Source of the DNA: a virus
Taxonomy: Duplodnaviria; Caudoviricetes
Direction: 5' to 3' (one strand)
Length of the DNA: 64,000 nt
IMG/VR virus record: IMGVR_UViG_3300046642_000423
Coordinates: 1,031-65,030 of that record
Position numbers and translations under genes: made by a program. Positions 1 through 64,000 of this stretch are shown one piece after another. Below the pieces are notes generated by a model that was given only the letters and a program-made list of their open reading frames with translations, made no database searches and was not told where the DNA came from. Positions within the stretch are counted from its first letter, which is position 1; the number at the start of each line of letters is the position of its first letter.

Positions 1-368
1 AACTTCTGCAAGCGTCCACGCCTGCCGGTATTCAGTGGGTATCGTTGCAATACGATGAGCCCTTGCCCACCGAGGATAAGGTCATCGTGTTAGAACCAGC
101 TATCAAGGATTGGTCAGATACTGCTGCAATCATCGATAATCTCGATCTCGTTATCACCGTAGATACAGGTGTCGCGCATCTGGCAGGGGCGATGGGCAAG
201 CCTACCTGGCTGATGCTCCCCGGCCGCTCCTCGTGGCCATTTCTACTTAAGCGAATGGACTCACCGTTCTATCCCACGATGCGACTGTTCCGCAACGAGT
301 CACTCGGCCTTGAGCACACGGTGAATTCTGTGGTCGCTGCGCTCGAACATTACAAGGTTCACAAATGA
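1..368 (+). CDS. GT9-like glycosyltransferase, C-terminal part (5' truncated by window)
   Basis: DWSDTAAIIDNLDLVITVDTGVAHLAGAMGKPTWLML is the typical C-terminal motif of GT9/TPR-GT9 proteins; the frame is open upstream. Confidence 0.85.
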   Translation, partial: LLQASTPAGIQWVSLQYDEPLPTEDKVIVLEPAIKDWSDTAAIIDNLDLVITVDTGVAHLAGAMGKPTWLMLPGRSSWPFLLKRMDSPFYPTMRLFRNESLGLEHTVNSVVAALEHYKVHK

Positions 369-976
369 GCACAGCCATCACCTTCCCTGATATCTCCGAG
401 TGGTACACGCCCGAGCGGATTGCCGCCGAGGAACCATCATGGCGAGCAGGTGGAGAGCGGAACGCTTATAAAATCTCAGCACTCCAAGGACAGTTTCCTA
501 TCCAGACCATCGTCGAGTGCGGCTGCGGTACAGGGTGGGTGCCGTACTTTCTCAGTCCCACCCATCCATACATTGGACTCGATAAGAACGCTCACATGCT
601 TGGCTACGCACGCGTGCGAAATCCTTCTCTTTCCTTTATCCAAGGAGATATTCATAACGCCGCACATCTGAGCGTATCCGCTGACCTCGTGTGCAGCTTC
701 TCCGTGCTCAAGCATTTCAGTCTAACTGACTGGCCGGTCTGCCTGCGCAACATCCTCTCAGTAGGACGATATGCCCTGTTCACTCAGCACATTCTTCCCA
801 ATGATCGCGAGCCGATGGACATAGGTACTGAATGGCACGAAAGCTGGCCAACTCGCAGCATGGTCGAACAAGTAATAGCAGACGCAGGCCATGAAATCAT
901 CGCCGAGGACGCCTCCCATATGAACGAAGCAGTCGGCGCACCAGAAGTCTATCTAACCACAAGGAGAAAATCGTGA
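365..976 (+). CDS. Class I SAM-dependent methyltransferase
   Basis: VECGCGTG motif I, GLDKN, FIQGD and ADLVCSFSVLKH motifs. Confidence 0.85.
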   Translation: MSTAITFPDISEWYTPERIAAEEPSWRAGGERNAYKISALQGQFPIQTIVECGCGTGWVPYFLSPTHPYIGLDKNAHMLGYARVRNPSLSFIQGDIHNAAHLSVSADLVCSFSVLKHFSLTDWPVCLRNILSVGRYALFTQHILPNDREPMDIGTEWHESWPTRSMVEQVIADAGHEIIAEDASHMNEAVGAPEVYLTTRRKS

Positions 977-1665
977 GCGAGACTGCAACCATCCTTGCAG
1001 AGTTCGGTTTGATCCCAGCTGGTACCGAAGATACCATTTTCGGTTCAAAGCTGGTTCGTGCAGCGCGTCAAATTCGTGATCTCTATCCAACTTTGGACTA
1101 TGACCACCGTCCCGACTCACCGGAATGGGACCTCAAGTTCCCTTACTTGATGACCGAACAGTTCCGCCGGGGCTATGCGTGCTTCAAGTTTGCTGTCTCG
1201 CATGTTATTCAACCACGAACGATCTGTGAAATAGGCGTCGGCGCCGGTACGGCAGCTCGTGCGTTCCTTGCAGCTTCTCCTGGCGCGCATTACATCGGCA
1301 TCGATGATGGTTCAAAGGATCGTGGAGACGATGTTCATCTAATCGATTACACGCGCGATCTGATGGAGAAGAATGGTCAGTCGCATGAGTTCATCTTGCA
1401 AGACAGCATGACCTTGCAGTCGGTACCGTGCGTGGATCTGTTCCATGTGGATGGCAATCACTCCTTCAACAACGCATTCAACGATACGCGCCTAGCCTGC
1501 GAGTCCGGTTCTGAATGGATTCTCATTGACGACTCGCGCGATATGGTCGTGGCAGCCGCTGCGATGATGGCTGCCTATTCCGTCCGAGGTTCGGTGATGC
1601 ACCACTGGGCGACCTTTGAGGACACTTGGACCGGATCCATTCTCCTCCATCGGGCGGATCTATGA
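973..1665 (+). CDS. Methyltransf_24-like O-methyltransferase
   Basis: ICEIGVGAG...YIGID...VDLFHVDGNHS...ILIDD pattern. Confidence 0.8.
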   Translation: MSETATILAEFGLIPAGTEDTIFGSKLVRAARQIRDLYPTLDYDHRPDSPEWDLKFPYLMTEQFRRGYACFKFAVSHVIQPRTICEIGVGAGTAARAFLAASPGAHYIGIDDGSKDRGDDVHLIDYTRDLMEKNGQSHEFILQDSMTLQSVPCVDLFHVDGNHSFNNAFNDTRLACESGSEWILIDDSRDMVVAAAAMMAAYSVRGSVMHHWATFEDTWTGSILLHRADL

Positions 1666-2609
1666 AGTTCATACTTCCCACCGGGATAGGCGACTCTGTA
1701 TGGGCTCTGCACAAGATAAAAAGCGTGCGCGACCAGCATGATCCATCCGGTCCCATTGATATCTACCTTGCCGGGACCGACAGTGAAATAGAAACACGCG
1801 CGCTGGACTTCCTGCGGCGATTTGACTTTGTCAACTCTGTAGAGATGCGCGATTGGGGATTGCTTGGTGATCCCGTGACCACTCCAGACGGTTACTTTAA
1901 TTACGTCGAGGACGGTATGTATGAGTTCAAGGGAGAGCAGGTCTGTGCGCTAATCCCCAACGCTGCCCTTGAGCGTGGAATCCGCCTTGAGGATTGGCTG
2001 CCGAATCATCAGATCGACTGGGATATCTTCAAACACTTCGATATCACTTACAAGGAACGCGCAGCAGCCGAGCGAATCGCTTCCGCTGGCCCTTACGCCG
2101 TGTTCTATCCAGGTCCGCTACAAGGAAACACAGTCAATGGTCACAATCGCGGGATGATGTGGAAGCCACAGGAGTGGATTGACCTCGGACGACGCATCCA
2201 CAATGAATTCGGATTGAATATCGTCGTGGTCGGTGCGCCATACGATTCTTCTTACTATGATCTGTTCATTAGCACCGCTCTCAATGGCGACGGTTCCTAC
2301 TGGAACAATCAAATCGGCCATACGAAACTCGGTGAACTGTTCTCCATTACTAATAACGCTGAATTTGTCATCTCCTACCAAGCCGGCGTGGGCATCGTAT
2401 CTACCTACCTGAACACTCCGACGGCAATATTCTGGCGCCCGCGCGGCAATTCCATTTCGCCTGACCGATATATCTCATTCGAGGAGTCGATGGCATCGGC
2501 ATGGGTGCCTCCCAGCATTCTATTTCAGGAAACTCATCTTCCACTAATCTACGGCAGACATAAAGTGGACGATATAATGAGCGAAATTACTCAGCGAGGG
2601 TGGGCTTGA
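1662..2609 (+). CDS. GT9/heptosyltransferase-like glycosyltransferase
   Basis: N-terminal GIGD motif, WxxxxW, IVVVG, NQIGHTKLGEL and AEFVISYQAGVG. The ATG at 1662 overlaps the upstream stop (ATGA). Confidence 0.8.
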   Translation: MKFILPTGIGDSVWALHKIKSVRDQHDPSGPIDIYLAGTDSEIETRALDFLRRFDFVNSVEMRDWGLLGDPVTTPDGYFNYVEDGMYEFKGEQVCALIPNAALERGIRLEDWLPNHQIDWDIFKHFDITYKERAAAERIASAGPYAVFYPGPLQGNTVNGHNRGMMWKPQEWIDLGRRIHNEFGLNIVVVGAPYDSSYYDLFISTALNGDGSYWNNQIGHTKLGELFSITNNAEFVISYQAGVGIVSTYLNTPTAIFWRPRGNSISPDRYISFEESMASAWVPPSILFQETHLPLIYGRHKVDDIMSEITQRGWA

Positions 2610-5600
2610 ATGCGAAGATTCCTACATCTATTGTGGTTGCTGCCACTGCTGCTATTCTCCGCAGCGCCTGCGCACGCGACCAACGAAGCCGCGCATGGCT
2701 GGTGCGAGGATGGCAATCAACAAGTCATCCTGTCCGGTCTGATGTCCACCACGCTCGCGCAGGAATCGTTCCCACAATGCACCATCTACGTCTATAACCA
2801 TGGTGGCGGGCTCGCAACGATCTACTCTGATGAGAACAACACTCCGCTTGCTAATCCATTCACCGCGAACACGAATGGCCAGTGGATCTTCTACGCAAAT
2901 GATGGGCGATATGACGTCAATATGTCTGGCGGGACTCCGATCGCATTCCCCGGCCCAGTAACGATATCCGATATTACTCTGGGAGGATCTGGAGGCGGGT
3001 CAGGCGTAGGCCGACGAGTCTGCATTATGCGTGCAGGTTCCGATGATGGATCTGCCCTTACTAACGCTCAGATTGCACCGCAGACCATTCAATGCGAAAT
3101 CACAGATGATGCGACAGTGATTGAGGTAGATGTGACCGCTGATGGCGGCACGCCCACAACGATCGCCTCGCGTATTCGTGGGGGAGCATCCGTTGACCTT
3201 GTATCCTCCACGCTTACGACTGGCGCAGTAGGAGCCCTGGCCTGTTCCAACGCAACAGGCAGTTTGGGCATTGATGGAACAACCACCTGCGCGATGACTC
3301 TCCAGAACACGACCCTCGCAGCAGGTGATTATCTCTACACGCGCACGGCGACCGCAGGTGGGGTTGCCAAAGTATTCACTGTTTCTGTTGTATTCACGCA
3401 GGCCGGCGGTGGTGGAGGTGGTGGAGGCACAGGACTGACCAGTATTGGCCTGACGATGCCATCCTGGCTCACCGTTGCGAATTCTCCATTAACCTCGAAT
3501 GGTACACTCGCCGTGACGCCGACAGCTGGCCAGTCTTCACACCTCGTCATTGGCACCTGCAATGCCGCTACGACCTTTGCACCGTGCTTACTTGTAGCGG
3601 CTGATCTGCCCAACACAGCCGTATCTCCAGGTTCCTACACGAATGCGAATATTACTGTGGATGCGCAAGGACGACTTACCGCTGCATCAAACGGCGCCAG
3701 TGGAGGTATAGGCACTCCCGGCATGCCAACTACAAGTGTCCAGTTCAACTGTGCAGGCGCGTTCTGTGGCGATGCTGCAATGATTTGGGATAACACAGCG
3801 AAGTCCTTGAATCTTTCAAATGGTTCTCTCGGTGCATCCGAAGCCACCTTAGATTTATCTGGGAGTGGTGCAGGGACTTCCTTTCAAGGATTCCCTGCAA
3901 TTTTAGCGGTGCGTGCTCCAGATGAGAATGGTCCTTGGGGGCAGGTATGGACGAATGAAGTATACAAAGCGTCTACTGGTGGAGCCGCGGGACAATTTTG
4001 GGAATTATTCATAAACGATGCTGGAGATACATTCTTTCAATGGGGTGGTGGCACCGGACCAGGAGTAAGCGATCAAGGTATTCAATTTTATCATAACGGC
4101 GAAGTAGAAACGGGTGGACCGCTTCAGATAGACGACCTTGTAAACGCAGCAAACGGTGCTTTTGGCATAGCGTTAGATCCTAATGGAATTGGAGCATTTA
4201 CGTTTTCTGAGGCTTTTGATTCAGTGCATGGCGTAACGCCAACTCTGGGCATTCCTTCTTATGCGACTGACCCAAACACTGCTGGATGGGGGGCAGGCCA
4301 AAAGGGGCGCGAATGGTTTAACTCCACTGGCAACGTCGTAAAATATTGGAACGGGTCATCGGTGCAGACACTCGGAACTGGCGCGAGCACGCCTTGCACC
4401 TCTACTGCGCTCTCCATCCAATATAACCTCGCTGGAGCCTTCGCCTGCACACCGATGACCTATACGGTCGGCTCAACCACGCTTGCGACTAATGCAATCA
4501 CGGTCGATGCGAGCTTAGCGACCTCGGTTAAGCTGCCTTATCTGTGGATCGTCAATTCTTCTGCTCCGTCTGCTATCTCGGGCAACTCGATCTGCTACGC
4601 GACGACAACGAATATCAACTGCTCGATCAACGGTGGTGGATTCAACGCGATCAATATCGGAGTTACTCCAGTTACTCTCGGTGGGACGGGCTTGGCGACG
4701 CTCACTGCGCATGCACTTATCGCTGGAAATGGAACCTCAGCCGTAACGGTACTCGGAACAGGAACCCTTAATGACTGTCTGCTGTCTGCTGGTGCTGGCG
4801 CTGACCCAGCATTCGGAGCTTGCCCAGGCAGCGGTACGATCACCTCGTTCAGTGCGGGCAATCTCTCACCATTATTCACCTCGAGTGTGGCGACCGCGAC
4901 CACGACTCCAGCGCTTACCTTCGCATTGACCAGCGCGGCAGGCGGTACGGTGTTCGGACGCTCAGCCGGGACCACCGGAGCTCCAGCCTACACCTCGACT
5001 CCCGTGCTGGGTATCCCGACCAGCGTAATTGGCACACTGGGATTCGCGGGGAACACTTCCGGCACGGCAACGATCACTCCGCAGGCAGCTGCTGGGACGC
5101 CGAACCTGGTCCTGCCAATCTTGTCCGGCACGTTCGCGGTCAGCGCGACCGCTCCAGTCACATTAAACACGACCACCGGCGACATCGGCTGCGCGACCTG
5201 CTTCCGCACAGATGCCAATGGGACCTCGGGCGCGTTCGTCTACACTTTCGCAGCCGCTACCTCCATCGTTCCTATGCGCGTAGCGGCCGGGGCCACCGTG
5301 GCAGCGAATGGACAAATGGCTTTCGATACGACCAACAATAATCTCCATTTCTATAACGGCAACGATCGAGTCGTGGCGGTATTCGACGGCACCGCGCAGG
5401 TGAATGGCGGCTGCTTGCAAGCTACTGTGGCCGCTTCCAAGGTGGAAGTGACCAATACCGGCGTGAATTGCAACGGCGCGGGCAGCGTGGCGTTCAGTGC
5501 TCTCACCAGTTCAACCAACACGACTGCAACGATGCACGTCGGCACGGGTGCGACACTTGATACATCCGGTTCGGGCGTATTGAATGCCAACGAAATCAGT

Positions 5601-6728
5601 GCGACCACAATCCCAGCAACCTCTACCGCCGATCAGGTTCTCCAGACGACTGCATCTGCGACTGGCGCATGGAAATCTGTTCCTCTTTGCACAGACACTG
5701 GCGGACAGCACTTGAACTATGACACCTCCACGCATACCTGGTCCTGCGGAACGTCCGGCACATCTGGTCCATCTGCGCTCTCCAGCATCACGGCGATGAC
5801 CACCAATGCAACCATCAACAATGGTGACAATCCTCTGCGTTGGAATTGGGATGGAACGACCTCTGGGCGGGTAGGATTCCTTGTCTCTGAGAACATCGCA
5901 TCGACCTCAGCCGGCACGCCAGTCTTATTTGCCGTCCGAGCCATCGCATCCTCAACCATGAATCCCTTTGAGGCGTCCTTCAATGGCTTGGGCGTGCGCA
6001 TGAATACTTCCGGTGTGTTGCAAGCAGTCAGCACAGGCGGCATCGACTGGCCAGCGTTGCTCAACTACCCTTCTGCTTGTGTCAACCAGTTCATCCGTGC
6101 GCTGTCCGACACGCCGACCTGCGCTACGGTTAGTCTGACCGCCGATGTGTCAGGCATTCTCCCGCAAGCAAACGGTGGAACGAACACTGCGAACGCGCCG
6201 ATCAAGCGTGCGTACTTCCAATTCGCAGGAAACAACGCGACCACGGTAGGCGCCGGCTGGGATCTCCCAGTGACCACTCCAATGGTCGCCACCTCCAAGA
6301 TTGACGGAACGAATGGTACCGTTCAGGGCACGCTCAACGCCGCCGATGGCCAGATCGCCTACGCAACCTGGATCATCCCAGACGACTTCACCTCATTTAA
6401 TTCGGCCAAGATTCGCTTTACTACGACCGATACCACGAACGGACACACGATCATCTTCAATATCGCGACAGCCTGTACCAACCCGAACGCTACTGTTACC
6501 GACACGCCGAATTATAACGTCGCCAACGCCTTCACCACCGTGACGATCGCTGGTGGGGCGGTGGCGAACGCGGCTTATTCGACCACAGCGGGCACAGTGA
6601 CCGCGACAGGCTGCGCGGCAGGCTATATACTGCACATGAAATTGACGCGCGCGACGGATACTGCAACGGATACAGCGGTTGCGCTCACCGGAGGACTCTT
6701 GTTGGCCTACAATGGATCATACCAGTGA
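2610..6728 (+). CDS. Large tail fibre/appendage protein with Sec signal peptide
   Basis: Signal peptide MRRFLHLLWLLPLLLFSAAPAHA. Followed by ATIYSDENNTPLANPFTANTNGQWIFYANDGRYDV, resembling tailspike N-terminal anchor domains. Also SPGSYTNANITVDAQGRLTAASNG and LGGTG fibre motifs; T/G/A/S-rich. Confidence 0.75.
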   Translation: MRRFLHLLWLLPLLLFSAAPAHATNEAAHGWCEDGNQQVILSGLMSTTLAQESFPQCTIYVYNHGGGLATIYSDENNTPLANPFTANTNGQWIFYANDGRYDVNMSGGTPIAFPGPVTISDITLGGSGGGSGVGRRVCIMRAGSDDGSALTNAQIAPQTIQCEITDDATVIEVDVTADGGTPTTIASRIRGGASVDLVSSTLTTGAVGALACSNATGSLGIDGTTTCAMTLQNTTLAAGDYLYTRTATAGGVAKVFTVSVVFTQAGGGGGGGGTGLTSIGLTMPSWLTVANSPLTSNGTLAVTPTAGQSSHLVIGTCNAATTFAPCLLVAADLPNTAVSPGSYTNANITVDAQGRLTAASNGASGGIGTPGMPTTSVQFNCAGAFCGDAAMIWDNTAKSLNLSNGSLGASEATLDLSGSGAGTSFQGFPAILAVRAPDENGPWGQVWTNEVYKASTGGAAGQFWELFINDAGDTFFQWGGGTGPGVSDQGIQFYHNGEVETGGPLQIDDLVNAANGAFGIALDPNGIGAFTFSEAFDSVHGVTPTLGIPSYATDPNTAGWGAGQKGREWFNSTGNVVKYWNGSSVQTLGTGASTPCTSTALSIQYNLAGAFACTPMTYTVGSTTLATNAITVDASLATSVKLPYLWIVNSSAPSAISGNSICYATTTNINCSINGGGFNAINIGVTPVTLGGTGLATLTAHALIAGNGTSAVTVLGTGTLNDCLLSAGAGADPAFGACPGSGTITSFSAGNLSPLFTSSVATATTTPALTFALTSAAGGTVFGRSAGTTGAPAYTSTPVLGIPTSVIGTLGFAGNTSGTATITPQAAAGTPNLVLPILSGTFAVSATAPVTLNTTTGDIGCATCFRTDANGTSGAFVYTFAAATSIVPMRVAAGATVAANGQMAFDTTNNNLHFYNGNDRVVAVFDGTAQVNGGCLQATVAASKVEVTNTGVNCNGAGSVAFSALTSSTNTTATMHVGTGATLDTSGSGVLNANEISATTIPATSTADQVLQTTASATGAWKSVPLCTDTGGQHLNYDTSTHTWSCGTSGTSGPSALSSITAMTTNATINNGDNPLRWNWDGTTSGRVGFLVSENIASTSAGTPVLFAVRAIASSTMNPFEASFNGLGVRMNTSGVLQAVSTGGIDWPALLNYPSACVNQFIRALSDTPTCATVSLTADVSGILPQANGGTNTANAPIKRAYFQFAGNNATTVGAGWDLPVTTPMVATSKIDGTNGTVQGTLNAADGQIAYATWIIPDDFTSFNSAKIRFTTTDTTNGHTIIFNIATACTNPNATVTDTPNYNVANAFTTVTIAGGAVANAAYSTTAGTVTATGCAAGYILHMKLTRATDTATDTAVALTGGLLLAYNGSYQ

Positions 6729-8287
6729 AACGGATAATTCTGATTTCACTGTTTCTGTTATGTGCATCGAGTGCTCATGCGACTACCTACTACTGGGCGC
6801 AGACGGCAGCCTCGCAGACCTGTAATGGCGGTACGCATACTACCGTCACAACCTCCACGATTCTCTCGACCACGCTGGCTCCAGATGATGTGGTGGTGCA
6901 GTGCGGAACGATAACTTTCTCTGCCAATGATTTTGCGTTTGCCTTCGGTCAGAGTGGAACGAGTGGGCACGTCATTACACTTATGGGTGAATCTGGCGCG
7001 CATTTATTAACATCCCCTGCGTGGAATCCTAACGGTGCAATCAGTCTTGGCGGACGTTCATTTGTTCGCGTTACAAACATGAATCTCACTGCGACAGCGA
7101 ATGGCAGCGGATTAGCCAATCAGCTCAACTCGATGGGCATTCAGATGTCGGGAGCAAGTGATTACGAGATTGATCACAACTCAATCACGCATCTCTATGA
7201 TCACACGTCCACGACGGACGTGACTCCTGACGTGCAAGTTGCCGGATGCTTATATGCAAACGGCGTAGGCAACAATATTCTCATTCACGACAATACTCTC
7301 AGCGATGGCCCATGGTGCATCAATCTGCAATTCAGCGCGCCTGCATCTAACTTACAAATCTACAACAACGATATTTCTCGTGTGCCTCATGCCATCGTCT
7401 TAGGAGGCACAAGCAGCTCTCCAGGTGGAGCGCTATCCAACGTCAAAATTTACGGCAATTATGTGCATGACAATGGGAATTGGGGAACGACCACGGGCAG
7501 TTATCACATCGCGGGATTCCACTTCTATGGAGTTCCTGGGAATACTTCCATCAGCGGGCTCCAAGTCTATAATAATAAGTTTGATGGAACGTGGGGAAAT
7601 GCGGCCTGCCCAACCGACCCTGGTAGTTGCATCACCGCATTCGTATTTGAGGAAGCAGGAACTTCCGAGGCAAGCATTTCAGGACAAGCATTCTTTAACA
7701 ATCTCGGGATATCCGATGCGCCGATCAACAACGGTATCTTCGGCATCTACAGTGGTTCCGGCAGCATCATCGTAAACAATACAATGATTTGCTCGACCAC
7801 CACCACTGGGATATGTTTCGGGACCAACACAAATCTGACTGGATTGGTATTCCGAAACAACGTGATGACCACAGCAAATCAGTTGATTCTGTCCGTCGCC
7901 ACCTATGCATCGCTCTCTCCGAATAAAAATGTGTACGCTAATGGCGGTGGAAACGCCTTCGTCTGCAATGGGAATTTCTATACGTTCGGACAGTTCACAA
8001 ACTGGAAGTCCTGTGTAGGTTCGGCTGGAGATGCATTATCGCTTGCTCCGGTCACAGCGACGCTGAGTTCAGTAGGAGTTCCACAGACTGGCTCCGTAGC
8101 TATCGGCCTGGGAGATAATCTGACATCTACCTACTGTGGAACGTATGCAGCGATGTGTTCGGATATCAATGGCAGCGCGCGTCCGTCAGGTTCCACTGCA
8201 TGGGATTCTGGGGCACTTAATTCAGGTGGTGCGCCGCCGCCGACGCCAGCGCCGCCAACAGGATTGCACGTCATCTCGATTCAATAG
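6725..8287 (+). CDS. Secreted right-handed beta-helix protein (depolymerase-like)
   Basis: Signal peptide ending AHA; IHDN/IYNN/VYNN parallel beta-helix repeats; C-terminal DINGSARPSGSTAWDSGA and PAPPTGL tail. Confidence 0.75.
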   Translation: MKRIILISLFLLCASSAHATTYYWAQTAASQTCNGGTHTTVTTSTILSTTLAPDDVVVQCGTITFSANDFAFAFGQSGTSGHVITLMGESGAHLLTSPAWNPNGAISLGGRSFVRVTNMNLTATANGSGLANQLNSMGIQMSGASDYEIDHNSITHLYDHTSTTDVTPDVQVAGCLYANGVGNNILIHDNTLSDGPWCINLQFSAPASNLQIYNNDISRVPHAIVLGGTSSSPGGALSNVKIYGNYVHDNGNWGTTTGSYHIAGFHFYGVPGNTSISGLQVYNNKFDGTWGNAACPTDPGSCITAFVFEEAGTSEASISGQAFFNNLGISDAPINNGIFGIYSGSGSIIVNNTMICSTTTTGICFGTNTNLTGLVFRNNVMTTANQLILSVATYASLSPNKNVYANGGGNAFVCNGNFYTFGQFTNWKSCVGSAGDALSLAPVTATLSSVGVPQTGSVAIGLGDNLTSTYCGTYAAMCSDINGSARPSGSTAWDSGALNSGGAPPPTPAPPTGLHVISIQ

Positions 8288-8295
8288 GAGGCATC

Positions 8296-8505
8296 ATGGC
8301 ATACGAACCAAATCCATTTGGGCCAGTAAGAGATAAGACTTATCCATCGGAGATCGCGGCGGAGCGTCCTGCACTCGCAACGCGCATTCATTGCGTAGAG
8401 GACTTCGAGGAGCGCGATCCGCGCAATTCGATTCGTGGAAATGAAGAAGATGATCGATGCGCGGAGTTCAATCGACAACTGCGTAAGGGAGCACCGGATG
8501 CCTAA
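8296..8505 (+). CDS. Hypothetical protein
   Basis: Strong SD (AGGAGG); stop overlaps the next start. Confidence 0.65.
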   Translation: MAYEPNPFGPVRDKTYPSEIAAERPALATRIHCVEDFEERDPRNSIRGNEEDDRCAEFNRQLRKGAPDA

Positions 8506-8962
8506 GTCGGAAATTGAAAAGGCATACTTAGCTGGGATACTTGACGGAGAAGGATGCTTTAATATTCATAAGAACACAAATAAAGTTTCCTTCACGGCTA
8601 GGATAATGGTTGGTATGAGTGATCCTAGAATTTTAAAACTGTTTCACGATGAATACGGTGGAAATATTCAATTCTATGAAAGCAAGACCATAAAACACAA
8701 GGATGCATGGATGTGGTATGCCACTGGAAATACTCTTGAGAAGTTATTGGTAGATGTTATGCCTTACCTGATTATCAAAAAACCGCAAGCAGAAATAGTT
8801 TTAGAATTAAGAAATAGCATGAAAACTCATGTGCATTTTGTGCGAGGGAAAAAGGGTACTCAATGTGTTCCGCAAGATATTATGGAGTATCGTCAAGGTC
8901 TTAAGAACAAGATAAATTTCTTAAATAGAACAGGAAAGGCTGATATATGCCTCGCTTCTTAG
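8498..8962 (+). CDS. Free-standing LAGLIDADG homing endonuclease
   Basis: AYLAGILDGEG motif and VMPYLIIKKPQAEIVLE; visibly AT-richer than its flanks. Confidence 0.9.
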   Translation: MPKSEIEKAYLAGILDGEGCFNIHKNTNKVSFTARIMVGMSDPRILKLFHDEYGGNIQFYESKTIKHKDAWMWYATGNTLEKLLVDVMPYLIIKKPQAEIVLELRNSMKTHVHFVRGKKGTQCVPQDIMEYRQGLKNKINFLNRTGKADICLAS

Positions 8963-9117
8963 AGGAACGTCTCAAGAAAGAATATGGCTCCGACAGTAAA
9001 GTTCCTTATATGGTTATGAATAAACTCGGAGCTATGCGCGGCAACAAGGAAACCGCAAAAGGACGTGCGATGGAGAAGAAGCACGCCGCTGATAAGCGAG
9101 GAGGAAAACGTGGCTGA
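8947..9117 (+). CDS. Small basic protein (56 aa, not in ORF track)
   Basis: MPRFLEERLKKEYGSDSKVPYMVMNKLGAMRGNKETAKGRAMEKKHAADKRGGKRG; fills the gap and overlaps both neighbours. Confidence 0.7.
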   Translation: MPRFLEERLKKEYGSDSKVPYMVMNKLGAMRGNKETAKGRAMEKKHAADKRGGKRG

Positions 9118-9292
9118 ACATTTCATCCAAGAGGCCCGCGAGAAGATGGAAGAGAAGGGTACGGTAGGTAAGTTCGGCAAGGCGACCGAGAAGAAGATTG
9201 CCGCTGGTAAGAAAGCTGGTGGTGTGCGTAAGAAAGAAGCAATCTTCGCGCAGAACATGAAAAAGATCGCAGCCAAGCGTTCATCTAAATAA
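9110..9292 (+). CDS. Small Lys-rich protein
   Basis: GAGGAGG SD followed by GTG; MAEHFIQEAREKMEEKGTVGKF...AIFAQNMKKIAAKR. Confidence 0.7.
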   Translation: MAEHFIQEAREKMEEKGTVGKFGKATEKKIAAGKKAGGVRKKEAIFAQNMKKIAAKRSSK

Positions 9293-9304
9293 AGAGGATA
9301 GTGA

Positions 9305-10666
9305 TTGCCGACCTACACATACGCGACCCTCACCTTTGCTCGGCAGCAGCTCGCCGACCGCTTGTACGATGCTGGCATGGTCTTTTGGTCGCAGAGCGAG
9401 TTGACACTATACATTCAAGAGGCATTACGGACGTGGAACGCTCTAACTGCATTCTGGCGTGGGGACTTCATCTTTCCATCGCAGCCGGGAGTTACCTGGT
9501 ACGACCTTACATCTACAGTCGATATGCCCAACACACTGCGGCCTCTGACAATTACTGACCGCGACCTCTACACAATCATCCAGTATCACCTGCTCGAGCC
9601 CATTGCGTGGGATCCATGGACGGGCGCATCGCTGCAATTCACTCAGGACGATCTGCTTGAGGCGGTGCAGCGGCGCCGGGATGAGATATTGTCAGCAACA
9701 GGGTGCACGCAGACACGTTCGACGGTCCCCGCGGTCGCTGGGCGCATTACCCTGAACGATAAGGTCATCGACATTCGCCGGATGGCATATCTGCCGAACC
9801 TGCCTGGTACACCGTCCACGGTATGGGCTGACGATGATTGGGCTGAGCAGTCCTTCGAGCCGTTCTATACGATTACTCCCACGGGAGTGTCGCGGCCATC
9901 GACCTACCTGCAATCTGCCGAGCCTCCGATCTCATTCGATACGAACCAGCCTCCTGCATATGCCGGCAACTATGAGTTGCTGACCGTGAACGCTGGCGAT
10001 GCGCTCAATCCAGCCATTCCGACGATCATGCCGATCGCCGACGATTGGACGCATGTCATCAAGTGGGGAGCATTGGCAGACCTGTTCTCGCGGGAATCGA
10101 ACGCTAAGGATCTCCTACGGGCAGCCTACTGTGAGCAACGCTACCAGATGGGCGTTAAGCTGCTCTCCGACGCTCCTGCGCTGCTTTGGATGCGAGTTGA
10201 TAAGGTACCCCTGCAAATCGATTCTGTGCGCTCTGCGGACCTCTACAACGCCACCTGGCAGACTCTAGCCGCTGCTAAGCCATCTACCTGTCTGCACTCC
10301 GGCCTGAACCTTGTCGCGCTCACTCCAGCCGCGGATACCCCCTCCGGTGGACCTTATTCACTGACTGCCATGGTGGTGATGAACGCGCCTGTGCCTGTCA
10401 ATAATACTGACTTTATTCAACTTTCGCGCAACGACCTCGATGCCGTTATCGACTACGCGCAACACCTCGCCGCGCTCAAGATGGGCGGGGCTGAGTTCAC
10501 CGCGACCATTCCACTGTTCCAGCGATTCATGGCTCAGGCCGCTCTCTACAATTCCAAGCTGCTCGAGCTGGGTGAGTTCACCTCCACCATTCTTGGCCTG
10601 TCACAACGCGAGAATCAGATGAATCCAGTCGCCCAGCCAATGGAATCGTTGCGAGGCGGTGAGTAA
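9305..10666 (+). CDS. Putative head-tail adaptor/virion structural protein
   Basis: N-terminus TLTFARQQLADRL...FWSQSELTLYIQEA resembles adaptor proteins; lies before the nozzle-like gene. Confidence 0.55.
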   Translation: MPTYTYATLTFARQQLADRLYDAGMVFWSQSELTLYIQEALRTWNALTAFWRGDFIFPSQPGVTWYDLTSTVDMPNTLRPLTITDRDLYTIIQYHLLEPIAWDPWTGASLQFTQDDLLEAVQRRRDEILSATGCTQTRSTVPAVAGRITLNDKVIDIRRMAYLPNLPGTPSTVWADDDWAEQSFEPFYTITPTGVSRPSTYLQSAEPPISFDTNQPPAYAGNYELLTVNAGDALNPAIPTIMPIADDWTHVIKWGALADLFSRESNAKDLLRAAYCEQRYQMGVKLLSDAPALLWMRVDKVPLQIDSVRSADLYNATWQTLAAAKPSTCLHSGLNLVALTPAADTPSGGPYSLTAMVVMNAPVPVNNTDFIQLSRNDLDAVIDYAQHLAALKMGGAEFTATIPLFQRFMAQAALYNSKLLELGEFTSTILGLSQRENQMNPVAQPMESLRGGE

Positions 10667-13600
10667 TGGCTGACTTCATGCGGCCAAAAGACGGGTTCCG
10701 CTATCAGTTCGGTGGTATCAATATCAACTCTGCGCCGGATGCCATCCCACCTACAAAGTATCCCGTTGCCCAGAACATCCGTTCTTACTCAGGTAATTCT
10801 GTCGAGGGTCGCCCAGGCCAGGCGCAAAAGTTCATCACTGGCGGCGCTGCGGTCACGGACCTATGCTCCTACACGACGCTCAACTCCGATGAGATCCCAC
10901 GATACCTTGCACGCGACGTCAACGACGCCATCTGGCTTGATACGGCTGCGCAGGTAGGCATGCTCGCACCTGGAGGGCTTGGCGCGACCATGATTCCCGT
11001 TCGCCCAGGCGCATCTCCTGTTCCCTACCTGTATATGGCGAATGGTGCTGACTATCAGAAGTTCTCCGCGCCTACAGGTGGAGTAGTCGTACAGTCCAAG
11101 GTCGGTATTGCCGAGCCCCAGACGGCACCGGACGCAGCTCCCTATATCGACGAGGTCGCATACTTCGCTGATACTGACAATGTGAGTTGGGCAGCCGCCG
11201 GGACAGCTGGAGCAATATCCGCTGGGACGCGCGTCACTGAGCCAATCACATCGGTTCTTACTGATCCTGCCAACGCTAATTTATATAGCCTTGCGGTGAC
11301 GCTATCCTATCAGCGTCTGATGGCGTTCACCGTCACCGAACTTCCAACGCTGTTGGCATTCGTGCAGGACGTTTATGCAGGTTTCGATGCCATTGCCATC
11401 AACTCGATCTATTACTTCTCAGGAACGACAGGTCGCTGCGTCATCGTTCCAGCCAACCTTACGACTGGCCCAGGGGATTCCGGCACCTCTATCAACACGC
11501 AGAACATCATGGCAGCGCTGCGCCGAGGGTCCATCATTCAAGTTGGCACAGAAGGTTGTTTAGTGTGGAGCGTTACGTCCGGCCCTGACGGATCCATCTC
11601 CATTGAGACATCAACGAATCTCACACATACCACTGCGGATAAGTTGGCAGGAGTGTCGAGTATATCGGTACTGTCTCCACAAACGCTCATTGTTGGCCAG
11701 ACGATCAACTGTGCGGATATCTCTTATCAAGTCACTGCTGGCGTGGGAAGCGTCTCGGAGACAATCGCCAATCCATTCGGCGCAGGGGGAACCTTCGAGC
11801 GCCGGCAGCCGTCAGCGTTCATTTCTCCAACTCCTGGGGCAACCAATGGATTCATAAATATAGCGAATGCTTACGATGGCAATCCAAACACGTATGCCGA
11901 AGGCGTTAGCGTTCCCATCGCCACGGTGGGCACTCAGTGGACTGGATTCGCTGCGGGTAGTGGTCCTTACAATGTTCTCTATTTGCATGTTCTTATGTCG
12001 GTGGTGATGGTTCATCCGGCGATGGAAAATGATGGAGTCGCCAATATATCCTATTCGCTGGATGGTGGAGCTACATTTCTCACTCCACCTTCGCTGATCT
12101 TTACTAATGATGTTCCCAAGCAGGATTTCATCATCTCTCTACCGCCTGGCCAGGACCTGACGCAGCTGCGCGTGATTGCCGCGGGAGGCTTCACAGGACC
12201 AAACGTCTCGAGCGTTACTGTGGATGTCTTTGAAATATTCACCGAGGGTTCGCTGTCAGGTGGAACCATATTTTCGTTTCAGCCGGACGATTATCTGTCG
12301 ATCGGACTCAACGTAGATAATCCTGCCAATCTGACGGAGATGAAGATCGTCATCGACGTTGGCGATGGCAGTTTCACGAAGGATTATTTCTACTATACCG
12401 TGCGTCCATCTGACCTGACGCAGAGCGTTGCAAATACCGCGTCGCAGCTCGCCAATGCACAGACCGTCCAGCAGCGAGCCATCATTGATGCATCCACGCC
12501 TACCATAGACGGCGGAGCGCTCAGCACGGATTCAGGCGCGCAGCTGGTCCCCGGTTCCACGCAATGGTCACAGGTTGTCTTTCCTATATCCGCGCTTACC
12601 CGTGTAGGCAACGATCAGACGAAATCTCTGCGTACGATGAACGCGACGCAGATTCTATGGAATGCTGCCGGGACCATCAACGTATTACAGGCAGCAGGGA
12701 TCGTGTTTGGTACAGGCCAGCCAGATGTCGGGGATATTGGCGCGCCATTGCAGTATCGCGTGCGGCCGCGGTCTTCGGTGACGGGCGTGCGTGGGAATCC
12801 CTCTCCGGTATCGCGTTATGGGATTAACCCTCGCCGCCAACAATGCATCGTCATTCTACCCTCGGCTTCCTATGATCCACAGATCGATACTTGGGACATC
12901 TTCCGCTATGGTGGTGCGGTTACATCATTCCGATATATTGGTTCAACGCCCAGTACGAACACTCAGTTTGTTGATAACTATGACGATGCGGCCGCAGAGG
13001 CTGGGGAAGCGCTGGACTTCGATAACCTCGAGCCATGGCCGAGCATCGACCTGCCGAACAATGGCAGCGCCATCTCCGTCACGGGAACCACGGCGATTGT
13101 CGTTCCTTCCAATCCATCGAACAATATTTTGAGCTATCTCCCTGGCACGCTAGTTCGTATCGGCAGCTTGAACGCCTACACACTCTATAATCGTCCGACG
13201 TCCCTGGCTGGTGGACAGTACCTATTGCAGTTCGCAGAGAACGCAGGCTCGAGCACTGGATTGCTCTACAACATCCAAGAGCCGATCATCGCCAATCAGA
13301 AGCTGCCATATATGTTTGGGCAGGATGCATCAGGAACTGTATTCGCTTGCGGGGATCCGCTGCGGCTGGGAACACTCTATTTCTCGAAGAACTATATTCC
13401 TGACTCAGCTCCCGATAAGTACAACATTGAAATCACGCCTCCATCTGAACCACTGCTCGGCGGAGAGGTTATCGATGGACTGGCATTCGTCGGATCACCA
13501 GAGCGTTGGTGGGCGTTGTATCCGCAGCCTAACAATGAAGCTCAGCGATACGCGGTTGTGCAGCAGCCATTTACGCGGGGGCTCGCCGCACCACTGGGGC

Positions 13601-14709
13601 ATTGCACCGATGGACAATCAATCTTCTGGTGGGCGAAGGATTCGATTCAATCTTCCACGAAGGCATCGTTGACGGATGGGGATCTCTACAATCTGTTCCC
13701 GCATGATGGCGTCCCAGGTAAGGACATCATCTACAACGGCGTGACGCTGCACGCACCGGACTACTCTCGCGCTGGGACTTTCCGGCTGGCGTATGCGAAC
13801 TCTTATCTCTACGCAACCTATCAGGACTCAGAGGGAATATATCGCCAGCTTGTGCTGGACATGCCGCAGATGGCTTGGTCGGTTGATGAGTACACGCCAA
13901 AGGTGACGGCGTTCTATCACCCACCGCAGCCTGCGGGGACATTGCTCACCTCTACCATTCGATACGATGAGTTGGTCATGGCGAACGTCGGTGGGGTCAT
14001 CTCGAAGCAACAATCAAACACGAATGACCTTGGTGGAGGAATCGTCTGCAAGATCGCAGCGTTCGAGTTTGATGGCGGGGACTTGCGGGCGCCCAAGCAA
14101 TGGGGCGATTTCTTCCTTGATCTGACACCAGAAGCTGCGGTTACAGCTACTCCACTGTCGTTAGGACTCGCGGTAGCCGCACCGACCGTTGTTCCAGCCA
14201 GTGCTGCCCGCGTGCGTAGCCCTGTAAGCGTTGGCGGCGTGGTGGTCAGTGATTTCCTTGGAATGATGCTCGCCTGGACGGATGATTATGGAAGCCAGTC
14301 CGGCCCTACAGAGGTCAATACTTGGCATCCCAGCTTTGTCATTCAGCCTGCCAGCACGATCGGCTGGGCGACGTTCGGCACGTCCTACGGTCAGTCTGGG
14401 TATATGCATATCCGCGAGATGGTAATTGCGTACGTGTCCAGCGCGGATATCACGCTGACGATTGTTAGTTACGATGGGCAGTCACCTCAGATTGTCACGC
14501 TGCCATCCACGGGTGGGCTGTACAAGAAGGTATTGTTCCCGCTCACCGCCAATAAAGGGCAGCTCTATAAGTTCCAAGCGACCTGCGCCGCGACATTCCA
14601 AATATTCGAGGATGACTCAGAAGTGAGAGTAGGCGCGTGGGGACGTACCGACGCCTATGCGTTGATGAAGAGACTGGGAGGCCCAAATGTCGCCAACGCC
14701 CCAATCTAG
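10666..14709 (+). CDS. Putative tail nozzle/stabilisation protein
   Basis: 1347 aa. N-terminus FGGININSAPDAIPP...VAQNIR and an LYFSK motif, as in podovirus nozzle proteins; consistent synteny. Confidence 0.55.
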   Translation: MADFMRPKDGFRYQFGGININSAPDAIPPTKYPVAQNIRSYSGNSVEGRPGQAQKFITGGAAVTDLCSYTTLNSDEIPRYLARDVNDAIWLDTAAQVGMLAPGGLGATMIPVRPGASPVPYLYMANGADYQKFSAPTGGVVVQSKVGIAEPQTAPDAAPYIDEVAYFADTDNVSWAAAGTAGAISAGTRVTEPITSVLTDPANANLYSLAVTLSYQRLMAFTVTELPTLLAFVQDVYAGFDAIAINSIYYFSGTTGRCVIVPANLTTGPGDSGTSINTQNIMAALRRGSIIQVGTEGCLVWSVTSGPDGSISIETSTNLTHTTADKLAGVSSISVLSPQTLIVGQTINCADISYQVTAGVGSVSETIANPFGAGGTFERRQPSAFISPTPGATNGFINIANAYDGNPNTYAEGVSVPIATVGTQWTGFAAGSGPYNVLYLHVLMSVVMVHPAMENDGVANISYSLDGGATFLTPPSLIFTNDVPKQDFIISLPPGQDLTQLRVIAAGGFTGPNVSSVTVDVFEIFTEGSLSGGTIFSFQPDDYLSIGLNVDNPANLTEMKIVIDVGDGSFTKDYFYYTVRPSDLTQSVANTASQLANAQTVQQRAIIDASTPTIDGGALSTDSGAQLVPGSTQWSQVVFPISALTRVGNDQTKSLRTMNATQILWNAAGTINVLQAAGIVFGTGQPDVGDIGAPLQYRVRPRSSVTGVRGNPSPVSRYGINPRRQQCIVILPSASYDPQIDTWDIFRYGGAVTSFRYIGSTPSTNTQFVDNYDDAAAEAGEALDFDNLEPWPSIDLPNNGSAISVTGTTAIVVPSNPSNNILSYLPGTLVRIGSLNAYTLYNRPTSLAGGQYLLQFAENAGSSTGLLYNIQEPIIANQKLPYMFGQDASGTVFACGDPLRLGTLYFSKNYIPDSAPDKYNIEITPPSEPLLGGEVIDGLAFVGSPERWWALYPQPNNEAQRYAVVQQPFTRGLAAPLGHCTDGQSIFWWAKDSIQSSTKASLTDGDLYNLFPHDGVPGKDIIYNGVTLHAPDYSRAGTFRLAYANSYLYATYQDSEGIYRQLVLDMPQMAWSVDEYTPKVTAFYHPPQPAGTLLTSTIRYDELVMANVGGVISKQQSNTNDLGGGIVCKIAAFEFDGGDLRAPKQWGDFFLDLTPEAAVTATPLSLGLAVAAPTVVPASAARVRSPVSVGGVVVSDFLGMMLAWTDDYGSQSGPTEVNTWHPSFVIQPASTIGWATFGTSYGQSGYMHIREMVIAYVSSADITLTIVSYDGQSPQIVTLPSTGGLYKKVLFPLTANKGQLYKFQATCAATFQIFEDDSEVRVGAWGRTDAYALMKRLGGPNVANAPI

Positions 14710-14998
14710 TCGGTGGTATCCAACCAGCGAGCAGGTGAAGGATCCTGCGTCGGTGCAGCGCACACTCAAGCAGGTTCTCGATCAGTTCTATGCGTTGCAG
14801 GATCGGCATGCAGAGTTGCAATCGCAGATGCAAACGACTGTCAAGGGAACTACGCAATCGAAGGGCGCGCTGGCCGGATCAGGGCCGACCGATACGATGT
14901 TGCTTGGTCTGCGCGTGGCGCCAGTGGACACCTCCACGCTAATTGATGGCGTGAAACTTACCTATGTGAAAGCACAAGGGAGATTCGAGTTCATTTAG
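14687..14998 (+). CDS. Hypothetical structural protein (coiled coil)
   Basis: GGAGG SD; directly after the nozzle-like gene. Confidence 0.6.
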   Translation: MSPTPQSSRWYPTSEQVKDPASVQRTLKQVLDQFYALQDRHAELQSQMQTTVKGTTQSKGALAGSGPTDTMLLGLRVAPVDTSTLIDGVKLTYVKAQGRFEFI

Positions 14999-15025
14999 TA
15001 TACTCAGCAGCCAAGGAGATATCGA

Positions 15026-15472
15026 ATGGCAAACACAGTTTTGCAAGACCGCAATGGACCGGATTGGCCGCTGGGGTTTATCAACGTCGTAACTCCCGGT
15101 ACGCCGGTGAATATTATGTCGCTGGTGGACGCGACGAACGTGAACGACCCGGCGACGGCGACTCCGGGTACGGCTGGCGCGAATGAGTACACTCCGCGCG
15201 CCTATCAAATCAATTTCACTGGAGTTCGCCTCGGCGCCTCGCACGGCCTGCGCGATAACCAAGCCAATGCGTACGTGGTCAGGTTCGCAGCGAAGGGCGC
15301 AGGGTCGGGGAACTATGACGATCCGGGCGTGATTGTCGCAGTCATCAAACCAGGACAGACATTCGTGCTGACCGCCGCTGCGCTCAATCGCAATGTGTTC
15401 TCGCCGTATCGATATTACATCGATGCAGATACGGCTTCGGATGGCGCACTGGTAACTATGTTGATCCAGTGA
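15026..15472 (+). CDS. Virion protein, paralogue of 49808..50245
   Basis: Shares [19 protein letters not shown], EYTPR, GSGNxDDxG and SPY..xDADxAxDGxLVTMxIQ with 49808..50245. Confidence 0.75.
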   Translation: MANTVLQDRNGPDWPLGFINVVTPGTPVNIMSLVDATNVNDPATATPGTAGANEYTPRAYQINFTGVRLGASHGLRDNQANAYVVRFAAKGAGSGNYDDPGVIVAVIKPGQTFVLTAAALNRNVFSPYRYYIDADTASDGALVTMLIQ

Positions 15473-17067
15473 GACGATTCCTTCTCATCCTCGGATTGGT
15501 TGGACTGTATGCGCTGCCTGTCAGTGCGAGCTATCCATATCTTCCCATCGTGCAGACTTCCGTTGGACGTACTACCTGTATATTTCCTAACAATGTAACC
15601 AGTGGGGACATCATCATCGTGTCCACGAGTTGGGAGACGGCTACAAGTGCACCATCCTACACGGACACGCTCAGCACAATGTACGTGCAGAAGGCATTCG
15701 ATGTATCGCACTCAGTGCGTATTGCTGTTTATGGTGGAGTTGCTACGTCAGGTGGAGCTGACACAATCACCTTTACCTTAGCGACCTCTGGATTTGTTCA
15801 AACACAATGCTCGGAGTATCGCCCAACCGACCTTACGCTTACCGTGGACGATTCCAATGTGACGGCGTTTATTGCGCCCGTGACAATCAGCACAGGAAAT
15901 CTGACGACCACTCGCAACGATGATTTCATCTACACGCATGCAGGTGGATTCCAAACCAATGGAAGTTTCGTGGTGCATGCGCCGGACATTCAGACGGGAA
16001 TGAATAACCTTTCGGACTCAGCTGCATCGGCAATGAAGTTCGCAGGCGCTCCCGGTGTATATACAACCACCTGGGATAGCTCAGTCAATGCGCAGGCTAC
16101 GCTGGCAGCGGTAGCTTTCCAATCGCCTAGCGGGATAGTAATCCGTAGTCCGACGACGCTGCCGGATGGCTCGCTTACCAATGCCTATAACTATTGCCTG
16201 CGTGCGACGGGTGGAGTGAGCACCTACACATGGTCGATCACCGCAGGTGGATTGCAGAGTGGGCTGTCGCTCAATACGAGCACAGGCTGCATCACAGGCA
16301 CGCCAACGGCTGGGCCAGTCAATACAATCACGTTCCATGTGACTGACGGAACAAATACGGCCAATCTGACCACGAGCTTGAAGGTAAGCCTAACGCCGAA
16401 TACTCCCACGCTCATTCAATCCAAGACCTATGGATCATCTGGTACATCGGTCACGTTTACCTCGAATGTCACCTCGGGAAGCATGCTCACGGTGACACGC
16501 GGGCCGATTGACGCTGGCACGATCGCGGTATGCACCGATACCCTTGGTACAGTATTTCAGATCGTTACGGCTGCCTACACCTACGCGCAGGTTGGCGGTG
16601 GAGGATCATTCGCCGCGCAGACTTGGGTCTACACGGGTACGGCACCGTCGAGTGGTGCTGACACGATAAACTGCGATGTGAACATGCAATACATTGCGGA
16701 ATGGTCTGGCGTGCAATCGTTCGGCAACGATAACATTCTGAACACGACTGGCTCGGGGCTCGTGTCTCCAGCTACGTCGAATCCCATGACGACACTGGTC
16801 CCTGGCGAGCTGATCTATGGGACCAACGCTAGCGATACATCGGGACAACACTTTCTGATTCAATCGCCTTACACTGCGCTGGGAACGTCCACCACGGGCA
16901 GCCTGAACGATGGATATAAGCTCTCTCCGACCGTCACAACGAACACGGTGACGTTTACCATGTCTGGACCGGGAACATTTCTATGGTCGCTGCTGATGGT
17001 GGGATTCCGGCCGAGTGGTGGCGCGCCCGCACCGGGGGCGGTTAAGCACGCAGCACAGGAGTATTGA
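15469..17067 (+). CDS. Signal-peptide protein with two beta-rich domains and a central putative Ig domain
   Basis: Signal peptide MRRFLLILGLVGLYALPVSA; TTLPDG...YTWSITAGGLQSGLSLNTSTGCITGTPT matches a He_PIG-type Ig repeat. Confidence 0.75.
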   Translation: MRRFLLILGLVGLYALPVSASYPYLPIVQTSVGRTTCIFPNNVTSGDIIIVSTSWETATSAPSYTDTLSTMYVQKAFDVSHSVRIAVYGGVATSGGADTITFTLATSGFVQTQCSEYRPTDLTLTVDDSNVTAFIAPVTISTGNLTTTRNDDFIYTHAGGFQTNGSFVVHAPDIQTGMNNLSDSAASAMKFAGAPGVYTTTWDSSVNAQATLAAVAFQSPSGIVIRSPTTLPDGSLTNAYNYCLRATGGVSTYTWSITAGGLQSGLSLNTSTGCITGTPTAGPVNTITFHVTDGTNTANLTTSLKVSLTPNTPTLIQSKTYGSSGTSVTFTSNVTSGSMLTVTRGPIDAGTIAVCTDTLGTVFQIVTAAYTYAQVGGGGSFAAQTWVYTGTAPSSGADTINCDVNMQYIAEWSGVQSFGNDNILNTTGSGLVSPATSNPMTTLVPGELIYGTNASDTSGQHFLIQSPYTALGTSTTGSLNDGYKLSPTVTTNTVTFTMSGPGTFLWSLLMVGFRPSGGAPAPGAVKHAAQEY

Positions 17068-17112
17068 TTTGGCGAGTCAAGTGAATGTGGTATGCTCCCG
17101 GCAGGAGGTTCG

Positions 17113-17502
17113 ATGAAATCCATCCACGTCGTAACCATAATCAGTCTGGCACTAGGACTAACAATCGGAATGTTTGCATATGCTTATAAGATGAAATCAT
17201 CGGTACATTCAGAAGCCCTTACATGCGTCGGCACCTTGCAAGAACAATGCGCCAGCGAAGATTTCCTGCGCGGCTGGGATCATTGGAATGCGCTGCGGCT
17301 TGAACTGGGGAGTTCTAATGGGAAGGAATCGGTGGCTGAGCGTGAACAGTTGAGCGATGAGTTCGGTGGGCTCACACAGCGATTGCAGGGCATGGTGCCC
17401 AAGGGATCCCAGTGGGATGAGAAGAAGCGAAGGTTTGTGCTGATTACTCCAAGTAATCCGCCCACTTCGCCTGTGGTTGCGCCACCGTTACCTGCGAAAT
17501 AA
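17113..17502 (+). CDS. Membrane-anchored hypothetical protein
   Basis: AGGAGG SD, N-terminal hydrophobic helix, and an upstream extended -10-like TGGTATGCT. Confidence 0.65.
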   Translation: MKSIHVVTIISLALGLTIGMFAYAYKMKSSVHSEALTCVGTLQEQCASEDFLRGWDHWNALRLELGSSNGKESVAEREQLSDEFGGLTQRLQGMVPKGSQWDEKKRRFVLITPSNPPTSPVVAPPLPAK

Positions 17503-17505
17503 ACC

Positions 17506-17916
17506 ATGGAAGACGTCACATATCGCTGGATTGATGGTCCCACGGCAACGGATGAAGAGTGGGATTTGGTTGAGTCCATATTGGCCACTCGGGGATGGAT
17601 GTCTCTGAACCGCATGACCACATCAATTCGTGTTGCGCTCGATAAGGAAGGTCATCTGCTGGGATTCCATGTGATTCAACTCGTTCCTAGTGCTGGTCCT
17701 CTCTGGGTGAAACCATCGATGCGCGCGACGGGCATCGCCGAGCATCTCGCGGACGATATGTTCGAGTTGTTCGTCCAAGCGCATGCACGCGGCTGGATGG
17801 TCGTGGCGGATAATCCCTCCGCTGCAAAGCTATGCGAGGCCCGCGGCATGCACAAGCTTGAGTCCCCTGTGTTTACGACAGAAGTTCTGGGAGGTGGATC
17901 ATCGGAGGCTTCTTAG
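17506..17916 (+). CDS. GNAT-fold protein preceding the ejection genes
   Basis: GPLWVKPSMRATGIAEHL...NPSAAKLCEARGM acetyl-CoA-binding-like motifs. Confidence 0.65.
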   Translation: MEDVTYRWIDGPTATDEEWDLVESILATRGWMSLNRMTTSIRVALDKEGHLLGFHVIQLVPSAGPLWVKPSMRATGIAEHLADDMFELFVQAHARGWMVVADNPSAAKLCEARGMHKLESPVFTTEVLGGGSSEAS

Positions 17917-18566
17917 GTATTGGCACTCCCAAGGTAGTCAAGCAGGCCGAGGGCAATCTCCAGAACGTATTCAACACTGGAATTAACAGGTCTGGTGAGT
18001 TGAATACTGCTGGCACTGCGACCACGAACACTGGACTCGGCACACTGTCGGGAACACTCAACAACGCAAACGCTAATTTCAACCAGGCACGCAATACCAC
18101 GAACTCTACGCTTCCCATGTGGCAGCGGTTGGCTTCCGGCAATCGTCCAGCGGTACAGCAGGCGGTGGCGCCTGAGACGAATCAAGTCCTTGGACAGACT
18201 GATGCCTTCCGGCGCATGGAAGCCAACATGGGGACGATGCGCGGCGGTGGGAATGCGGGCTCGAATGTCAACGCCAACCAAGACGCGATGGCGAAGATTG
18301 ACAATCTGATATTTGGTGCGCGTCCGGCCGCGGCCCAACAGGTAGAAGGCATCGGCGCACAGGATGCCGGGATCGCAGGCGCACAGGCAGGAGTTGGGAC
18401 ACAGGTAGGCGGTGAGCAAGCCAGTGTGGGACAAAATGAGATCGCACAGGCTCTACAAGCGCTCGGGCTAGGCGCATCAGCTACCGGCAAGGCTGGGGAT
18501 ATTCGGAACACTTCCACCGCGAATAATCAGAAGGCGTTCCAAGACTTCCTTGGATGGGCGGTTTAG
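17901..18566 (+). CDS. Putative DNA ejection/pilot protein (probable ATC start)
   Basis: G/A/N/Q-rich. The frame is open from ATC 17901 after GGAGGT, giving (M)GGFLGIG. Position matches small podovirus ejection proteins. Confidence 0.6.
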   Translation: MGGFLGIGTPKVVKQAEGNLQNVFNTGINRSGELNTAGTATTNTGLGTLSGTLNNANANFNQARNTTNSTLPMWQRLASGNRPAVQQAVAPETNQVLGQTDAFRRMEANMGTMRGGGNAGSNVNANQDAMAKIDNLIFGARPAAAQQVEGIGAQDAGIAGAQAGVGTQVGGEQASVGQNEIAQALQALGLGASATGKAGDIRNTSTANNQKAFQDFLGWAV

Positions 18567-20267
18567 ATGGGCATTCTAGGCGATCTGTTGATGGAACGTG
18601 TTCGCGCGAATAACCAGCGCCGGAACGCTATTCAGGAAGCTCAGGCGAATGGCCTTATCGCTAACATGAGCAAGTACGGACGTCAGATGCCTGATGGGAC
18701 TGTAGATTATTCTAAGTTGGCACTCGACGATGCCGCACGACAGTCTGCACAGGATCAGATCGATAAGTTGGTAGGCCACAAGGGCAGCGATCCGGTGGCC
18801 AAGGATCAAGGGCGCATTCTGGATGTGTTCCATAAGGTAGTGAACACGCTGCATGGTCATGCAAATACTCTGGGTGGACAGCCAGCGGCAGGTGCGTCCA
18901 CACCACCGCCTCCACCGCCAAGCGGTATTCCTCCAATGCCTTCCAGCACACAGCTTGAGAGTGGCGCGGCGCCGCTTCCGCAGGTAGCGAATACGCAGAT
19001 TCCACCCATGCCGCCACCGACATCGTTCGCAGAGATTATGGGGCAGGGAGGCGCGGGTGAATCATTACCTGCCAAAGCAGCCGAGGAAGTACGTCAGATT
19101 GCTCCCAAGGCTGCTGCAACGACTTCTGCGACTATCACTACACGCAAATCGGAAGCCGACGCGGCAGGATTAGAAGAAGGCACGCCACAACGTCAATATT
19201 ACATGGCAACTGGAAACATGATGCCTGTGTCATCCCTGGGACTTAACAAGACGATGTATGACACGGACACTGGCGAAGAGTTCATTGTGCGTGGGATTGG
19301 TCCGCATGGTGGTCCGACTGATGCCAAAGACATTGAGCATATGAATTATCGGGCTGGCTACTCCGGTGATGTCAGTGAAATTCCCAAGTTGCAATCGCCT
19401 CCAGGTGGTGGTGCTCCCACTGGTGTATCGATCGGTCCAAAGGGATGGGTGGATGGCGATCCTGATATGCCACCGAAGGCTAAAGCTGCGCTCAAGGCTG
19501 GACAGGATTCCTATAAGAGTCATCAACAGGATTTGACTGAGCGTGTTCTTTCATCGGCTCGCGCACGAGCTGAATATCAAGCGAAGTATCGCGTAACTCC
19601 CATTATCGACAAGGACGGAAACGCTACCGTTGCCAGTGCATGGGACATCATCTCTCACCCTGAGAACTACCCCGCCAATTTCAACGAGGGTGACAAGTTG
19701 ATGTTGCGTAGGGGACAGTTTACAGAAATGCACCAAGCCATCGATCAACTTACCAATGCGGTAGAGAATATGCCAGAGGAAGGATTCACCGGAACGCAAC
19801 GCGCTCAGATGATCTTGGCAATGAGGTCCACCGATCCAAAATCTGCCATTGAGTCATGGATCAAATCACAAGCTGCTGGAACTTTATCGCAGGCTCAGCA
19901 GGATTATGCACAGAGTGTGGCTTCTGCGCAGGAATCCATGATGGTATTACGTGGCGTCGGTGGTATGGGAAATGCTACCGATAAGGTTCGCGATGCCATC
20001 GGTGGAATGACTCCTGACTTTCCCATTTCCAAGGAATATGCCAAAGGACAGATTAGCAAGATCAATAAGCAGATGAATACGCTGGAGTCTGCGCAGCCGG
20101 GGATCAAGAAGATTGCACCGAGGATTCCTGCGTTGCCTGCTGCTGGGGGTGGCGCAACGAGTGGCGGCACCGTGAAAATGATGTACAAGGGTAAAGCGTG
20201 GGATGTGCCGAATGATCCTAAGAAGATTCAGGCTGCCAAGGATCGCGGCGCAACGATGGTGCAATAA
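18567..20267 (+). CDS. Putative DNA ejection/internal virion protein
   Basis: Helical with Pro-rich linkers; second of three consecutive ejectosome-like genes. Confidence 0.55.
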   Translation: MGILGDLLMERVRANNQRRNAIQEAQANGLIANMSKYGRQMPDGTVDYSKLALDDAARQSAQDQIDKLVGHKGSDPVAKDQGRILDVFHKVVNTLHGHANTLGGQPAAGASTPPPPPPSGIPPMPSSTQLESGAAPLPQVANTQIPPMPPPTSFAEIMGQGGAGESLPAKAAEEVRQIAPKAAATTSATITTRKSEADAAGLEEGTPQRQYYMATGNMMPVSSLGLNKTMYDTDTGEEFIVRGIGPHGGPTDAKDIEHMNYRAGYSGDVSEIPKLQSPPGGGAPTGVSIGPKGWVDGDPDMPPKAKAALKAGQDSYKSHQQDLTERVLSSARARAEYQAKYRVTPIIDKDGNATVASAWDIISHPENYPANFNEGDKLMLRRGQFTEMHQAIDQLTNAVENMPEEGFTGTQRAQMILAMRSTDPKSAIESWIKSQAAGTLSQAQQDYAQSVASAQESMMVLRGVGGMGNATDKVRDAIGGMTPDFPISKEYAKGQISKINKQMNTLESAQPGIKKIAPRIPALPAAGGGATSGGTVKMMYKGKAWDVPNDPKKIQAAKDRGATMVQ

Positions 20268-21712
20268 TGCCACAAGCTACCACGGATGATCTGTCGGATC
20301 TGGGAGCGAAGCCTTCGGTTAGTGATGATCTTTCGGATCTTGGAGCAGTTGAGTCCGCTGCGTCATCCAAACCTCCCGGCACTCCTGGTGCGTTTCAGGC
20401 TCGTCCAGGTGGTCCTGTACTAAATTCCAATGATCTAGGCACGACGCCTATCCAGTACGACACGATGGGTGCGGCGGTGTCAGGTGCGAAGGCTCGCGCT
20501 GCAATGCCTGACTTTCCATCTCAAGTAAAATCTGCCAAGAATAACGAAGCTGGATTCCTCCCAGGGATTGGCGCGACTGTTGGTGGGACTGTTGGCGGCC
20601 CTGGCGGTGCAGGTATGGGTGCAGCCGCCGGAGTACTCGGAAAGCCTTTCTTGACAGATGAGCCAGCCAATCTAAACGAGGCCGCTACGACTGGATTGGA
20701 ATACGCTGCGGCACAAAAGGGCGGCGATCTGGCTGTGCAAGGGATTGGCAAGGGACTTGGCTGGATGATTGGTCCCAAAATTCAGAGTGCAGTAGAAGGA
20801 ATCTTCCGCGCAGTCCCATCAGAGAATCCCAACTATCGGGATAACGTAGTCGCAGCACTTGGGGATCTTCAAAACATGGTTAAGAGTGGTGCGATTCCTG
20901 AACGTACCAAAGGTGGAATCCTAAATCCTGAGATGTACTTTCGACAGGTCAATGAAGCGATTGACCAGCGCTTGAAGGATATGTTCAATAACGAGTATAT
21001 GGGTCAGATTAACATTGCCAAGAAGGCAGGCGCACAGATTGGTTTGACTGAAAATCCGCAAGTCATGCAGCAAGCGCTTAAGTATATCGCACGAACACAG
21101 ACGGCTGATTCTGGCGCCCGCGCAGCAGCTCTTAAATTAGCGGGAAATCCTACCGCGCAGGTTCCTATTGAGGATGCTGCGGAACTTGCACGAGCAGTCA
21201 ATGCACATCTACGAGAGTTGTCGGCAGCGCGGCCGGAGGCAGCATATGTGTCCGCGCAGAAGTCTGCTACTAAGGCAAGTCTGCAACGACTAGATAGCGC
21301 TCTCAGTGACAGTATAAATGGAAAACTACAATCGCTAGATCAACCAGGTGTTGCCGGATACGAACGTCGTTATGCAGCTCTGTCAGCAATCAATCGGCAA
21401 ATAGAAAGTGGAATGAACTCGCTTGAACGTCAGCGATTAGAGATTCGCCCTCGTGCTGGAGTCAGTTTGAAAGGTAGAGGATGGGCATCTGGAGTAGCCA
21501 ATATATTCAAGGGGAATGCTGGTGCAGACCTTGAAGATGCATTACTCGCACTTAAGAACTCGCCAGATATTCCTACCCCAGTAGCGGGTCCGAGAGTTGT
21601 CCTTCAAGGACAATATGCTGGACAGGCAGGCGCGCCTAGTTCCTCACCTGCAATAGTCAAACAGATTCCACGAACACCTGTATGGGCACAGTTGCCGCCG
21701 CCTAAACCATGA
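20267..21712 (+). CDS. Putative DNA ejection/internal virion protein
   Basis: DDLSDLGA repeated twice at the N-terminus and a glycine-zipper segment GIGATVGGTVGGPGGAGMGAAAG. Confidence 0.55.
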   Translation: MPQATTDDLSDLGAKPSVSDDLSDLGAVESAASSKPPGTPGAFQARPGGPVLNSNDLGTTPIQYDTMGAAVSGAKARAAMPDFPSQVKSAKNNEAGFLPGIGATVGGTVGGPGGAGMGAAAGVLGKPFLTDEPANLNEAATTGLEYAAAQKGGDLAVQGIGKGLGWMIGPKIQSAVEGIFRAVPSENPNYRDNVVAALGDLQNMVKSGAIPERTKGGILNPEMYFRQVNEAIDQRLKDMFNNEYMGQINIAKKAGAQIGLTENPQVMQQALKYIARTQTADSGARAAALKLAGNPTAQVPIEDAAELARAVNAHLRELSAARPEAAYVSAQKSATKASLQRLDSALSDSINGKLQSLDQPGVAGYERRYAALSAINRQIESGMNSLERQRLEIRPRAGVSLKGRGWASGVANIFKGNAGADLEDALLALKNSPDIPTPVAGPRVVLQGQYAGQAGAPSSSPAIVKQIPRTPVWAQLPPPKP

Positions 21713-22704
21713 TCCTCTCCGCGACGGCGCTCACGCACTTTCAAGATTGCCGCCGCCGTCACCTCATCGAATTAGATTGGTATGCCCATCATCATCGTCC
21801 AAAGACGCTATTCGATCGGCTCCTCTCTCGTGCCATCTATAAGCTATCGAATGGCGGAGATCCGGTAGCGGAAGCTGACGAAGCGCGCACGCAGTTCCTT
21901 GAGGCTGCGGCTAACCCCGGCCTCGATCAGCCGTATGGAACGAATACCTATCAGGTAGCGAAGGATTGGTGCGCGATGCTGGAGACGATACCGCGCGCGG
22001 TTGCAACGTTGGTGCTGCTTACGGTCAAGCCGGCGGGAGTGGTCTTTCTGGATGATCTGACCTCGTGGCAGACAACCTCATGGATGGACGATTCAGGCAC
22101 GCTACATCGCTGGATTACCGTGGACAAATGGAATGAGGATGCGCTGGCACGGGAGATGCACGGCTGGCATGCGTTTGGGGATATGGCGGTGCTGCGGGCG
22201 CCGATGATGCTGCATGTCATAGAGATTGGGCAGATGCGCAAGGGTAGGCGTGCAAGCCAGTGGGCCCGGGGCTGGCGGCATCCCAGTGTGGCGAATATCC
22301 ACGGCGTGCATTTCAAGCATAAGGACGGCTCGTCCTATCAAAAGTGGACGCCACTGTATTTGGCTGACGCAGGAGATATCACCCCAGAAGATTGGGTTGA
22401 GGCGATGATCAGAGATAGGGTAATCGATGACGTCGTGCATCATGTGACGGTGAATGCGCCTAGTGATGCCGTGTGTGAGGATACCGTGCGGCAGATGTTG
22501 GCTGAGGCACGGCGCATGCGGGCGATGGAGAGGGAAGGGTACGACTGGACGGAGATACCCATGTCCCGCGGCGCCTGTGACGGACTAGTACCCTGCATCT
22601 GGCAGGATGCTTGTTATGCCGTGGGCGCATCGAAAGTCGTTGATTTAATTACCATTGGCCTGTATACACGTAAGGAGAATGTTGTAGAAGGAGTTAAGGT
22701 TTGA
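21709..22704 (+). CDS. Degenerate PD-(D/E)XK (Cas4/RecB-like) nuclease-fold protein
   Basis: [17 protein letters not shown]-terminus and C-terminal [13 protein letters not shown]; catalytic DxK not evident. Confidence 0.6.
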
Positions 22705-23228
22705 GACGCTCATTTGAGTTGGCAACTCTAGCTCTTATATTAGCTCTTATATATACCCTTCCAGTCTCCGCCCAGCATGCGGTGAATATCGGCTGGACAC
22801 TGGGAGTGCAGCCTAGCGGGATCACCACGACTGGACAGAAGGTGCGCCGAGATGGGGTCGTGCTGGCCACTGTAGCCGCTAACACCGCAGTGTACTCGGA
22901 TCCCAATGTGATTGCTGGCAGCACGTATGTGTATACCGTGGTGGCGGTCACAACGGCCGGGGATAGCATACCTAGCAATGCAGTCAGTGCGACGGTGCCG
23001 AGTGGAACGGTGGGACCGCCTGGGCCTCCAGGGCCACAGGGGCCAGCTGGGCCAACGGGTCCTACCGGCGCTACCGGAGCGACGGGTGCCACGGGAGCAC
23101 AAGGTCCGATCGGTCCGCAAGGTCCTATTGGCGCTACCGGGGCGACTGGTCCTCAAGGTCCGGCTGGAACGATGGTCTGCGTGAAGACTGACGCAACGCA
23201 TTGCAAGATTACGATAACGATCCAGTGA
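22701..23228 (+). CDS. Signal peptide + FN3-like domain + collagen repeats
   Basis: Hydrophobic leader ending PVSA; [27 protein letters not shown]3 motif; (Gly-X-Y)n tract. Confidence 0.8.
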
Positions 23229-23280
23229 ACTAAGCGGCAGCCGCCATCCTCGGCTGCTCTCATCTACGTGAACACGGAGG

Positions 23281-23715
23281 ATGGTAATGGATATCAGCAA
23301 TGTGGCGATGACCCAGTTCACGTCGTCTGCGGTCGTTGTATTTCTGATGCAGAAGCTCAAATCCGCCAAGTGGTTTCCTCTCGTAGAACAAGGTCGCGCT
23401 ACCCTCAATCGAGTTGTCAGCATCGTCGCTGCTGCTGCTGTGTCGCTTGGGATCGAGTGGTCTTGGACGAAGGACGCATCTACCGGGACTCATACTCTTA
23501 TCATTATGAACATTGGCATTTGGACTTTGCTGCATGGCGGGTGGCACTGGCTCAACCAGTACGCTTTACAGGAGACGGTGTATCAGGCAACTACGAATAA
23601 GCCGGGAATTGTGTCAGCAGCGATCGCTGGTCCTTCCATTCCCGCGCGGGTCGATGCTTCTGGCAATGTTGTCGTTCCACAAGCTGCCTTGGGTGAATCT
23701 AATAAGGGCGGGTAA
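23281..23715 (+). CDS. Membrane protein, holin candidate
   Basis: Two to three hydrophobic segments; start of the lysis region. Confidence 0.5.
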   Translation: MVMDISNVAMTQFTSSAVVVFLMQKLKSAKWFPLVEQGRATLNRVVSIVAAAAVSLGIEWSWTKDASTGTHTLIIMNIGIWTLLHGGWHWLNQYALQETVYQATTNKPGIVSAAIAGPSIPARVDASGNVVVPQAALGESNKGG

Positions 23716-23755
23716 GCTGGCCCAAATATTGCCCTCAGAATGGTGGCGATGAGCC

Positions 23756-23944
23756 TTGAATCAGAACGCCCTAAAAAGGAACCCGGAGGACGAATTGAAG
23801 GAGATGGAAAGGATACTGGAGGGGAAGAATACCGAAGCGAGCCGTCAGCTATTAGAGCTGTTCCATACGATCTACGACAAGATCACATTTCTCCAGCAAC
23901 GATCAGACTCCAGAATCCTTTCCGAAAAGCCGGGCAGCGATTAG
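23756..23944 (+). CDS. Hypothetical helical protein
   Basis: Natural-looking amphipathic sequence; its TAG overlaps the GTG of the next gene. Confidence 0.5.
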   Translation: MNQNALKRNPEDELKEMERILEGKNTEASRQLLELFHTIYDKITFLQQRSDSRILSEKPGSD

Positions 23945-24219
23945 TGTCCGATCCAACACAGATTCAGGAGCTTTACTGGTTGTCCAGAAGGCTCGATGAA
24001 GTCATTGATCTAGTGGCACAGCTTTCACTCGACGTTGAGGAGATTAAGCGGGATCGCGCAGTGGAGAAGGCAGCCGATACGTTTAAAGAGGAGACGTTGC
24101 AGGGCGGCAAGCGTCGCTGGGAGTGGATTGAGCGTGCCGTGCTGGGCATGGCGCTGGGCGCGGTCGGCTGGATCTTACGTGAGATTATTGGGCCCATTCT
24201 GACGCATCTTAGGAGATAA
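23944..24219 (+). CDS. Coiled-coil protein with C-terminal TM helix (holin-like)
   Basis: GTG at 23944 is coupled to the upstream stop; TM segment AVLGMALGAVGWIL. Confidence 0.55.
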   Translation: MSDPTQIQELYWLSRRLDEVIDLVAQLSLDVEEIKRDRAVEKAADTFKEETLQGGKRRWEWIERAVLGMALGAVGWILREIIGPILTHLRR

Positions 24220-24221
24220 AT

Positions 24222-24371
24222 TTGATCATCTTACTCATCGTTCTGATTCTTCTGATCGGTGGTGGAGGCTTAGGCTATACCAACTGGGGGCCGGGTGGTG
24301 GAGCGGGAGTAGTCGGAACCTTGCTCATCATCATTCTGATTCTTTACCTACTGGGAATGATTAGAGTATAA
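24222..24371 (+). CDS. DUF3309-like small membrane protein (49 aa, not in ORF track)
   Basis: AGGAG SD + TTG; MIILLIVLILLIGGGGLGYTNWGPGGGAGVVGTLLIIILILYLLGMIRV. Confidence 0.7.
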   Translation: MIILLIVLILLIGGGGLGYTNWGPGGGAGVVGTLLIIILILYLLGMIRV

Positions 24372-24380
24372 GGAGAATTC

Positions 24381-24566
24381 ATGTTCGCATTGTTACAGTT
24401 GACTGAACGCACAGGTGGTGGGGCTCCTCTCAATTTGATCTTTCGAGTATTTGCCCTAGTTCTATTTGCTATCGCTGGATTCGGATGGCCTGCTCCAGTA
24501 GAACCATATCGTACCAAGCTAATTGGGTTGGGATTGTTCTTCTTAGTTCTGGCAAGTTTCTTCTAG
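24381..24566 (+). CDS. Small two-TM membrane protein
   Basis: AAGGAG SD; two hydrophobic helices. Confidence 0.65.
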   Translation: MFALLQLTERTGGGAPLNLIFRVFALVLFAIAGFGWPAPVEPYRTKLIGLGLFFLVLASFF

Positions 24567-24570
24567 GAAT

Positions 24571-25023
24571 ATGTTCTTCGATCACAGGTACGAACGTAAG
24601 ATCATTCAGCTACTCGAGGAGGAGGTTCGTCTCCTCAGACATATTGCTCATTGTGTTTGCAAGCATCGCGCAGTCTCGGCCACACTTAAATTCATCGATT
24701 CAAAAGGAGAACCCATGCCGGTCACAGTGCATTTGAACGAAGATCCTGGAGTAGCGGTATTCACTGAATTCAGCCTACCCAATGGACGGGGGATTGTCGT
24801 ACCGCCAGTGGGGAAGGTAACGTATACGTCGGACAATCCAGCGGTGGCGACGGTTGATCCTGCCAGTGGACAGCTAACGTATGTCGCGGCCGGCGTGGCC
24901 AACATTTCCGGCGCGGACGATGGGAACGGCCTGACCGCATCGGATTCGCTGACGGTGAGCGCGGTGACGGCTCAGAGCGCGACACTGGTTATCAACGTAC
25001 CGACACCAACGCCAGTAGTATAA
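24571..25023 (+). CDS. Ig-like (Big_2) domain protein
   Basis: VTYTSDNPAVATVDPASGQLTYVAAGVANIS motif. Confidence 0.75.
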   Translation: MFFDHRYERKIIQLLEEEVRLLRHIAHCVCKHRAVSATLKFIDSKGEPMPVTVHLNEDPGVAVFTEFSLPNGRGIVVPPVGKVTYTSDNPAVATVDPASGQLTYVAAGVANISGADDGNGLTASDSLTVSAVTAQSATLVINVPTPTPVV

Positions 25024-25034
25024 AAGGAGACTCA

Positions 25035-25430
25035 ATGAAGCGTTTATTGATAGCGCCAGTGCTGCTATGTGTGCTGGCGCTTACCGGATGTACCCCAGTT
25101 GAGCGTGATGCCTACGATATCATCGTGACCAGTAAAGCGGCTCTCGTTTCATTCCGCTCGCAGCATCCCGAGTGCATGTTCGATGCCACGAGTGGAATCA
25201 GCAAGGTGGTTACGGCGCAACCCTGTCTAGCGAATAACAAGCTCACCGCTGCCAAGGATACGTTGATTGACGCGACCGAGGTCTACTGTTCCAGTCCTGC
25301 ATTTGAATCAGGAGGCGCATGTACTCCGCCAGCCAAGGGCACGCCCGCGTTACAGCAGGCCACCGATAAACTCAAGGCTGCTATTGCTAATTACAACCAG
25401 ACCGCAGCGGACCTCAAGGGGGTAATTTAA
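25035..25430 (+). CDS. Lipoprotein (o-spanin candidate)
   Basis: Lipobox LALTG-C; in the lysis cassette. Confidence 0.65.
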   Translation: MKRLLIAPVLLCVLALTGCTPVERDAYDIIVTSKAALVSFRSQHPECMFDATSGISKVVTAQPCLANNKLTAAKDTLIDATEVYCSSPAFESGGACTPPAKGTPALQQATDKLKAAIANYNQTAADLKGVI

Positions 25431-25603
25431 TGATTCTCGCTATTGAACTCGCACTCGCCCTTGCTAAACCGCTACTCGCTCAGCTGGTCAAGTCCAAAGC
25501 TCCCCAAGATATTATTGACGCGACCTCTGCGGCGATCGATGCATGGGATAAGCATCGCGCTGACTTGATAACCAAACCCGCACTTGAAGCGCAGCGCGGA
25601 TAG
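25430..25603 (+). CDS. Small hypothetical protein (57 aa, not in ORF track)
   Basis: MILAIELALALAKPLLAQLVKSK...; exactly fills the gap between lipoprotein and endolysin. Confidence 0.6.
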   Translation: MILAIELALALAKPLLAQLVKSKAPQDIIDATSAAIDAWDKHRADLITKPALEAQRG

Positions 25604-26074
25604 ATGGATCCCTTCACAGAAGAACGATTGAAGCTGGTGCATCCGGTCTTAGCCGATCGGGTGCATAAGCTCATCAGTGCGCTAGAGGGAGAAGGATTCA
25701 CGCCGCGCGTCACGCGGGGGCTTGCCAGTGTAGCTGATCAGGATGCGATCTGGCAGAAGGGGAGGGATGCGAACGGTAATAAGATCGGCGTGACGTACAC
25801 CAACGCAAAGGGCGCACAGTCGAATCATGTTCTAGGTTATGCGGTCGATTTCACGTTTCTGGTAGATGGCAAAGCAGATTGGACAAGTAAAGGATTCGAC
25901 AGGCTGGTTGCGCTTGCGCCTTCATTCGGATTACGTAGCGGTGCTAGTTGGAAGGATACGCCACACGTCGAGCTGAGTGAGGTTCCTGCCAAGCCGACCG
26001 ATGAGATGCAGCAAACCTACCGGGACGCCGGCGTGGATGAAGTGTGGAAGCAGTTTCCAATCGACTGGGTATGA
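25604..26074 (+). CDS. Endolysin, peptidase M15 family
   Basis: QSNHVLGYAVDF and DTPHVE zinc-binding motifs. Confidence 0.9.
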   Translation: MDPFTEERLKLVHPVLADRVHKLISALEGEGFTPRVTRGLASVADQDAIWQKGRDANGNKIGVTYTNAKGAQSNHVLGYAVDFTFLVDGKADWTSKGFDRLVALAPSFGLRSGASWKDTPHVELSEVPAKPTDEMQQTYRDAGVDEVWKQFPIDWV

Positions 26075-26090
26075 GCTTCACTCCTGCGGC

Positions 26091-27167
26091 TTAGCCAGAA
26101 CCTTCCCCATCTCTTTGAATCTCTTCACTATACCCACTGGGGGCCGCCACATCTGTGCTTCTTGGAGGAACAGGTGGGCTATAAGTGACACCCCCAATGG
26201 ATTCTTTAAGTAGATCGTCACGCATCAATCTTACCTGGGAAATAACCGCCCCCCTATCAACTTGGTTCGGAACGCAACATATTTGCATGGATTGCAACAT
26301 ATGAATTACGGAATCATATGCCCGCGCCCCGGCATCCTTCTCGCGCTGCGCCAACAGTTCGGTGGAGGAGGGGAGTGCGCGTAGACGATGATGTGCCTTA
26401 TTGAAGAAGTTACAAACTCCGTCGTGATAGCCTTCCTCTTGATCCGCATTGATGCACGTATCTGGTGGAATGGAAAAGTCGGATACTTCCTCTAGTACCC
26501 TACATACCGCCTCCCGCCACGCCGCTTCGCGTAGGGCGAGTTCTGCATCCACTTTCTCCTTAGATGTTGTGTCGGTGCGAGCCTTTACTACGTCAGCCCA
26601 ATTTGTCGGACACATAGATAAATCAGCCGCCTCAGTTTCTAGTGGCTTTAGCGCCGTACTTATTTCCTCCACGGCAGCGCCAAACTCTTTCATCCAACGG
26701 TCGTCGTCCCATTCGTAAGGCCCTCGACTCTCGCCAAGCCAATCACGCCCGTCGAGAACTTTCTTGATTGCGGTTACACCATCGGCAAGAATGCTACGGA
26801 ACTTTTCGAGCGCCAACTCGTACGGCTTCCGTATCTCCGCGTCATGCTGCTCCACTAAGCTGGCGTCGCGAGGAATGGCGTGGATGGCTTGAGCAATCAT
26901 AGAATAATTCGCAATTCTGTATACTGCTTCGCTGTTAATGGCTGGTTCAAGACAGGCAATCTTATCGTTTAATATTTTCTCTGCCGCTCCCAGCGCAATC
27001 CCCACGCGCAGGGCGAGTTCGCGGTCAAAGTCCGATTGGATGATTGGAAGAACAAAGTTTGTTAGTGCTACGGCAGCCTTCCCGTCTTGCCAGAGTTTGA
27101 ATGCTTCTGGTTGGTCTAGCGCATCAAGGATGCGTTCTACCAATGAATCCAGCTTCGGTTCGCTCAT
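26091..27167 (-). CDS. Hypothetical protein (mosaic, helical)
   Basis: 358-aa ORF containing a WLGESRGPYEWDDDRW motif. Confidence 0.6.
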   Translation of the reverse strand: MSEPKLDSLVERILDALDQPEAFKLWQDGKAAVALTNFVLPIIQSDFDRELALRVGIALGAAEKILNDKIACLEPAINSEAVYRIANYSMIAQAIHAIPRDASLVEQHDAEIRKPYELALEKFRSILADGVTAIKKVLDGRDWLGESRGPYEWDDDRWMKEFGAAVEEISTALKPLETEAADLSMCPTNWADVVKARTDTTSKEKVDAELALREAAWREAVCRVLEEVSDFSIPPDTCINADQEEGYHDGVCNFFNKAHHRLRALPSSTELLAQREKDAGARAYDSVIHMLQSMQICCVPNQVDRGAVISQVRLMRDDLLKESIGGVTYSPPVPPRSTDVAAPSGYSEEIQRDGEGSG

Positions 27168-27208
27168 TTTTTCAATCCTCCCGCTTCGCTCTCGTCCTGG
27201 CGTGTCCG

Positions 27209-27427
27209 CTAAGTCAATTTTCCACCAATGAATCTTTTCAATGCTGGCTTAGGTAATTCTGCCCAAGCTAAAACCGTAGCTGTTTCTGGACTATCGTTGT
27301 TAACCCAGTAACCTTTTGCCGAGTTCCAATGACGAATACCGACCCATACGAAGCCATCCTGTTCCAGTGTTACCAGTTTTCTTGAATCGCCACCGTCTGC
27401 TGGTCTGATTCCATATTGCCATTCCAT
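27209..27427 (-). CDS. DUF551-like small protein
   Basis: MEWQ...VLAWAELPKP pattern. Confidence 0.5.
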   Translation of the reverse strand: MEWQYGIRPADGGDSRKLVTLEQDGFVWVGIRHWNSAKGYWVNNDSPETATVLAWAELPKPALKRFIGGKLT

Positions 27428-27430
27428 CCC

Positions 27431-27715
27431 TTACCTCGCTTCGCTCTCTTGGATTTGACGGCAGATGGCCAGTTGGCGTGCGAGTTCGTCGCGCTCGTCT
27501 GTAATCTTCCCAGTCAATGCCAAGAGTTCATCGTTAACTTTTTCTAAATCGCTAAAAGTACTATCCGCCTCAGCCAGCTTCGCGGTGAGTTCTTCGTGGG
27601 AGGCGAGGAGGGTCGTTATATCCGCACCTACGCTGGACGGAACTATTGTGCTTGTGCGGTCTATGTTCAACCGTTCCTTCGCCGCAGCTACCTCGTTAGG
27701 ATTCGTTGGCATCAT
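27431..27715 (-). CDS. Hypothetical coiled-coil protein
   Basis: ORF within a co-directional array; heptad-like pattern. Confidence 0.55.
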   Translation of the reverse strand: MMPTNPNEVAAAKERLNIDRTSTIVPSSVGADITTLLASHEELTAKLAEADSTFSDLEKVNDELLALTGKITDERDELARQLAICRQIQESEAR

Positions 27716-27869
27716 CTTCCTCGCAATTCACGCAAATACAATTATTTCCGGCCACGCAACAATCGAATCCGTAGCCACCACACCGGGGACACTGGTATTC
27801 GTGAGCGTCGTTGGACTTACGTTCGTCGCCACACATGGGACATACAGCTACCTCGGATGGTTCAGTCAT
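27696..27869 (-). CDS. Small Cys-rich zinc-finger protein
   Basis: MTEPSEVAVCPMC...CPRC...CC...CICVNC; GGAG SD. Confidence 0.55.
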   Translation of the reverse strand: MTEPSEVAVCPMCGDERKSNDAHEYQCPRCGGYGFDCCVAGNNCICVNCEEDDANES

Positions 27870-28117
27870 TTCGTCTCCGGGGAAGCTGCGCGCTCTTCCC
27901 AAAAATGTTCTGCATTTAATTTGTCGGCGCAAACGTTAGTCGCGCACTGCAAATTACAAAATGGATTCCCGCAAGAAATGCGCCAATGCATCATAGTTGT
28001 GTTATCTGCTAACCGAGCCTGTTCGATTGCTGCCGTACCGCAAAATGGACAAATCTTCAAATCATTCCGCTGTCGTGTATGTGCCCATTCACTCATGGCC
28101 TACCTCGGATGGTTCAG
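27848..28117. repeat. 18-bp direct repeat CTACCTCGGATGGTTCAG (27848-27865, 28100-28117)
   Basis: Exact copies read from the sequence, bracketing the Lar-like gene. Confidence 0.85.
27866..28096 (-). CDS. Lar-family restriction alleviation-like protein
   Basis: LKICPFCG...ISCGNPFC...AEHFWEER pattern. Confidence 0.6.
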   Translation of the reverse strand: MSEWAHTRQRNDLKICPFCGTAAIEQARLADNTTMMHWRISCGNPFCNLQCATNVCADKLNAEHFWEERAASPETK

Positions 28118-28279
28118 GATTTGGCATCGTCGTCCTCGCGGTCGTTCATGCGCTTTAATTCCTTGTATATGTTGTAAATCCCTATATCGATCATGGCTGC
28201 AAAAATAACGAAGGATATAACGACAAGAACCATGTCCGTTTCCTCCAAATGACTAGCGCACTCAGTCCACCGAGCACGA

Positions 28280-28471
28280 TCATCGTCCTATTTCGCGTTT
28301 GGTTAGCGGGCGCATTCTGACTTCGTACTCCACGTGGTTCAAAGTATCGAACCATCGCTTGCCCTTTTCTTCTGCATTACCAATGTTCGTTTCCTTGACA
28401 AGTTTTACCGGATATTCAGAACTTTGGTCGCGCACCATGACTACTTGTCCTATTCTAAACTTGGTCTTCAT
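28280..28471 (-). CDS. Hypothetical protein
   Basis: KFRIGQVV SH3-like start; ATGA coupling with the upstream gene. Confidence 0.55.
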   Translation of the reverse strand: MKTKFRIGQVVMVRDQSSEYPVKLVKETNIGNAEEKGKRWFDTLNHVEYEVRMRPLTKREIGR

Positions 28472-28689
28472 GCTTGATTTTCCGGTACGTTTGCCATGCT
28501 CTTTTTGGCGAAGAAGCAGGCTTCCTCTAGTTTAGTTTTTACGATGGCCAACTCACGCCCTTGAGGGCAGAGCGATCCAAAAGTTGAAGATGTTATCGCC
28601 ATCAAACAGTTGTCGAATGCCTGAGCAATATCATTGGCCTTCTGCTTGCCTGTCTCGTTCAACATATGAACTTCAAATAGTGAGTCCAT
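28468..28689 (-). CDS. Acb2/Tad1-like helical hairpin protein (candidate cyclic-nucleotide sponge)
   Basis: LNETGKQKANDI...CPQGRELAIVKTKLEEACFFAKKSMA resembles the Acb2/Tad1 hairpin consensus. Confidence 0.6.
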   Translation of the reverse strand: MDSLFEVHMLNETGKQKANDIAQAFDNCLMAITSSTFGSLCPQGRELAIVKTKLEEACFFAKKSMANVPENQA

Positions 28690-29200
28690 TTGTATCTCCT
28701 TTCAATTTGTACAGTATTGCTAAAAGTCCCAGTCCAGCCAACACTAGCCCAATCTCGCTTGGCTCGGGCGTGGAGACAGGCACATCCGGTGGATCAGTGA
28801 CGATTAAACTCCCCGAACTCGCCGTGGCGCTGCCATTGGGAAAGTAGAATGCCCCGTTGTACTTCCACAGCTCAAACAACGCTCCCGTCGTCCACTCGCC
28901 CACCATATCGAATGCCGCGAATATGCCATGGTCATGCGGATAAAATTGTAGGTAGCCCAAGTCGCCTAGCCATGTGGCACGGGTAGGGCTAATAGATGCC
29001 AGCGTGAGTGCGCCTATGCCTGTGTCCTGTGTGGTCATGGTATCGGCTACAAGGCTCTCGGTGGTTACATCCCAGTTGAAGGCCGTTTGGAAGGTGGCTT
29101 GATTGCCCCAGGCACCAGAGAGTTCAATGTGATTGATTTGATCGGCATGCGCGGCCGGCGCGAACATAATGAGTAATGCAATAGACAATAGATATTTCAT
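28673..29200 (-). CDS. PEP-CTERM protein
   Basis: Signal peptide ending AAHA-D; C-terminal TPEPSEIGLVLAGLGLLAILYKLK (PEP motif, TM helix, basic residues). Confidence 0.85.
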   Translation of the reverse strand: MKYLLSIALLIMFAPAAHADQINHIELSGAWGNQATFQTAFNWDVTTESLVADTMTTQDTGIGALTLASISPTRATWLGDLGYLQFYPHDHGIFAAFDMVGEWTTGALFELWKYNGAFYFPNGSATASSGSLIVTDPPDVPVSTPEPSEIGLVLAGLGLLAILYKLKGDTNGLTI

Positions 29201-29211
29201 ACGAATACTCC

Positions 29212-29469
29212 TTACTTTAAGTTATCCATATCTGGTTTCTTGGATTGCGTGGGACGGTTGCCGCGGATACGCAACTCTTTCACGACCTCAACGATGCACT
29301 CAGAGCAGATGTCTAGATCATCAGACATGCCATCAAATCCTGGGATAAGATCATCCAACTTTTGCAATAACTCTTCTCCACATTGTTCGATGATGGCCCC
29401 TTCTTCGGGTACACCTTCCTTGGTGTACATATACTTGTCACAAACATCGCAACATTTTCGCAGGCTCAT
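29212..29469 (-). CDS. Small zinc-binding hypothetical protein
   Basis: CDVC...DICSEC; probable start MSLRK. Confidence 0.55.
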   Translation of the reverse strand: MSLRKCCDVCDKYMYTKEGVPEEGAIIEQCGEELLQKLDDLIPGFDGMSDDLDICSECIVEVVKELRIRGNRPTQSKKPDMDNLK

Positions 29470-29735
29470 TGTTTTCTCGCCTGCTCTAGCCGATCGAGCA
29501 GCTGATCGCTTGCAGTTGAATCCACCACGCACAGGAAGTCTCCCAGCACCGCCTCTCGCCGCTGATCGACACCTCCAATAGGCACGCGGATCGCCAGGAT
29601 GAGCATAGGAGGGTTGTCGTTGTTGACGAGTGTGGGCTCGATAACATCGATCACATGGACAGGAAGTTCCTTGCTGAGCCACCAGAGCATGGCGCCCTTG
29701 GATATCTTTGTTCCAAACTTATCGAGCATCGGCAT
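29466..29735 (-). CDS. Hypothetical protein
   Basis: GGAG SD before MPMLDKFG. Confidence 0.55.
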
Positions 29736-30195
29736 TATCTCCCATTCTTTTTCGGCGATTCTTCTGAATAATACAAGCACATTTTCTGCAGTGACGTTCT
29801 CCATTATTCGGATTGATGTAAGTATTCACCTCATTAAAAGCATGACCACGAATGCAATGTGTCTGCCTTGCTTGCCTAGCGCAAAAGTTTTCTCCACGCA
29901 TAGTATTTTCCCGGCTCGTAACTACTTCTAAATGATCTGGATTTACACAACGTCGATTGCGACAAAGATGATCTAGCTGCTTACCTACTGGAATCCTTCT
30001 TCTTGCAATAACTAACCAAGCCACACGATGTGCATAGAATATCTTGCGATGTTTGAGAGTGAATCTACCGTATCCAGTTTTTCCAAGTAAGCCAGTCCAC
30101 TCCCAGCATCCATTGGGAGAAATAGCCACACGAGCATTGAAATGTTTCTCAATACCCTTACGATCTAAGGGTATTCTTTTAGGACTTATCATCAT
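29719..30195 (-). CDS. HNH homing endonuclease
   Basis: CWEWTG...GYG...AHRVAW...[17 protein letters not shown]...THCIRGH...CRKC; AT-rich. Confidence 0.9.
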
Positions 30196-30445
30196 CTTGA
30201 AATGCCTCAGGGTAACGGCGGCGAGCTTCGATGATTCCTTTTTCAAGGTTCCCCGCAAAGAACTGATCTGCAATGAGCTGTTCGACACGTAGGCGCAAGG
30301 CGTAGTCATCACGCATGTTGTAGGCAGCCTGACGGCGGGCAGACTCGGATACAGGTCCATACGGGCTCATAATGATTGGAGGTATAGCTGGTTGTTTATT
30401 CGTGATCTTGTCGAATGCGTCTGTAACCTTTTTGATTAGATCCAT
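30179..30445 (-). CDS. Hypothetical protein
   Basis: AAGGA SD; ORF in the - strand array. Confidence 0.6.
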
Positions 30446-30479
30446 GGGAGTATCCTTTCAATGATTTGACATTGCATGC

Positions 30480-30713
30480 TTATGCGCTTGCAGCCATTCC
30501 CGGTGCTTCGGTTTCCATCACCCTCTGTGCTTCCATTTGTGCTTTCGTACGACGCTTCTTACGGATCACTTTGTCCTTGATCTTCGTTGTGTTGCCACCC
30601 ATACGTGCTTCCATGATCTCTTTCACGATCGTGAGCGCAACACGTGCTTCATCAATATCGGTTTCTCGAAAGAACTGACAGACTCTACCTATTCTGCTGC
30701 CTCGTGCTGCCAT
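30480..30713 (-). CDS. Small basic hypothetical protein
   Basis: AAGGAGG SD; RKKRRTKAQME motif. Confidence 0.6.
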   Translation of the reverse strand: MAARGSRIGRVCQFFRETDIDEARVALTIVKEIMEARMGGNTTKIKDKVIRKKRRTKAQMEAQRVMETEAPGMAASA

Positions 30714-31072
30714 GAATCCTCCTTGAATCACTTCCGTTTGAATTTATCCTTCAATATTGCGACTTCCTTCTTGAGTTGTTTCGCTGTGAACTTCGCCCAG
30801 CTGACCACACGCTTTTTCGGACTCGGCGGAGGTTCTAAACCACTGCCAGTTCCGTCCGTACGCGGGACATTATCGGTAGTTCCAGTCCAGTGGTGATGCC
30901 GCAATCTGGTAATGGCACCTATGTGAATGTGCCCACCGATGTGGCCACCACCCTTAAACAGCACATTGTCAAATGTCATTTGCTCTCCCTGAGAGTATGA
31001 AGCCGATAGCCTCCCACCGCTCGGCCCCCACACGGTACCTCTACTCCAATAGGAATGGAGTAGGGGAGCTTG

Positions 31073-31423
31073 TTATTTACTAATATTTAAAACCGCAGGA
31101 TTTAGAATTCCTCCAGATTGGTTGGCACGTTCTCCTTCATCACCTATCTGAGTATCCAAGTTATGCCAGAGGCGAAGGTCCTCACCATAAATCCAGCAAG
31201 CTGCCAACGTGGATACCGCACAGCCATACATGAATCCTGTGATTCCTTCGGTATCGGCCTCGTGTGAGGTATCCTTGGCAATTGCTGTTAGAGGCTTACC
31301 TTCCTCTATTTCTTTCTCCATTAACTCAGCCCAAGCCTTGGCGTAGTCGAATACAGCGCGACCGTAAGGATCAGTGTTGTTGGCGAGTCCCTTATTCCAT
31401 AGCGCTTCATCTTTTAGTTTCAT
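31073..31423 (-). CDS. Hypothetical phage protein
   Basis: 116-aa ORF with globular composition (GITGFMYGCAV...WIYGEDLRLWHN). Confidence 0.65.
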   Translation of the reverse strand: MKLKDEALWNKGLANNTDPYGRAVFDYAKAWAELMEKEIEEGKPLTAIAKDTSHEADTEGITGFMYGCAVSTLAACWIYGEDLRLWHNLDTQIGDEGERANQSGGILNPAVLNISK

Positions 31424-31605
31424 TTGGACAAACGTCTCCTATTTGATATCAATACGGATCACTTCCTTCACCCAATATCCCGTCACCTTCAAATTGATCT
31501 CTGGCAAGGTCTTCTCTCCGCGGCTGGCATGGCCAACGATGAGCATCCGTAAGACCTCGGCAATGCCCTCGGTGACTAGTTGATCGATATGCTCTTCCAC
31601 TACGC

Positions 31606-31962
31606 TCATTTGGCCGCCTCAACCATCGGAATATCTTCTATGGTTGTTTCAGTGGTTGATTCGGGTGGCTCGATAGCACGAACTTTGTCGATGAGTTCAT
31701 CGAAGGTCATTTCTCCCCTACTAACACCGAAGTACCATTTGCTAATCGTCCACCGGAAGGATTTATAAAATTCGCTTTCATTGGGACTCTTGGGATCTAT
31801 ATCCTCGAGCCAAGGAAATCGTTCCGTTGCTTCTATACCCCGATGTCCTTTCTCAATTCCAAATGCCGCCATGCCTATACCGACAGCGCATGATTCAAAC
31901 GAATAGGCATCGCCCGGTACCTCGATCGTCCTTCCCAGTGCCATTGCATCACTTAGTCTCAT
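31606..31962 (-). CDS. Hypothetical protein
   Basis: MRLSDAMALG start; coupled to the upstream gene. Confidence 0.6.
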   Translation of the reverse strand: MRLSDAMALGRTIEVPGDAYSFESCAVGIGMAAFGIEKGHRGIEATERFPWLEDIDPKSPNESEFYKSFRWTISKWYFGVSRGEMTFDELIDKVRAIEPPESTTETTIEDIPMVEAAK

Positions 31963-32153
31963 CAGAATATCCTTCCCTCTTGCTCTACCTTCTCCACTCC
32001 CCGCAGGATCATCAACCGCACCGCTTCCCCTGGGGACTGTCCCAGCTTTACCGCCGCACGATCAAGCCGCGTCATCACGCGAGCGCTGAGCCTTACCGTG
32101 ATTCGTTCTGACTTCGGTTCAAAGTTTGGATTGCTATCTCGTAGTGTTGGCAT
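31962..32153 (-). CDS. Ribbon-helix-helix (CopG/Arc-like) regulator
   Basis: ERITVRLS strand followed by two helices (LDRAA...SPGEAVRLMI). Confidence 0.7.
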   Translation of the reverse strand: MPTLRDSNPNFEPKSERITVRLSARVMTRLDRAAVKLGQSPGEAVRLMILRGVEKVEQEGRIF

Positions 32154-32159
32154 GGAATG

Positions 32160-32189
32160 AATATATCTCCGTCAGCAAGTGGCTGTCAA
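32160..32189 (-). promoter_or_regulatory. Sigma70-like promoter, probably leaderless
   Basis: TTGACA-18-TATATT, 6 nt before ATG 32153; no SD. Confidence 0.6.
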
Positions 32190-32193
32190 GTGC

Positions 32194-32544
32194 TTACCGT
32201 GAAATAGATGGCCTCTTGCGTGCGATGCGCTCATTGCGTATGCGTGGTGCGTCCAGTTCAGCGCGGGCTTCGCGTTTAAGTAGAGACTGCGCGTGTTCTA
32301 AGTGGTATCTGCGTTCAGCTTGGACGTAGATGGCGCCTACACGCTCGGTGAACTCGGCGATACGAACGATATTGCCTAAACGTTCAGTGAGTTTCTCGCG
32401 TTCATGCACAGTACCATCGTCATCCTCAGTTGAGGTAACATCCCGCTCGAACAGATCAGATTCATATTCGATAACGAGATCGGCGATGGATTGTGCTTCA
32501 TGTGCGAGTAGGCGGATCATTTCAATTTGCCTCACCTGTATCAT
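32194..32544 (-). CDS. Hypothetical protein
   Basis: ORF in the - strand array. Confidence 0.55.
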   Translation of the reverse strand: MIQVRQIEMIRLLAHEAQSIADLVIEYESDLFERDVTSTEDDDGTVHEREKLTERLGNIVRIAEFTERVGAIYVQAERRYHLEHAQSLLKREARAELDAPRIRNERIARKRPSISR

Positions 32545-32842
32545 TGATGAGAGAGATTGGAGTCACCTGATTTTCCGCATCTCTCTGTCTACGCTGGTGC
32601 ATGGTCAATGAATGGAACTCAACTTCCAGCACATCATCCAGGCTGACTGCGATCACTCCCAGCGCTTCCTCAGTGACCTTGAGCTCCGCATAGCCGATGG
32701 TGGCGCCCTCGATCGACAGCCGCACTCTGCGCCGCTTGTCGATGTAGTTGGCCCCACTTTCAATAGCGATTACCCTTGCGATCATGGCTTCCCTCCATTC
32801 GCTCTCAGCTTTATGATCCGTTCTCTCGTATCCTCTGCCCAT
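32522..32842 (-). CDS. Hypothetical protein
   Basis: ORF in the - strand array; start uncertain. Confidence 0.5.
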   Translation of the reverse strand: MGRGYERTDHKAESEWREAMIARVIAIESGANYIDKRRRVRLSIEGATIGYAELKVTEEALGVIAVSLDDVLEVEFHSLTMHQRRQRDAENQVTPISLINDTGEAN

Positions 32843-33081
32843 GTCTTACGGTAAGGGAACAACATACTGAGTATCCAAGTCATCATTCGCCTCCCGGCGG
32901 GGGATTCCGCTCAAGACTGGGCCTTCGGCCCATGAGCGGGAGTTTATTCCCCAAGACGCAAGCGGAGTTCCAAACCTGATATAATGCAAGTCCCATTGCA
33001 AGGTGGTTCGCGGCGGCATCGTCTTGGTTGTGGGTTACTCTCCAGTAGAGCCCACGAGCTCCGATGCCGCCACGAGATCGA

Positions 33082-33732
33082 CTAGGCCGATTTCGCTTTC
33101 TTGGGAACTTTATTCGCCATGGTTTCCGATGGAGCAAACTTGGTAACTCCGTAAAACCATTTGCTCCATCCTTCTCCGGTAGCGAAGTAAGTGTCCATCA
33201 AATCCTTGGGAACCTCCTTGGTGTAACCACTGGCAGGATCCTTGCGAAAGATGCTCAACAGCACATCGCATGCTGATTCAGTGATCGTGGAAACATCAAT
33301 CCCACCACCGTCCGACTTCTGGAAGTCCTGATCCTTGTTGAGCGCCTTCTCGAGCGATCCGATCTCCCCCGCCTTGATGTATTCATTCTGCGCCTGACCA
33401 TCCGGCCACTTGCCGTTCTTATACTGCGCGGCCATGGCCTTGAGCTCCGCCAAGCGCTCATCGTCGAAGAACGCTTCGGCATTGTAATAAACCGAATAGT
33501 TCACGTACTTGACCGGGGGATTCTGATCTGCATCCACGACCGCCAGGCAAATTTGCAGCTGATGAATGCCAGGCTTGTCGGTGGCGCGGTCCTGCGTGGT
33601 AAAGGTAATGCCATTATTTGGCAGCGTGTAATCCGGTACGACCGATGCCGCATACCACCCACGCTTCCAAGGTTTAATTGGTTGCTGCTCCATGCCTTCT
33701 GTGCGTCTTCCCATTGTCTTTCTAACCTCCAT
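33082..33732 (-). CDS. Putative ssDNA-binding protein
   Basis: Follows the RecT-like gene; KPWKRGWYAASVV resembles DUF669-type N-termini. Confidence 0.35.
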   Translation of the reverse strand: MEVRKTMGRRTEGMEQQPIKPWKRGWYAASVVPDYTLPNNGITFTTQDRATDKPGIHQLQICLAVVDADQNPPVKYVNYSVYYNAEAFFDDERLAELKAMAAQYKNGKWPDGQAQNEYIKAGEIGSLEKALNKDQDFQKSDGGGIDVSTITESACDVLLSIFRKDPASGYTKEVPKDLMDTYFATGEGWSKWFYGVTKFAPSETMANKVPKKAKSA

Positions 33733-33847
33733 TTGAATTTACTTCTAGAAATGGATGGCGGGGATCGTCCAGCTATACTTTCTTAAGCTCTAACCGCGTT
33801 GCCTGGTAACAATTCAGGAGCACGGCAGGCGATCCCCGCAGAAACCT

Positions 33848-34624
33848 TTACTTACTTCCTTGACGCATGGCCACCGAGTCTTCTGCGTTAGGATAAAGAA
33901 CATCGGCGGCCTTGTTGAAAATATTTGCACTCGTTGGTGGAATGTTCTTCGGAGCGACCACCTCCGTCTTTGCAATCTTCGGTTCCGGCTGGCTCTCCGC
34001 TCCCGTTTCCTGGCTAACGGATATGCCCGTACCGAATGCCAGAGCGTGCGACTCCGCGCGCACCATGAGCATATGCGTGCGCCGTGACCACCAGTTTGGG
34101 TTATATGGCATGAACCACTCAGTGAACCAGGCGGTATAAACGGAAGGCTCCCCGTCCACTAGGATCGTGCATTCAATGCCGGGATCAAAGTCGAGCTTGA
34201 AGTCGATTAGATCCGTCCCACCCTTAGCTGGATTTTTCCTCTGCATCAGCATCCCCGCCGGCCACGGCCGCTCCACTGGCTTAAACTGCGGCACTCCCAG
34301 CTTATGACCTTCCTTCTTTGCCAGCTTGAGCTCCCCCTCGAGCGAGATGCCGATCTTCCCACTCGGCAGAATGTAGATTTCACCCTTGTACGGTTCGAGC
34401 CCAGTCGCCTTCCAATAGAGAGCCAGCACCAAGGACTGCTCGAGTGATATGAACCCTCCAGAAGGATTCTGAATGGTACGGCTCATAAGGGTCGCCATGG
34501 CCATGGGTGAGTTATTGGAGAACTCATAGTCGGTGATACCTTGCAGAGCTTGATTACGATCCTGTGTCATCTGCGTCTGTGCGCTACGCTCCGCTGCCAG
34601 TATTCCCTTCACATCATCGGTCAT
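33848..34624 (-). CDS. RecT/Bet-like single-strand annealing protein
   Basis: TGLEPYKGEIYIL...ISLEG...NWWSRRTHMLMVRAESHAL motifs. Confidence 0.75.
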   Translation of the reverse strand: MTDDVKGILAAERSAQTQMTQDRNQALQGITDYEFSNNSPMAMATLMSRTIQNPSGGFISLEQSLVLALYWKATGLEPYKGEIYILPSGKIGISLEGELKLAKKEGHKLGVPQFKPVERPWPAGMLMQRKNPAKGGTDLIDFKLDFDPGIECTILVDGEPSVYTAWFTEWFMPYNPNWWSRRTHMLMVRAESHALAFGTGISVSQETGAESQPEPKIAKTEVVAPKNIPPTSANIFNKAADVLYPNAEDSVAMRQGSK

Positions 34625-34902
34625 TTTGATTCCTTCCTTAAATCCGCAAGGATTGATTCAGTGGTGGGACGTTTCCAACTACCGGGTTGCATAAACTCTT
34701 TTGCCGCCGCCATCGTCTCTTCCCGATTGCACTTTGCACGTTCCTCTACGAGTTTCTCCAGTTCATATTGAACCGCATTGTATTCTTCCGATGCTTTCAG
34801 ATGGCGCTGGTATAGTTCATCGGAAAGTTCAATCTCGCCGTCTGGTTCCAAATCAACATAGTAGTCCGGCCATCGTTCATCTCTTCCAATGCGTACTTTC
34901 AT
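34621..34902 (-). CDS. Hypothetical protein
   Basis: Coupled at both ends. Confidence 0.6.
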   Translation of the reverse strand: MKVRIGRDERWPDYYVDLEPDGEIELSDELYQRHLKASEEYNAVQYELEKLVEERAKCNREETMAAAKEFMQPGSWKRPTTESILADLRKESK

Positions 34903-35306
34903 TTCTCTCCTCCATTAAATTCAAATATAACCACCATACTCGGAAACGGAGCGCAGTTAACTGCATCCCCAAACTTCAATCGGCCCTTAATGAATCGAAT
35001 CTCTGTAGCCTTTGGTAACACAATCTCATGGAACCAGCGTGTATCTGTGCGAGCGGGGAGTAAGAACACTGCAACTTCCGCTGCTAGGCCAAGGAGTAGC
35101 CAATTCTTAATACCGGGGCCATATGGTGGATTGCAGAATGCTCGTTTACCACTCCAATGAACAAACAGTGTGGCTAGGCCATTTGTAGTTCCATCTAATG
35201 GGCACGGGTCAAAATTGAAATGAAATTCAGCATCCAGTCCATCGTATACATCGGTTGGTGTAGCCCATCGATCTGTTGCCGAACTGAAATGAACTGTAGT
35301 ATCCAT
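34899..35306 (-). CDS. Phage DNA N6-adenine methyltransferase (Dam-like family)
   Basis: HFSSATDRWATP, FCNPPY, LLPARTDTRWFH, IRFIKGRLKF and APFPS motifs. Confidence 0.9.
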   Translation of the reverse strand: MDTTVHFSSATDRWATPTDVYDGLDAEFHFNFDPCPLDGTTNGLATLFVHWSGKRAFCNPPYGPGIKNWLLLGLAAEVAVFLLPARTDTRWFHEIVLPKATEIRFIKGRLKFGDAVNCAPFPSMVVIFEFNGGEK

Positions 35307-35307
35307 T

Positions 35308-35631
35308 TTAAGGTTCTATGTAAGAAATTGGTTTGTTCATTTCCACGGCAATCTTTATTTCTGCTTGAACACCAACAGATTCGTTCCATCCATCCATCAT
35401 TGCTATAAATACCTTGCTAGAAACCGATATGAACTCTCTATCTATCTTTTCCCAAAACTCCCAATTTCGCGGCAATTCCCACACAACCGCTATTGGGTGC
35501 ATGTGAACTATTGGGGAGAATACAACTTCTCCAGCAGCCATTAATTTACCAACCAGCTTGCAGGTTTCTTTAAAACGCATTTCCATTATCGTCGTGTCTT
35601 TATGTGTGTATGGCGTTGCTAGATAAATCAC
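35308..35631 (-). CDS. DUF1937 / nucleoside deoxyribosyltransferase-like protein
   Basis: MIYLATPY, VFSPIVH and GWNESVGVQAEI motifs. Confidence 0.8.
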   Translation of the reverse strand: MIYLATPYTHKDTTIMEMRFKETCKLVGKLMAAGEVVFSPIVHMHPIAVVWELPRNWEFWEKIDREFISVSSKVFIAMMDGWNESVGVQAEIKIAVEMNKPISYIEP

Positions 35632-36557
35632 AACGCTACCCTCACAAACTCATCCGCAGCCTTTTTCTGATCGCAAATGGATACGAAGTCACAAGCTGAA
35701 TACTTTCCTTCACACGCATCCCGATTCATAGGCCAAGGCACAGCATCCCTCACTGTCTGGATATAATTCACCATCTCAGATATGGCCCAGTTCATTTGCT
35801 GTAAGAACCGTTCATGCTGAGCGAATACCGCATCGGTTATATCCAGCTCCACCAGATCAGGTTCCGATCCCTTATACGGCCGCACTACCGCTTCGATAAT
35901 CACCTTCTCAATCTCAATCTTGTTCCTGCGGCACCATTCGAGGTAGAAGTTCATCTGTGGCTTACGGATATTGGATTCTTTCTCTTTCACTTTCCAATCA
36001 CGGGATACGGGAGTGACGGTCTTGGTGTCGACCAACTTACCGTCAGAGATGCGGTCAATGATGCCGGTACAGAGTACGATATCGTTCTGGTCGCATCGGA
36101 ATTGGATGATCTTCTCATTCACATTAGCGCGTGTGGAACTAGATTTTTCATGTGCCGTTCCATGATGTGAAAAGTAGTGCGTCGTCAGTTTAGCCAATGA
36201 ATCCAATCGTTCGTTCCATTTATCGATTTCCTTAGCTGATAGTTGTGCTCGATCAAGAAAGGAATTACGAGCCAGCAAGCCATGAGGATAAACCACGGTA
36301 GTGTAAGGAGACTCTTCAGTTTCAAATTTCACCTTCCATTCCGCTTCCGTTTTATCGTACAGAGCCGGCTGTACCGCCCAAGAGAAAGCCTTCTCGTATT
36401 CCCAACCCGCCCAGTAAGCGAATGCCATGCGGTGAATGCAGGAACCGAACGCCATAAATACGGAAGGATGGGCGGATGGGCCGAGTAAGTAGGATTGACG
36501 ATAAGATTCCCTACAATTTGCCCAGGTGGTTAATTGCGATGGAGAGATGTAGATCAT
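35628..36557 (-). CDS. PD-(D/E)XK exonuclease (RecB/Cas4-like)
   Basis: ISPSQLTTWANC, FGSCIH, GIIDR...VDTKT, QMNFY and C-terminal C..C..C. Confidence 0.85.
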   Translation of the reverse strand: MIYISPSQLTTWANCRESYRQSYLLGPSAHPSVFMAFGSCIHRMAFAYWAGWEYEKAFSWAVQPALYDKTEAEWKVKFETEESPYTTVVYPHGLLARNSFLDRAQLSAKEIDKWNERLDSLAKLTTHYFSHHGTAHEKSSSTRANVNEKIIQFRCDQNDIVLCTGIIDRISDGKLVDTKTVTPVSRDWKVKEKESNIRKPQMNFYLEWCRRNKIEIEKVIIEAVVRPYKGSEPDLVELDITDAVFAQHERFLQQMNWAISEMVNYIQTVRDAVPWPMNRDACEGKYSACDFVSICDQKKAADEFVRVAL

Positions 36558-36823
36558 TTCTTCTCTATTGCCGCATGAGATTCCGCTATTGCTTTCTCGG
36601 CTGATTTTTTATCCTTGCCGAAAACCAGTCTTATAAAATCATCGTGTGACTGTAGACTTGAACGATAGCCAAGCCATTGGTTTTTATTGTTAGCGATAAG
36701 TTCAGTTGAAGATTCAAATCCAAATACCAACATGGACATAAAAGAAAACATTGCTGGTCTGCAAAAGATAACTTCTACCCTTCCATCCGGTAACTTGTTT
36801 ATTAAGTTTTTCGTTTTCTTCAT
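36554..36823 (-). CDS. Hypothetical protein (AT-rich insert)
   Basis: GAGG SD; flanked by a 13-bp direct repeat. Confidence 0.55.
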   Translation of the reverse strand: MKKTKNLINKLPDGRVEVIFCRPAMFSFMSMLVFGFESSTELIANNKNQWLGYRSSLQSHDDFIRLVFGKDKKSAEKAIAESHAAIEKK

Positions 36824-36952
36824 AAGAACCTCACCGAGATGTAGATCACAGTTTTCCCTTCCATAGAGCCCTTGCTAGTGCTACTAAGACTACGCATAAT
36901 CCAAATAACAACATCCCCAGACAGATCAACATGAAGGAAGCAGCGTAATCGG

Positions 36953-37387
36953 TCATAGAAACCTCACCGTGATCTCCACTCCCTCATTCCCCGGCGCACA
37001 CCAATGCTTGGAACAGCTCCCCAACATGGCTCTGTTATCGTCTATGAACAGCAGCCTCTTGATCGCATCCTCTGCCGACTTCACAAGGTTGGAGGTATCG
37101 GGATCCTGCCCATGCAGATCGCCAGGATGGATCTTTTTGCAATTCTCAGGATGTAAGCCGACCACCTTGCACATTCTTGATTCCGGTATGGGAAAGCTAA
37201 AGTACATGCTCTCTTCCACAAACCCTTCATAAGGCTGGAATGCCGCTCCCGCGGCCGCCTGTGCCGCCAACGCCACCGTCTTCTCCCACCGTTTCACATG
37301 CGCCTTCATATACTGATGACCGCCCTTGGAGAAGCCATAGGTTTTACCGATCGGAACGCCTAGGACGAAAAATGTGAGAGAGTTCAT
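36953..37387 (-). CDS. rusA: RusA-like Holliday junction resolvase
   Basis: DPDTSNLVKSAEDAI...FIDDNR catalytic motif. Confidence 0.85.
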   Translation of the reverse strand: MNSLTFFVLGVPIGKTYGFSKGGHQYMKAHVKRWEKTVALAAQAAAGAAFQPYEGFVEESMYFSFPIPESRMCKVVGLHPENCKKIHPGDLHGQDPDTSNLVKSAEDAIKRLLFIDDNRAMLGSCSKHWCAPGNEGVEITVRFL

Positions 37388-37587
37388 AAGATCGGCGGGC
37401 GCCCTCTTTTGCCGGCTTTCCATGGTTCGCACCCCAGCGCCTTCCTCTTTCGTTCCCTCTCCATCTTCCGGTGCTTACCGCACATGCTCGAACCCTTCGA
37501 TTTCACTCCACAGAAGATGCACAACCCAAGCGCGCGCCGCATGTCCCTGCGAGTTCTTAACGCTTTCAGATATTGTGGTTTCACCAT
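37384..37587 (-). CDS. Small basic zinc-finger protein with AT-hook-like tail
   Basis: GLCIFCG...CGKH; KRGRPP. Confidence 0.6.
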   Translation of the reverse strand: MVKPQYLKALRTRRDMRRALGLCIFCGVKSKGSSMCGKHRKMERERKRKALGCEPWKAGKRGRPPIL

Positions 37588-37596
37588 ACGGGGAGA

Positions 37597-37759
37597 GTTA
37601 TACGCCTAGACAAGAATATCTGTCAAGGGGAATAACAGGAAAATAGGAAAATAGTTGAGATAGCTGTGGATAACTGCTGATAGCCGCATAAACATTGAGT
37701 ATTAGTACATAACGTTAGTCCATTTTGTCTGTTGACAAGCCTTGGATAGGGTGTAGAGT
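37597..37759. promoter_or_regulatory. Divergent sigma70-like promoters flanking a consensus DnaA box
   Basis: - strand TTGACA (37626-21) with TATAAC; + strand TTGACA (37732-37) with TAGAGT; TGTGGATAA at 37665-37673. Confidence 0.6.
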
Positions 37760-37841
37760 GTTCCCGGTATCAACGTGCGGTCGCAAAGGGGCGGGGGCGC
37801 CGCGAACGCTCCCGCCTTCACTCTTTCGCGGGAGAGTTCCA

Positions 37842-38717
37842 TTGGATGAGCCTAAATCAACGCCAGCACTGCAAGTTGTGGCTGGTGGCATCAAGCGCAA
37901 CCTACCGATTTCCCTCCAGCAGCTCCTCAATAAGACATTCGATGAGAACATAAATGCCATCATCAGTTGTGGATTGCTCAACAAGGGCTCTCTGATGATC
38001 CTCGCCGGCCCTCCCAAGTCCTATAAGAGTTTCATCTTCAACTCATTTTGCTACCACCTGGCGACAGGGACGCCCTTATTTGGCGTTACCAAGGCGGTAC
38101 GGGAAAAGGAGCGGACTCCCACGTTCCTGGTCAATGGCAGCAAGCGAGTTCTCATGCTGGAGCAGGAAATAGGCGAATACGACCTGCAAATACGATTCCG
38201 GCAACTACTGGCAACCCTTCCTTCTCCCGAGCGGACCTTATGCCTGGAAAAGATATTCACCCACAGTTGTGACCACTCGATGCAGCTCGACACCATTCCC
38301 GGCCGTGATCACATCGCCAAGTTGATTGACAGCGTATCGCCAGATGTAGTGGCCTTCGATCCCTTAATTGAGTTCCATACCGGGGATGAGAACAGCGCCC
38401 AGGACATGAGTCGCGCGATGCATGGGCTTGACTGGCTGCGCGAGCGGTTCGAGTTTGGCAGCATGATCAGCCATCACACTGCGAAGCCACAGAAGGATTC
38501 CGACCGGATCGGCCCCGACAACCTCCGAGGATCCTCCGCGATCTACGGTAAGGGTGACACCTTCATTATGATTCGTCCCTCCGGCAAGAACATTCCCAAG
38601 GGTCAGATCCGGGTAGATTTTACCCTTCGCCGCGGCAAGCCCATTCATCCCCTCTACCTGAAAGTGAATACCGACACCCTCAAAACCGAGTTTTGCGAGT
38701 GGGTAATTGGGGGGTAA
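37842..38717 (+). CDS. AAA_25 / RepA-like SF4 helicase
   Basis: Walker A GPPKSYKS, VLMLEQE, Walker B VVAFDPL, HHTAK and LRGSS; GGAG SD + TTG 37842. Confidence 0.85.
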   Translation: MDEPKSTPALQVVAGGIKRNLPISLQQLLNKTFDENINAIISCGLLNKGSLMILAGPPKSYKSFIFNSFCYHLATGTPLFGVTKAVREKERTPTFLVNGSKRVLMLEQEIGEYDLQIRFRQLLATLPSPERTLCLEKIFTHSCDHSMQLDTIPGRDHIAKLIDSVSPDVVAFDPLIEFHTGDENSAQDMSRAMHGLDWLRERFEFGSMISHHTAKPQKDSDRIGPDNLRGSSAIYGKGDTFIMIRPSGKNIPKGQIRVDFTLRRGKPIHPLYLKVNTDTLKTEFCEWVIGG

Positions 38718-38747
38718 AAAGTATTCGCTTTTCTTACGCGGTACTAC

Positions 38748-38877
38748 GGCGCGGAGCACAGGAACTGGTACTAGGGTGGTCCGCGCCTTAAGATGCCTAT
38801 TATTATGAGATAGATAGAAGGGCGCGGAGCACAGAATAATTCCCCCTATATAGGAAAGGGGGCTGAGGTCCGCGCCC
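38748..38877. repeat. Iteron-like repeats, candidate replication origin
   Basis: GGCGCGGAGCACAG at 38748 and 38821; inverted partner GGTCCGCGCC at 38778 and 38867; AT-rich spacer. Confidence 0.55.
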
Positions 38878-39445
38878 TAAATGATGGTTTCAAAAATGAG
38901 GGCAATGAGACTGAAAATTGTGAGCACTGCCGTCCATAAAAGGAAGCGGGCGATCTGTCGGCTGCTCATAGTGCCGCCACGAGGCCGAGCAGTGCGATCA
39001 GCCAGCACAGGCTGCCCAGTACAGGTTTATAGACCGCGAACAACAGCACTCCCAGCACACCGAATACGATGAACACCAGCATGATTTACCTCCTCTTCAC
39101 TTGATTGCACCAATAACGGGCATTACCTGTATTGCGTTTACCTGCCTACCTTGCATATCCTCTCAGATGGAGGCATCCCATCCGATGACCTGTCCAAACT
39201 GTCCTCACCTGCTTGCTCTGCACGATCACGATGGCTGTACGCTCGTCCTGTGCCAATGCTCGACGCGCCCGCCGCGGTCGGTCCCACCGTTCCATCCCCC
39301 GGCCGAATGGGAGCTGGATGCGCTACTCGCGGAAGCGCACCGCCGTACGCATATCACCAGGCACGCTAGGGTGCCCGCCAGCACATCCGCTGGGCGCCTG
39401 CCAGTACAAAGTGGCTACCGGACCCAGCGAACGCTCTGAGAGGCT

Positions 39446-39778
39446 CTAATAGCCTAATGGGCCCCTATAGCCTGATAGAACGAAATAGACAGCCCCTGCC
39501 AGCATTACCAGCGCGCCGACCACCCAGGCAGTCTCCTGAATGGCTGCTCCATGCCTATACCACCACAACCGCCGGCGGATCGCCCGCTGCTCGTATTCGC
39601 GTTCATATTCGAGGCGCAGCTCGCGTTCTTCTCGATCTTCCAGTTCCAGTTCGTATTCGATCATTGTGTGACCTTCCTCTCTTGGCACAGTTAATGGAGT
39701 CAAAACATCTCCAAATCCATTGTCTCTCATAATCTTGCGACCACGTTCTATGATCCTGCGTTCTTCTTCACGATTCAT
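39446..39778 (-). CDS. Hypothetical protein with C-terminal TM helix
   Basis: AAGGA SD; hydrophobic C-terminus. Confidence 0.5.
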   Translation of the reverse strand: MNREEERRIIERGRKIMRDNGFGDVLTPLTVPREEGHTMIEYELELEDREERELRLEYEREYEQRAIRRRLWWYRHGAAIQETAWVVGALVMLAGAVYFVLSGYRGPLGY

Positions 39779-39951
39779 GGCTTATTCCTTCGCCACCATC
39801 CGCGCGACGATAGCGTGCACTTCATCGTCAATCGCCTGCGCCACAGAGAAGTCCAAGCTACGTGCGGCTTGGTTACGCGCTGCCCCCAGCAGCAGGACAA
39901 GGAAGTCCATTTCGGATAGCGTCATCACTTTACGATTGATGGGAATAGGTT

Positions 39952-40344
39952 TCATGATTCACCCTCGCAGCAAGCCTTCACAAACGATGTAGGACACACC
40001 CATTTATACTCTGTTTCCGTTCGCGTGATCGTGGGAGCCTTCCAGTATTCCCGATCCACAACCTCGCGGGTTCCTGTTTTAACGCGCGTGCACACCTGAT
40101 AATGCCACCACTCAACTTTCAAGGTGATAGGACCGAATTTACGCTCCAGCCCAATGGTATTGCGCTTGTTAATCTTGCGGCACTTACCGAGCATTTTTGC
40201 GTGGTCGCCAATTTCAGATGTGGGTACCTTGGCCCCACGTAGAAAGGTAATTGTTTTATTCTTGGGTGGAACGTAGAAGTCAGGATTAGATTCCAGGAAG
40301 TCCGCCAGGTCCCGCAATCCTGCAATGAAGTTGTTTCGACTCAT
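39952..40344 (-). CDS. Hypothetical phage protein
   Basis: FIAGLRDLADFLE...QVCTRVKTGTREV...YKWVC. Confidence 0.65.
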   Translation of the reverse strand: MSRNNFIAGLRDLADFLESNPDFYVPPKNKTITFLRGAKVPTSEIGDHAKMLGKCRKINKRNTIGLERKFGPITLKVEWWHYQVCTRVKTGTREVVDREYWKAPTITRTETEYKWVCPTSFVKACCEGES

Positions 40345-43300
40345 GGCTTACCCTCGTTGAGCATGTCTCTAATCATCTGCGCGTGCAGCTGCCGCACACG
40401 ATACAGTGTCGCCTCATGCCCTGTGAGTTTTTCAGCTTCCGTTATCGCTGCGTCCAGCTCGGCCAGCTCCCGCTCGCATGGTTCCGGCTCATTGACTTGG
40501 CTCCAGTCCTGCAACTGTTGAATATGCGGATCGTCATTCATGGCTATCCTCCATTCGAGCAAAGGGAATGTCAGATAAGGCAGTTTCTTCGATGTGCCAA
40601 ATGCCACCATTGACGCGCCATTTGCGAAATACGGTGCCATCTTCCCTTTTAGTCCACCGTTCTTCGATTGTGACGCGCGGATCGTCTTGACTGTTCATGG
40701 CTTCCTCCAGGGATCACGTTCTTTTGGATATGTCATCGCATTAACCCCCATCCTAGAATAGCCACGCTCACACCCCACGCAGCCCACAGCAGGAAACGTA
40801 CGCGGACAGATTGCGCTCCGTTGCTTCCGCTTCGTTCGCTCATCGCGTCACCTTCCCGCCATTCGGCCCACACTCACCAGCGATGTAGGCCAGCCAGCGT
40901 TTGCGGTTGAAACGTGGGTTCTGCGACTGGCAGAAGTCGGCCAGCACGTTGATGTTTTGCAGGCTGAAACGGTATCCCTTCATTGTAGAATCATTTTCGG
41001 CAGTTCTGTTTGCATCTTTAATTCGATCCGCCAGCGCAATAAAGTGTTTCTTAGTCATGTCGCATCTCCTATCGTGCATCCCGTCTTCCCCGCGCGGGTT
41101 GCGGTAGATGTCAATCCTTCTTATCCTTGCGAGCTTCGATTTCAGCCAGTACGTCCGTGTTAAACCAATCTTCTAACTTTCGGCACGCAGCTTTATAATT
41201 CTCTTCACACTCAGCCATTGCCTTTTCAAATTTAGATTGAATGATGTCTACACTTTCTGTCACCAAGCTATACATTTTTCCATTGTCAATCCTTGCAATT
41301 GGCCTATGGGTATTCGATAATTCCGCGTGGCCGTGCTTGCTCGTCACACGCCAGAACGTATAGCGAAATGGCGGTTTAACTTTCATTGATCTAGGCACGA
41401 GGCTCCACGTTGTGTGAACTGACGCAGATAGCTTGCATCGTGGCATCCCCACGCGCCCGTACCGCGATTGCGAAACTGCGCGATGCGTTCTAGGTAACTG
41501 TCACATTGTTTTCTGCCGGCAATGGGAACACGCAAGCTAATACGGATGTGTAGTGCTTTGCGGAATTGGCGATACCAGACTTTTGCGTCCGTTGAACTGT
41601 CTACAGCGCACGCTTGCAAACGTGGTTTCACATAGGAAAGGTAATCGCCTACAAGCTGGTATTCGCGCCACGGCGTCAGTCGCACAAACTGACGTTCGTT
41701 ATCAGCGCGACATTCCGGGCAGTTATTGTGACTAATGTGCTGCGCGATGTGTGCTTTGTGTCCTACAGATTGCATGTTCCATCCCTCCCAATCGGCCAGT
41801 TAATCCAGCCTATCGTTCGCGTCCAATATTCCCGTTGACCACATCCCGATACAAATCTTGATCCTCGTGAAACACTGACAGCGCGTACAGTTCAGCCTCA
41901 ACAATCTTTTCCTCTGTCCACATGGGAGCGGTGCATCGTTTGCGAATATCGGCCCGCACCGCATTATCGGACGTTGAAACGTGCATACGTCCTACCAGCC
42001 AACTAATCTGTCCTTTGGGTATGTCCATGTTCGTGCCCTCCAATTCGAGTTAGGCCATCAATCCAGCCTAGTCTGCCCACCGTAGCGGGCAGAATGCGCG
42101 GGACTAATCCCACTGAATCAATTCATACTTGCCATTGGACACATCCGCACGCGCAGCCGGATGGCAGACTCCAATACGCTCAAACTTGCCAGTGGTCTTA
42201 CGGCGAGCGGACACCACGTAGTACGAACAGCATTCTTCTTCGACTAGCGTAAAGCGCACCTTGCGTGCTTTCGCCTGTCGCGTACGTCCTAGTGACTTTC
42301 CCTCTTTAACATTCGCATCATAAGCAGCATGTTCACTTGTATTGTCCATTTGCGGCCTCCATTTCATCGGTCCAATACGCAGACGCTACAGCATCCTGTA
42401 ACTTAGCGCGTTGGTTGTTCCGCGCACGTGCGGCCTTGGAATCAGAATACGTATACTTGTTGCCGTGTTCAGCCTCAAAGAGTTTTAGTGCGGCCTTGGC
42501 TTGCTCGAATACTTCACGCTGCGTACGTCCTAGTTTGGGAGTATTCACTGTGCACCATCCTTGGCCACGCCATCGGCACACTGACTGCAACGATTATTGG
42601 CATAATGCACAGTCATTCCAAGGTAACGGTCAATCTTCCCGCTAGGGAACAATTCACCGCACAGACAGTAGATCAACCCTTGAATAACTAGAGCTTGCCT
42701 CTGCGCTTCAAGTAAGCGGGCATGAGCTTGTTGGAATGCGACAAGTGTATTCATGGCCGCACCACGCCATCGGGCACGTATTCGACACGCTGTACTGGAT
42801 TCTTACAATACTTCCCGTGGTGCGAACGATAGATGTGCATGCAAACTGTCTCGCCACACTTCTCACAGGACTTGGAATCCCGTGTGCCGAACATACACAT
42901 AGAACATAGACCACTGAGATATTTAGGCAATGTGTGCTTTAGCGTTTCCATTGCGTTCCCTCCAGTTCAATTTGAATCTACTCCACTGAGCGCACCACGC
43001 GGATGCGCTCTAGCAGTAGACTCAGGACAGGTAAAGAATGGCGTCCTTATCGCCAGACACGAGCTCGTCATAATCCGGCTGCAATTGTGGTATTTCAGAA
43101 TCTTTGACAAGGTCGGTTAGGCTGAACTGGTGAACACCAGACCAACACAGTTCGTCAAGGTAGGTTTCAATCGTGGTATCTTCATCGGAATCGCCTTGCA
43201 GGGCATCCTTAGCCGCATCGCGCATAGCCGACATAGCGGCCGTACGGACCTTGTGCGCGTCATTGCCGACAATGCGCGTGAATGGATCATTGTCGCGCCA

Positions 43301-43365
43301 CCAGCATGCAGCCACGAACACTGTCACATCCTTTACTGTCTGTTTCGTTTGCATCTTGTTACCCT
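40341..43365 (-). other. Array of short early-type hypothetical genes (e.g. 40840-41058, 41111-41385, 41383-41775, 41810-42028, 42104-42348, 42333-42547, 42545-42754, 42751-42951, 43022-43354)
   Basis: Co-directional small ORFs with GGAG(G) SDs and intergenic hairpins, downstream of a strong promoter; individual starts approximate. Confidence 0.65.
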
Positions 43366-43409
43366 CCAGTTCAGATTGACTACTATGTCTGCCATATGCT
43401 GACAGTGCG

Positions 43410-43438
43410 ATTCTGCCATTATGCATTATTCTTGTCAA
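43410..43438 (-). promoter_or_regulatory. Strong sigma70-like early promoter
   Basis: TTGACA-17-CAGAAT with extended TG. Confidence 0.7.
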
Positions 43439-43892
43439 TAGTTAATTGATGTTATAGAGAATATAGTTGGAATGCGACGTGCTTAGAGATACGCATATGG
43501 GTAGAAAGGTTACCAAAGAGAAAAACATTTCCATAGTGGTCCGATGTTACATAACTACCCAGATGGGATAGTTTCGTTACATCCACCATATATGGTAGTT
43601 CTACCGTATGTGGTGGCGCATAGTCCGAGTACATTGTCCGCGCATGTGAACTGGCGACGAGGAGCACATACCTACACTCGGGATCACGCGCTCAATGCGC
43701 CTACGCATACACGCGCTCACTGCGCCGACAATGCTCATTAATAGGCTAACGGTAGGCGCTGTCCGCGCATAGGCCAGCATAGTCGCTGAGTTGTCCGTAT
43801 CCCATAGAGAGTGATGACGGAGACGTGCTATTTCCCTGTGCGCTCATTTTTTATTTTTTTACATTTTTCTGTATATTTTTTCACATTCAATA

Positions 43893-43923
43893 TTGACTTT
43901 CCTTAATTGATAGTGTATATAAT
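43893..43923 (+). promoter_or_regulatory. Sigma70-like promoter, probably leaderless
   Basis: TTGACT...TATAAT, upstream T-tract, ATG 43931 seven nt after the -10. Confidence 0.6.
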
Positions 43924-43930
43924 ATGGATT

Positions 43931-44923
43931 ATGAATAACGAGGTGGATCCGATCGATTGCATTGTGCAGGAGCTGACCGGCATGGAGCCGGAAGCGTCCA
44001 CGGAACCGCCGCAATCAACTGATTACACATACCTTTACGATAGATTGACTACTCTAAAGACGCACCAAGCGTCCATTACCCGTGACATCGCCAGCATTGA
44101 ATATAAACTCGGCATCTCGAAGGATGCGCGGACGGAATGGAAATGCTTACGCTGCCATCATCGCTGGCAAGGTGGCTCCCTTCCGCCTACTCGCTGCCAA
44201 CGTTGCAAATCACCATGCTGGTTCAAAGCGCCGCGCACCATGCGCGATCGCCATCCAGAGGATAAGCCTGCCAAATCTTGGTACAAGCCAACTGGGCGCC
44301 CTCGAGGTCGTCCTCCTGGGACTCCTAATAAACGTGTCTATTTTGCCACACCTGTCGAGGTTCCCACTCAGCCTGGGCCATCGCAGCTTCCACCGCTGGA
44401 CCTGCCGCGACTGGGAAATGCGCCCGCGGCGCGCGCGCCGGCTAACCTTGCTGCTTCGGCAGCATCTCTACCTCCTCTACCAGCTCCATCCGTACCCTTG
44501 CCGGCGCCTACGTACGAGTATCATCTCTATTCGTCACCCGCGCGACCGCTTGCCGAACGCTTGCGCCAACTCTCACAGGAACCGCCGCAACCGGAACATT
44601 CATCCAGTTTCAGTGATGAATATATGAAAAGCGCAATAAAAGAAGGCAATCGTCTAATCGCCGAGGAAATTATTCGCATTGGTGGAGTTTCTGATGAGCC
44701 GCCTGCACAGCCTGAATCATTCGGACCTGGCCAGCTATATTCCAATCCACCTGCTTATATCCAGAACGTAGAATCCCCAACCGAGGTTACTGATGAGCCC
44801 GTCAACATTGAAACCGTCGTCGAAGGGTGGGATGCGCGCATGGAAGAACGACCGTCCGACCTTCCCGACGTCCCAGATCCCCTCTCCGACGACCTACCCG
44901 ACGATACCGATCGCAGCGACTAA
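43931..44923 (+). CDS. Zinc-finger/AT-hook protein with Pro-rich and acidic tail
   Basis: CLRC...CQRC, TGRPRGRPP and a disordered C-terminus. Confidence 0.65.
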   Translation: MNNEVDPIDCIVQELTGMEPEASTEPPQSTDYTYLYDRLTTLKTHQASITRDIASIEYKLGISKDARTEWKCLRCHHRWQGGSLPPTRCQRCKSPCWFKAPRTMRDRHPEDKPAKSWYKPTGRPRGRPPGTPNKRVYFATPVEVPTQPGPSQLPPLDLPRLGNAPAARAPANLAASAASLPPLPAPSVPLPAPTYEYHLYSSPARPLAERLRQLSQEPPQPEHSSSFSDEYMKSAIKEGNRLIAEEIIRIGGVSDEPPAQPESFGPGQLYSNPPAYIQNVESPTEVTDEPVNIETVVEGWDARMEERPSDLPDVPDPLSDDLPDDTDRSD

Positions 44924-45232
44924 CTGTTCCTGGTCCCTGCGTTTGCTCATCTCCAATCGTTGGGAGCATTGCTGGCGTGCCATCTGCACTGCCCATGCGC
45001 GCCGCTTCCACGATCCCACCGCCCATCTCCACGCCCTGCGTGAGCTCCATGCCCAGCGCATCATTGCCCTTACGCGCGCCGACATCCGTCAGAAAACTAT
45101 CTTCCGTTTCGATCTCGACTCGCCCACCATCTCCGATGAAGAGTTCCAACACGAACTCGACTGGGCCGTCAAGCGCCGCATCATGTATGCCGAGCATGGT
45201 AGAATCCGCAAAGTGAAAGGGAAAATCGCACA

Positions 45233-45736
45233 ATGCCAACCAATAACGAACGCATCGCCAACACCGCTCTAAGCGGAGGTGAAGTCAAGCAACTCATCCG
45301 TGCCGACTGCGACACTCTGCTCGCTGCTGAGGGCATGCTCTCCGATTATGTCGCCTACGGCCGTATGGGTTACCGCCTCACCCTCGCTCTCTACATCGAT
45401 AACCCACATCACCCGCGCTCGGAATCTCACATCGTTTCGCGCCCGCATGCTACCGCTGAGATTGCTATCAACCCTCCACTCGCCGCGGTGGAAACGCCTC
45501 CCCTCACATCGCCATCAGAGGAATCCGCTATAGGTGCAACCTCTCTCTCGCGCAACATTTCCTCGCCCAATGCGGAGCGACTGCGCGCCAACCTACCCAT
45601 TCCCGTCGCCGTCCTTCAGCAAGACGGCACAACCATCATCAACATGGTTCGTTATCCCGCCAATGCCAACGTGGATCCGGGTGATATTGTGATTGATGAT
45701 GTGACGGAAGCTGCCCTGGCAGAGTGGAAGCGCTGA
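45233..45736 (+). CDS. Hypothetical protein
   Basis: 167-aa ORF coupled to the next gene. Confidence 0.65.
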   Translation: MPTNNERIANTALSGGEVKQLIRADCDTLLAAEGMLSDYVAYGRMGYRLTLALYIDNPHHPRSESHIVSRPHATAEIAINPPLAAVETPPLTSPSEESAIGATSLSRNISSPNAERLRANLPIPVAVLQQDGTTIINMVRYPANANVDPGDIVIDDVTEAALAEWKR

Positions 45737-45966
45737 TGGCTCTATTCGCCAGTCTGCGTGCCGTTGTCTACTTCCGCCGTGGCGTACGTGCGCTCGAGCG
45801 CCTAGCCGATGCGACCGAATCCCTCGCACGCATTGCCGAATCGGATCACAAAGTGAAGACAACTGTGCGCAAGCCGCGTCCCACTGAGTTCTTTCAAATG
45901 GACACCAAGGCTGCCGAAGAAATCTATGAACGTGACCGTGCGGAACGGGAAGCTGAGTTAAGCTGA
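45736..45966 (+). CDS. Hypothetical protein
   Basis: TGATG coupling at both ends. Confidence 0.6.
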   Translation: MALFASLRAVVYFRRGVRALERLADATESLARIAESDHKVKTTVRKPRPTEFFQMDTKAAEEIYERDRAEREAELS

Positions 45967-46106
45967 TGATCTATAATATCTACACGAGGTTCTGGGCAGA
46001 AATAGCTGATATGTTTAAGGTGTGTAAGCCGATTAGAAACTTTGCCCTAGTGAGAGTACATAGATATCTCAAATGGGATTTTGCAGATCCAAGAAATAAC
46101 TGAGCC

Positions 46107-46352
46107 ATGGATAGACGCAGATTCTTATCGCTCACAGTAGGCGGTATAACCGCCGCCGCAGCGGTGCGCACATTTCCATTCCGTGTGTTCAGTTTTCCAT
46201 CCGATATTGTCATCCCGGCCGTCCACGAATCAACATTCGATGCAATCAATACAGCTACATTGGAAGGGCTTCGTGAAGGCGTATGGATGGATACCTTTTT
46301 TGTTGATTCTGCTTGGATAAAGCGAATGGCCGCAGATATAGGGTTAAGCTGA
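46107..46352 (+). CDS. Tat-signal mini-protein homologous to the major capsid protein N-terminus
   Basis: MDRRRFL + hydrophobic stretch; TFDAINTATLEGLREGVWMDTFFVDSAW vs capsid TFDQISATTLADLRDDILYDNFFVDTAW. Confidence 0.75.
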   Translation: MDRRRFLSLTVGGITAAAAVRTFPFRVFSFPSDIVIPAVHESTFDAINTATLEGLREGVWMDTFFVDSAWIKRMAADIGLS

Positions 46353-46555
46353 TGAAATACAATGAAAAAGAGTGGCAACTTGAGCTATGGAAGGTAGTCA
46401 TTGCAGGTTGTTATGATCGAGTGGAAAAAGGAATCGCCACTGAGAGAGATAAGATTTACATAGAAGCATGGGAAATGGCTGAAGATCATCTTGCCGAAGC
46501 TCCTGTTGTCATTGATCGTCCATTCTTTGAGTTAATGAAAGAGAAGTGGTCATAA
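46352..46555 (+). CDS. Hypothetical protein
   Basis: TGATG coupling; AT-rich. Confidence 0.55.
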   Translation: MKYNEKEWQLELWKVVIAGCYDRVEKGIATERDKIYIEAWEMAEDHLAEAPVVIDRPFFELMKEKWS

Positions 46556-46558
46556 TCC

Positions 46559-47293
46559 ATGGACCGCCGCGCTCCCATTACCCGTGATCTCTACCACAAA
46601 GCTCTCGCCAAACTCCTCGTCACGCCCACCGATGTCCAGCAGGCCCCACGCGTAACGCCTGACCTGCGTCGCATCTGTGCCGCCATTGCTGAATCTCCCA
46701 TGAACATTCCTTCTGACCCATTCTATTACCTTGCCGCATCGCCCGATCCAGACGCGCGCCGTATCCTCAATGCGAGAGAAAAACTCACTCCCGGCCAGCG
46801 TAAACTCGTTCCCATAGAAGCGCTCTGCCTCTCGGTCAACGTCGCTCCTCATCGCGTACTCGAGATGGTCACTGCCGCTGCCGTGCGTATCGGCGCCCAA
46901 GGTGATCGCATCGTTGCCGCGGTATCCCATATGGGTGTCGTTCAACACACTGTGAAGATGGCCTTAACTCCCATGGGAATCGCCGACCGCATGGCCCTGC
47001 ACAAAGCTACCGGCTTTATCGAGTCCCCCAGGGGTGCGCATACCACGGTGAACGTAGCAGCCAGTGCGCGTGCCGACGCACAATCCAGTCCTACTGTGCA
47101 GAATGCTATCGTCGCCGCTCCACCACCCGAGCGCACCATCCGCACTCTTGTCGATCGCTTCAATGAGCGCCGCGCCGCCCTTACGCCGGCCCCTGTGCGA
47201 GAACTGCCTATGCCAACCGATCCAATTCTGCCAACCGATCCAATTCCCACCCGCGAAATAGAAATGGTTCCCATTGAAGACGAAGACGAATAA
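46559..47293 (+). CDS. Putative terminase small subunit
   Basis: Immediately upstream of TerL and helical; assignment is positional only. Confidence 0.45.
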   Translation: MDRRAPITRDLYHKALAKLLVTPTDVQQAPRVTPDLRRICAAIAESPMNIPSDPFYYLAASPDPDARRILNAREKLTPGQRKLVPIEALCLSVNVAPHRVLEMVTAAAVRIGAQGDRIVAAVSHMGVVQHTVKMALTPMGIADRMALHKATGFIESPRGAHTTVNVAASARADAQSSPTVQNAIVAAPPPERTIRTLVDRFNERRAALTPAPVRELPMPTDPILPTDPIPTREIEMVPIEDEDE

Positions 47294-49519
47294 ATGTACG
47301 CCCTCAATAAAATAAGAGAGCGCATCCACGAAGCTGAACTCATCTACCAGCGTTCCTTCGAGCCTCACACTCCCGCCGAGATCGACGACTTCGAACGTCA
47401 CCTCGTTGCCTCGAACATGTACGTTTACGACTCTTACGGCAAGCCTACTTCCACGCAGAACCTCACCGAGTTTGAGTCGGACTGGATGCTCAATGAACAG
47501 GTCCTGATCCTGTGTGACGCATCCTACTTTCTCACCCGCTATGCTTTCCTCAAGGATGAAGAGAACATCATCCACCGTTTCTCCTTCCGCGTTCCCCAGC
47601 ACATCCTCTACGAAATCATCTGCGACCTTGAATCGCGCGATGCCGCCATCGAGATTATGATCCTCAAGGCGCGCCAGCTGGGCTGTTCTACCCTCATCGA
47701 ACTCTTAATTGCTCATAGAGTAATCTTCTCCTACGGCATCAACGCCATCATCGGTAGCGCCGACCAAACAAAAACTGGCCTCATGGGCAACATGCTCTTC
47801 CTCGCCTACGACATGCTGCCACGATGGCTGCGCCCTGACTCGACGCGTCGAGTGGAATCCGACCGCGGCATGTTGGTATTCGGCCACACCGCATCCGGCG
47901 TATCCTTCCAGCACGGTGCTCAGACTTCTGGCATTGCGCGCGGCACCACACCTACCATCTACCATCTCTCTGAATGCGCATCTTTCACCAATGCCGCACA
48001 GCAAATCGAAGCGTCTCTATTCAAGGCGGTTCACGCTTCTCCCAGCGTATTCGGCGTGCTTGAATCCACCGGCGAGGGTGACAAAGGCTGGTGGCCAGAC
48101 ACCTGGCGGCACGCCAAAGCCAACTGGTCAGACAATCGTTCGCGTCTCTGCCCTATCTTTCTGCCATGGTTCTGCGGCGTAGACATCTGGCCCACACCCA
48201 CTTGGCGCCGCACTCATCCTGCTCCACCAAGTTGGCGTCCCACCAAGGAAACGCGCGAGCATGTCGCCAAGGCGGAACTCTACGTGCGTTCCAATCCCCT
48301 GCTTGAGCGCCATCTCATCAACCACCAGCGTGCCACCGGTGAACTCTCCACCGACAATAAATACCGCATGCCTTCCTATCAGCAATGGTTCTGGGAGGTC
48401 GATCACGAAGAACACAAGAACAAGGGTATCGAGTCTATTTTCCTACAAGAAATGGCAGGTGATGATGAAGAAGCGCTCCAACGCAGCAGTGAATCCGTCT
48501 TCGGACACGAGACGATCCAGTTACTCGACGACCATCGTATTCGAGACTACCGAGTATACGGTCTATCCGGCCAGTCCATTGAATCCGCTCACGAACCTCC
48601 CACGGACGACATTGATTATGATTTGGAGCGCATCCCCGTTCGCTACTCCTCCATGCGCGCAGAAACCTACCGTTGGGAACTGATTCCACTGAGATTCTCG
48701 ACTCCCTTAAATGAATCCGTTCCCGAGGATGCTTCCGGTAAGCTAATCGTCTTCCACCCACCCACTCCCGGCGTTACCTACTCCATTGGCGTGGACACAT
48801 CGCAAGGCAAGGGTGCCGACTCCACGGTCATCTCCGTCTGGTCAGTCGGCGAGGGTACTCAGCAAGATCAGCAATGCGCTGAGTTCGCTTCTCCCTATGT
48901 GAACCACGTAGAAGCATTCTCCTTCATCCTCTGCATCGCTGCCTACTACGCTCAGTACATGGAGCAAGGTGTCACGCGTTGGAAAGAACCTCTGGTTTCG
49001 ATCGAACAATTAGCCGCTGTAGGCGACACCGCACAGAATCAGATGAAACAAATGGGCTACAAGAACTTCAATCGCTTCTCACGTTATGATGGTAAGAATC
49101 CCGCTAAAAGTAAGCGCATGGCGACCCGCAATGGCTGGTTCACTACTGCCTGGTCACGCCCACTTCTTCTTGTCAACTACATCACCTGCGCTAAAAACAA
49201 CTGGTCGCAGATCAATTCTCCCTGGCTGATCAACGAAATGAAACATTTCGAGGTCCACGTGACCGCTACCGGCAAGGAAAAGCTCGAGCACGAGGAAGAC
49301 GAGCACGATGACCGCATCTTCGCGGCCGCCATCGCCATTTTCTGCCCGCATGACATGGATAAACTCGCATCGCGCTCTAATAACCGCCTAACCGAACTCG
49401 TCTCCGCCCCTCCTATAGACCTCTCACCCTATCGCGGCCAAGTCATCACCCAATCCCAACTCCGTAACTCCTCTGAACTCACCCTCAACGATCTCATTTA
49501 CACAAATCGACGTCGGTGA
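47294..49519 (+). CDS. terL: Terminase large subunit
   Basis: [11 protein letters not shown] Walker A, YHLSE Walker [14 protein letters not shown] and HDDRIFA nuclease motifs. Confidence 0.93.
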
Positions 49520-49535
49520 TATACAGTTTCCACGC

Positions 49536-49808
49536 ATGAATATCGTCTATCCGCAGCCGAAAGAGATTCGCACGATCGAAACGGTCACCACGGGTCCCGC
49601 TGGACCGATAGGACCTGCCGGCGATCGTGGTGAACCTGGAATGCCAGGAGTCAGAGGTATATCGGGCAAGGATGGCGAGCGCGGCCCGCGCGGATTCACT
49701 GGCGATCAGGGCCTTCCCGGCAAGGATGCTCCCGTCCACATCCAATACATGACCTATCTGCTCCTGATCGTTCAACTTCTTGAAATTGTTTACTTGGCGA
49801 CTCGCTAA
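49536..49808 (+). CDS. Short collagen-like protein with C-terminal hydrophobic helix
   Basis: [16 protein letters not shown]... followed by [17 protein letters not shown]. Confidence 0.7.
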
Positions 49809-50245
49809 TGGCCAACTCCATCCAGAAGAATCCCAATGGCCCTCTCTGGCCGCTCGGTTTTATTGCCGTCGTTACTCCCGGCACGCCCGTCTCGTTCATG
49901 TCTCTGGTAGATCCCACGAACGACAACGCGCCCGACGCTCCCACCTCCACAACTTCCGCCGAATACACTCCACGCTGTCAAGAGTTCATCATCACCGCTC
50001 AGAAACCCGGCGCAGCGCATGGCACGCAACTCAATACCGGCAACGTGTACATCCTCATTGCACCGACGCCCACCGGTTCAGGCAACCGCGACGACATGGG
50101 CTCGCTCATCCTACCCATGGTCCCCGGCGCGGTTTTCTTCCTCTCCTCCGCCTTCATCAACCTGAACGTATGGTCGCCCTACAAACTCCTCGTAGACGCC
50201 GACAACGCCGGAGATGGCGTGCTCGTAACCATGGTTATCCAGTAA
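49808..50245 (+). CDS. Virion protein, paralogue of 15026..15472
   Basis: End-to-end similarity with 15026..15472. Confidence 0.75.
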
Positions 50246-50249
50246 TCCA

Positions 50250-51692
50250 ATGGGCATAACCGACTACATCGCACCGGGCGGCAGCGGCGGCGGTGGAACG
50301 CAAGGTCCCCAGGGACCGCAGGGACCGCAGGGTACGAATGGTGCCGCTGGCGCGCAAGGACCGCAAGGCGTACAGGGAGTCCAAGGAGCAACTGGATCGA
50401 CTGGTTCAACTGGACCTCAAGGGGCGCAAGGGTCCACGGGAGCCCAGGGTTCTACGGGCGCTCAGGGCGCAACGGGATCAACTGGCGCGCAGGGTGCTCA
50501 AGGTAGTACTGGCGCGCAGGGCGCAACGGGCGCTCAAGGTGCGACTGGTTCACAGGGGGCCACCGGAGCCCAAGGCGCTACAGGGGTGCAAGGTGCAACC
50601 GGAGCGCAAGGCAGCACAGGCGCTCAGGGCGTACAAGGCGCACAGGGCAGCCAAGGTTCTACCGGAGGAGTCTCGCTCCTCTATACCTTCAGCACTACAA
50701 CCACCACACCAACTTCCAATAACGGTCAGATCCGCTTCAACAACGCAACTTTTGGCTCGATCACGCACGTCTATATCACCCGCCAAGATCGCAACACAAA
50801 CGATCTCACTGCCACACTCGCGCTCATTGTAAACGGCACCACACTCGAAACATTCCAAGAATCCACGCCCGCGACTTTCGCAACTTTCAGCGTGACCGCA
50901 GCCTCGCAGCAAACCAACTACTACGATTACACTGTCACACCACTCTCGGGCGCGATTCTCACAAACAATGCGAACTCTGCCGCCAGCTTCTCCGCTACCG
51001 GTCCACAAGGAGCACAGGGAGCGACCGGCGCACAGGGAGTTCAAGGTGTGCAAGGTGTGCAGGGAGCAACCGGTGCTCAGGGTGCGCAGGGGGCCCAAGG
51101 TGTGCAAGGACCACAAGCCGCCGGTAACGCAGGCGACACAAAAATCTCCGCCATGTCTTCTGGCTTACCGGGCACTCTTTCCGATCAACTCGTCATCGCG
51201 CGCAGCGGTTCCAACTTCAATCTTCCATCGGCGGCATTCTTCGTGCAAGGCGCTCAGTTCTCCGCCACCGCCACTACTCCCACTTCCATTCAAGGCTGCC
51301 AAACCACGGCCGTGCTCGCTGCATCTGCGACCTACCATTTCAATGCCATCATTGGCGTGCAAGGTGTGGGCATCCAAGGCTACCAGTGGGGATTCCAATG
51401 CACGCAATCCGGCGCCCACCAAGGCAGCGCCATGAACGTAAAAGTCAGCATGGGACCGCAAGGAACGGTTGCCGCCGCCACAGGATTCCAATCCTACTTA
51501 GCTGTTGGCTTTGGCATCCAAGGCGCGCAGGGCGGTGGTGCGGTCGGCAATAGCTGGATGGAATGTGATGGTGTCTTCACGACCAATACCGTCGCGGGCA
51601 GTGTATTCGGTATCCAGATCCAAGGGAAACAAGCCACCGTTACGCCCGCCATCCTCGCCAATTCCTATCTCAAAGTGGAGCGTATCGCATGA
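50250..51692 (+). CDS. Collagen-like fibre protein
   Basis: Two (G-X-Q/T)n tracts separated by beta domains. Confidence 0.8.
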
Positions 51693-51789
51693 CCACCAAC
51701 ACAATTCAAAAGCAGATCCGTGAACTGAAACGTATCTTCCGCGAAGCGTTCAACGCCATGTTCAAAGGAATGTAAGGAGAGAACCAAAG

Positions 51790-52155
51790 ATGGCAAAGAC
51801 AACTCTATTCTCCCGCACCTCGCAAACTCTCGCCATCGGCTCATTCGCTTCTCCCAATCTCGTTCTCTCAGCCAATCCCTTCGACATCATCCGCATGACC
51901 TTCACTCCTACTGGAACGGTCGCTCCCAACTTCACCATGAAGGTAGGATTCTACCGTCTCGATTCCGGTATCTTCGTGCCGATCGCATCCGTCACCGCCG
52001 ATGCTGGATTCGCCACTGGAGGACCGCAATATCTCCAGTTCGGCGCGCAGCCTGTCGTGGGACAGACCATACAAGCGCAGCTTGTCATCGCTGGAAGCGC
52101 AGTCACCACCGCTATTCTCATCGAGGGTGGGTTAAGTTCAGACTTCCCCAGATAA
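51790..52155 (+). CDS. Putative virion beta-sandwich protein
   Basis: AAGGAG SD; beta-rich composition. Confidence 0.55.
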   Translation: MAKTTLFSRTSQTLAIGSFASPNLVLSANPFDIIRMTFTPTGTVAPNFTMKVGFYRLDSGIFVPIASVTADAGFATGGPQYLQFGAQPVVGQTIQAQLVIAGSAVTTAILIEGGLSSDFPR

Positions 52156-52158
52156 CAA

Positions 52159-53442
52159 ATGGCCACCAAGCTCTTTATGAAACAGTTCCAGTCCTCCGCC
52201 AATCTGACCAATCAATTTGCGTCCAATCCAACTTACAGCTATGCCAGCGTGACCGCTCAAGTTCTCACCTTCATCACTTCCATTACCAATACCGTCGCAT
52301 CCGGCACAAAAATTCAATGTACCAAGACGGCCGGCGGAGCCATCCTCCAGTTTATTTCTCCTCCCTTAGCCGCAGCCGTCACCATCTCAGGCACCATTAC
52401 CAACAACTGCTGGGCACTGGAATCGAACAACCTCGCCAATGCCGGAATGCGTTGCATTCACTCTCGTTGGTCAGACGGAACCGTCATCTCTGATACTTCT
52501 AAGGGCGTTGAACTCACCACTTCCGCCGCAGTTCAGAACTGGACTGATGCTGCCCCCACCTCCACCATCATCGGCGTCAACGACCGCATTGTAATCACCT
52601 GGTATGTCACCAACGTCGGCACGATGGGTGGCAGCCAAACCGTCACCCTCGACTATGGCGGCAAGACCGCAGCCGCTGACGGTGATACCTGGGTGCAATT
52701 CACCGAGAACATAACCTTCCAGACCGAAGCGGAGCTGGTTCAGTTTGCCAATCAAGTATTCACTTCTGTCAGCGGAAACACAGTCGCTGCATCTCTCCCC
52801 GGAATCAGCGCTGCGGGAAATCTCCTTGTGGTCAGTGGAGGCTTATCCGTCCAATCCGAAACGATGACCATCGCCGATGATAAAGTGGACACCTTCACCG
52901 GATTTCCCGGCAATCCCACCAACTGGGGCTCTGTACAGCGTGAATACTTCTGGTACGCGCAAAACATCATCGGAGGATCAGCCACCACTGTCACCTTAAC
53001 CAAATCCGCATCGAACACCAACGGTCGCGGCGTATCCGTCGCAGAATATGGAGGCATGGCCACCAGCGCATTCGATGCTTCTCCATCCGCGCCTAACACT
53101 GGAACAGGTACAGCCATTACCAGTAACCTGACTGCGGTTACAGCCGTTCCTTGTGAACTCATTGTCTGCATTGAAGACGACTTAGGTGTCAGCGTCAGTG
53201 CGGGAACCAACTTTGTGAAACGACAGACCAACGCAGAAGGGCAATGCATGTTCGATCGTAGCGTGCAAGTGGGAGCTGCCTACCAAGGACTCGCAACCTT
53301 AACCACATCTGTCGCCTGGATTATGCACGTTGCCACCTTTAAATGGGCAGTTCAGCCAGCCGCAGGTCACATTCAAATGGAAAACAGCCTCACTGGTGGT
53401 ATCGCACAGGAATCCACCGGAGACATTTCACTTGAGTACTAG
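52159..53442 (+). CDS. Putative virion fibre/decoration protein
   Basis: Thr-rich beta domains; the C-terminal half resembles the repeated domain of 15469..17067. Confidence 0.6.
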   Translation: MATKLFMKQFQSSANLTNQFASNPTYSYASVTAQVLTFITSITNTVASGTKIQCTKTAGGAILQFISPPLAAAVTISGTITNNCWALESNNLANAGMRCIHSRWSDGTVISDTSKGVELTTSAAVQNWTDAAPTSTIIGVNDRIVITWYVTNVGTMGGSQTVTLDYGGKTAAADGDTWVQFTENITFQTEAELVQFANQVFTSVSGNTVAASLPGISAAGNLLVVSGGLSVQSETMTIADDKVDTFTGFPGNPTNWGSVQREYFWYAQNIIGGSATTVTLTKSASNTNGRGVSVAEYGGMATSAFDASPSAPNTGTGTAITSNLTAVTAVPCELIVCIEDDLGVSVSAGTNFVKRQTNAEGQCMFDRSVQVGAAYQGLATLTTSVAWIMHVATFKWAVQPAAGHIQMENSLTGGIAQESTGDISLEY

Positions 53443-53989
53443 CATCCCTGGATGGATGAGCGAAAAAGAACTCGCCTGGCTGGCTGACACTGCCAAGGGA
53501 TATTTCTCTATTGTGGAAGTCGGCTCATGGCGTGGCCGCACAACGAAAGTTCTTGCCGACAACACGCGCGGGCATATCTTCGCCGTGGATACCTGGGACG
53601 ACAATGCGATCGGATATGAAGACAGCTGGACCGTCGCTGACCGTGAACTCGAACTCTACTCGCGTCCTGACTGGCTCTTGCAAGAGTTCCAATACAATTT
53701 GCGCGACCATCTCGGCGGCAAGCTCCTAGCGCTGCGCATGACTTCCAAGGCCGCAGCCAGCCTGCTCAAATCGAACATGCTAACCTTCGACATGATCTTT
53801 CTCGATGCAGACCACTCTTACAACTCTGTGTGTGAGGACATTTTCACATGGCGACCTCTCCTGCGCCCGACCGGACTCCTTTGTGGCCACGACTTCAACG
53901 ATCCACGTTGCCCAGAAGTAGCCGCCGCGGTGCGCAGCCTTATCCCCGATGCACGAGTAGCCTGCGATACGATTTGGTGTGCTCAGTGA
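53432..53989 (+). CDS. Methyltransf_24-like O-methyltransferase
   Basis: IPGWMSEKEL, VEVGSWRGRTT, FDMIFLDADHSY and LCGHD; GGAG SD + TTG. Confidence 0.9.
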   Translation: MSTSIPGWMSEKELAWLADTAKGYFSIVEVGSWRGRTTKVLADNTRGHIFAVDTWDDNAIGYEDSWTVADRELELYSRPDWLLQEFQYNLRDHLGGKLLALRMTSKAAASLLKSNMLTFDMIFLDADHSYNSVCEDIFTWRPLLRPTGLLCGHDFNDPRCPEVAAAVRSLIPDARVACDTIWCAQ

Positions 53990-55758
53990 GATATTCCATA
54001 ATCACACCAACCGTCCTGCGCGAATCTCTACTGAAATGCTGCGAGTCAGTCGATCGTCAGACAAATAGCTCGTGGGAACATCTCATTATGGTCGATACGG
54101 AACTCTCGACCGACATCCTCGTTCGCATCGAACATCCGCAACGCCGCATCATCCGTTGCGATCGTCCACATCGCAATTGGGGCCATACCTGCCGGCATAA
54201 CGCCTACTCTCTAGTTAAGGGTGATTACATCTACCATCTAGATGACGACAACGTATTTGCCGATGACAATGTGTTGAGAGACATGAAGTGCGTCACATCT
54301 GACTGGGCACTCTTTCCCATTGACCATGCCGATCCACAATTCGGCAAGCACTTCTTCAATGATCCACCGGGAATAATGAAAGCGGACACTGGAAGTATCT
54401 TAGTCAAGCGTGGGATTGCTCGCTGGCCAGACCTGGATCGCTATGATTGTGATGGCGTGTTCATCGAGCAATTAGTCAAGCAATTCCCTAATTACCAAGT
54501 GTTTCCAGATATGCGTTCGATTATGGTTATGGGAGCATCCGGCAGTGTACTAGTCGAGGTGAAGTCTGGCAACCGTGTGAGCATCTACACTGCTTCACAT
54601 TCCAATGCTTACCTGCGCGATACCTACGATTCCATCAAAGATCAAGACTTCCACGAATGGATCATCGCTTACAACAACGGTGGCGTGCCCACCAACTTTG
54701 GCGATTCACGAGTCAAGCCAATGGTTCTATACAAATCCCCCGAGCGTGTCGGCGCACTGAAATCCTATGCTTGCGAACAATGCACTGGAGACATTCTTCT
54801 CGAACTCGACCATGATGATCTCCTGATGCCCACCGCGATCGCCGAGGTCCAGCACGCCTTCGAGGATGAAGCTATCGGCTTCGTCTACTCGAATTCCCTC
54901 CATGTCACCGAATCGCTCGATCCGATGCCTCGCTACGATGAATCCTTCGGCTGGCGATATCGTGAGGTCACCTTCCGCGGCAAGAAACTCGATGAATTTG
55001 TGTCGTTCCCGCCAACCCCTGAATCTGTATCGCGCATTTGGTACGGACCCGACCACCTGCGCGCATTCCGCCGCTCCATCTACCAACAAATAGGTGGTTA
55101 TGACCAGTCCATGACCATTCTCGATGACTCCGATCTCTGTTGTCGCATGTACCTTGCCACAAAGATGCTGCACATCGACAAGCCACTCTACGTCTACAGG
55201 GTTCATGGACAAAACTCATGGTTACGTTTCAACGATGATATCCAAAGAGGAGTCTATTCAGTCTACGATAAATACATCGAACGGATTGTAGATAGATGGG
55301 CTGAAATGAATAGTAAGTTCCAGTTCCCAAAACTTGAGATAGGCTGCAAATCTAGCGCACGAGATGGTTATATCGCGACATGGACCATAGATGATTTCCC
55401 TGAAAGTTCCGCAAGTGTGATTCGCGCGACAGATTCCCTTGCTATGTTGCCAAATCCTATGCAAACAATGAAGGAAATATCCCGCGTGTTGCGTCCCGGC
55501 GGCTGGCTCATGTGCCAAGTACCATCCACCGACGGCCGCGGTGCCTACCAGGACCCTCGCCACATCACTTTCTGGAACGAAAACTCCTTCCTCTACTACA
55601 TTAACCGCAACTGGGCGCAGTACATCGATACGCCCGCGCGCTTCCAAGCCACCCGACTCTACACGACCGAACCGAACGCCAATCGAGTTTGTTGGACCGT
55701 TGCGCATCTCATCAATCTCAAGGATAACTACCGTCCTTGTGGACTAATCGACATATAG
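53986..55758 (+). CDS. GT2-GT2-methyltransferase fusion
   Basis: YSIITPT...YHLDDDN; second GT-A domain with LELDHDD and GGYD; C-terminal MKEISRVLRPGGW...GAYQDPRH methyltransferase-like domain. Confidence 0.85.
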   Translation: MRYSIITPTVLRESLLKCCESVDRQTNSSWEHLIMVDTELSTDILVRIEHPQRRIIRCDRPHRNWGHTCRHNAYSLVKGDYIYHLDDDNVFADDNVLRDMKCVTSDWALFPIDHADPQFGKHFFNDPPGIMKADTGSILVKRGIARWPDLDRYDCDGVFIEQLVKQFPNYQVFPDMRSIMVMGASGSVLVEVKSGNRVSIYTASHSNAYLRDTYDSIKDQDFHEWIIAYNNGGVPTNFGDSRVKPMVLYKSPERVGALKSYACEQCTGDILLELDHDDLLMPTAIAEVQHAFEDEAIGFVYSNSLHVTESLDPMPRYDESFGWRYREVTFRGKKLDEFVSFPPTPESVSRIWYGPDHLRAFRRSIYQQIGGYDQSMTILDDSDLCCRMYLATKMLHIDKPLYVYRVHGQNSWLRFNDDIQRGVYSVYDKYIERIVDRWAEMNSKFQFPKLEIGCKSSARDGYIATWTIDDFPESSASVIRATDSLAMLPNPMQTMKEISRVLRPGGWLMCQVPSTDGRGAYQDPRHITFWNENSFLYYINRNWAQYIDTPARFQATRLYTTEPNANRVCWTVAHLINLKDNYRPCGLIDI

Positions 55759-55779
55759 AGTGGTATACAAAGGAGCCAC

Positions 55780-56256
55780 ATGGGAATCGCACGCAAGTTT
55801 GGCACCATCGAAACCGTTATTTTCTTTCGTAATTACGCTGATCCGACACGTCCGCAGGGTTGGCTGCTCATGGAGCCCTATACAGGTTGTCCTACACCTC
55901 CCGGCTACGAGCGGGATGGCGCTGATTCGCTTCCCGCAGTTGATCGCCTGCATAAAACACTTCACGAGCAAGAGGTTGCCGATCGTTCCGTAGAAGTACT
56001 ACATGACGAGATGGTGTTCGGGCCACACCACGATGCCGTTCGTGATCGCCTATACGCTGCATTGGTATCCTCGCAAACCTTACCCTATGAAAAAGACTTC
56101 ATCCGTGAATATCTGAAATACGATATCGACAAACGTCATAAGTTCCATGCGAAATACATGGAGTTCGTCACTTATCTGCATGCGCGTGAAATGGACACTC
56201 CGAAAGACCGTCCCGTGGATTCCGAGCGCGTCGATTTGGATCGAGTAAACTTTTAA
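55780..56256 (+). CDS. Hypothetical protein
   Basis: AAGGAG SD; lies upstream of the portal. Confidence 0.65.
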   Translation: MGIARKFGTIETVIFFRNYADPTRPQGWLLMEPYTGCPTPPGYERDGADSLPAVDRLHKTLHEQEVADRSVEVLHDEMVFGPHHDAVRDRLYAALVSSQTLPYEKDFIREYLKYDIDKRHKFHAKYMEFVTYLHAREMDTPKDRPVDSERVDLDRVNF

Positions 56257-56429
56257 TGTCGAAAGAAGAACTCATTGAACTGATGAAATATCATCAACCT
56301 TTAGATGGTGGTTGTGGCGGCGAGAGTGGCGAGAGTGGCTGTCAATGTAACGCTAATTTATCTGAATATACATGGCGCGGTTGGTGCGAACACATCCTTG
56401 AAGTTTTAGCAAACGGCAGGAGCGCCTGA
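56256..56429 (+). CDS. Small Cys/His protein (57 aa, not in ORF track)
   Basis: MSKEELIELMKYH...CQC...WCEHI; coupled at both ends. Confidence 0.5.
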   Translation: MSKEELIELMKYHQPLDGGCGGESGESGCQCNANLSEYTWRGWCEHILEVLANGRSA

Positions 56430-58531
56430 TGGCCGACTGGAACGAATCCTCACCTGAGAATAAGGAGTGGCAATGTCCTCCAGCTGCTGTTCGTGAGGAA
56501 CGTAAGATCGGCTGGCTCGATGAAGCCTGCGAAGAGGGCGAAGCGTGGTTGAAATCTCAGCGTGGCTTCCGCACAGGCAACTACAAGCGTGCTCTCGACG
56601 TCATTTCCGGCAATGACATCTACGGCGCCGCCGCATCCTACCGTTCCAAGGTCAATCCGAACCGTCTCAAGCGCAACATCCGCGAAGTGACCGGAACGCT
56701 CGCCAAACTCCGTCCCATGTGGGGTTACAACTCTGAGAATGCAGCCTACAAATCGCAAGCCTTGATGATGAATCAGGTTACGCGCGCGTGGTATCTGCGC
56801 GCCTTCGCCGACCGTTCCATTAAAGAGGCCCTCCAATATGCTGCCGCCACCTGCCGCGGCTGGGTTGTGCCGATGTATCGCCGTGATATGTACGGCACGG
56901 GGCGCGGTGACATCAAACTTTTCACCTACGGCGCCCCATGTATCCTTCCTCTGCAACTTCCCTCTTCCAACGACTTCCAATCCGCCTACGCCATGACTAT
57001 TCTCGACATGATGCCGGTTGCGATGGCGCATGGCATGTTTCCCAAGTTCCAATCTCGCCTGCGTCCATCCTCCTCGCGCTATTGGTTCGCCAACGATGGT
57101 GTACGCAAGGCTGCAACCGGCAACATCGTGCAGCGCATCTTCGGCAAGGGTCCGCGCGGTGATACGGGCCCGCAACTCTCCGATCTTCTCGTGCCGATTC
57201 GCCGCACCTACATCATCGATCTCTCCATCAACACAACGAAGAATCCCATCCCCATGGGCGAGCCTGGTTCCTCCTGGGCGTATACGGTTCCCTACGTTGG
57301 TCAGGACATTCCCACCGGCAGCGATCCGAAATCCGGCTCTCCTACTTACCGTAAAGCCAACGAAAATGATGCACGTCTCTACCCTTACCGCCGTTTAATG
57401 ATCGCCTCTGATCAAGTGGTCATGTATGACGGACCCGGCTTCGATTGGCATGGCATGTTCCCCGGCGTATCCTTTGCTCTTGACGAATATCCATGGGAAC
57501 CACTTGGCTTCTCTTTGGTCAACGATGGGTTCGAGATCAACGAAGCGATTAAGCAGCTCGCTCGCGGCAATATGGATAAAGCGGCCGCGCAATTAGATAT
57601 GCCCTTAGCGTTCGATTCCAACGCCGTCGCTGCCAAGGAAGCCAAAGCCTTCGATCCCATGATGCCTCGAGCGCGTATCGGTTATGACGGCTCTGCCATG
57701 GACGGCGAGCCCTTCCGACCTGTTGTACCGCCCGAGGTCTTAAAGATCACGCCCGAATCGATGGCCATGATTCAATATCTCGAATCCGCCCTCGATTCTC
57801 AAATGGCCATCTCTGACATGCAAGCCCTTGCCAAGCTCCGCGCAGTCGGTTCCATGGACGACATCGAAAAGATCCTCGAAGCCAACGGTCCCATCATCGA
57901 AGACATGTCCCGTTCGATGGAACCGCCCATGCGCGACCTTGGTATAATGACGAAATACAATGTACTCCAGTACTACACGACACCTCGCGTAATGCAGATC
58001 GTCGGCATCGACGGCGTGACTCCGCAAGTATTTGACTATGATCCATCGCAGATTGTTCCTTCTCACTTACCTGGTGAGAATCCAGACTTCCCCTCCATGC
58101 ACGATAAAATCACACGCGCACGAGCCTTCGCCGACAATCTGGAGTTCTTCATACTCCCCAACTCTCTGCATGAAATCACGCAGACACAGATGAAGCTCAT
58201 TCTCATCCAGCTACGCAAGGCCGGCATCAAGATCGACTCACAGACGATCGCCGAAGCATGCAACGTTCCTAACTACGGTACAATTCCCGGTTCCGACGTC
58301 ATGGAACGCTTCAAGAACGAACAGGAAATGGACATTCAGTTCGCCGCGCGCATGCATGAAATTGCAGAGTCAGAGGGTCTTATTCCTCCTCCCACGGCAC
58401 CTGGCGGACCTCCCGGCGCACCTCCTCCGGGTGGAGGCAATCCCGAGGGTCGTCCCACAACTGGCGTAGCGCCACCGCGTGTGGTATCGAAAGACAACGG
58501 GGCCCGCTCGACCATTACCCAATCCAAATGA
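56429..58531 (+). CDS. Portal protein
   Basis: 700 aa between TerL and scaffold/capsid; P22-like features (NRLKRNIRE, PWEPLGFSLV, Pro/Gly tail). Confidence 0.75.
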   Translation: MADWNESSPENKEWQCPPAAVREERKIGWLDEACEEGEAWLKSQRGFRTGNYKRALDVISGNDIYGAAASYRSKVNPNRLKRNIREVTGTLAKLRPMWGYNSENAAYKSQALMMNQVTRAWYLRAFADRSIKEALQYAAATCRGWVVPMYRRDMYGTGRGDIKLFTYGAPCILPLQLPSSNDFQSAYAMTILDMMPVAMAHGMFPKFQSRLRPSSSRYWFANDGVRKAATGNIVQRIFGKGPRGDTGPQLSDLLVPIRRTYIIDLSINTTKNPIPMGEPGSSWAYTVPYVGQDIPTGSDPKSGSPTYRKANENDARLYPYRRLMIASDQVVMYDGPGFDWHGMFPGVSFALDEYPWEPLGFSLVNDGFEINEAIKQLARGNMDKAAAQLDMPLAFDSNAVAAKEAKAFDPMMPRARIGYDGSAMDGEPFRPVVPPEVLKITPESMAMIQYLESALDSQMAISDMQALAKLRAVGSMDDIEKILEANGPIIEDMSRSMEPPMRDLGIMTKYNVLQYYTTPRVMQIVGIDGVTPQVFDYDPSQIVPSHLPGENPDFPSMHDKITRARAFADNLEFFILPNSLHEITQTQMKLILIQLRKAGIKIDSQTIAEACNVPNYGTIPGSDVMERFKNEQEMDIQFAARMHEIAESEGLIPPPTAPGGPPGAPPPGGGNPEGRPTTGVAPPRVVSKDNGARSTITQSK

Positions 58532-58749
58532 ATCATACAAATGGACATACGGCCATAGCTCCTGTTATCGACCATCATAAACTCGTGCGCGAGCGCGGCT
58601 TTCTTCCCTCCACTTCCCTCGCCGAAATCTGCGCGCATTTGAATGATTCCAACTCCACCGGAACCCTGATGATCGACTTCTCGCAAGGCGCAATGAACTC
58701 CATCCGCTTCCGTGAAGAACAAAAAGTATCCTTCGACGACAACAAATAA
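58528..58749 (+). CDS. Hypothetical protein
   Basis: ATGA overlap with the portal gene. Confidence 0.6.
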   Translation: MNHTNGHTAIAPVIDHHKLVRERGFLPSTSLAEICAHLNDSNSTGTLMIDFSQGAMNSIRFREEQKVSFDDNK

Positions 58750-58845
58750 CTAAAATCTCCTTGACAACCACTAGGGTAATCATCGTACAGTCACATCCGT
58801 TAGCGGGATTCAAACTGGCGCAGCCTTAATTGGCGCGCGTACCAA

Positions 58846-58909
58846 GCGGCCCGCGTAGGACAGGATGGCTTCTTCCCCCATCTTCTCTTGCGCGGGCCGT
58901 TTTCTATTT
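58846..58909 (+). terminator. Long stem-loop with T-rich tail
   Basis: GCGGCCCGCG (58846-55) pairs with CGCGGGCCGT (58891-900), with an inner AGGATGG/CCATCTT stem, followed by TTTCTATTT. Confidence 0.6.
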
Positions 58910-58931
58910 ACATCATCGATAGGAGACTCGA

Positions 58932-58988
58932 GTGAAAATCAGCAAGAAGGCGGAAATGAAAAAGGGCGGTAAAAAGGGCGGCAAATAA
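58932..58988 (+). CDS. 18-aa Lys/Gly micro-peptide
   Basis: AGGAG SD + GTG; MKISKKAEMKKGGKKGGK. Confidence 0.5.
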   Translation: MKISKKAEMKKGGKKGGK

Positions 58989-59041
58989 CTAAGGGGGACG
59001 GTTGAATTTATCCCGTCCCACACTCTCGAAGAGGTGATTCG

Positions 59042-59191
59042 ATGGCTTACGGCAAGTCCAGCAGCAAGGTTCAGAACATGGCGAAGATTGGCGGCAGCTC
59101 GAAGAAACTCTCGCTCAAGACCGATATGGGTGCAGGTATGGCTGGCTCCATTAAAAAGGGCGCGAAGTCCGGCCCGCACAAAAAGGTTTAA
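59042..59191 (+). CDS. 49-aa Lys/Gly/Ser-rich peptide
   Basis: GAGGTG SD; MAYGKSSSKVQNMAKIGGSSKK...; TAATG coupling with the next gene. Confidence 0.6.
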   Translation: MAYGKSSSKVQNMAKIGGSSKKLSLKTDMGAGMAGSIKKGAKSGPHKKV

Positions 59192-59484
59192 TGGCATCTG
59201 GCGCCATTCCGGCCATGCCTAGTCCTGGTGGAGACGTTCCACCGCCGCAGGGTGGACCGACTCAGCCCGTACAGGTGGCACCAGCTCCTGCGACTCCATC
59301 GACGGGGCAGATAAAGACGGTTCTGTTAATCAAAGCAGTACAGGCTCTACGCATGCTATCCAAAGAGGCGCCTGAGATATCGCAAGACATTATGGAAATA
59401 CTCAACAGGTTACAAAAAGCGTCTGGTGCAATGCAGGAAGCATCCACTCCCGGTGAGCCGCAAGCTCCGCCGTCAGCTGGATAG
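59191..59484 (+). CDS. Hypothetical head-module protein
   Basis: Pro-rich ends with a helical core. Confidence 0.6.
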   Translation: MASGAIPAMPSPGGDVPPPQGGPTQPVQVAPAPATPSTGQIKTVLLIKAVQALRMLSKEAPEISQDIMEILNRLQKASGAMQEASTPGEPQAPPSAG

Positions 59485-59532
59485 TGAAAGGCGACTAAAA
59501 GAAACTCCACCATCCATGGAGGAAAGTGAACA

Positions 59533-60378
59533 ATGACATACGCAGAACATCTCAAAACTCTAGGCGCAACGCAGGAAGACATCACTCTCCTCGACACGCC
59601 TCTTGCACGCAAGGCCTTCGATAAGCAGCAAGCTGAACTCACCGCCGCCACTGAGCGAGTCGCCGCAGCCGACAAAGCCCGCACCGACGACCGCGCGACC
59701 TACGAGAAATGGCGCGACGAACAAGTCCTCCCCGAGTACGCCAAAATGCAGAACGAACTCATCGCCGAGAAGGGTGAGCGCGCCAAGGCCGAGGCCGCGA
59801 TTCGCAAGATGCAGGAACTGGGATTGATCGATGTGGCGAAAACGATGGGCTACGCGCCAGCTGAACCAGAAAAGAAGACTGGCCTGCCCGAAGGATTCGA
59901 TCCAACCAAGTACGTCACAATGGATCAGGTCACACAGATCGCTCAATCAGAAGGCGATGCCATCGCACTCGCGCAGGACATTGCCGCTGAACATTCCGCA
60001 TTGTTCCCCGACAAGAAACTCAACTTCCGTGCTCTCCGCGCCGAGGCTCAGGCCGCTCGTCAACCTGTAGAAGCCTATTGGAAGAACAAATATGGCGTGG
60101 ATGCCGCGCGCGCTGCGCGTGAATCGGCGGATAAGGCTGCTTATGAGAAGCGCCTGATGGAACAAGGTGCGAAGGAAGAACGCGAGCGTCTGGCTACGAC
60201 CTACGGCAATCCCGATTTGCGCCCCTTGGCACCCTCGACCTCACCTTTCACCAAGCGTCCCGAGGCAGGCCGCGAAGCGCAACCGTGGGAAGTGGGCGAC
60301 CGCTCGAACGAGCGCGTACAACGCGCCACCAAGACAATTTTAGATATGCAGTCAGGACAAGGCGGGCGAGCGAACTAG
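59533..60378 (+). CDS. Putative scaffolding protein
   Basis: Charged helical protein directly before the capsid gene. Confidence 0.65.
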   Translation: MTYAEHLKTLGATQEDITLLDTPLARKAFDKQQAELTAATERVAAADKARTDDRATYEKWRDEQVLPEYAKMQNELIAEKGERAKAEAAIRKMQELGLIDVAKTMGYAPAEPEKKTGLPEGFDPTKYVTMDQVTQIAQSEGDAIALAQDIAAEHSALFPDKKLNFRALRAEAQAARQPVEAYWKNKYGVDAARAARESADKAAYEKRLMEQGAKEERERLATTYGNPDLRPLAPSTSPFTKRPEAGREAQPWEVGDRSNERVQRATKTILDMQSGQGGRAN

Positions 60379-60401
60379 CTCAACGATAAAGGAGAATAAC
60401 T

Positions 60402-61661
60402 GTGGCTGACAAATTTGGATATCCTGTCCGTCGAATCAGTACTCGCGTCGTCATCGACATGGAGTCGATGCAAGTTGTCGAGCGCGATTCGTACGACTAT
60501 TCAGGGCCGATGGCGCTCGCCGCGGACCCGACTTTCGACCAGATCAGCGCCACGACTCTCGCAGATTTGCGCGACGACATCCTCTACGATAACTTCTTCG
60601 TAGACACTGCTTGGTTGCGCAAGCTCCGCGTTTCCGGTGCACTCGATGAGTTCCTCGGCGGCACGCTCATGCAAACGCCATTCCAGTATGACCGCGTGAA
60701 CGGCGGCGCGATCGCTCCCGGCTCTGACGTGACGGTCATGCAGAAGCAGATCCTTGCGGCGACGGCATTCGTTCCCAAGGAATACGTCGAGCAAGTTCCC
60801 TTGAACCTGTTCCAGACGAATGTCGTCCAAGGATCCGGTCCCGCGGTCAAAGTGAAGATTGTCGATGCCTACATGTCCAACGCCGTTCAGGCGCTCAACA
60901 CCGACATCGCCATCGACTTCTATCGCCACGGTCAATCGATCTCTGGCAGCAACCGCATAATCTACATCAACGGAATCTCCGAGGCGCTCAACGATGGTGT
61001 CAATCCCTCCTGGGATGGCAACGTATTCACGACCTACGGTGGCCAGTCGCGCAACGGAGTGGTTGGCAACACGCTGAACTCAGTTCCGACATGGGTAGGC
61101 GACCAGGCCGGCAACACAGGTCAGATCACCTACAAGCAGATCGTCGAAGCATATCTCAACTGCGTGCAGCGCCCTGACATTGGCCTGTGCAACAAAGCTC
61201 TCTACGCCTATCTACTCGAGCGCCAGGAACCGAAACAGCGTTTTGAGATGCAGCAGGACGTATCGATCGGCATGAGCGGCCTCAAGGTACTCGACGGCAT
61301 GATCTTCGAGGACAAGCTGGCTCCTTCGACCAAGTACGGGACGATCCTCCCGTCCGGCCTGTCGCAGACGACTTCGATCAAGCCATCCACCTTCACCACG
61401 CCAACTCTCTCGGCAACCCAGTCGGCCATCTCGAACTTCCCATCCGTGACCTCTTGCAAGCCTGGTGAACCGTTCTTCTGGCTGCGCGCCAAGGGTTGGA
61501 AGCTGCGCCCCTCGGCCGACCCAGAATACAATTTCAACTTCACGCCGCCGATCCGTTCGCAAACCAACGCGGATTTGATCGTCATGTTCCTCAAGGCGGC
61601 CTTGAATGCATACACGACCTCGCCGCGTGACAACTGGCAGTTGATCGGCGCCGGCTTCTAG
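60402..61661 (+). CDS. Major capsid protein
   Basis: Strong SD; TTLADLRDDILYDNFF...FLGGTLMQTPFQY pattern of HK97-fold capsids; consistent synteny. Confidence 0.8.
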   Translation: MADKFGYPVRRISTRVVIDMESMQVVERDSYDYSGPMALAADPTFDQISATTLADLRDDILYDNFFVDTAWLRKLRVSGALDEFLGGTLMQTPFQYDRVNGGAIAPGSDVTVMQKQILAATAFVPKEYVEQVPLNLFQTNVVQGSGPAVKVKIVDAYMSNAVQALNTDIAIDFYRHGQSISGSNRIIYINGISEALNDGVNPSWDGNVFTTYGGQSRNGVVGNTLNSVPTWVGDQAGNTGQITYKQIVEAYLNCVQRPDIGLCNKALYAYLLERQEPKQRFEMQQDVSIGMSGLKVLDGMIFEDKLAPSTKYGTILPSGLSQTTSIKPSTFTTPTLSATQSAISNFPSVTSCKPGEPFFWLRAKGWKLRPSADPEYNFNFTPPIRSQTNADLIVMFLKAALNAYTTSPRDNWQLIGAGF

Positions 61662-61707
61662 TCAGGGTACAAACGATATTCGATTCTAAGTAAAGGAGAA
61701 CTTAAAT

Positions 61708-62349
61708 ATGGCCGGCGGAATGCTCACAAAGCAGTGCGATGCTCTCACCGCGAAATACCTGAACGATGTGAACGACGCGACAGCCGGCGGAGTAGTTGTC
61801 TCCGTACCCTCTGGCGCGCCTGCGGTCAACTATTCAGCGACGCAGCCTGGGGATCGTATCGTCCTTGACGATGCGACCGCGCTCGCTCTCTCCGACACCG
61901 TCATTGGCACGCTCTATGGCGGCGTCTACATGTACGTTGGGTTCACCACGACCACGCAAGCTGCGGTCAAGGGCCGCATTGCGTTCTGGACAGCCACGAA
62001 CCTCGGCAACGGGACCTACACCGTCACTGGCGATGCGCAGCCATCCACCGCCGTGCCCACCTATATCGCGGGAATTCTCATCAACGTCATCACCTCCACC
62101 AACTTTGGTTGGATCCAGGTGGCAGGCATCGCGACTGTCTCATTCGACTCCGGTACTCTGACCGCCATCGCGGCTGGCAACTGGGTAACTGCAAAGGTTA
62201 GCGCGACCCTGGCATCGTCCGCCGACGTAGGTGCTGCGGCTGGCGTCGTCACTCTCGCCGCGCAACTCGGCGTTGCAATCGCCGCACCCGTATCGAACAC
62301 AGCATCGACCGTCATCCTGACTCGCGGCAACTTCATGGGCCGTATCTAA
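61708..62349 (+). CDS. Putative capsid decoration/cement protein
   Basis: GGVYMYV...FGWIQVAG motif; follows the capsid gene. Confidence 0.6.
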   Translation: MAGGMLTKQCDALTAKYLNDVNDATAGGVVVSVPSGAPAVNYSATQPGDRIVLDDATALALSDTVIGTLYGGVYMYVGFTTTTQAAVKGRIAFWTATNLGNGTYTVTGDAQPSTAVPTYIAGILINVITSTNFGWIQVAGIATVSFDSGTLTAIAAGNWVTAKVSATLASSADVGAAAGVVTLAAQLGVAIAAPVSNTASTVILTRGNFMGRI

Positions 62350-62361
62350 GGGGAGGATTAA

Positions 62362-62748
62362 ATGGCATTTACTGCGGGCAATCAGCCTCTGGCTGGATAT
62401 CCCCAGCCAGTCGGCGCGAAGATCGAAAAGGTATTCGATCACACAGGTCCTTCCTCCTATACGCAGTTCGCTACGCCGACCACCGGAGGCGACGTTATCA
62501 ACGCTTCCGACCTAGGCATTGGCGGCATTGAATCGATGGCTCCTGTGGTAGACACGACCGGCAAGGTGATAGCCTATCCGGTGTTCAATTATGGCGGCTA
62601 CGGGAATGCGGTACCATCGGTGGCCATTCAATACTGGTCGCTCGTCACCGCATCGCTCTATGGCCAGTCACAAGTCCTCGGCACGCAAGTCGTTGCGGCC
62701 TCCGACCTGTCCGGCCTGAGCTTCCGTTTCCGCGCACTGTGCGTCTAG
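62362..62748 (+). CDS. Putative minor capsid protein
   Basis: TGPSSY..TGGD...AASDLSGLSFR pattern. Confidence 0.55.
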   Translation: MAFTAGNQPLAGYPQPVGAKIEKVFDHTGPSSYTQFATPTTGGDVINASDLGIGGIESMAPVVDTTGKVIAYPVFNYGGYGNAVPSVAIQYWSLVTASLYGQSQVLGTQVVAASDLSGLSFRFRALCV

Positions 62749-62752
62749 TCCG

Positions 62753-62950
62753 ATGGCGAGCAGCACATTGAAATCGCCATTCTCGACCAAGCCTAACAGT
62801 CATTTCGATACAGGAACCGTCACGCCACCGCTAAACGGTCCCAAACTATCGTCTAAATTATCCACCAAGATTCCAGCAAATAACTCTCATTTCGCTCGAC
62901 CGCGGCGTAAACTGATGCCCAAGCCGCGTATGCCGAAGCGAGCGTTTTAA
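62753..62950 (+). CDS. Small basic protein
   Basis: K/R/P-rich with a repeated STKxxxNSHF-like motif. Confidence 0.5.
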   Translation: MASSTLKSPFSTKPNSHFDTGTVTPPLNGPKLSSKLSTKIPANNSHFARPRRKLMPKPRMPKRAF

Positions 62951-62969
62951 TCGGAGCCGGGGGTGCATC

Positions 62970-63971
62970 ATCTCACTCATAACCATGCAGTCCGAGCTTC
63001 GAGGAACCGTTCCTAAGCTCCCCTGGTCCTATACTCTCACTCTCATCAATCGTGCATGGCGGGAGGTTCGCGAGAAGAATCTCTGGTCGTTCAATCTAAT
63101 CGACTGGGCATGGATATCGCCTCAGATTGTCACCTCCGGTACAGCTAATCTGACTCAAGGCAGCGCATCCCTCACCTTCGATGCGACCGCGATCGCTGCA
63201 CTCAACGCATCGCAAGTTTCCTATCCGACCTCGCTCATCACACAACGCCAACTACGTGGCTCAGCCGCCGCCGGCATCTATAACATCATCGCGTACAATC
63301 CCATCACCGGCGCAGCAACGCTCGATCGCATCTACGCCGATCCCGGCAGCACTACTTCTACCTTCCAGGTCTACCAGGTCTATTACACCGCGCCTGTACG
63401 CGACTTTATGACACTTAAGACAGCGCGCAACATGTCCATGTACCTCGATATGATCGTTACGCGAGGCCGCGAGTGGGTAGATTCTCAAGATCCGCAGCGC
63501 TCGTGGTATCAGTTCCCTACCCATGTGGTTGCCTATAAGACTGACACGCGCGGCGCCGGGACCGTCAATCAATCCGCCACACTTGGCTATGCGATGTTTG
63601 AGCTCTGGGGCCAGCCAGTCTCACCATTTGTCTATCAATGTTATGGTTTGCGGCGTGGTGTGGATATGACCGATCCGAACGATACGCTTCCGTACTCCAT
63701 CAGCGAAGAATTGGTCCTCGCTAAAGCGCGCATGTTCGCCTACGAGTGGGCAGAAGGAAACAAGGACATGGCTCCACGCGCCGCCGGACCTGATTTCAAG
63801 TTCCTAATGGCCAAGGCTGCCGACGATTTTACGAAATATCTCATTCGTGATCGCAAGAACGACAAGGAGTTTGTCGATAATTGGTTTAGTATACGCGAGC
63901 CAATGCTAGGAACGACCGGTTTCAGCTACTACAACACGCTTGCTGGAGTCGCAGGACCTTATGGCGGATAA
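62970..63971 (+). CDS. Putative head-tail adaptor protein (possible ATC start at 62970; first ATG at 62985)
   Basis: LINRAWREVREKNLWSF adaptor-like motif. Confidence 0.55.
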   Translation: MSLITMQSELRGTVPKLPWSYTLTLINRAWREVREKNLWSFNLIDWAWISPQIVTSGTANLTQGSASLTFDATAIAALNASQVSYPTSLITQRQLRGSAAAGIYNIIAYNPITGAATLDRIYADPGSTTSTFQVYQVYYTAPVRDFMTLKTARNMSMYLDMIVTRGREWVDSQDPQRSWYQFPTHVVAYKTDTRGAGTVNQSATLGYAMFELWGQPVSPFVYQCYGLRRGVDMTDPNDTLPYSISEELVLAKARMFAYEWAEGNKDMAPRAAGPDFKFLMAKAADDFTKYLIRDRKNDKEFVDNWFSIREPMLGTTGFSYYNTLAGVAGPYGG

Positions 63972-64000
63972 CGAACTCACTTTCCAACGCATGGAATTTG
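63961..64000 (+). CDS. Start of next gene (truncated by window)
   Basis: AGGA SD + ATG; MADNELTFQRMEF is open to the window end. Confidence 0.5.
   Translation, partial: MADNELTFQRMEF

Follow-up and report, generated by a model that had tools for sequence, protein, structure and literature searches.

A phage mini-gene that joins a twin-arginine-type leader to a diverged copy of a capsid segment

Mini-gene P0002, found in the window (the whole 64,000-nucleotide stretch of DNA that was analysed), is a two-module accessory gene consisting of a twin-arginine-type leader and a diverged copy of a segment of the phage's own capsid protein (Table 1). The evidence supports describing it as a capsid mimic under selection, with a leader of export type. 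Across a large family of related genes the following were observed: this architecture, selection on the leader, capsid specificity of the assigned tails, optional presence of the gene and turnover of tails. The mini-protein is tentatively proposed, at a probability of about one in three, to be a Tat- or membrane-routed mimic of the coat N-arm which may be used against host capsid sensors or rival phages. For this reading we infer the Tat routing, any binding and the biological target.

The mini-gene and the resident capsid

The translation of the mini-gene begins MDRRRFLSLTVGGITAAAAV. The gene starts 3 nt past the stop codon of the preceding ORF and its TGA overlaps the next ATG (TGATG). The leader contains the twin-arginine motif R3 R4 R5 F6 L7, a Gly/Ala-rich h-region (residues 7-20), a small-x-Ala site (A17-A19) and then a conserved motif, R21-P31 (RTFPFRVFSFP). 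An AF2 model of the mini-protein was of low confidence (pLDDT 64.9) and placed helices at residues 3-22, 43-59 and 69-78.

Table 1. Coordinates of the mini-gene, its parts and the related features of the window
Feature	Position	Strand	Basis or remark
AT-rich 590-bp insertion	45966..46555	+	three small ORFs: 45 aa, mini-gene, 67 aa
Mini-gene P0002	46107..46352	+	81 codons and stop; leader, linker, capsid-like module
Leader, residues 1-31	46107..46199	+	twin-arginine motif, Gly/Ala-rich h-region, small-x-Ala site, conserved motif
Linker, residues 32-40 (SDIVIPAVH)	46200..46226	+	length and sequence vary across the family alignment
Capsid-like module, residues 41-74	46227..46328	+	BLASTP, tblastn coordinates, shuffle control
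C-terminal 7 residues (AADIGLS) and stop	46329..46352	+	beyond the end of the capsid alignment (residue 74)
Large terminase	47294..49519	+	phrog_2 and other terminase families; the packaging/head module starts here, after the cassette
Putative scaffolding protein, 281 aa	59533..60378	+	directly upstream of the capsid gene; Ala/Glu/Lys/Arg-rich
Major capsid protein, 419 aa, podovirus/T7-like	60402..61661	+	phrog_9953 major head protein, E 1.5e-9
Capsid N-terminal extension, residues 1-41	60402..60524	+	AAGGAG 7 nt before GTG 60402
Capsid residues 42-75, mini-gene-like stretch	60525..60626	+	first conserved stretch of the capsid family; presumed N-arm

BLASTP of the mini-protein against the capsid ORF gave a single ungapped segment, residues 41-74 against capsid residues 42-75, with 15 of 34 positions identical (44%), 24 of 34 positive and an E value of 1e-9. 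A recount of the 28-residue stretch for which the initial annotation had claimed 15 identities also gave 15. The annotation had made its claim dependent on a comparison with shuffled controls. The best ungapped BLOSUM62 score was 91, shuffled tails scored 25.5 ± 3.7 with a maximum of 44, and 0 of 300 shuffles reached 91. The P0002 tail also matched a capsid-type HMM (c36, positions 3-38, E 3.6e-8). Two positional claims held as well: the two gene starts lie 14.3 kb apart, given earlier as about 14 kb, and the module aligns from capsid residue 42, immediately after the extension.

The whole 65,030-bp genome, searched in six frames, matched only at the mini-gene itself and the capsid stretch. 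No second capsid-like piece was found in the whole window by tblastn with the capsid, and downstream of the module only weak, probably chance, capsid matches were present in any frame. Capsid residues 304-363 weakly matched the start of ORF 46559-47293 (E 0.001 in a 1.5-kb subject); this match looks compositional and was absent from the whole-window search. The remnant of a whole decayed capsid gene was rejected as an explanation, there being no other capsid-like stretch in the cassette. The mini-protein is not a full-length HK97-fold coat, as only 34 residues are common to it and the capsid.

The copy is old and diverged. The two DNA segments are identical at 53 of 102 bases, and the copy is called old because third codon positions agree at only 9 of 34. 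The match is to the resident capsid, as had been proposed, but the copy is far more diverged than the capsids are among 120 related clusters (77-93% identical). The tail keeps 9 of 14 capsid-invariant positions (F44, D45, T51, L52, L55, D62, F64, F65 and V66) and has lost five.

Homologues of the capsid protein numbered 454. It scored 51.6 bits against NF033394 (capsid_maj_Podo), below the cut-off of 80. An N-terminal extension of 36-41 residues is conserved in nine homologues of 416-422 aa. Most of the capsid relatives listed are 380 aa long, and the two for which the start was read begin MADPTFDQ, without the extension. A capsid start at Met37 was ruled out by the AAGGAG before GTG 60402 and by the retention of the extension in the nine homologues. 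In the first conserved stretch 14 of 35 positions were invariant in the 28 capsids compared. The N-arm helix of HK97-fold coats binds scaffolding protein in the procapsid and, once the head has matured, an adjacent subunit. Capsid residues 42-75 are presumed to be the N-arm from their position and by analogy with the coat of phage P22, in which scaffold binds the coat N-arm according to PMC9965877. An AF2 capsid model built from 28 close homologues was too poor to show the N-arm (pLDDT 37.7), and a PDB profile search with the capsid alignment gave no hits at E ≤ 0.01.

The putative scaffolding protein had no family match in profile searches and was identified by position and composition only. 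A homologous gene of 283 aa lies upstream of the capsid gene in two related loci, L017 and L029. By analogy, the putative scaffold is a possible partner of the coat N-arm. A complex prediction of the capsid with mini-protein tail residues 32-81 scored 0.00 in both runs, which were made without controls and weigh neither for nor against a contact.

Conservation and Tat-likeness of the leader

Residues R3, R4, F6, A19, P24, F25, R26 and S29 were invariant in 100 family members. In 51 DNA copies these residues used all synonymous codons, such as CGN and AGR for Arg and AGY and TCN for Ser, and selection therefore acts on the protein. A conserved DNA or RNA element, or an att site, was ruled out by the same pattern. 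The dN/dS comparison proposed in the initial annotation showed a constrained leader (about 0.09-0.3). It was less clear for the tails, which evolve faster (0.26-0.95 over 42-69 codons), and the window's own tail was saturated at synonymous sites against every relative with DNA. Constraint on the tails is weak and single pairs were indistinguishable from neutrality.

The segment D2-R3-R4-R5-F6-L7-S8 fits the Tat consensus S/T-R-R-x-F-L-K. Residues L7-V20 are Gly/Ala-rich and are followed by R21 and R26, so that an h-region and a c-region can be read from the sequence. At the expected cleavage site of the 51 copies A19 (-1) was invariant, A18 was Ala in 49, and A17 (-3) was A, T, S or G. P0002 itself gave no hit to Tat models at E ≤ 0.1 (Pfam), E ≤ 10 (NCBIfam) or E ≤ 1 (Tat models). 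Among 100 members, PF10518 (TAT_signal) was matched by 53 at E ≤ 1 (best 1.3e-4), the PetC Rieske anchor weakly by 31, and a further Tat/Rieske model by two. Those relatives' scores that were inspected one by one were 10-18.5 bits and all below the curated cut-offs (16.7, 22.7; PF10518 = 22.7), a test of little power as the models are very short. The twin-arginine leader first proposed thus has the expected sequence features, although P0002 matches no Tat model.

Mimicry of a Rieske anchor, suggested by the TIGR01416 and TM_PetC hits, was rejected because these matches cover only the generic twin-arginine part. The TM_PetC matches took in residues 1-21 only, at 12-14 bits against a cut-off of 37.1, and the mini-protein has no Rieske domain.

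Judged from these features, the leader most likely takes the protein to the host Tat translocon or inner membrane. Genome hits for the family were confined to two Acidobacteriota MAGs, and TatC was present in both. No longer protein with the leader was found in the two MAGs, where its only relatives were the mini-genes themselves, and this was a second reason to reject specific mimicry of a Rieske anchor.

The mini-gene family and its tails

A phmmer search with the mini-protein found 647 protein clusters (50% identity) with the leader at E ≤ 1e-3. Among the 150 of these clusters that were listed, proteins were 62-180 aa long, and ten further leader-bearing proteins were 143-219 aa. The leader was not found on full-length capsid or host proteins, or on any protein longer than 219 aa. 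Two features defined the family, a length below ~220 aa and, in the first ~45 residues, a leader that ends in [FW]PFRV[FY]SFP; residues 23-31 of P0002 match this ending. The initial annotation had named a lack of conserved homologues as the mark of a decayed duplication. Homologues with the design of leader and capsid fragment were abundant.

It is close to refuted that the gene is a decaying, functionless remnant of a partial capsid-gene duplication with a twin-arginine look that arose by chance. Hundreds of intact homologues have the leader and show synonymous-codon turnover, and the exact mini-protein was found on 20 contigs. The capsid similarity occupies a single in-frame stretch without other remnants nearby, and the cassette, with its foreign composition, was inserted and did not arise by local duplication. 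What a remnant would explain is the age and divergence of the copy, with amino acid identity at 44% and third positions at chance, and the failure of P0002 itself against the Tat models.

Searches of GenBank phages by blastn of positions 44000-50000 and by tblastn of protein P0018 found nothing, as did searches of PHROGs and PADLOC for the leader with 100 members. Nothing on Tat leaders joined to capsid fragments was found in the main texts of the literature searched. The mini-proteins are a family for which no published description was found.

The tails were compared with 44 gene-cluster HMMs. Of 245 tails 48 were assigned, and all 48 matched three capsid-type clusters, 16 each. None of the 245 matched terminase (c4), the large cluster c1 or other non-capsid clusters. 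The label of capsid-type for cluster c2 is based on synteny and an atlas lead only, namely the gene order terminase, c1, c3, c2 and a lead to clusters with 12% SU10_MCP members. No Pfam hit was obtained in 16 of 16 c2 members, hhalign found no relation to the capsid alignment, and a search against PDB profiles gave one chance hit (E 0.84). N-terminal capsid pieces accounted for 33 of the 48 assigned tails. In 105 tail DNAs there were 23 capsid hits in the reading frame and none in the other five frames.

Tail type equalled resident capsid type in all five loci having both an assigned tail and a capsid-cluster gene, and likewise in the window. In 20 other tails of the window's subfamily the capsid residue was present at 55% of capsid-invariant positions compared to 32% of others (permutation p 0.001). 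Tails stay capsid-like. The remaining 197 of 245 tails had no assignable donor, and capsid mimicry is therefore demonstrated in no more than a fifth of the family.

These tails without a detectable donor would suit an explanation in which the leader is the active part, a membrane-active or Tat-occupying peptide that disturbs the host membrane or export, and the tail a tolerated passenger. Tails would turn over by rearrangement, and capsid pieces would merely be the commonest survivors. The far stronger constraint on the leader than on the tail agrees with this. So does the replacement of tails: L010 holds a recent duplication in which a new tail formed from the antisense of a neighbouring gene, and L017 and L029 have unrelated tails at the same site although their flanks are 83% and 90% identical. 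Random capture, however, predicts tails from all genes and frames, yet every assigned tail was capsid-type and the DNA hits were in frame by 23 to 0. Capsid-invariant residues were also preferentially kept in the 20 diverged tails, and tail subfamilies persist beyond saturated synonymous divergence. An active leader with a passenger tail was judged unlikely.

Another explanation, rather unlikely, is that of an exported peptide. Cleavage after A19 would yield an acidic peptide of ~60 residues, freed into the periplasm or medium or anchored facing it, and its site of action would lie outside the cytoplasm, either at the envelope or as a signal specific to the phage. Descent from the capsid would then give the peptide a foldable or recognisable module, but its target would not be the capsid. 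Every sequence feature expected of a cleavable Tat signal is present in the leader, including an invariant -1 Ala and a small -3 residue, and the weak PF10518 matches of 53 members point the same way. Secreted peptide signals, such as arbitrium AimP, are built in the same manner, with a conserved leader before a hypervariable tail that is particular to the phage. The near-invariant RTFPFRVFSFP would become the mature N-terminus, which suggests a second conserved contact beyond the translocon. Export leaves unexplained why assigned tails are always in-frame capsid pieces, why capsid-invariant residues are kept and why tail type matches the resident capsid. No conserved receptor-like gene adjoins the mini-genes. 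Across 47 loci no gene cluster co-occurred with the mini-gene, and the neighbours varied by locus. A conserved modifying enzyme or leader-recognition gene, as expected near a RiPP precursor, was likewise not found in the 47 loci.

Genomic setting, possible roles and known systems

The GC content of the insertion is 0.431, compared to 0.564 and 0.554 for its flanks and 0.58 for the capsid gene, in agreement with the AT-richer cassette described initially. In three related loci (L057, L060 and L062) the homologue of the 80-aa gene at 45724-45966 abuts the homologue of 46559-47293 directly. The leader was absent from 12 related loci. Seven syntenic relatives, with terminases 54-64% identical, have no mini-gene in the same interval. 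Syntenic loci were found with the terminase alignment; a single-protein locus search with ORF 46559-47293 gave no loci. That close relatives can do without the mini-gene speaks against an essential procapsid tether. Across the family it occurs at many sites in head modules.

A less strict role in head assembly was considered, in which a membrane-tethered N-arm piece would nucleate, localise or time procapsid assembly, for example by holding scaffold or coat. The position of the gene in the packaging/head block, to which it is coupled, and next to the capsid gene in many loci (such as L027, L035 and L049) would fit such a helper, as would the match of tail type to resident capsid. The N-arm is also the scaffold-binding element in P22 (PMC9965877). 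A helper is nevertheless very unlikely. The gene is missing at the site in the seven syntenic relatives, and two close relatives bear unrelated tails. A helper's tail would need to stay matched to the capsid, yet the tail evolves far more quickly than the capsid does. In 12 of 47 loci the gene runs antisense to both neighbours and to the head genes that surround it.

No integrase or resolvase was found in the complete genome, so that an exclusion factor expressed from a prophage is less likely in this phage. Scans of 45000-47500, limited to the sigma-70 consensus, found nothing promoter-like ahead of the mini-gene on the + strand, and the interval contained no terminator-like site. The mini-gene is co-oriented and tightly packed with the terminase genes and there is no integrase; it is therefore presumably made in lytic growth.

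In the preferred reading, of a routed N-arm mimic, the gene would have arrived within the 590-bp AT-rich insertion upstream of the terminase genes. The leader would most likely route the protein to the Tat translocon or inner membrane, where it may be cleaved and released or retained as an N-in/C-out anchor. The tail would mimic the capsid segment and compete for a partner that recognises the coat N-arm; candidate partners are a host capsid sensor, the scaffold, or the coat subunit of a co-infecting relative. The leader would then hold or remove the bound peptide at the membrane. The mini-gene would be a conflict gene, outside the basic assembly line. Absence in seven relatives, the unrelated tails of L017 and L029, the many sites, the antisense placement in 12 of 47 loci and the fast tails, in contrast to the conserved capsids, were counted toward such behaviour.

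If the leader does export the tail, the tail would no longer share the cytoplasm with capsid, scaffold and sensors; the decoy, dominant-negative inhibitor and Tat tether suggested in the initial annotation all meet this difficulty. The mimic model therefore needs an interaction before or at translocation, and this element of it is unsupported.

A wider form of the routed mimic, in which phages of one host group have a modular system of fragment interference, is possible but doubtful. The Tat-type leader would serve as routing tag and recombination handle, and fast-turning in-frame capsid pieces, mostly of the N-arm, would neutralise coat readers at the membrane or translocon. The targets would be host capsid sensors or a rival's assembly partners, and the peptides would act as dominant-negative fragments or decoys.

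The mini-gene was compared to known systems. Like Tat signals and Rieske-PetC anchors (PF10518, TIGR01409, PF25471, PF10399), the leader has RR-x-F-L, a Gly/Ala-rich region, basic residues and small-x-Ala. Ordinary Tat signals are not conserved in sequence, whereas the mini-gene leader is near-invariant and continues into an 11-residue motif without counterpart. Its passenger is a fragment of a cytoplasmic virion protein, unlike the cofactor enzymes that are Tat substrates.

Among the proteins of tailed phages none is more conserved than the major capsid protein, and bacterial defences based on pattern recognition are known to target it. Capsid-triggered defences include the Gol peptide of T4 gp23 with the Lit protease, and CapRel. 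Avs sensors bind phage proteins including the major capsid protein, as given in a preprint (bioRxiv 10.64898/2026.01.04.697583). These three cases resemble the mini-gene in that a short stretch of major capsid protein is the recognised element in a phage-host conflict. There the element triggers the host from within the full capsid, whereas the mini-gene encodes a separate fragment behind an export-type leader.

Satellites offer a second comparison. SaPI CpmB and Ccm and P4 Sid are small satellite proteins that disturb or redirect coat-scaffold contacts in head assembly. They are small accessory proteins like the mini-protein with its coat-segment tail, but they are satellite-encoded, cytoplasmic and leaderless. 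They are not copies of coat segments, except for Ccm, which has the whole coat fold, and the mini-gene has no satellite context.

Phage morons such as HK97 gp15 and lambda bor and lom are optional small genes of foreign base composition between conserved late genes and are often membrane-directed. The mini-gene is likewise an optional insertion of deviant composition between conserved phage genes. It differs in that no promoter- or terminator-like site of its own was found and, with no integrase, lysogenic expression is unlikely. Nor do classic morons duplicate structural proteins of the phage that carries them.

Protein fragments of tens of residues can inhibit their parent's interactions in vivo, according to PMC9245647 and the FragFold paper (PMC10769210). 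The mimic reading borrows this principle. Those fragments came from laboratory libraries of E. coli proteins, whereas the mini-genes would form a natural, evolving, leader-tagged library in phages. No description of such a natural library was found in the literature searched.

The mini-genes form a widespread, selected and rapidly exchanged class which re-issues short capsid pieces behind an export-type leader. If the proposed role is real, it would be a novel strategy in conflicts between phage and host or between phages, and a natural example of inhibition by protein fragments. Fragment interference, if true, would parallel decoy-based immune evasion at the level of proteins, with the virus using its own most conserved protein as the material. 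Even if the favoured mechanism is wrong, there is the puzzle of why the N-arm of a cytoplasmic shell protein would be directed to the Tat pathway.

The source phage is an uncultured phage of soil type.

The capsid-like tail of the mini-gene

The window covers bases 1031-65030 of a virus record of 65,030 bp, which has direct terminal repeats and a completeness rating of 100%. By blastn, no GenBank phage was related to this one. Neither a tyrosine integrase nor a serine recombinase was identified in the genome, suggesting that the phage is probably virulent.

Coordinates of features in the window and in related viral loci (L numbers)
Feature	Location	Details
Stretch with mini-gene and two other small ORFs	45966-46555	590 bp
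Mini-gene	46107-46352 (+)	81 aa
Next larger ORF, without family	46559-47293	244 aa; residues 1-60 at 46559-46738
Large terminase	47294-49519	
Collagen-like short ORF	49536-49808	
Collagen-like protein	50250-51692	480 aa
Glycosyltransferase/methyltransferase-like protein	53848-55758	636 aa
Major capsid protein	60402-61661 (+)	419 aa; phrog_9953, E 1.5e-9; podovirus capsid model NF033394, 51.6 bits, under cut-off 80
Capsid N-terminal extension	60402-60524	36-41 residues
L017, region of leader gene	7700-8420	
L029, region of leader gene	9790-10390	
L010, region of two leader genes	9255-10375	
L027, region of tandem leader genes	10001-12163	

The product of the mini-gene begins MDRRRFLSLTVGGITAAAAV. 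The initial annotation had described it as a Tat-signal protein copying the N-terminus of the phage's own capsid. BLASTP bore out the capsid-like stretch: residues 41-74 pair with capsid residues 42-75 in an ungapped alignment (E 1e-9) in which 15 of 34 residues are identical and 24 of 34 similar. A six-frame search of the whole genome gave matches at two places only, the mini-gene itself and this capsid stretch. Shuffled tails had been set beforehand as the control on significance: the ungapped score was 91 compared to 25.5 ± 3.7, and 0 of 300 shuffles reached it. The DNA agreed at 53 of 102 bases and 9 of 34 third codon positions, indicating that the copy is old and the likeness kept at the protein level only. 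These comparisons identify the tail as copied long ago, in frame, from the stretch of the coat protein where its conservation begins.

Twenty other family members have the window's tail type. In these, the capsid consensus residue is present at 55% of the 14 capsid-invariant positions compared to 32% of the other 21 (permutation p 0.001). The consensus is kept also where the window's tail differs, so this is not an effect of how members were found. Of the 14 positions, the window's own tail retains 9. dN/dS was approximately 0.09-0.3 for the leader and 0.26-0.95 for the tail in 12 informative close pairs of 42-69 codons, which are not independent. Between the window's tail and all relatives synonymous sites were saturated. 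The capsids of the phage group are 77-93% identical (120 clusters among the matches listed), and the divergence of the tail is therefore much greater than that of the capsids it resembles.

The initial annotation placed the start of the similarity at the end of an N-terminal extension of the capsid, and this holds: AAGGAG lies 7 bases before GTG 60402, and nine homologues of 416-422 aa share the conserved extension. Met37 was dropped as a capsid start on the same grounds. The extension contains the motif ISTRVVIDMESM..ERDSY.Y.GP and is missing in the common 380-aa form, the length of most relatives among the matches listed. Two relatives whose start was examined begin MADPTFDQ. It may serve as a propeptide or as a scaffold-like part built into the capsid protein.

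The next larger ORF after the mini-gene likewise begins MDRR. Its first 60 residues weakly match capsid residues 304-363 (E 0.001 against a 1.5-kb subject), a match absent from the whole-window search. This match is probably due to chance.

A leader family with many tails

Of 67 candidates from a word-index search, 66 were small proteins with E ≤ 0.01, and phmmer gave 647 matches at E ≤ 1e-3 in 1.84 billion representatives, ranging from 62 to 180 aa among the 150 matches listed. When longer carriers were sought 10 were found, with a maximum of 219 aa. The leader was present in 52 viral contigs and 140 metagenome stretches, of which 80 were kept. Only two species-representative genomes carried it, both Acidobacteriota MAGs with TatC. 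Common to all members are M-[DN]-R-R-x-F-L, a Gly/Ala-rich stretch and R-T-[FW]-P-F-R-V-[FY]-S-F-P, after which the sequences diverge completely. Every synonymous codon was used at the invariant leader residues of 51 DNA copies, including both Arg and both Ser codon families. This indicates a conserved protein and rules out a conserved DNA or RNA element.

Tails were compared to HMMs built for the 44 clusters with at least three members among ORFs of 52 viral loci and the window. Matches were obtained for 48 of 245 tails, all to one of three clusters (16 each), while 197 matched none of the 44 HMMs. Homologues of the same leader and capsid-fragment design do exist. Cluster c36 is the window's capsid type and c19 is P22_CoatProtein/phrog_283. 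Cluster c2 is a protein of approximately 425 aa that occupies the place of the capsid gene in its genomes; its sole link to an SU10-type capsid is an atlas lead. The terminase cluster c4, the 22-member cluster c1 and the other large clusters had no tail matches, and two of the 48 tails also matched c5 or c29. BLASTP agreed: 52 of the 245 tails had a match, and 45 of these best matches fell in c36, c19 and c2. Pfam analysis of 100 members added an HK97-type capsid in four and a portal in one. As a control, 105 tail DNAs were translated in six frames. The reading frame gave 23 capsid matches and the remaining five frames gave none; one match outside the reading frame was an overlap with a neighboring gene.

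N-terminal capsid pieces made up 33 of the 48 assigned tails, a share inflated for c36 by the c36-type query, and 18 of 32 without c36. Some tails of metagenome proteins were composite: P0049 and P0160 each combine two capsid pieces that are not adjacent, and in P0075 an N-terminal piece of the capsid is fused to the C-terminal 180 residues encoded by the gene downstream of the capsid gene in L039. Tail and capsid types agreed in all five loci holding an HMM-assigned tail and a capsid-cluster gene. Those tails that can be assigned thus derive from capsid proteins of the type that the phage itself carries.

In L027 two tandem leader genes lie directly upstream of a capsid-type gene. Their tails match residues ~65-100 and 290-345 of the adjoining protein.

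Insertion site and tail exchange

The stretch holding the mini-gene has a GC content of 0.431 compared to 0.55-0.56 in its flanks. It is absent from seven relatives of the same gene order, in three of which the flanking genes abut, and no leader was found in 12 related loci scanned. The surrounding ORFs are packed head to tail, and no promoter-like or terminator-like site of the mini-gene's own was found in the window. The closely related phages L017 and L029 have a leader gene at the same site with unrelated tails of different lengths. Their flanks are 83% and 90% identical and their leaders are 68% identical; past the tails, the two sequences are homologous again from precisely the start codon of the following gene. 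In a fourth relative, L028, the leader gene follows the terminase gene. The leader gene occupies many different places in head modules; of 47 non-duplicate loci, 19 had it in the same orientation as both neighbors, 12 had it antisense to both and 11 had it at a strand switch, with five left unassigned. Such comparisons establish, at the level of sequence, rapid tail exchange. The mini-gene is a selected, optional and presumably translated two-module gene with a Tat-type leader.

L010 has two leader genes, separated by approximately 750 bp, with the leader and 29 tail residues in common. After these residues, the first gene continues into sequence nearly identical (43/49 aa) to the antisense strand of a neighboring gene. 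This recent rearrangement produced a new tail.

The leader and a possible role in conflict

R3, R4 and F6 were invariant in 100 members. A19 was invariant in the 51 DNA copies, with a small residue always two positions earlier. Pfam TAT_signal was matched by 53 of 100 members at E ≤ 1 (best 1.3e-4) and the PetC Rieske anchor by 31, the latter over only the generic first 21 residues. All Tat-model scores examined individually fell under cut-off, and the window's own protein, P0002, matched no Tat model. The leader is therefore classed as Tat-type by features and not as a model-confirmed member. It would route the protein to the Tat translocon or membrane.

In the procapsid of phage P22, scaffold is bound by the N-arm helix of the coat, which extends to a neighboring subunit once maturation has taken place (PMC9965877). 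The position of the copied stretch and the P22 analogy suggest that it is the N-arm. The mini-gene may act in conflict during lytic growth, its tail competing for a partner of the coat N-arm, a tentative reading given roughly one chance in three. The opponent could be host sensors of capsid protein or co-infecting relatives. Avs sensors bind capsid, among other proteins (bioRxiv 10.64898/2026.01.04.697583). A role in basic assembly is less favored than conflict because the gene is optional, fast-changing and in a phage without an integrase. The main weakness of the conflict reading is topological: once exported, the tail would be cut off from all partners in the cytoplasm.

The leader is similar to Tat signals and the tail to a coat N-arm. 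The combination had no family match in Pfam, NCBIfam, PHROGs or PADLOC and no match in GenBank phages, and literature searches gave no description of a Tat leader joined to a capsid fragment. The nearest published ideas are capsid segments acting as defense triggers (Gol/Lit, CapRel), satellite proteins competing at the coat-scaffold interface and laboratory dominant-negative fragments (for the fragments, PMC9245647 and PMC10769210).

Approximately 6 kb (49.5-55.8 kb) lies in the window between the terminase and the two genes that come immediately after the terminase in L017 and L029. Two ORFs here contain collagen-like Gly-X-Y repeats (49536-51692). The 636-aa protein is encoded between the terminase and the head genes. 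It contains two stretches resembling glycosyltransferases and, at the C-terminus, one resembling a methyltransferase, all far under NCBIfam cut-offs.
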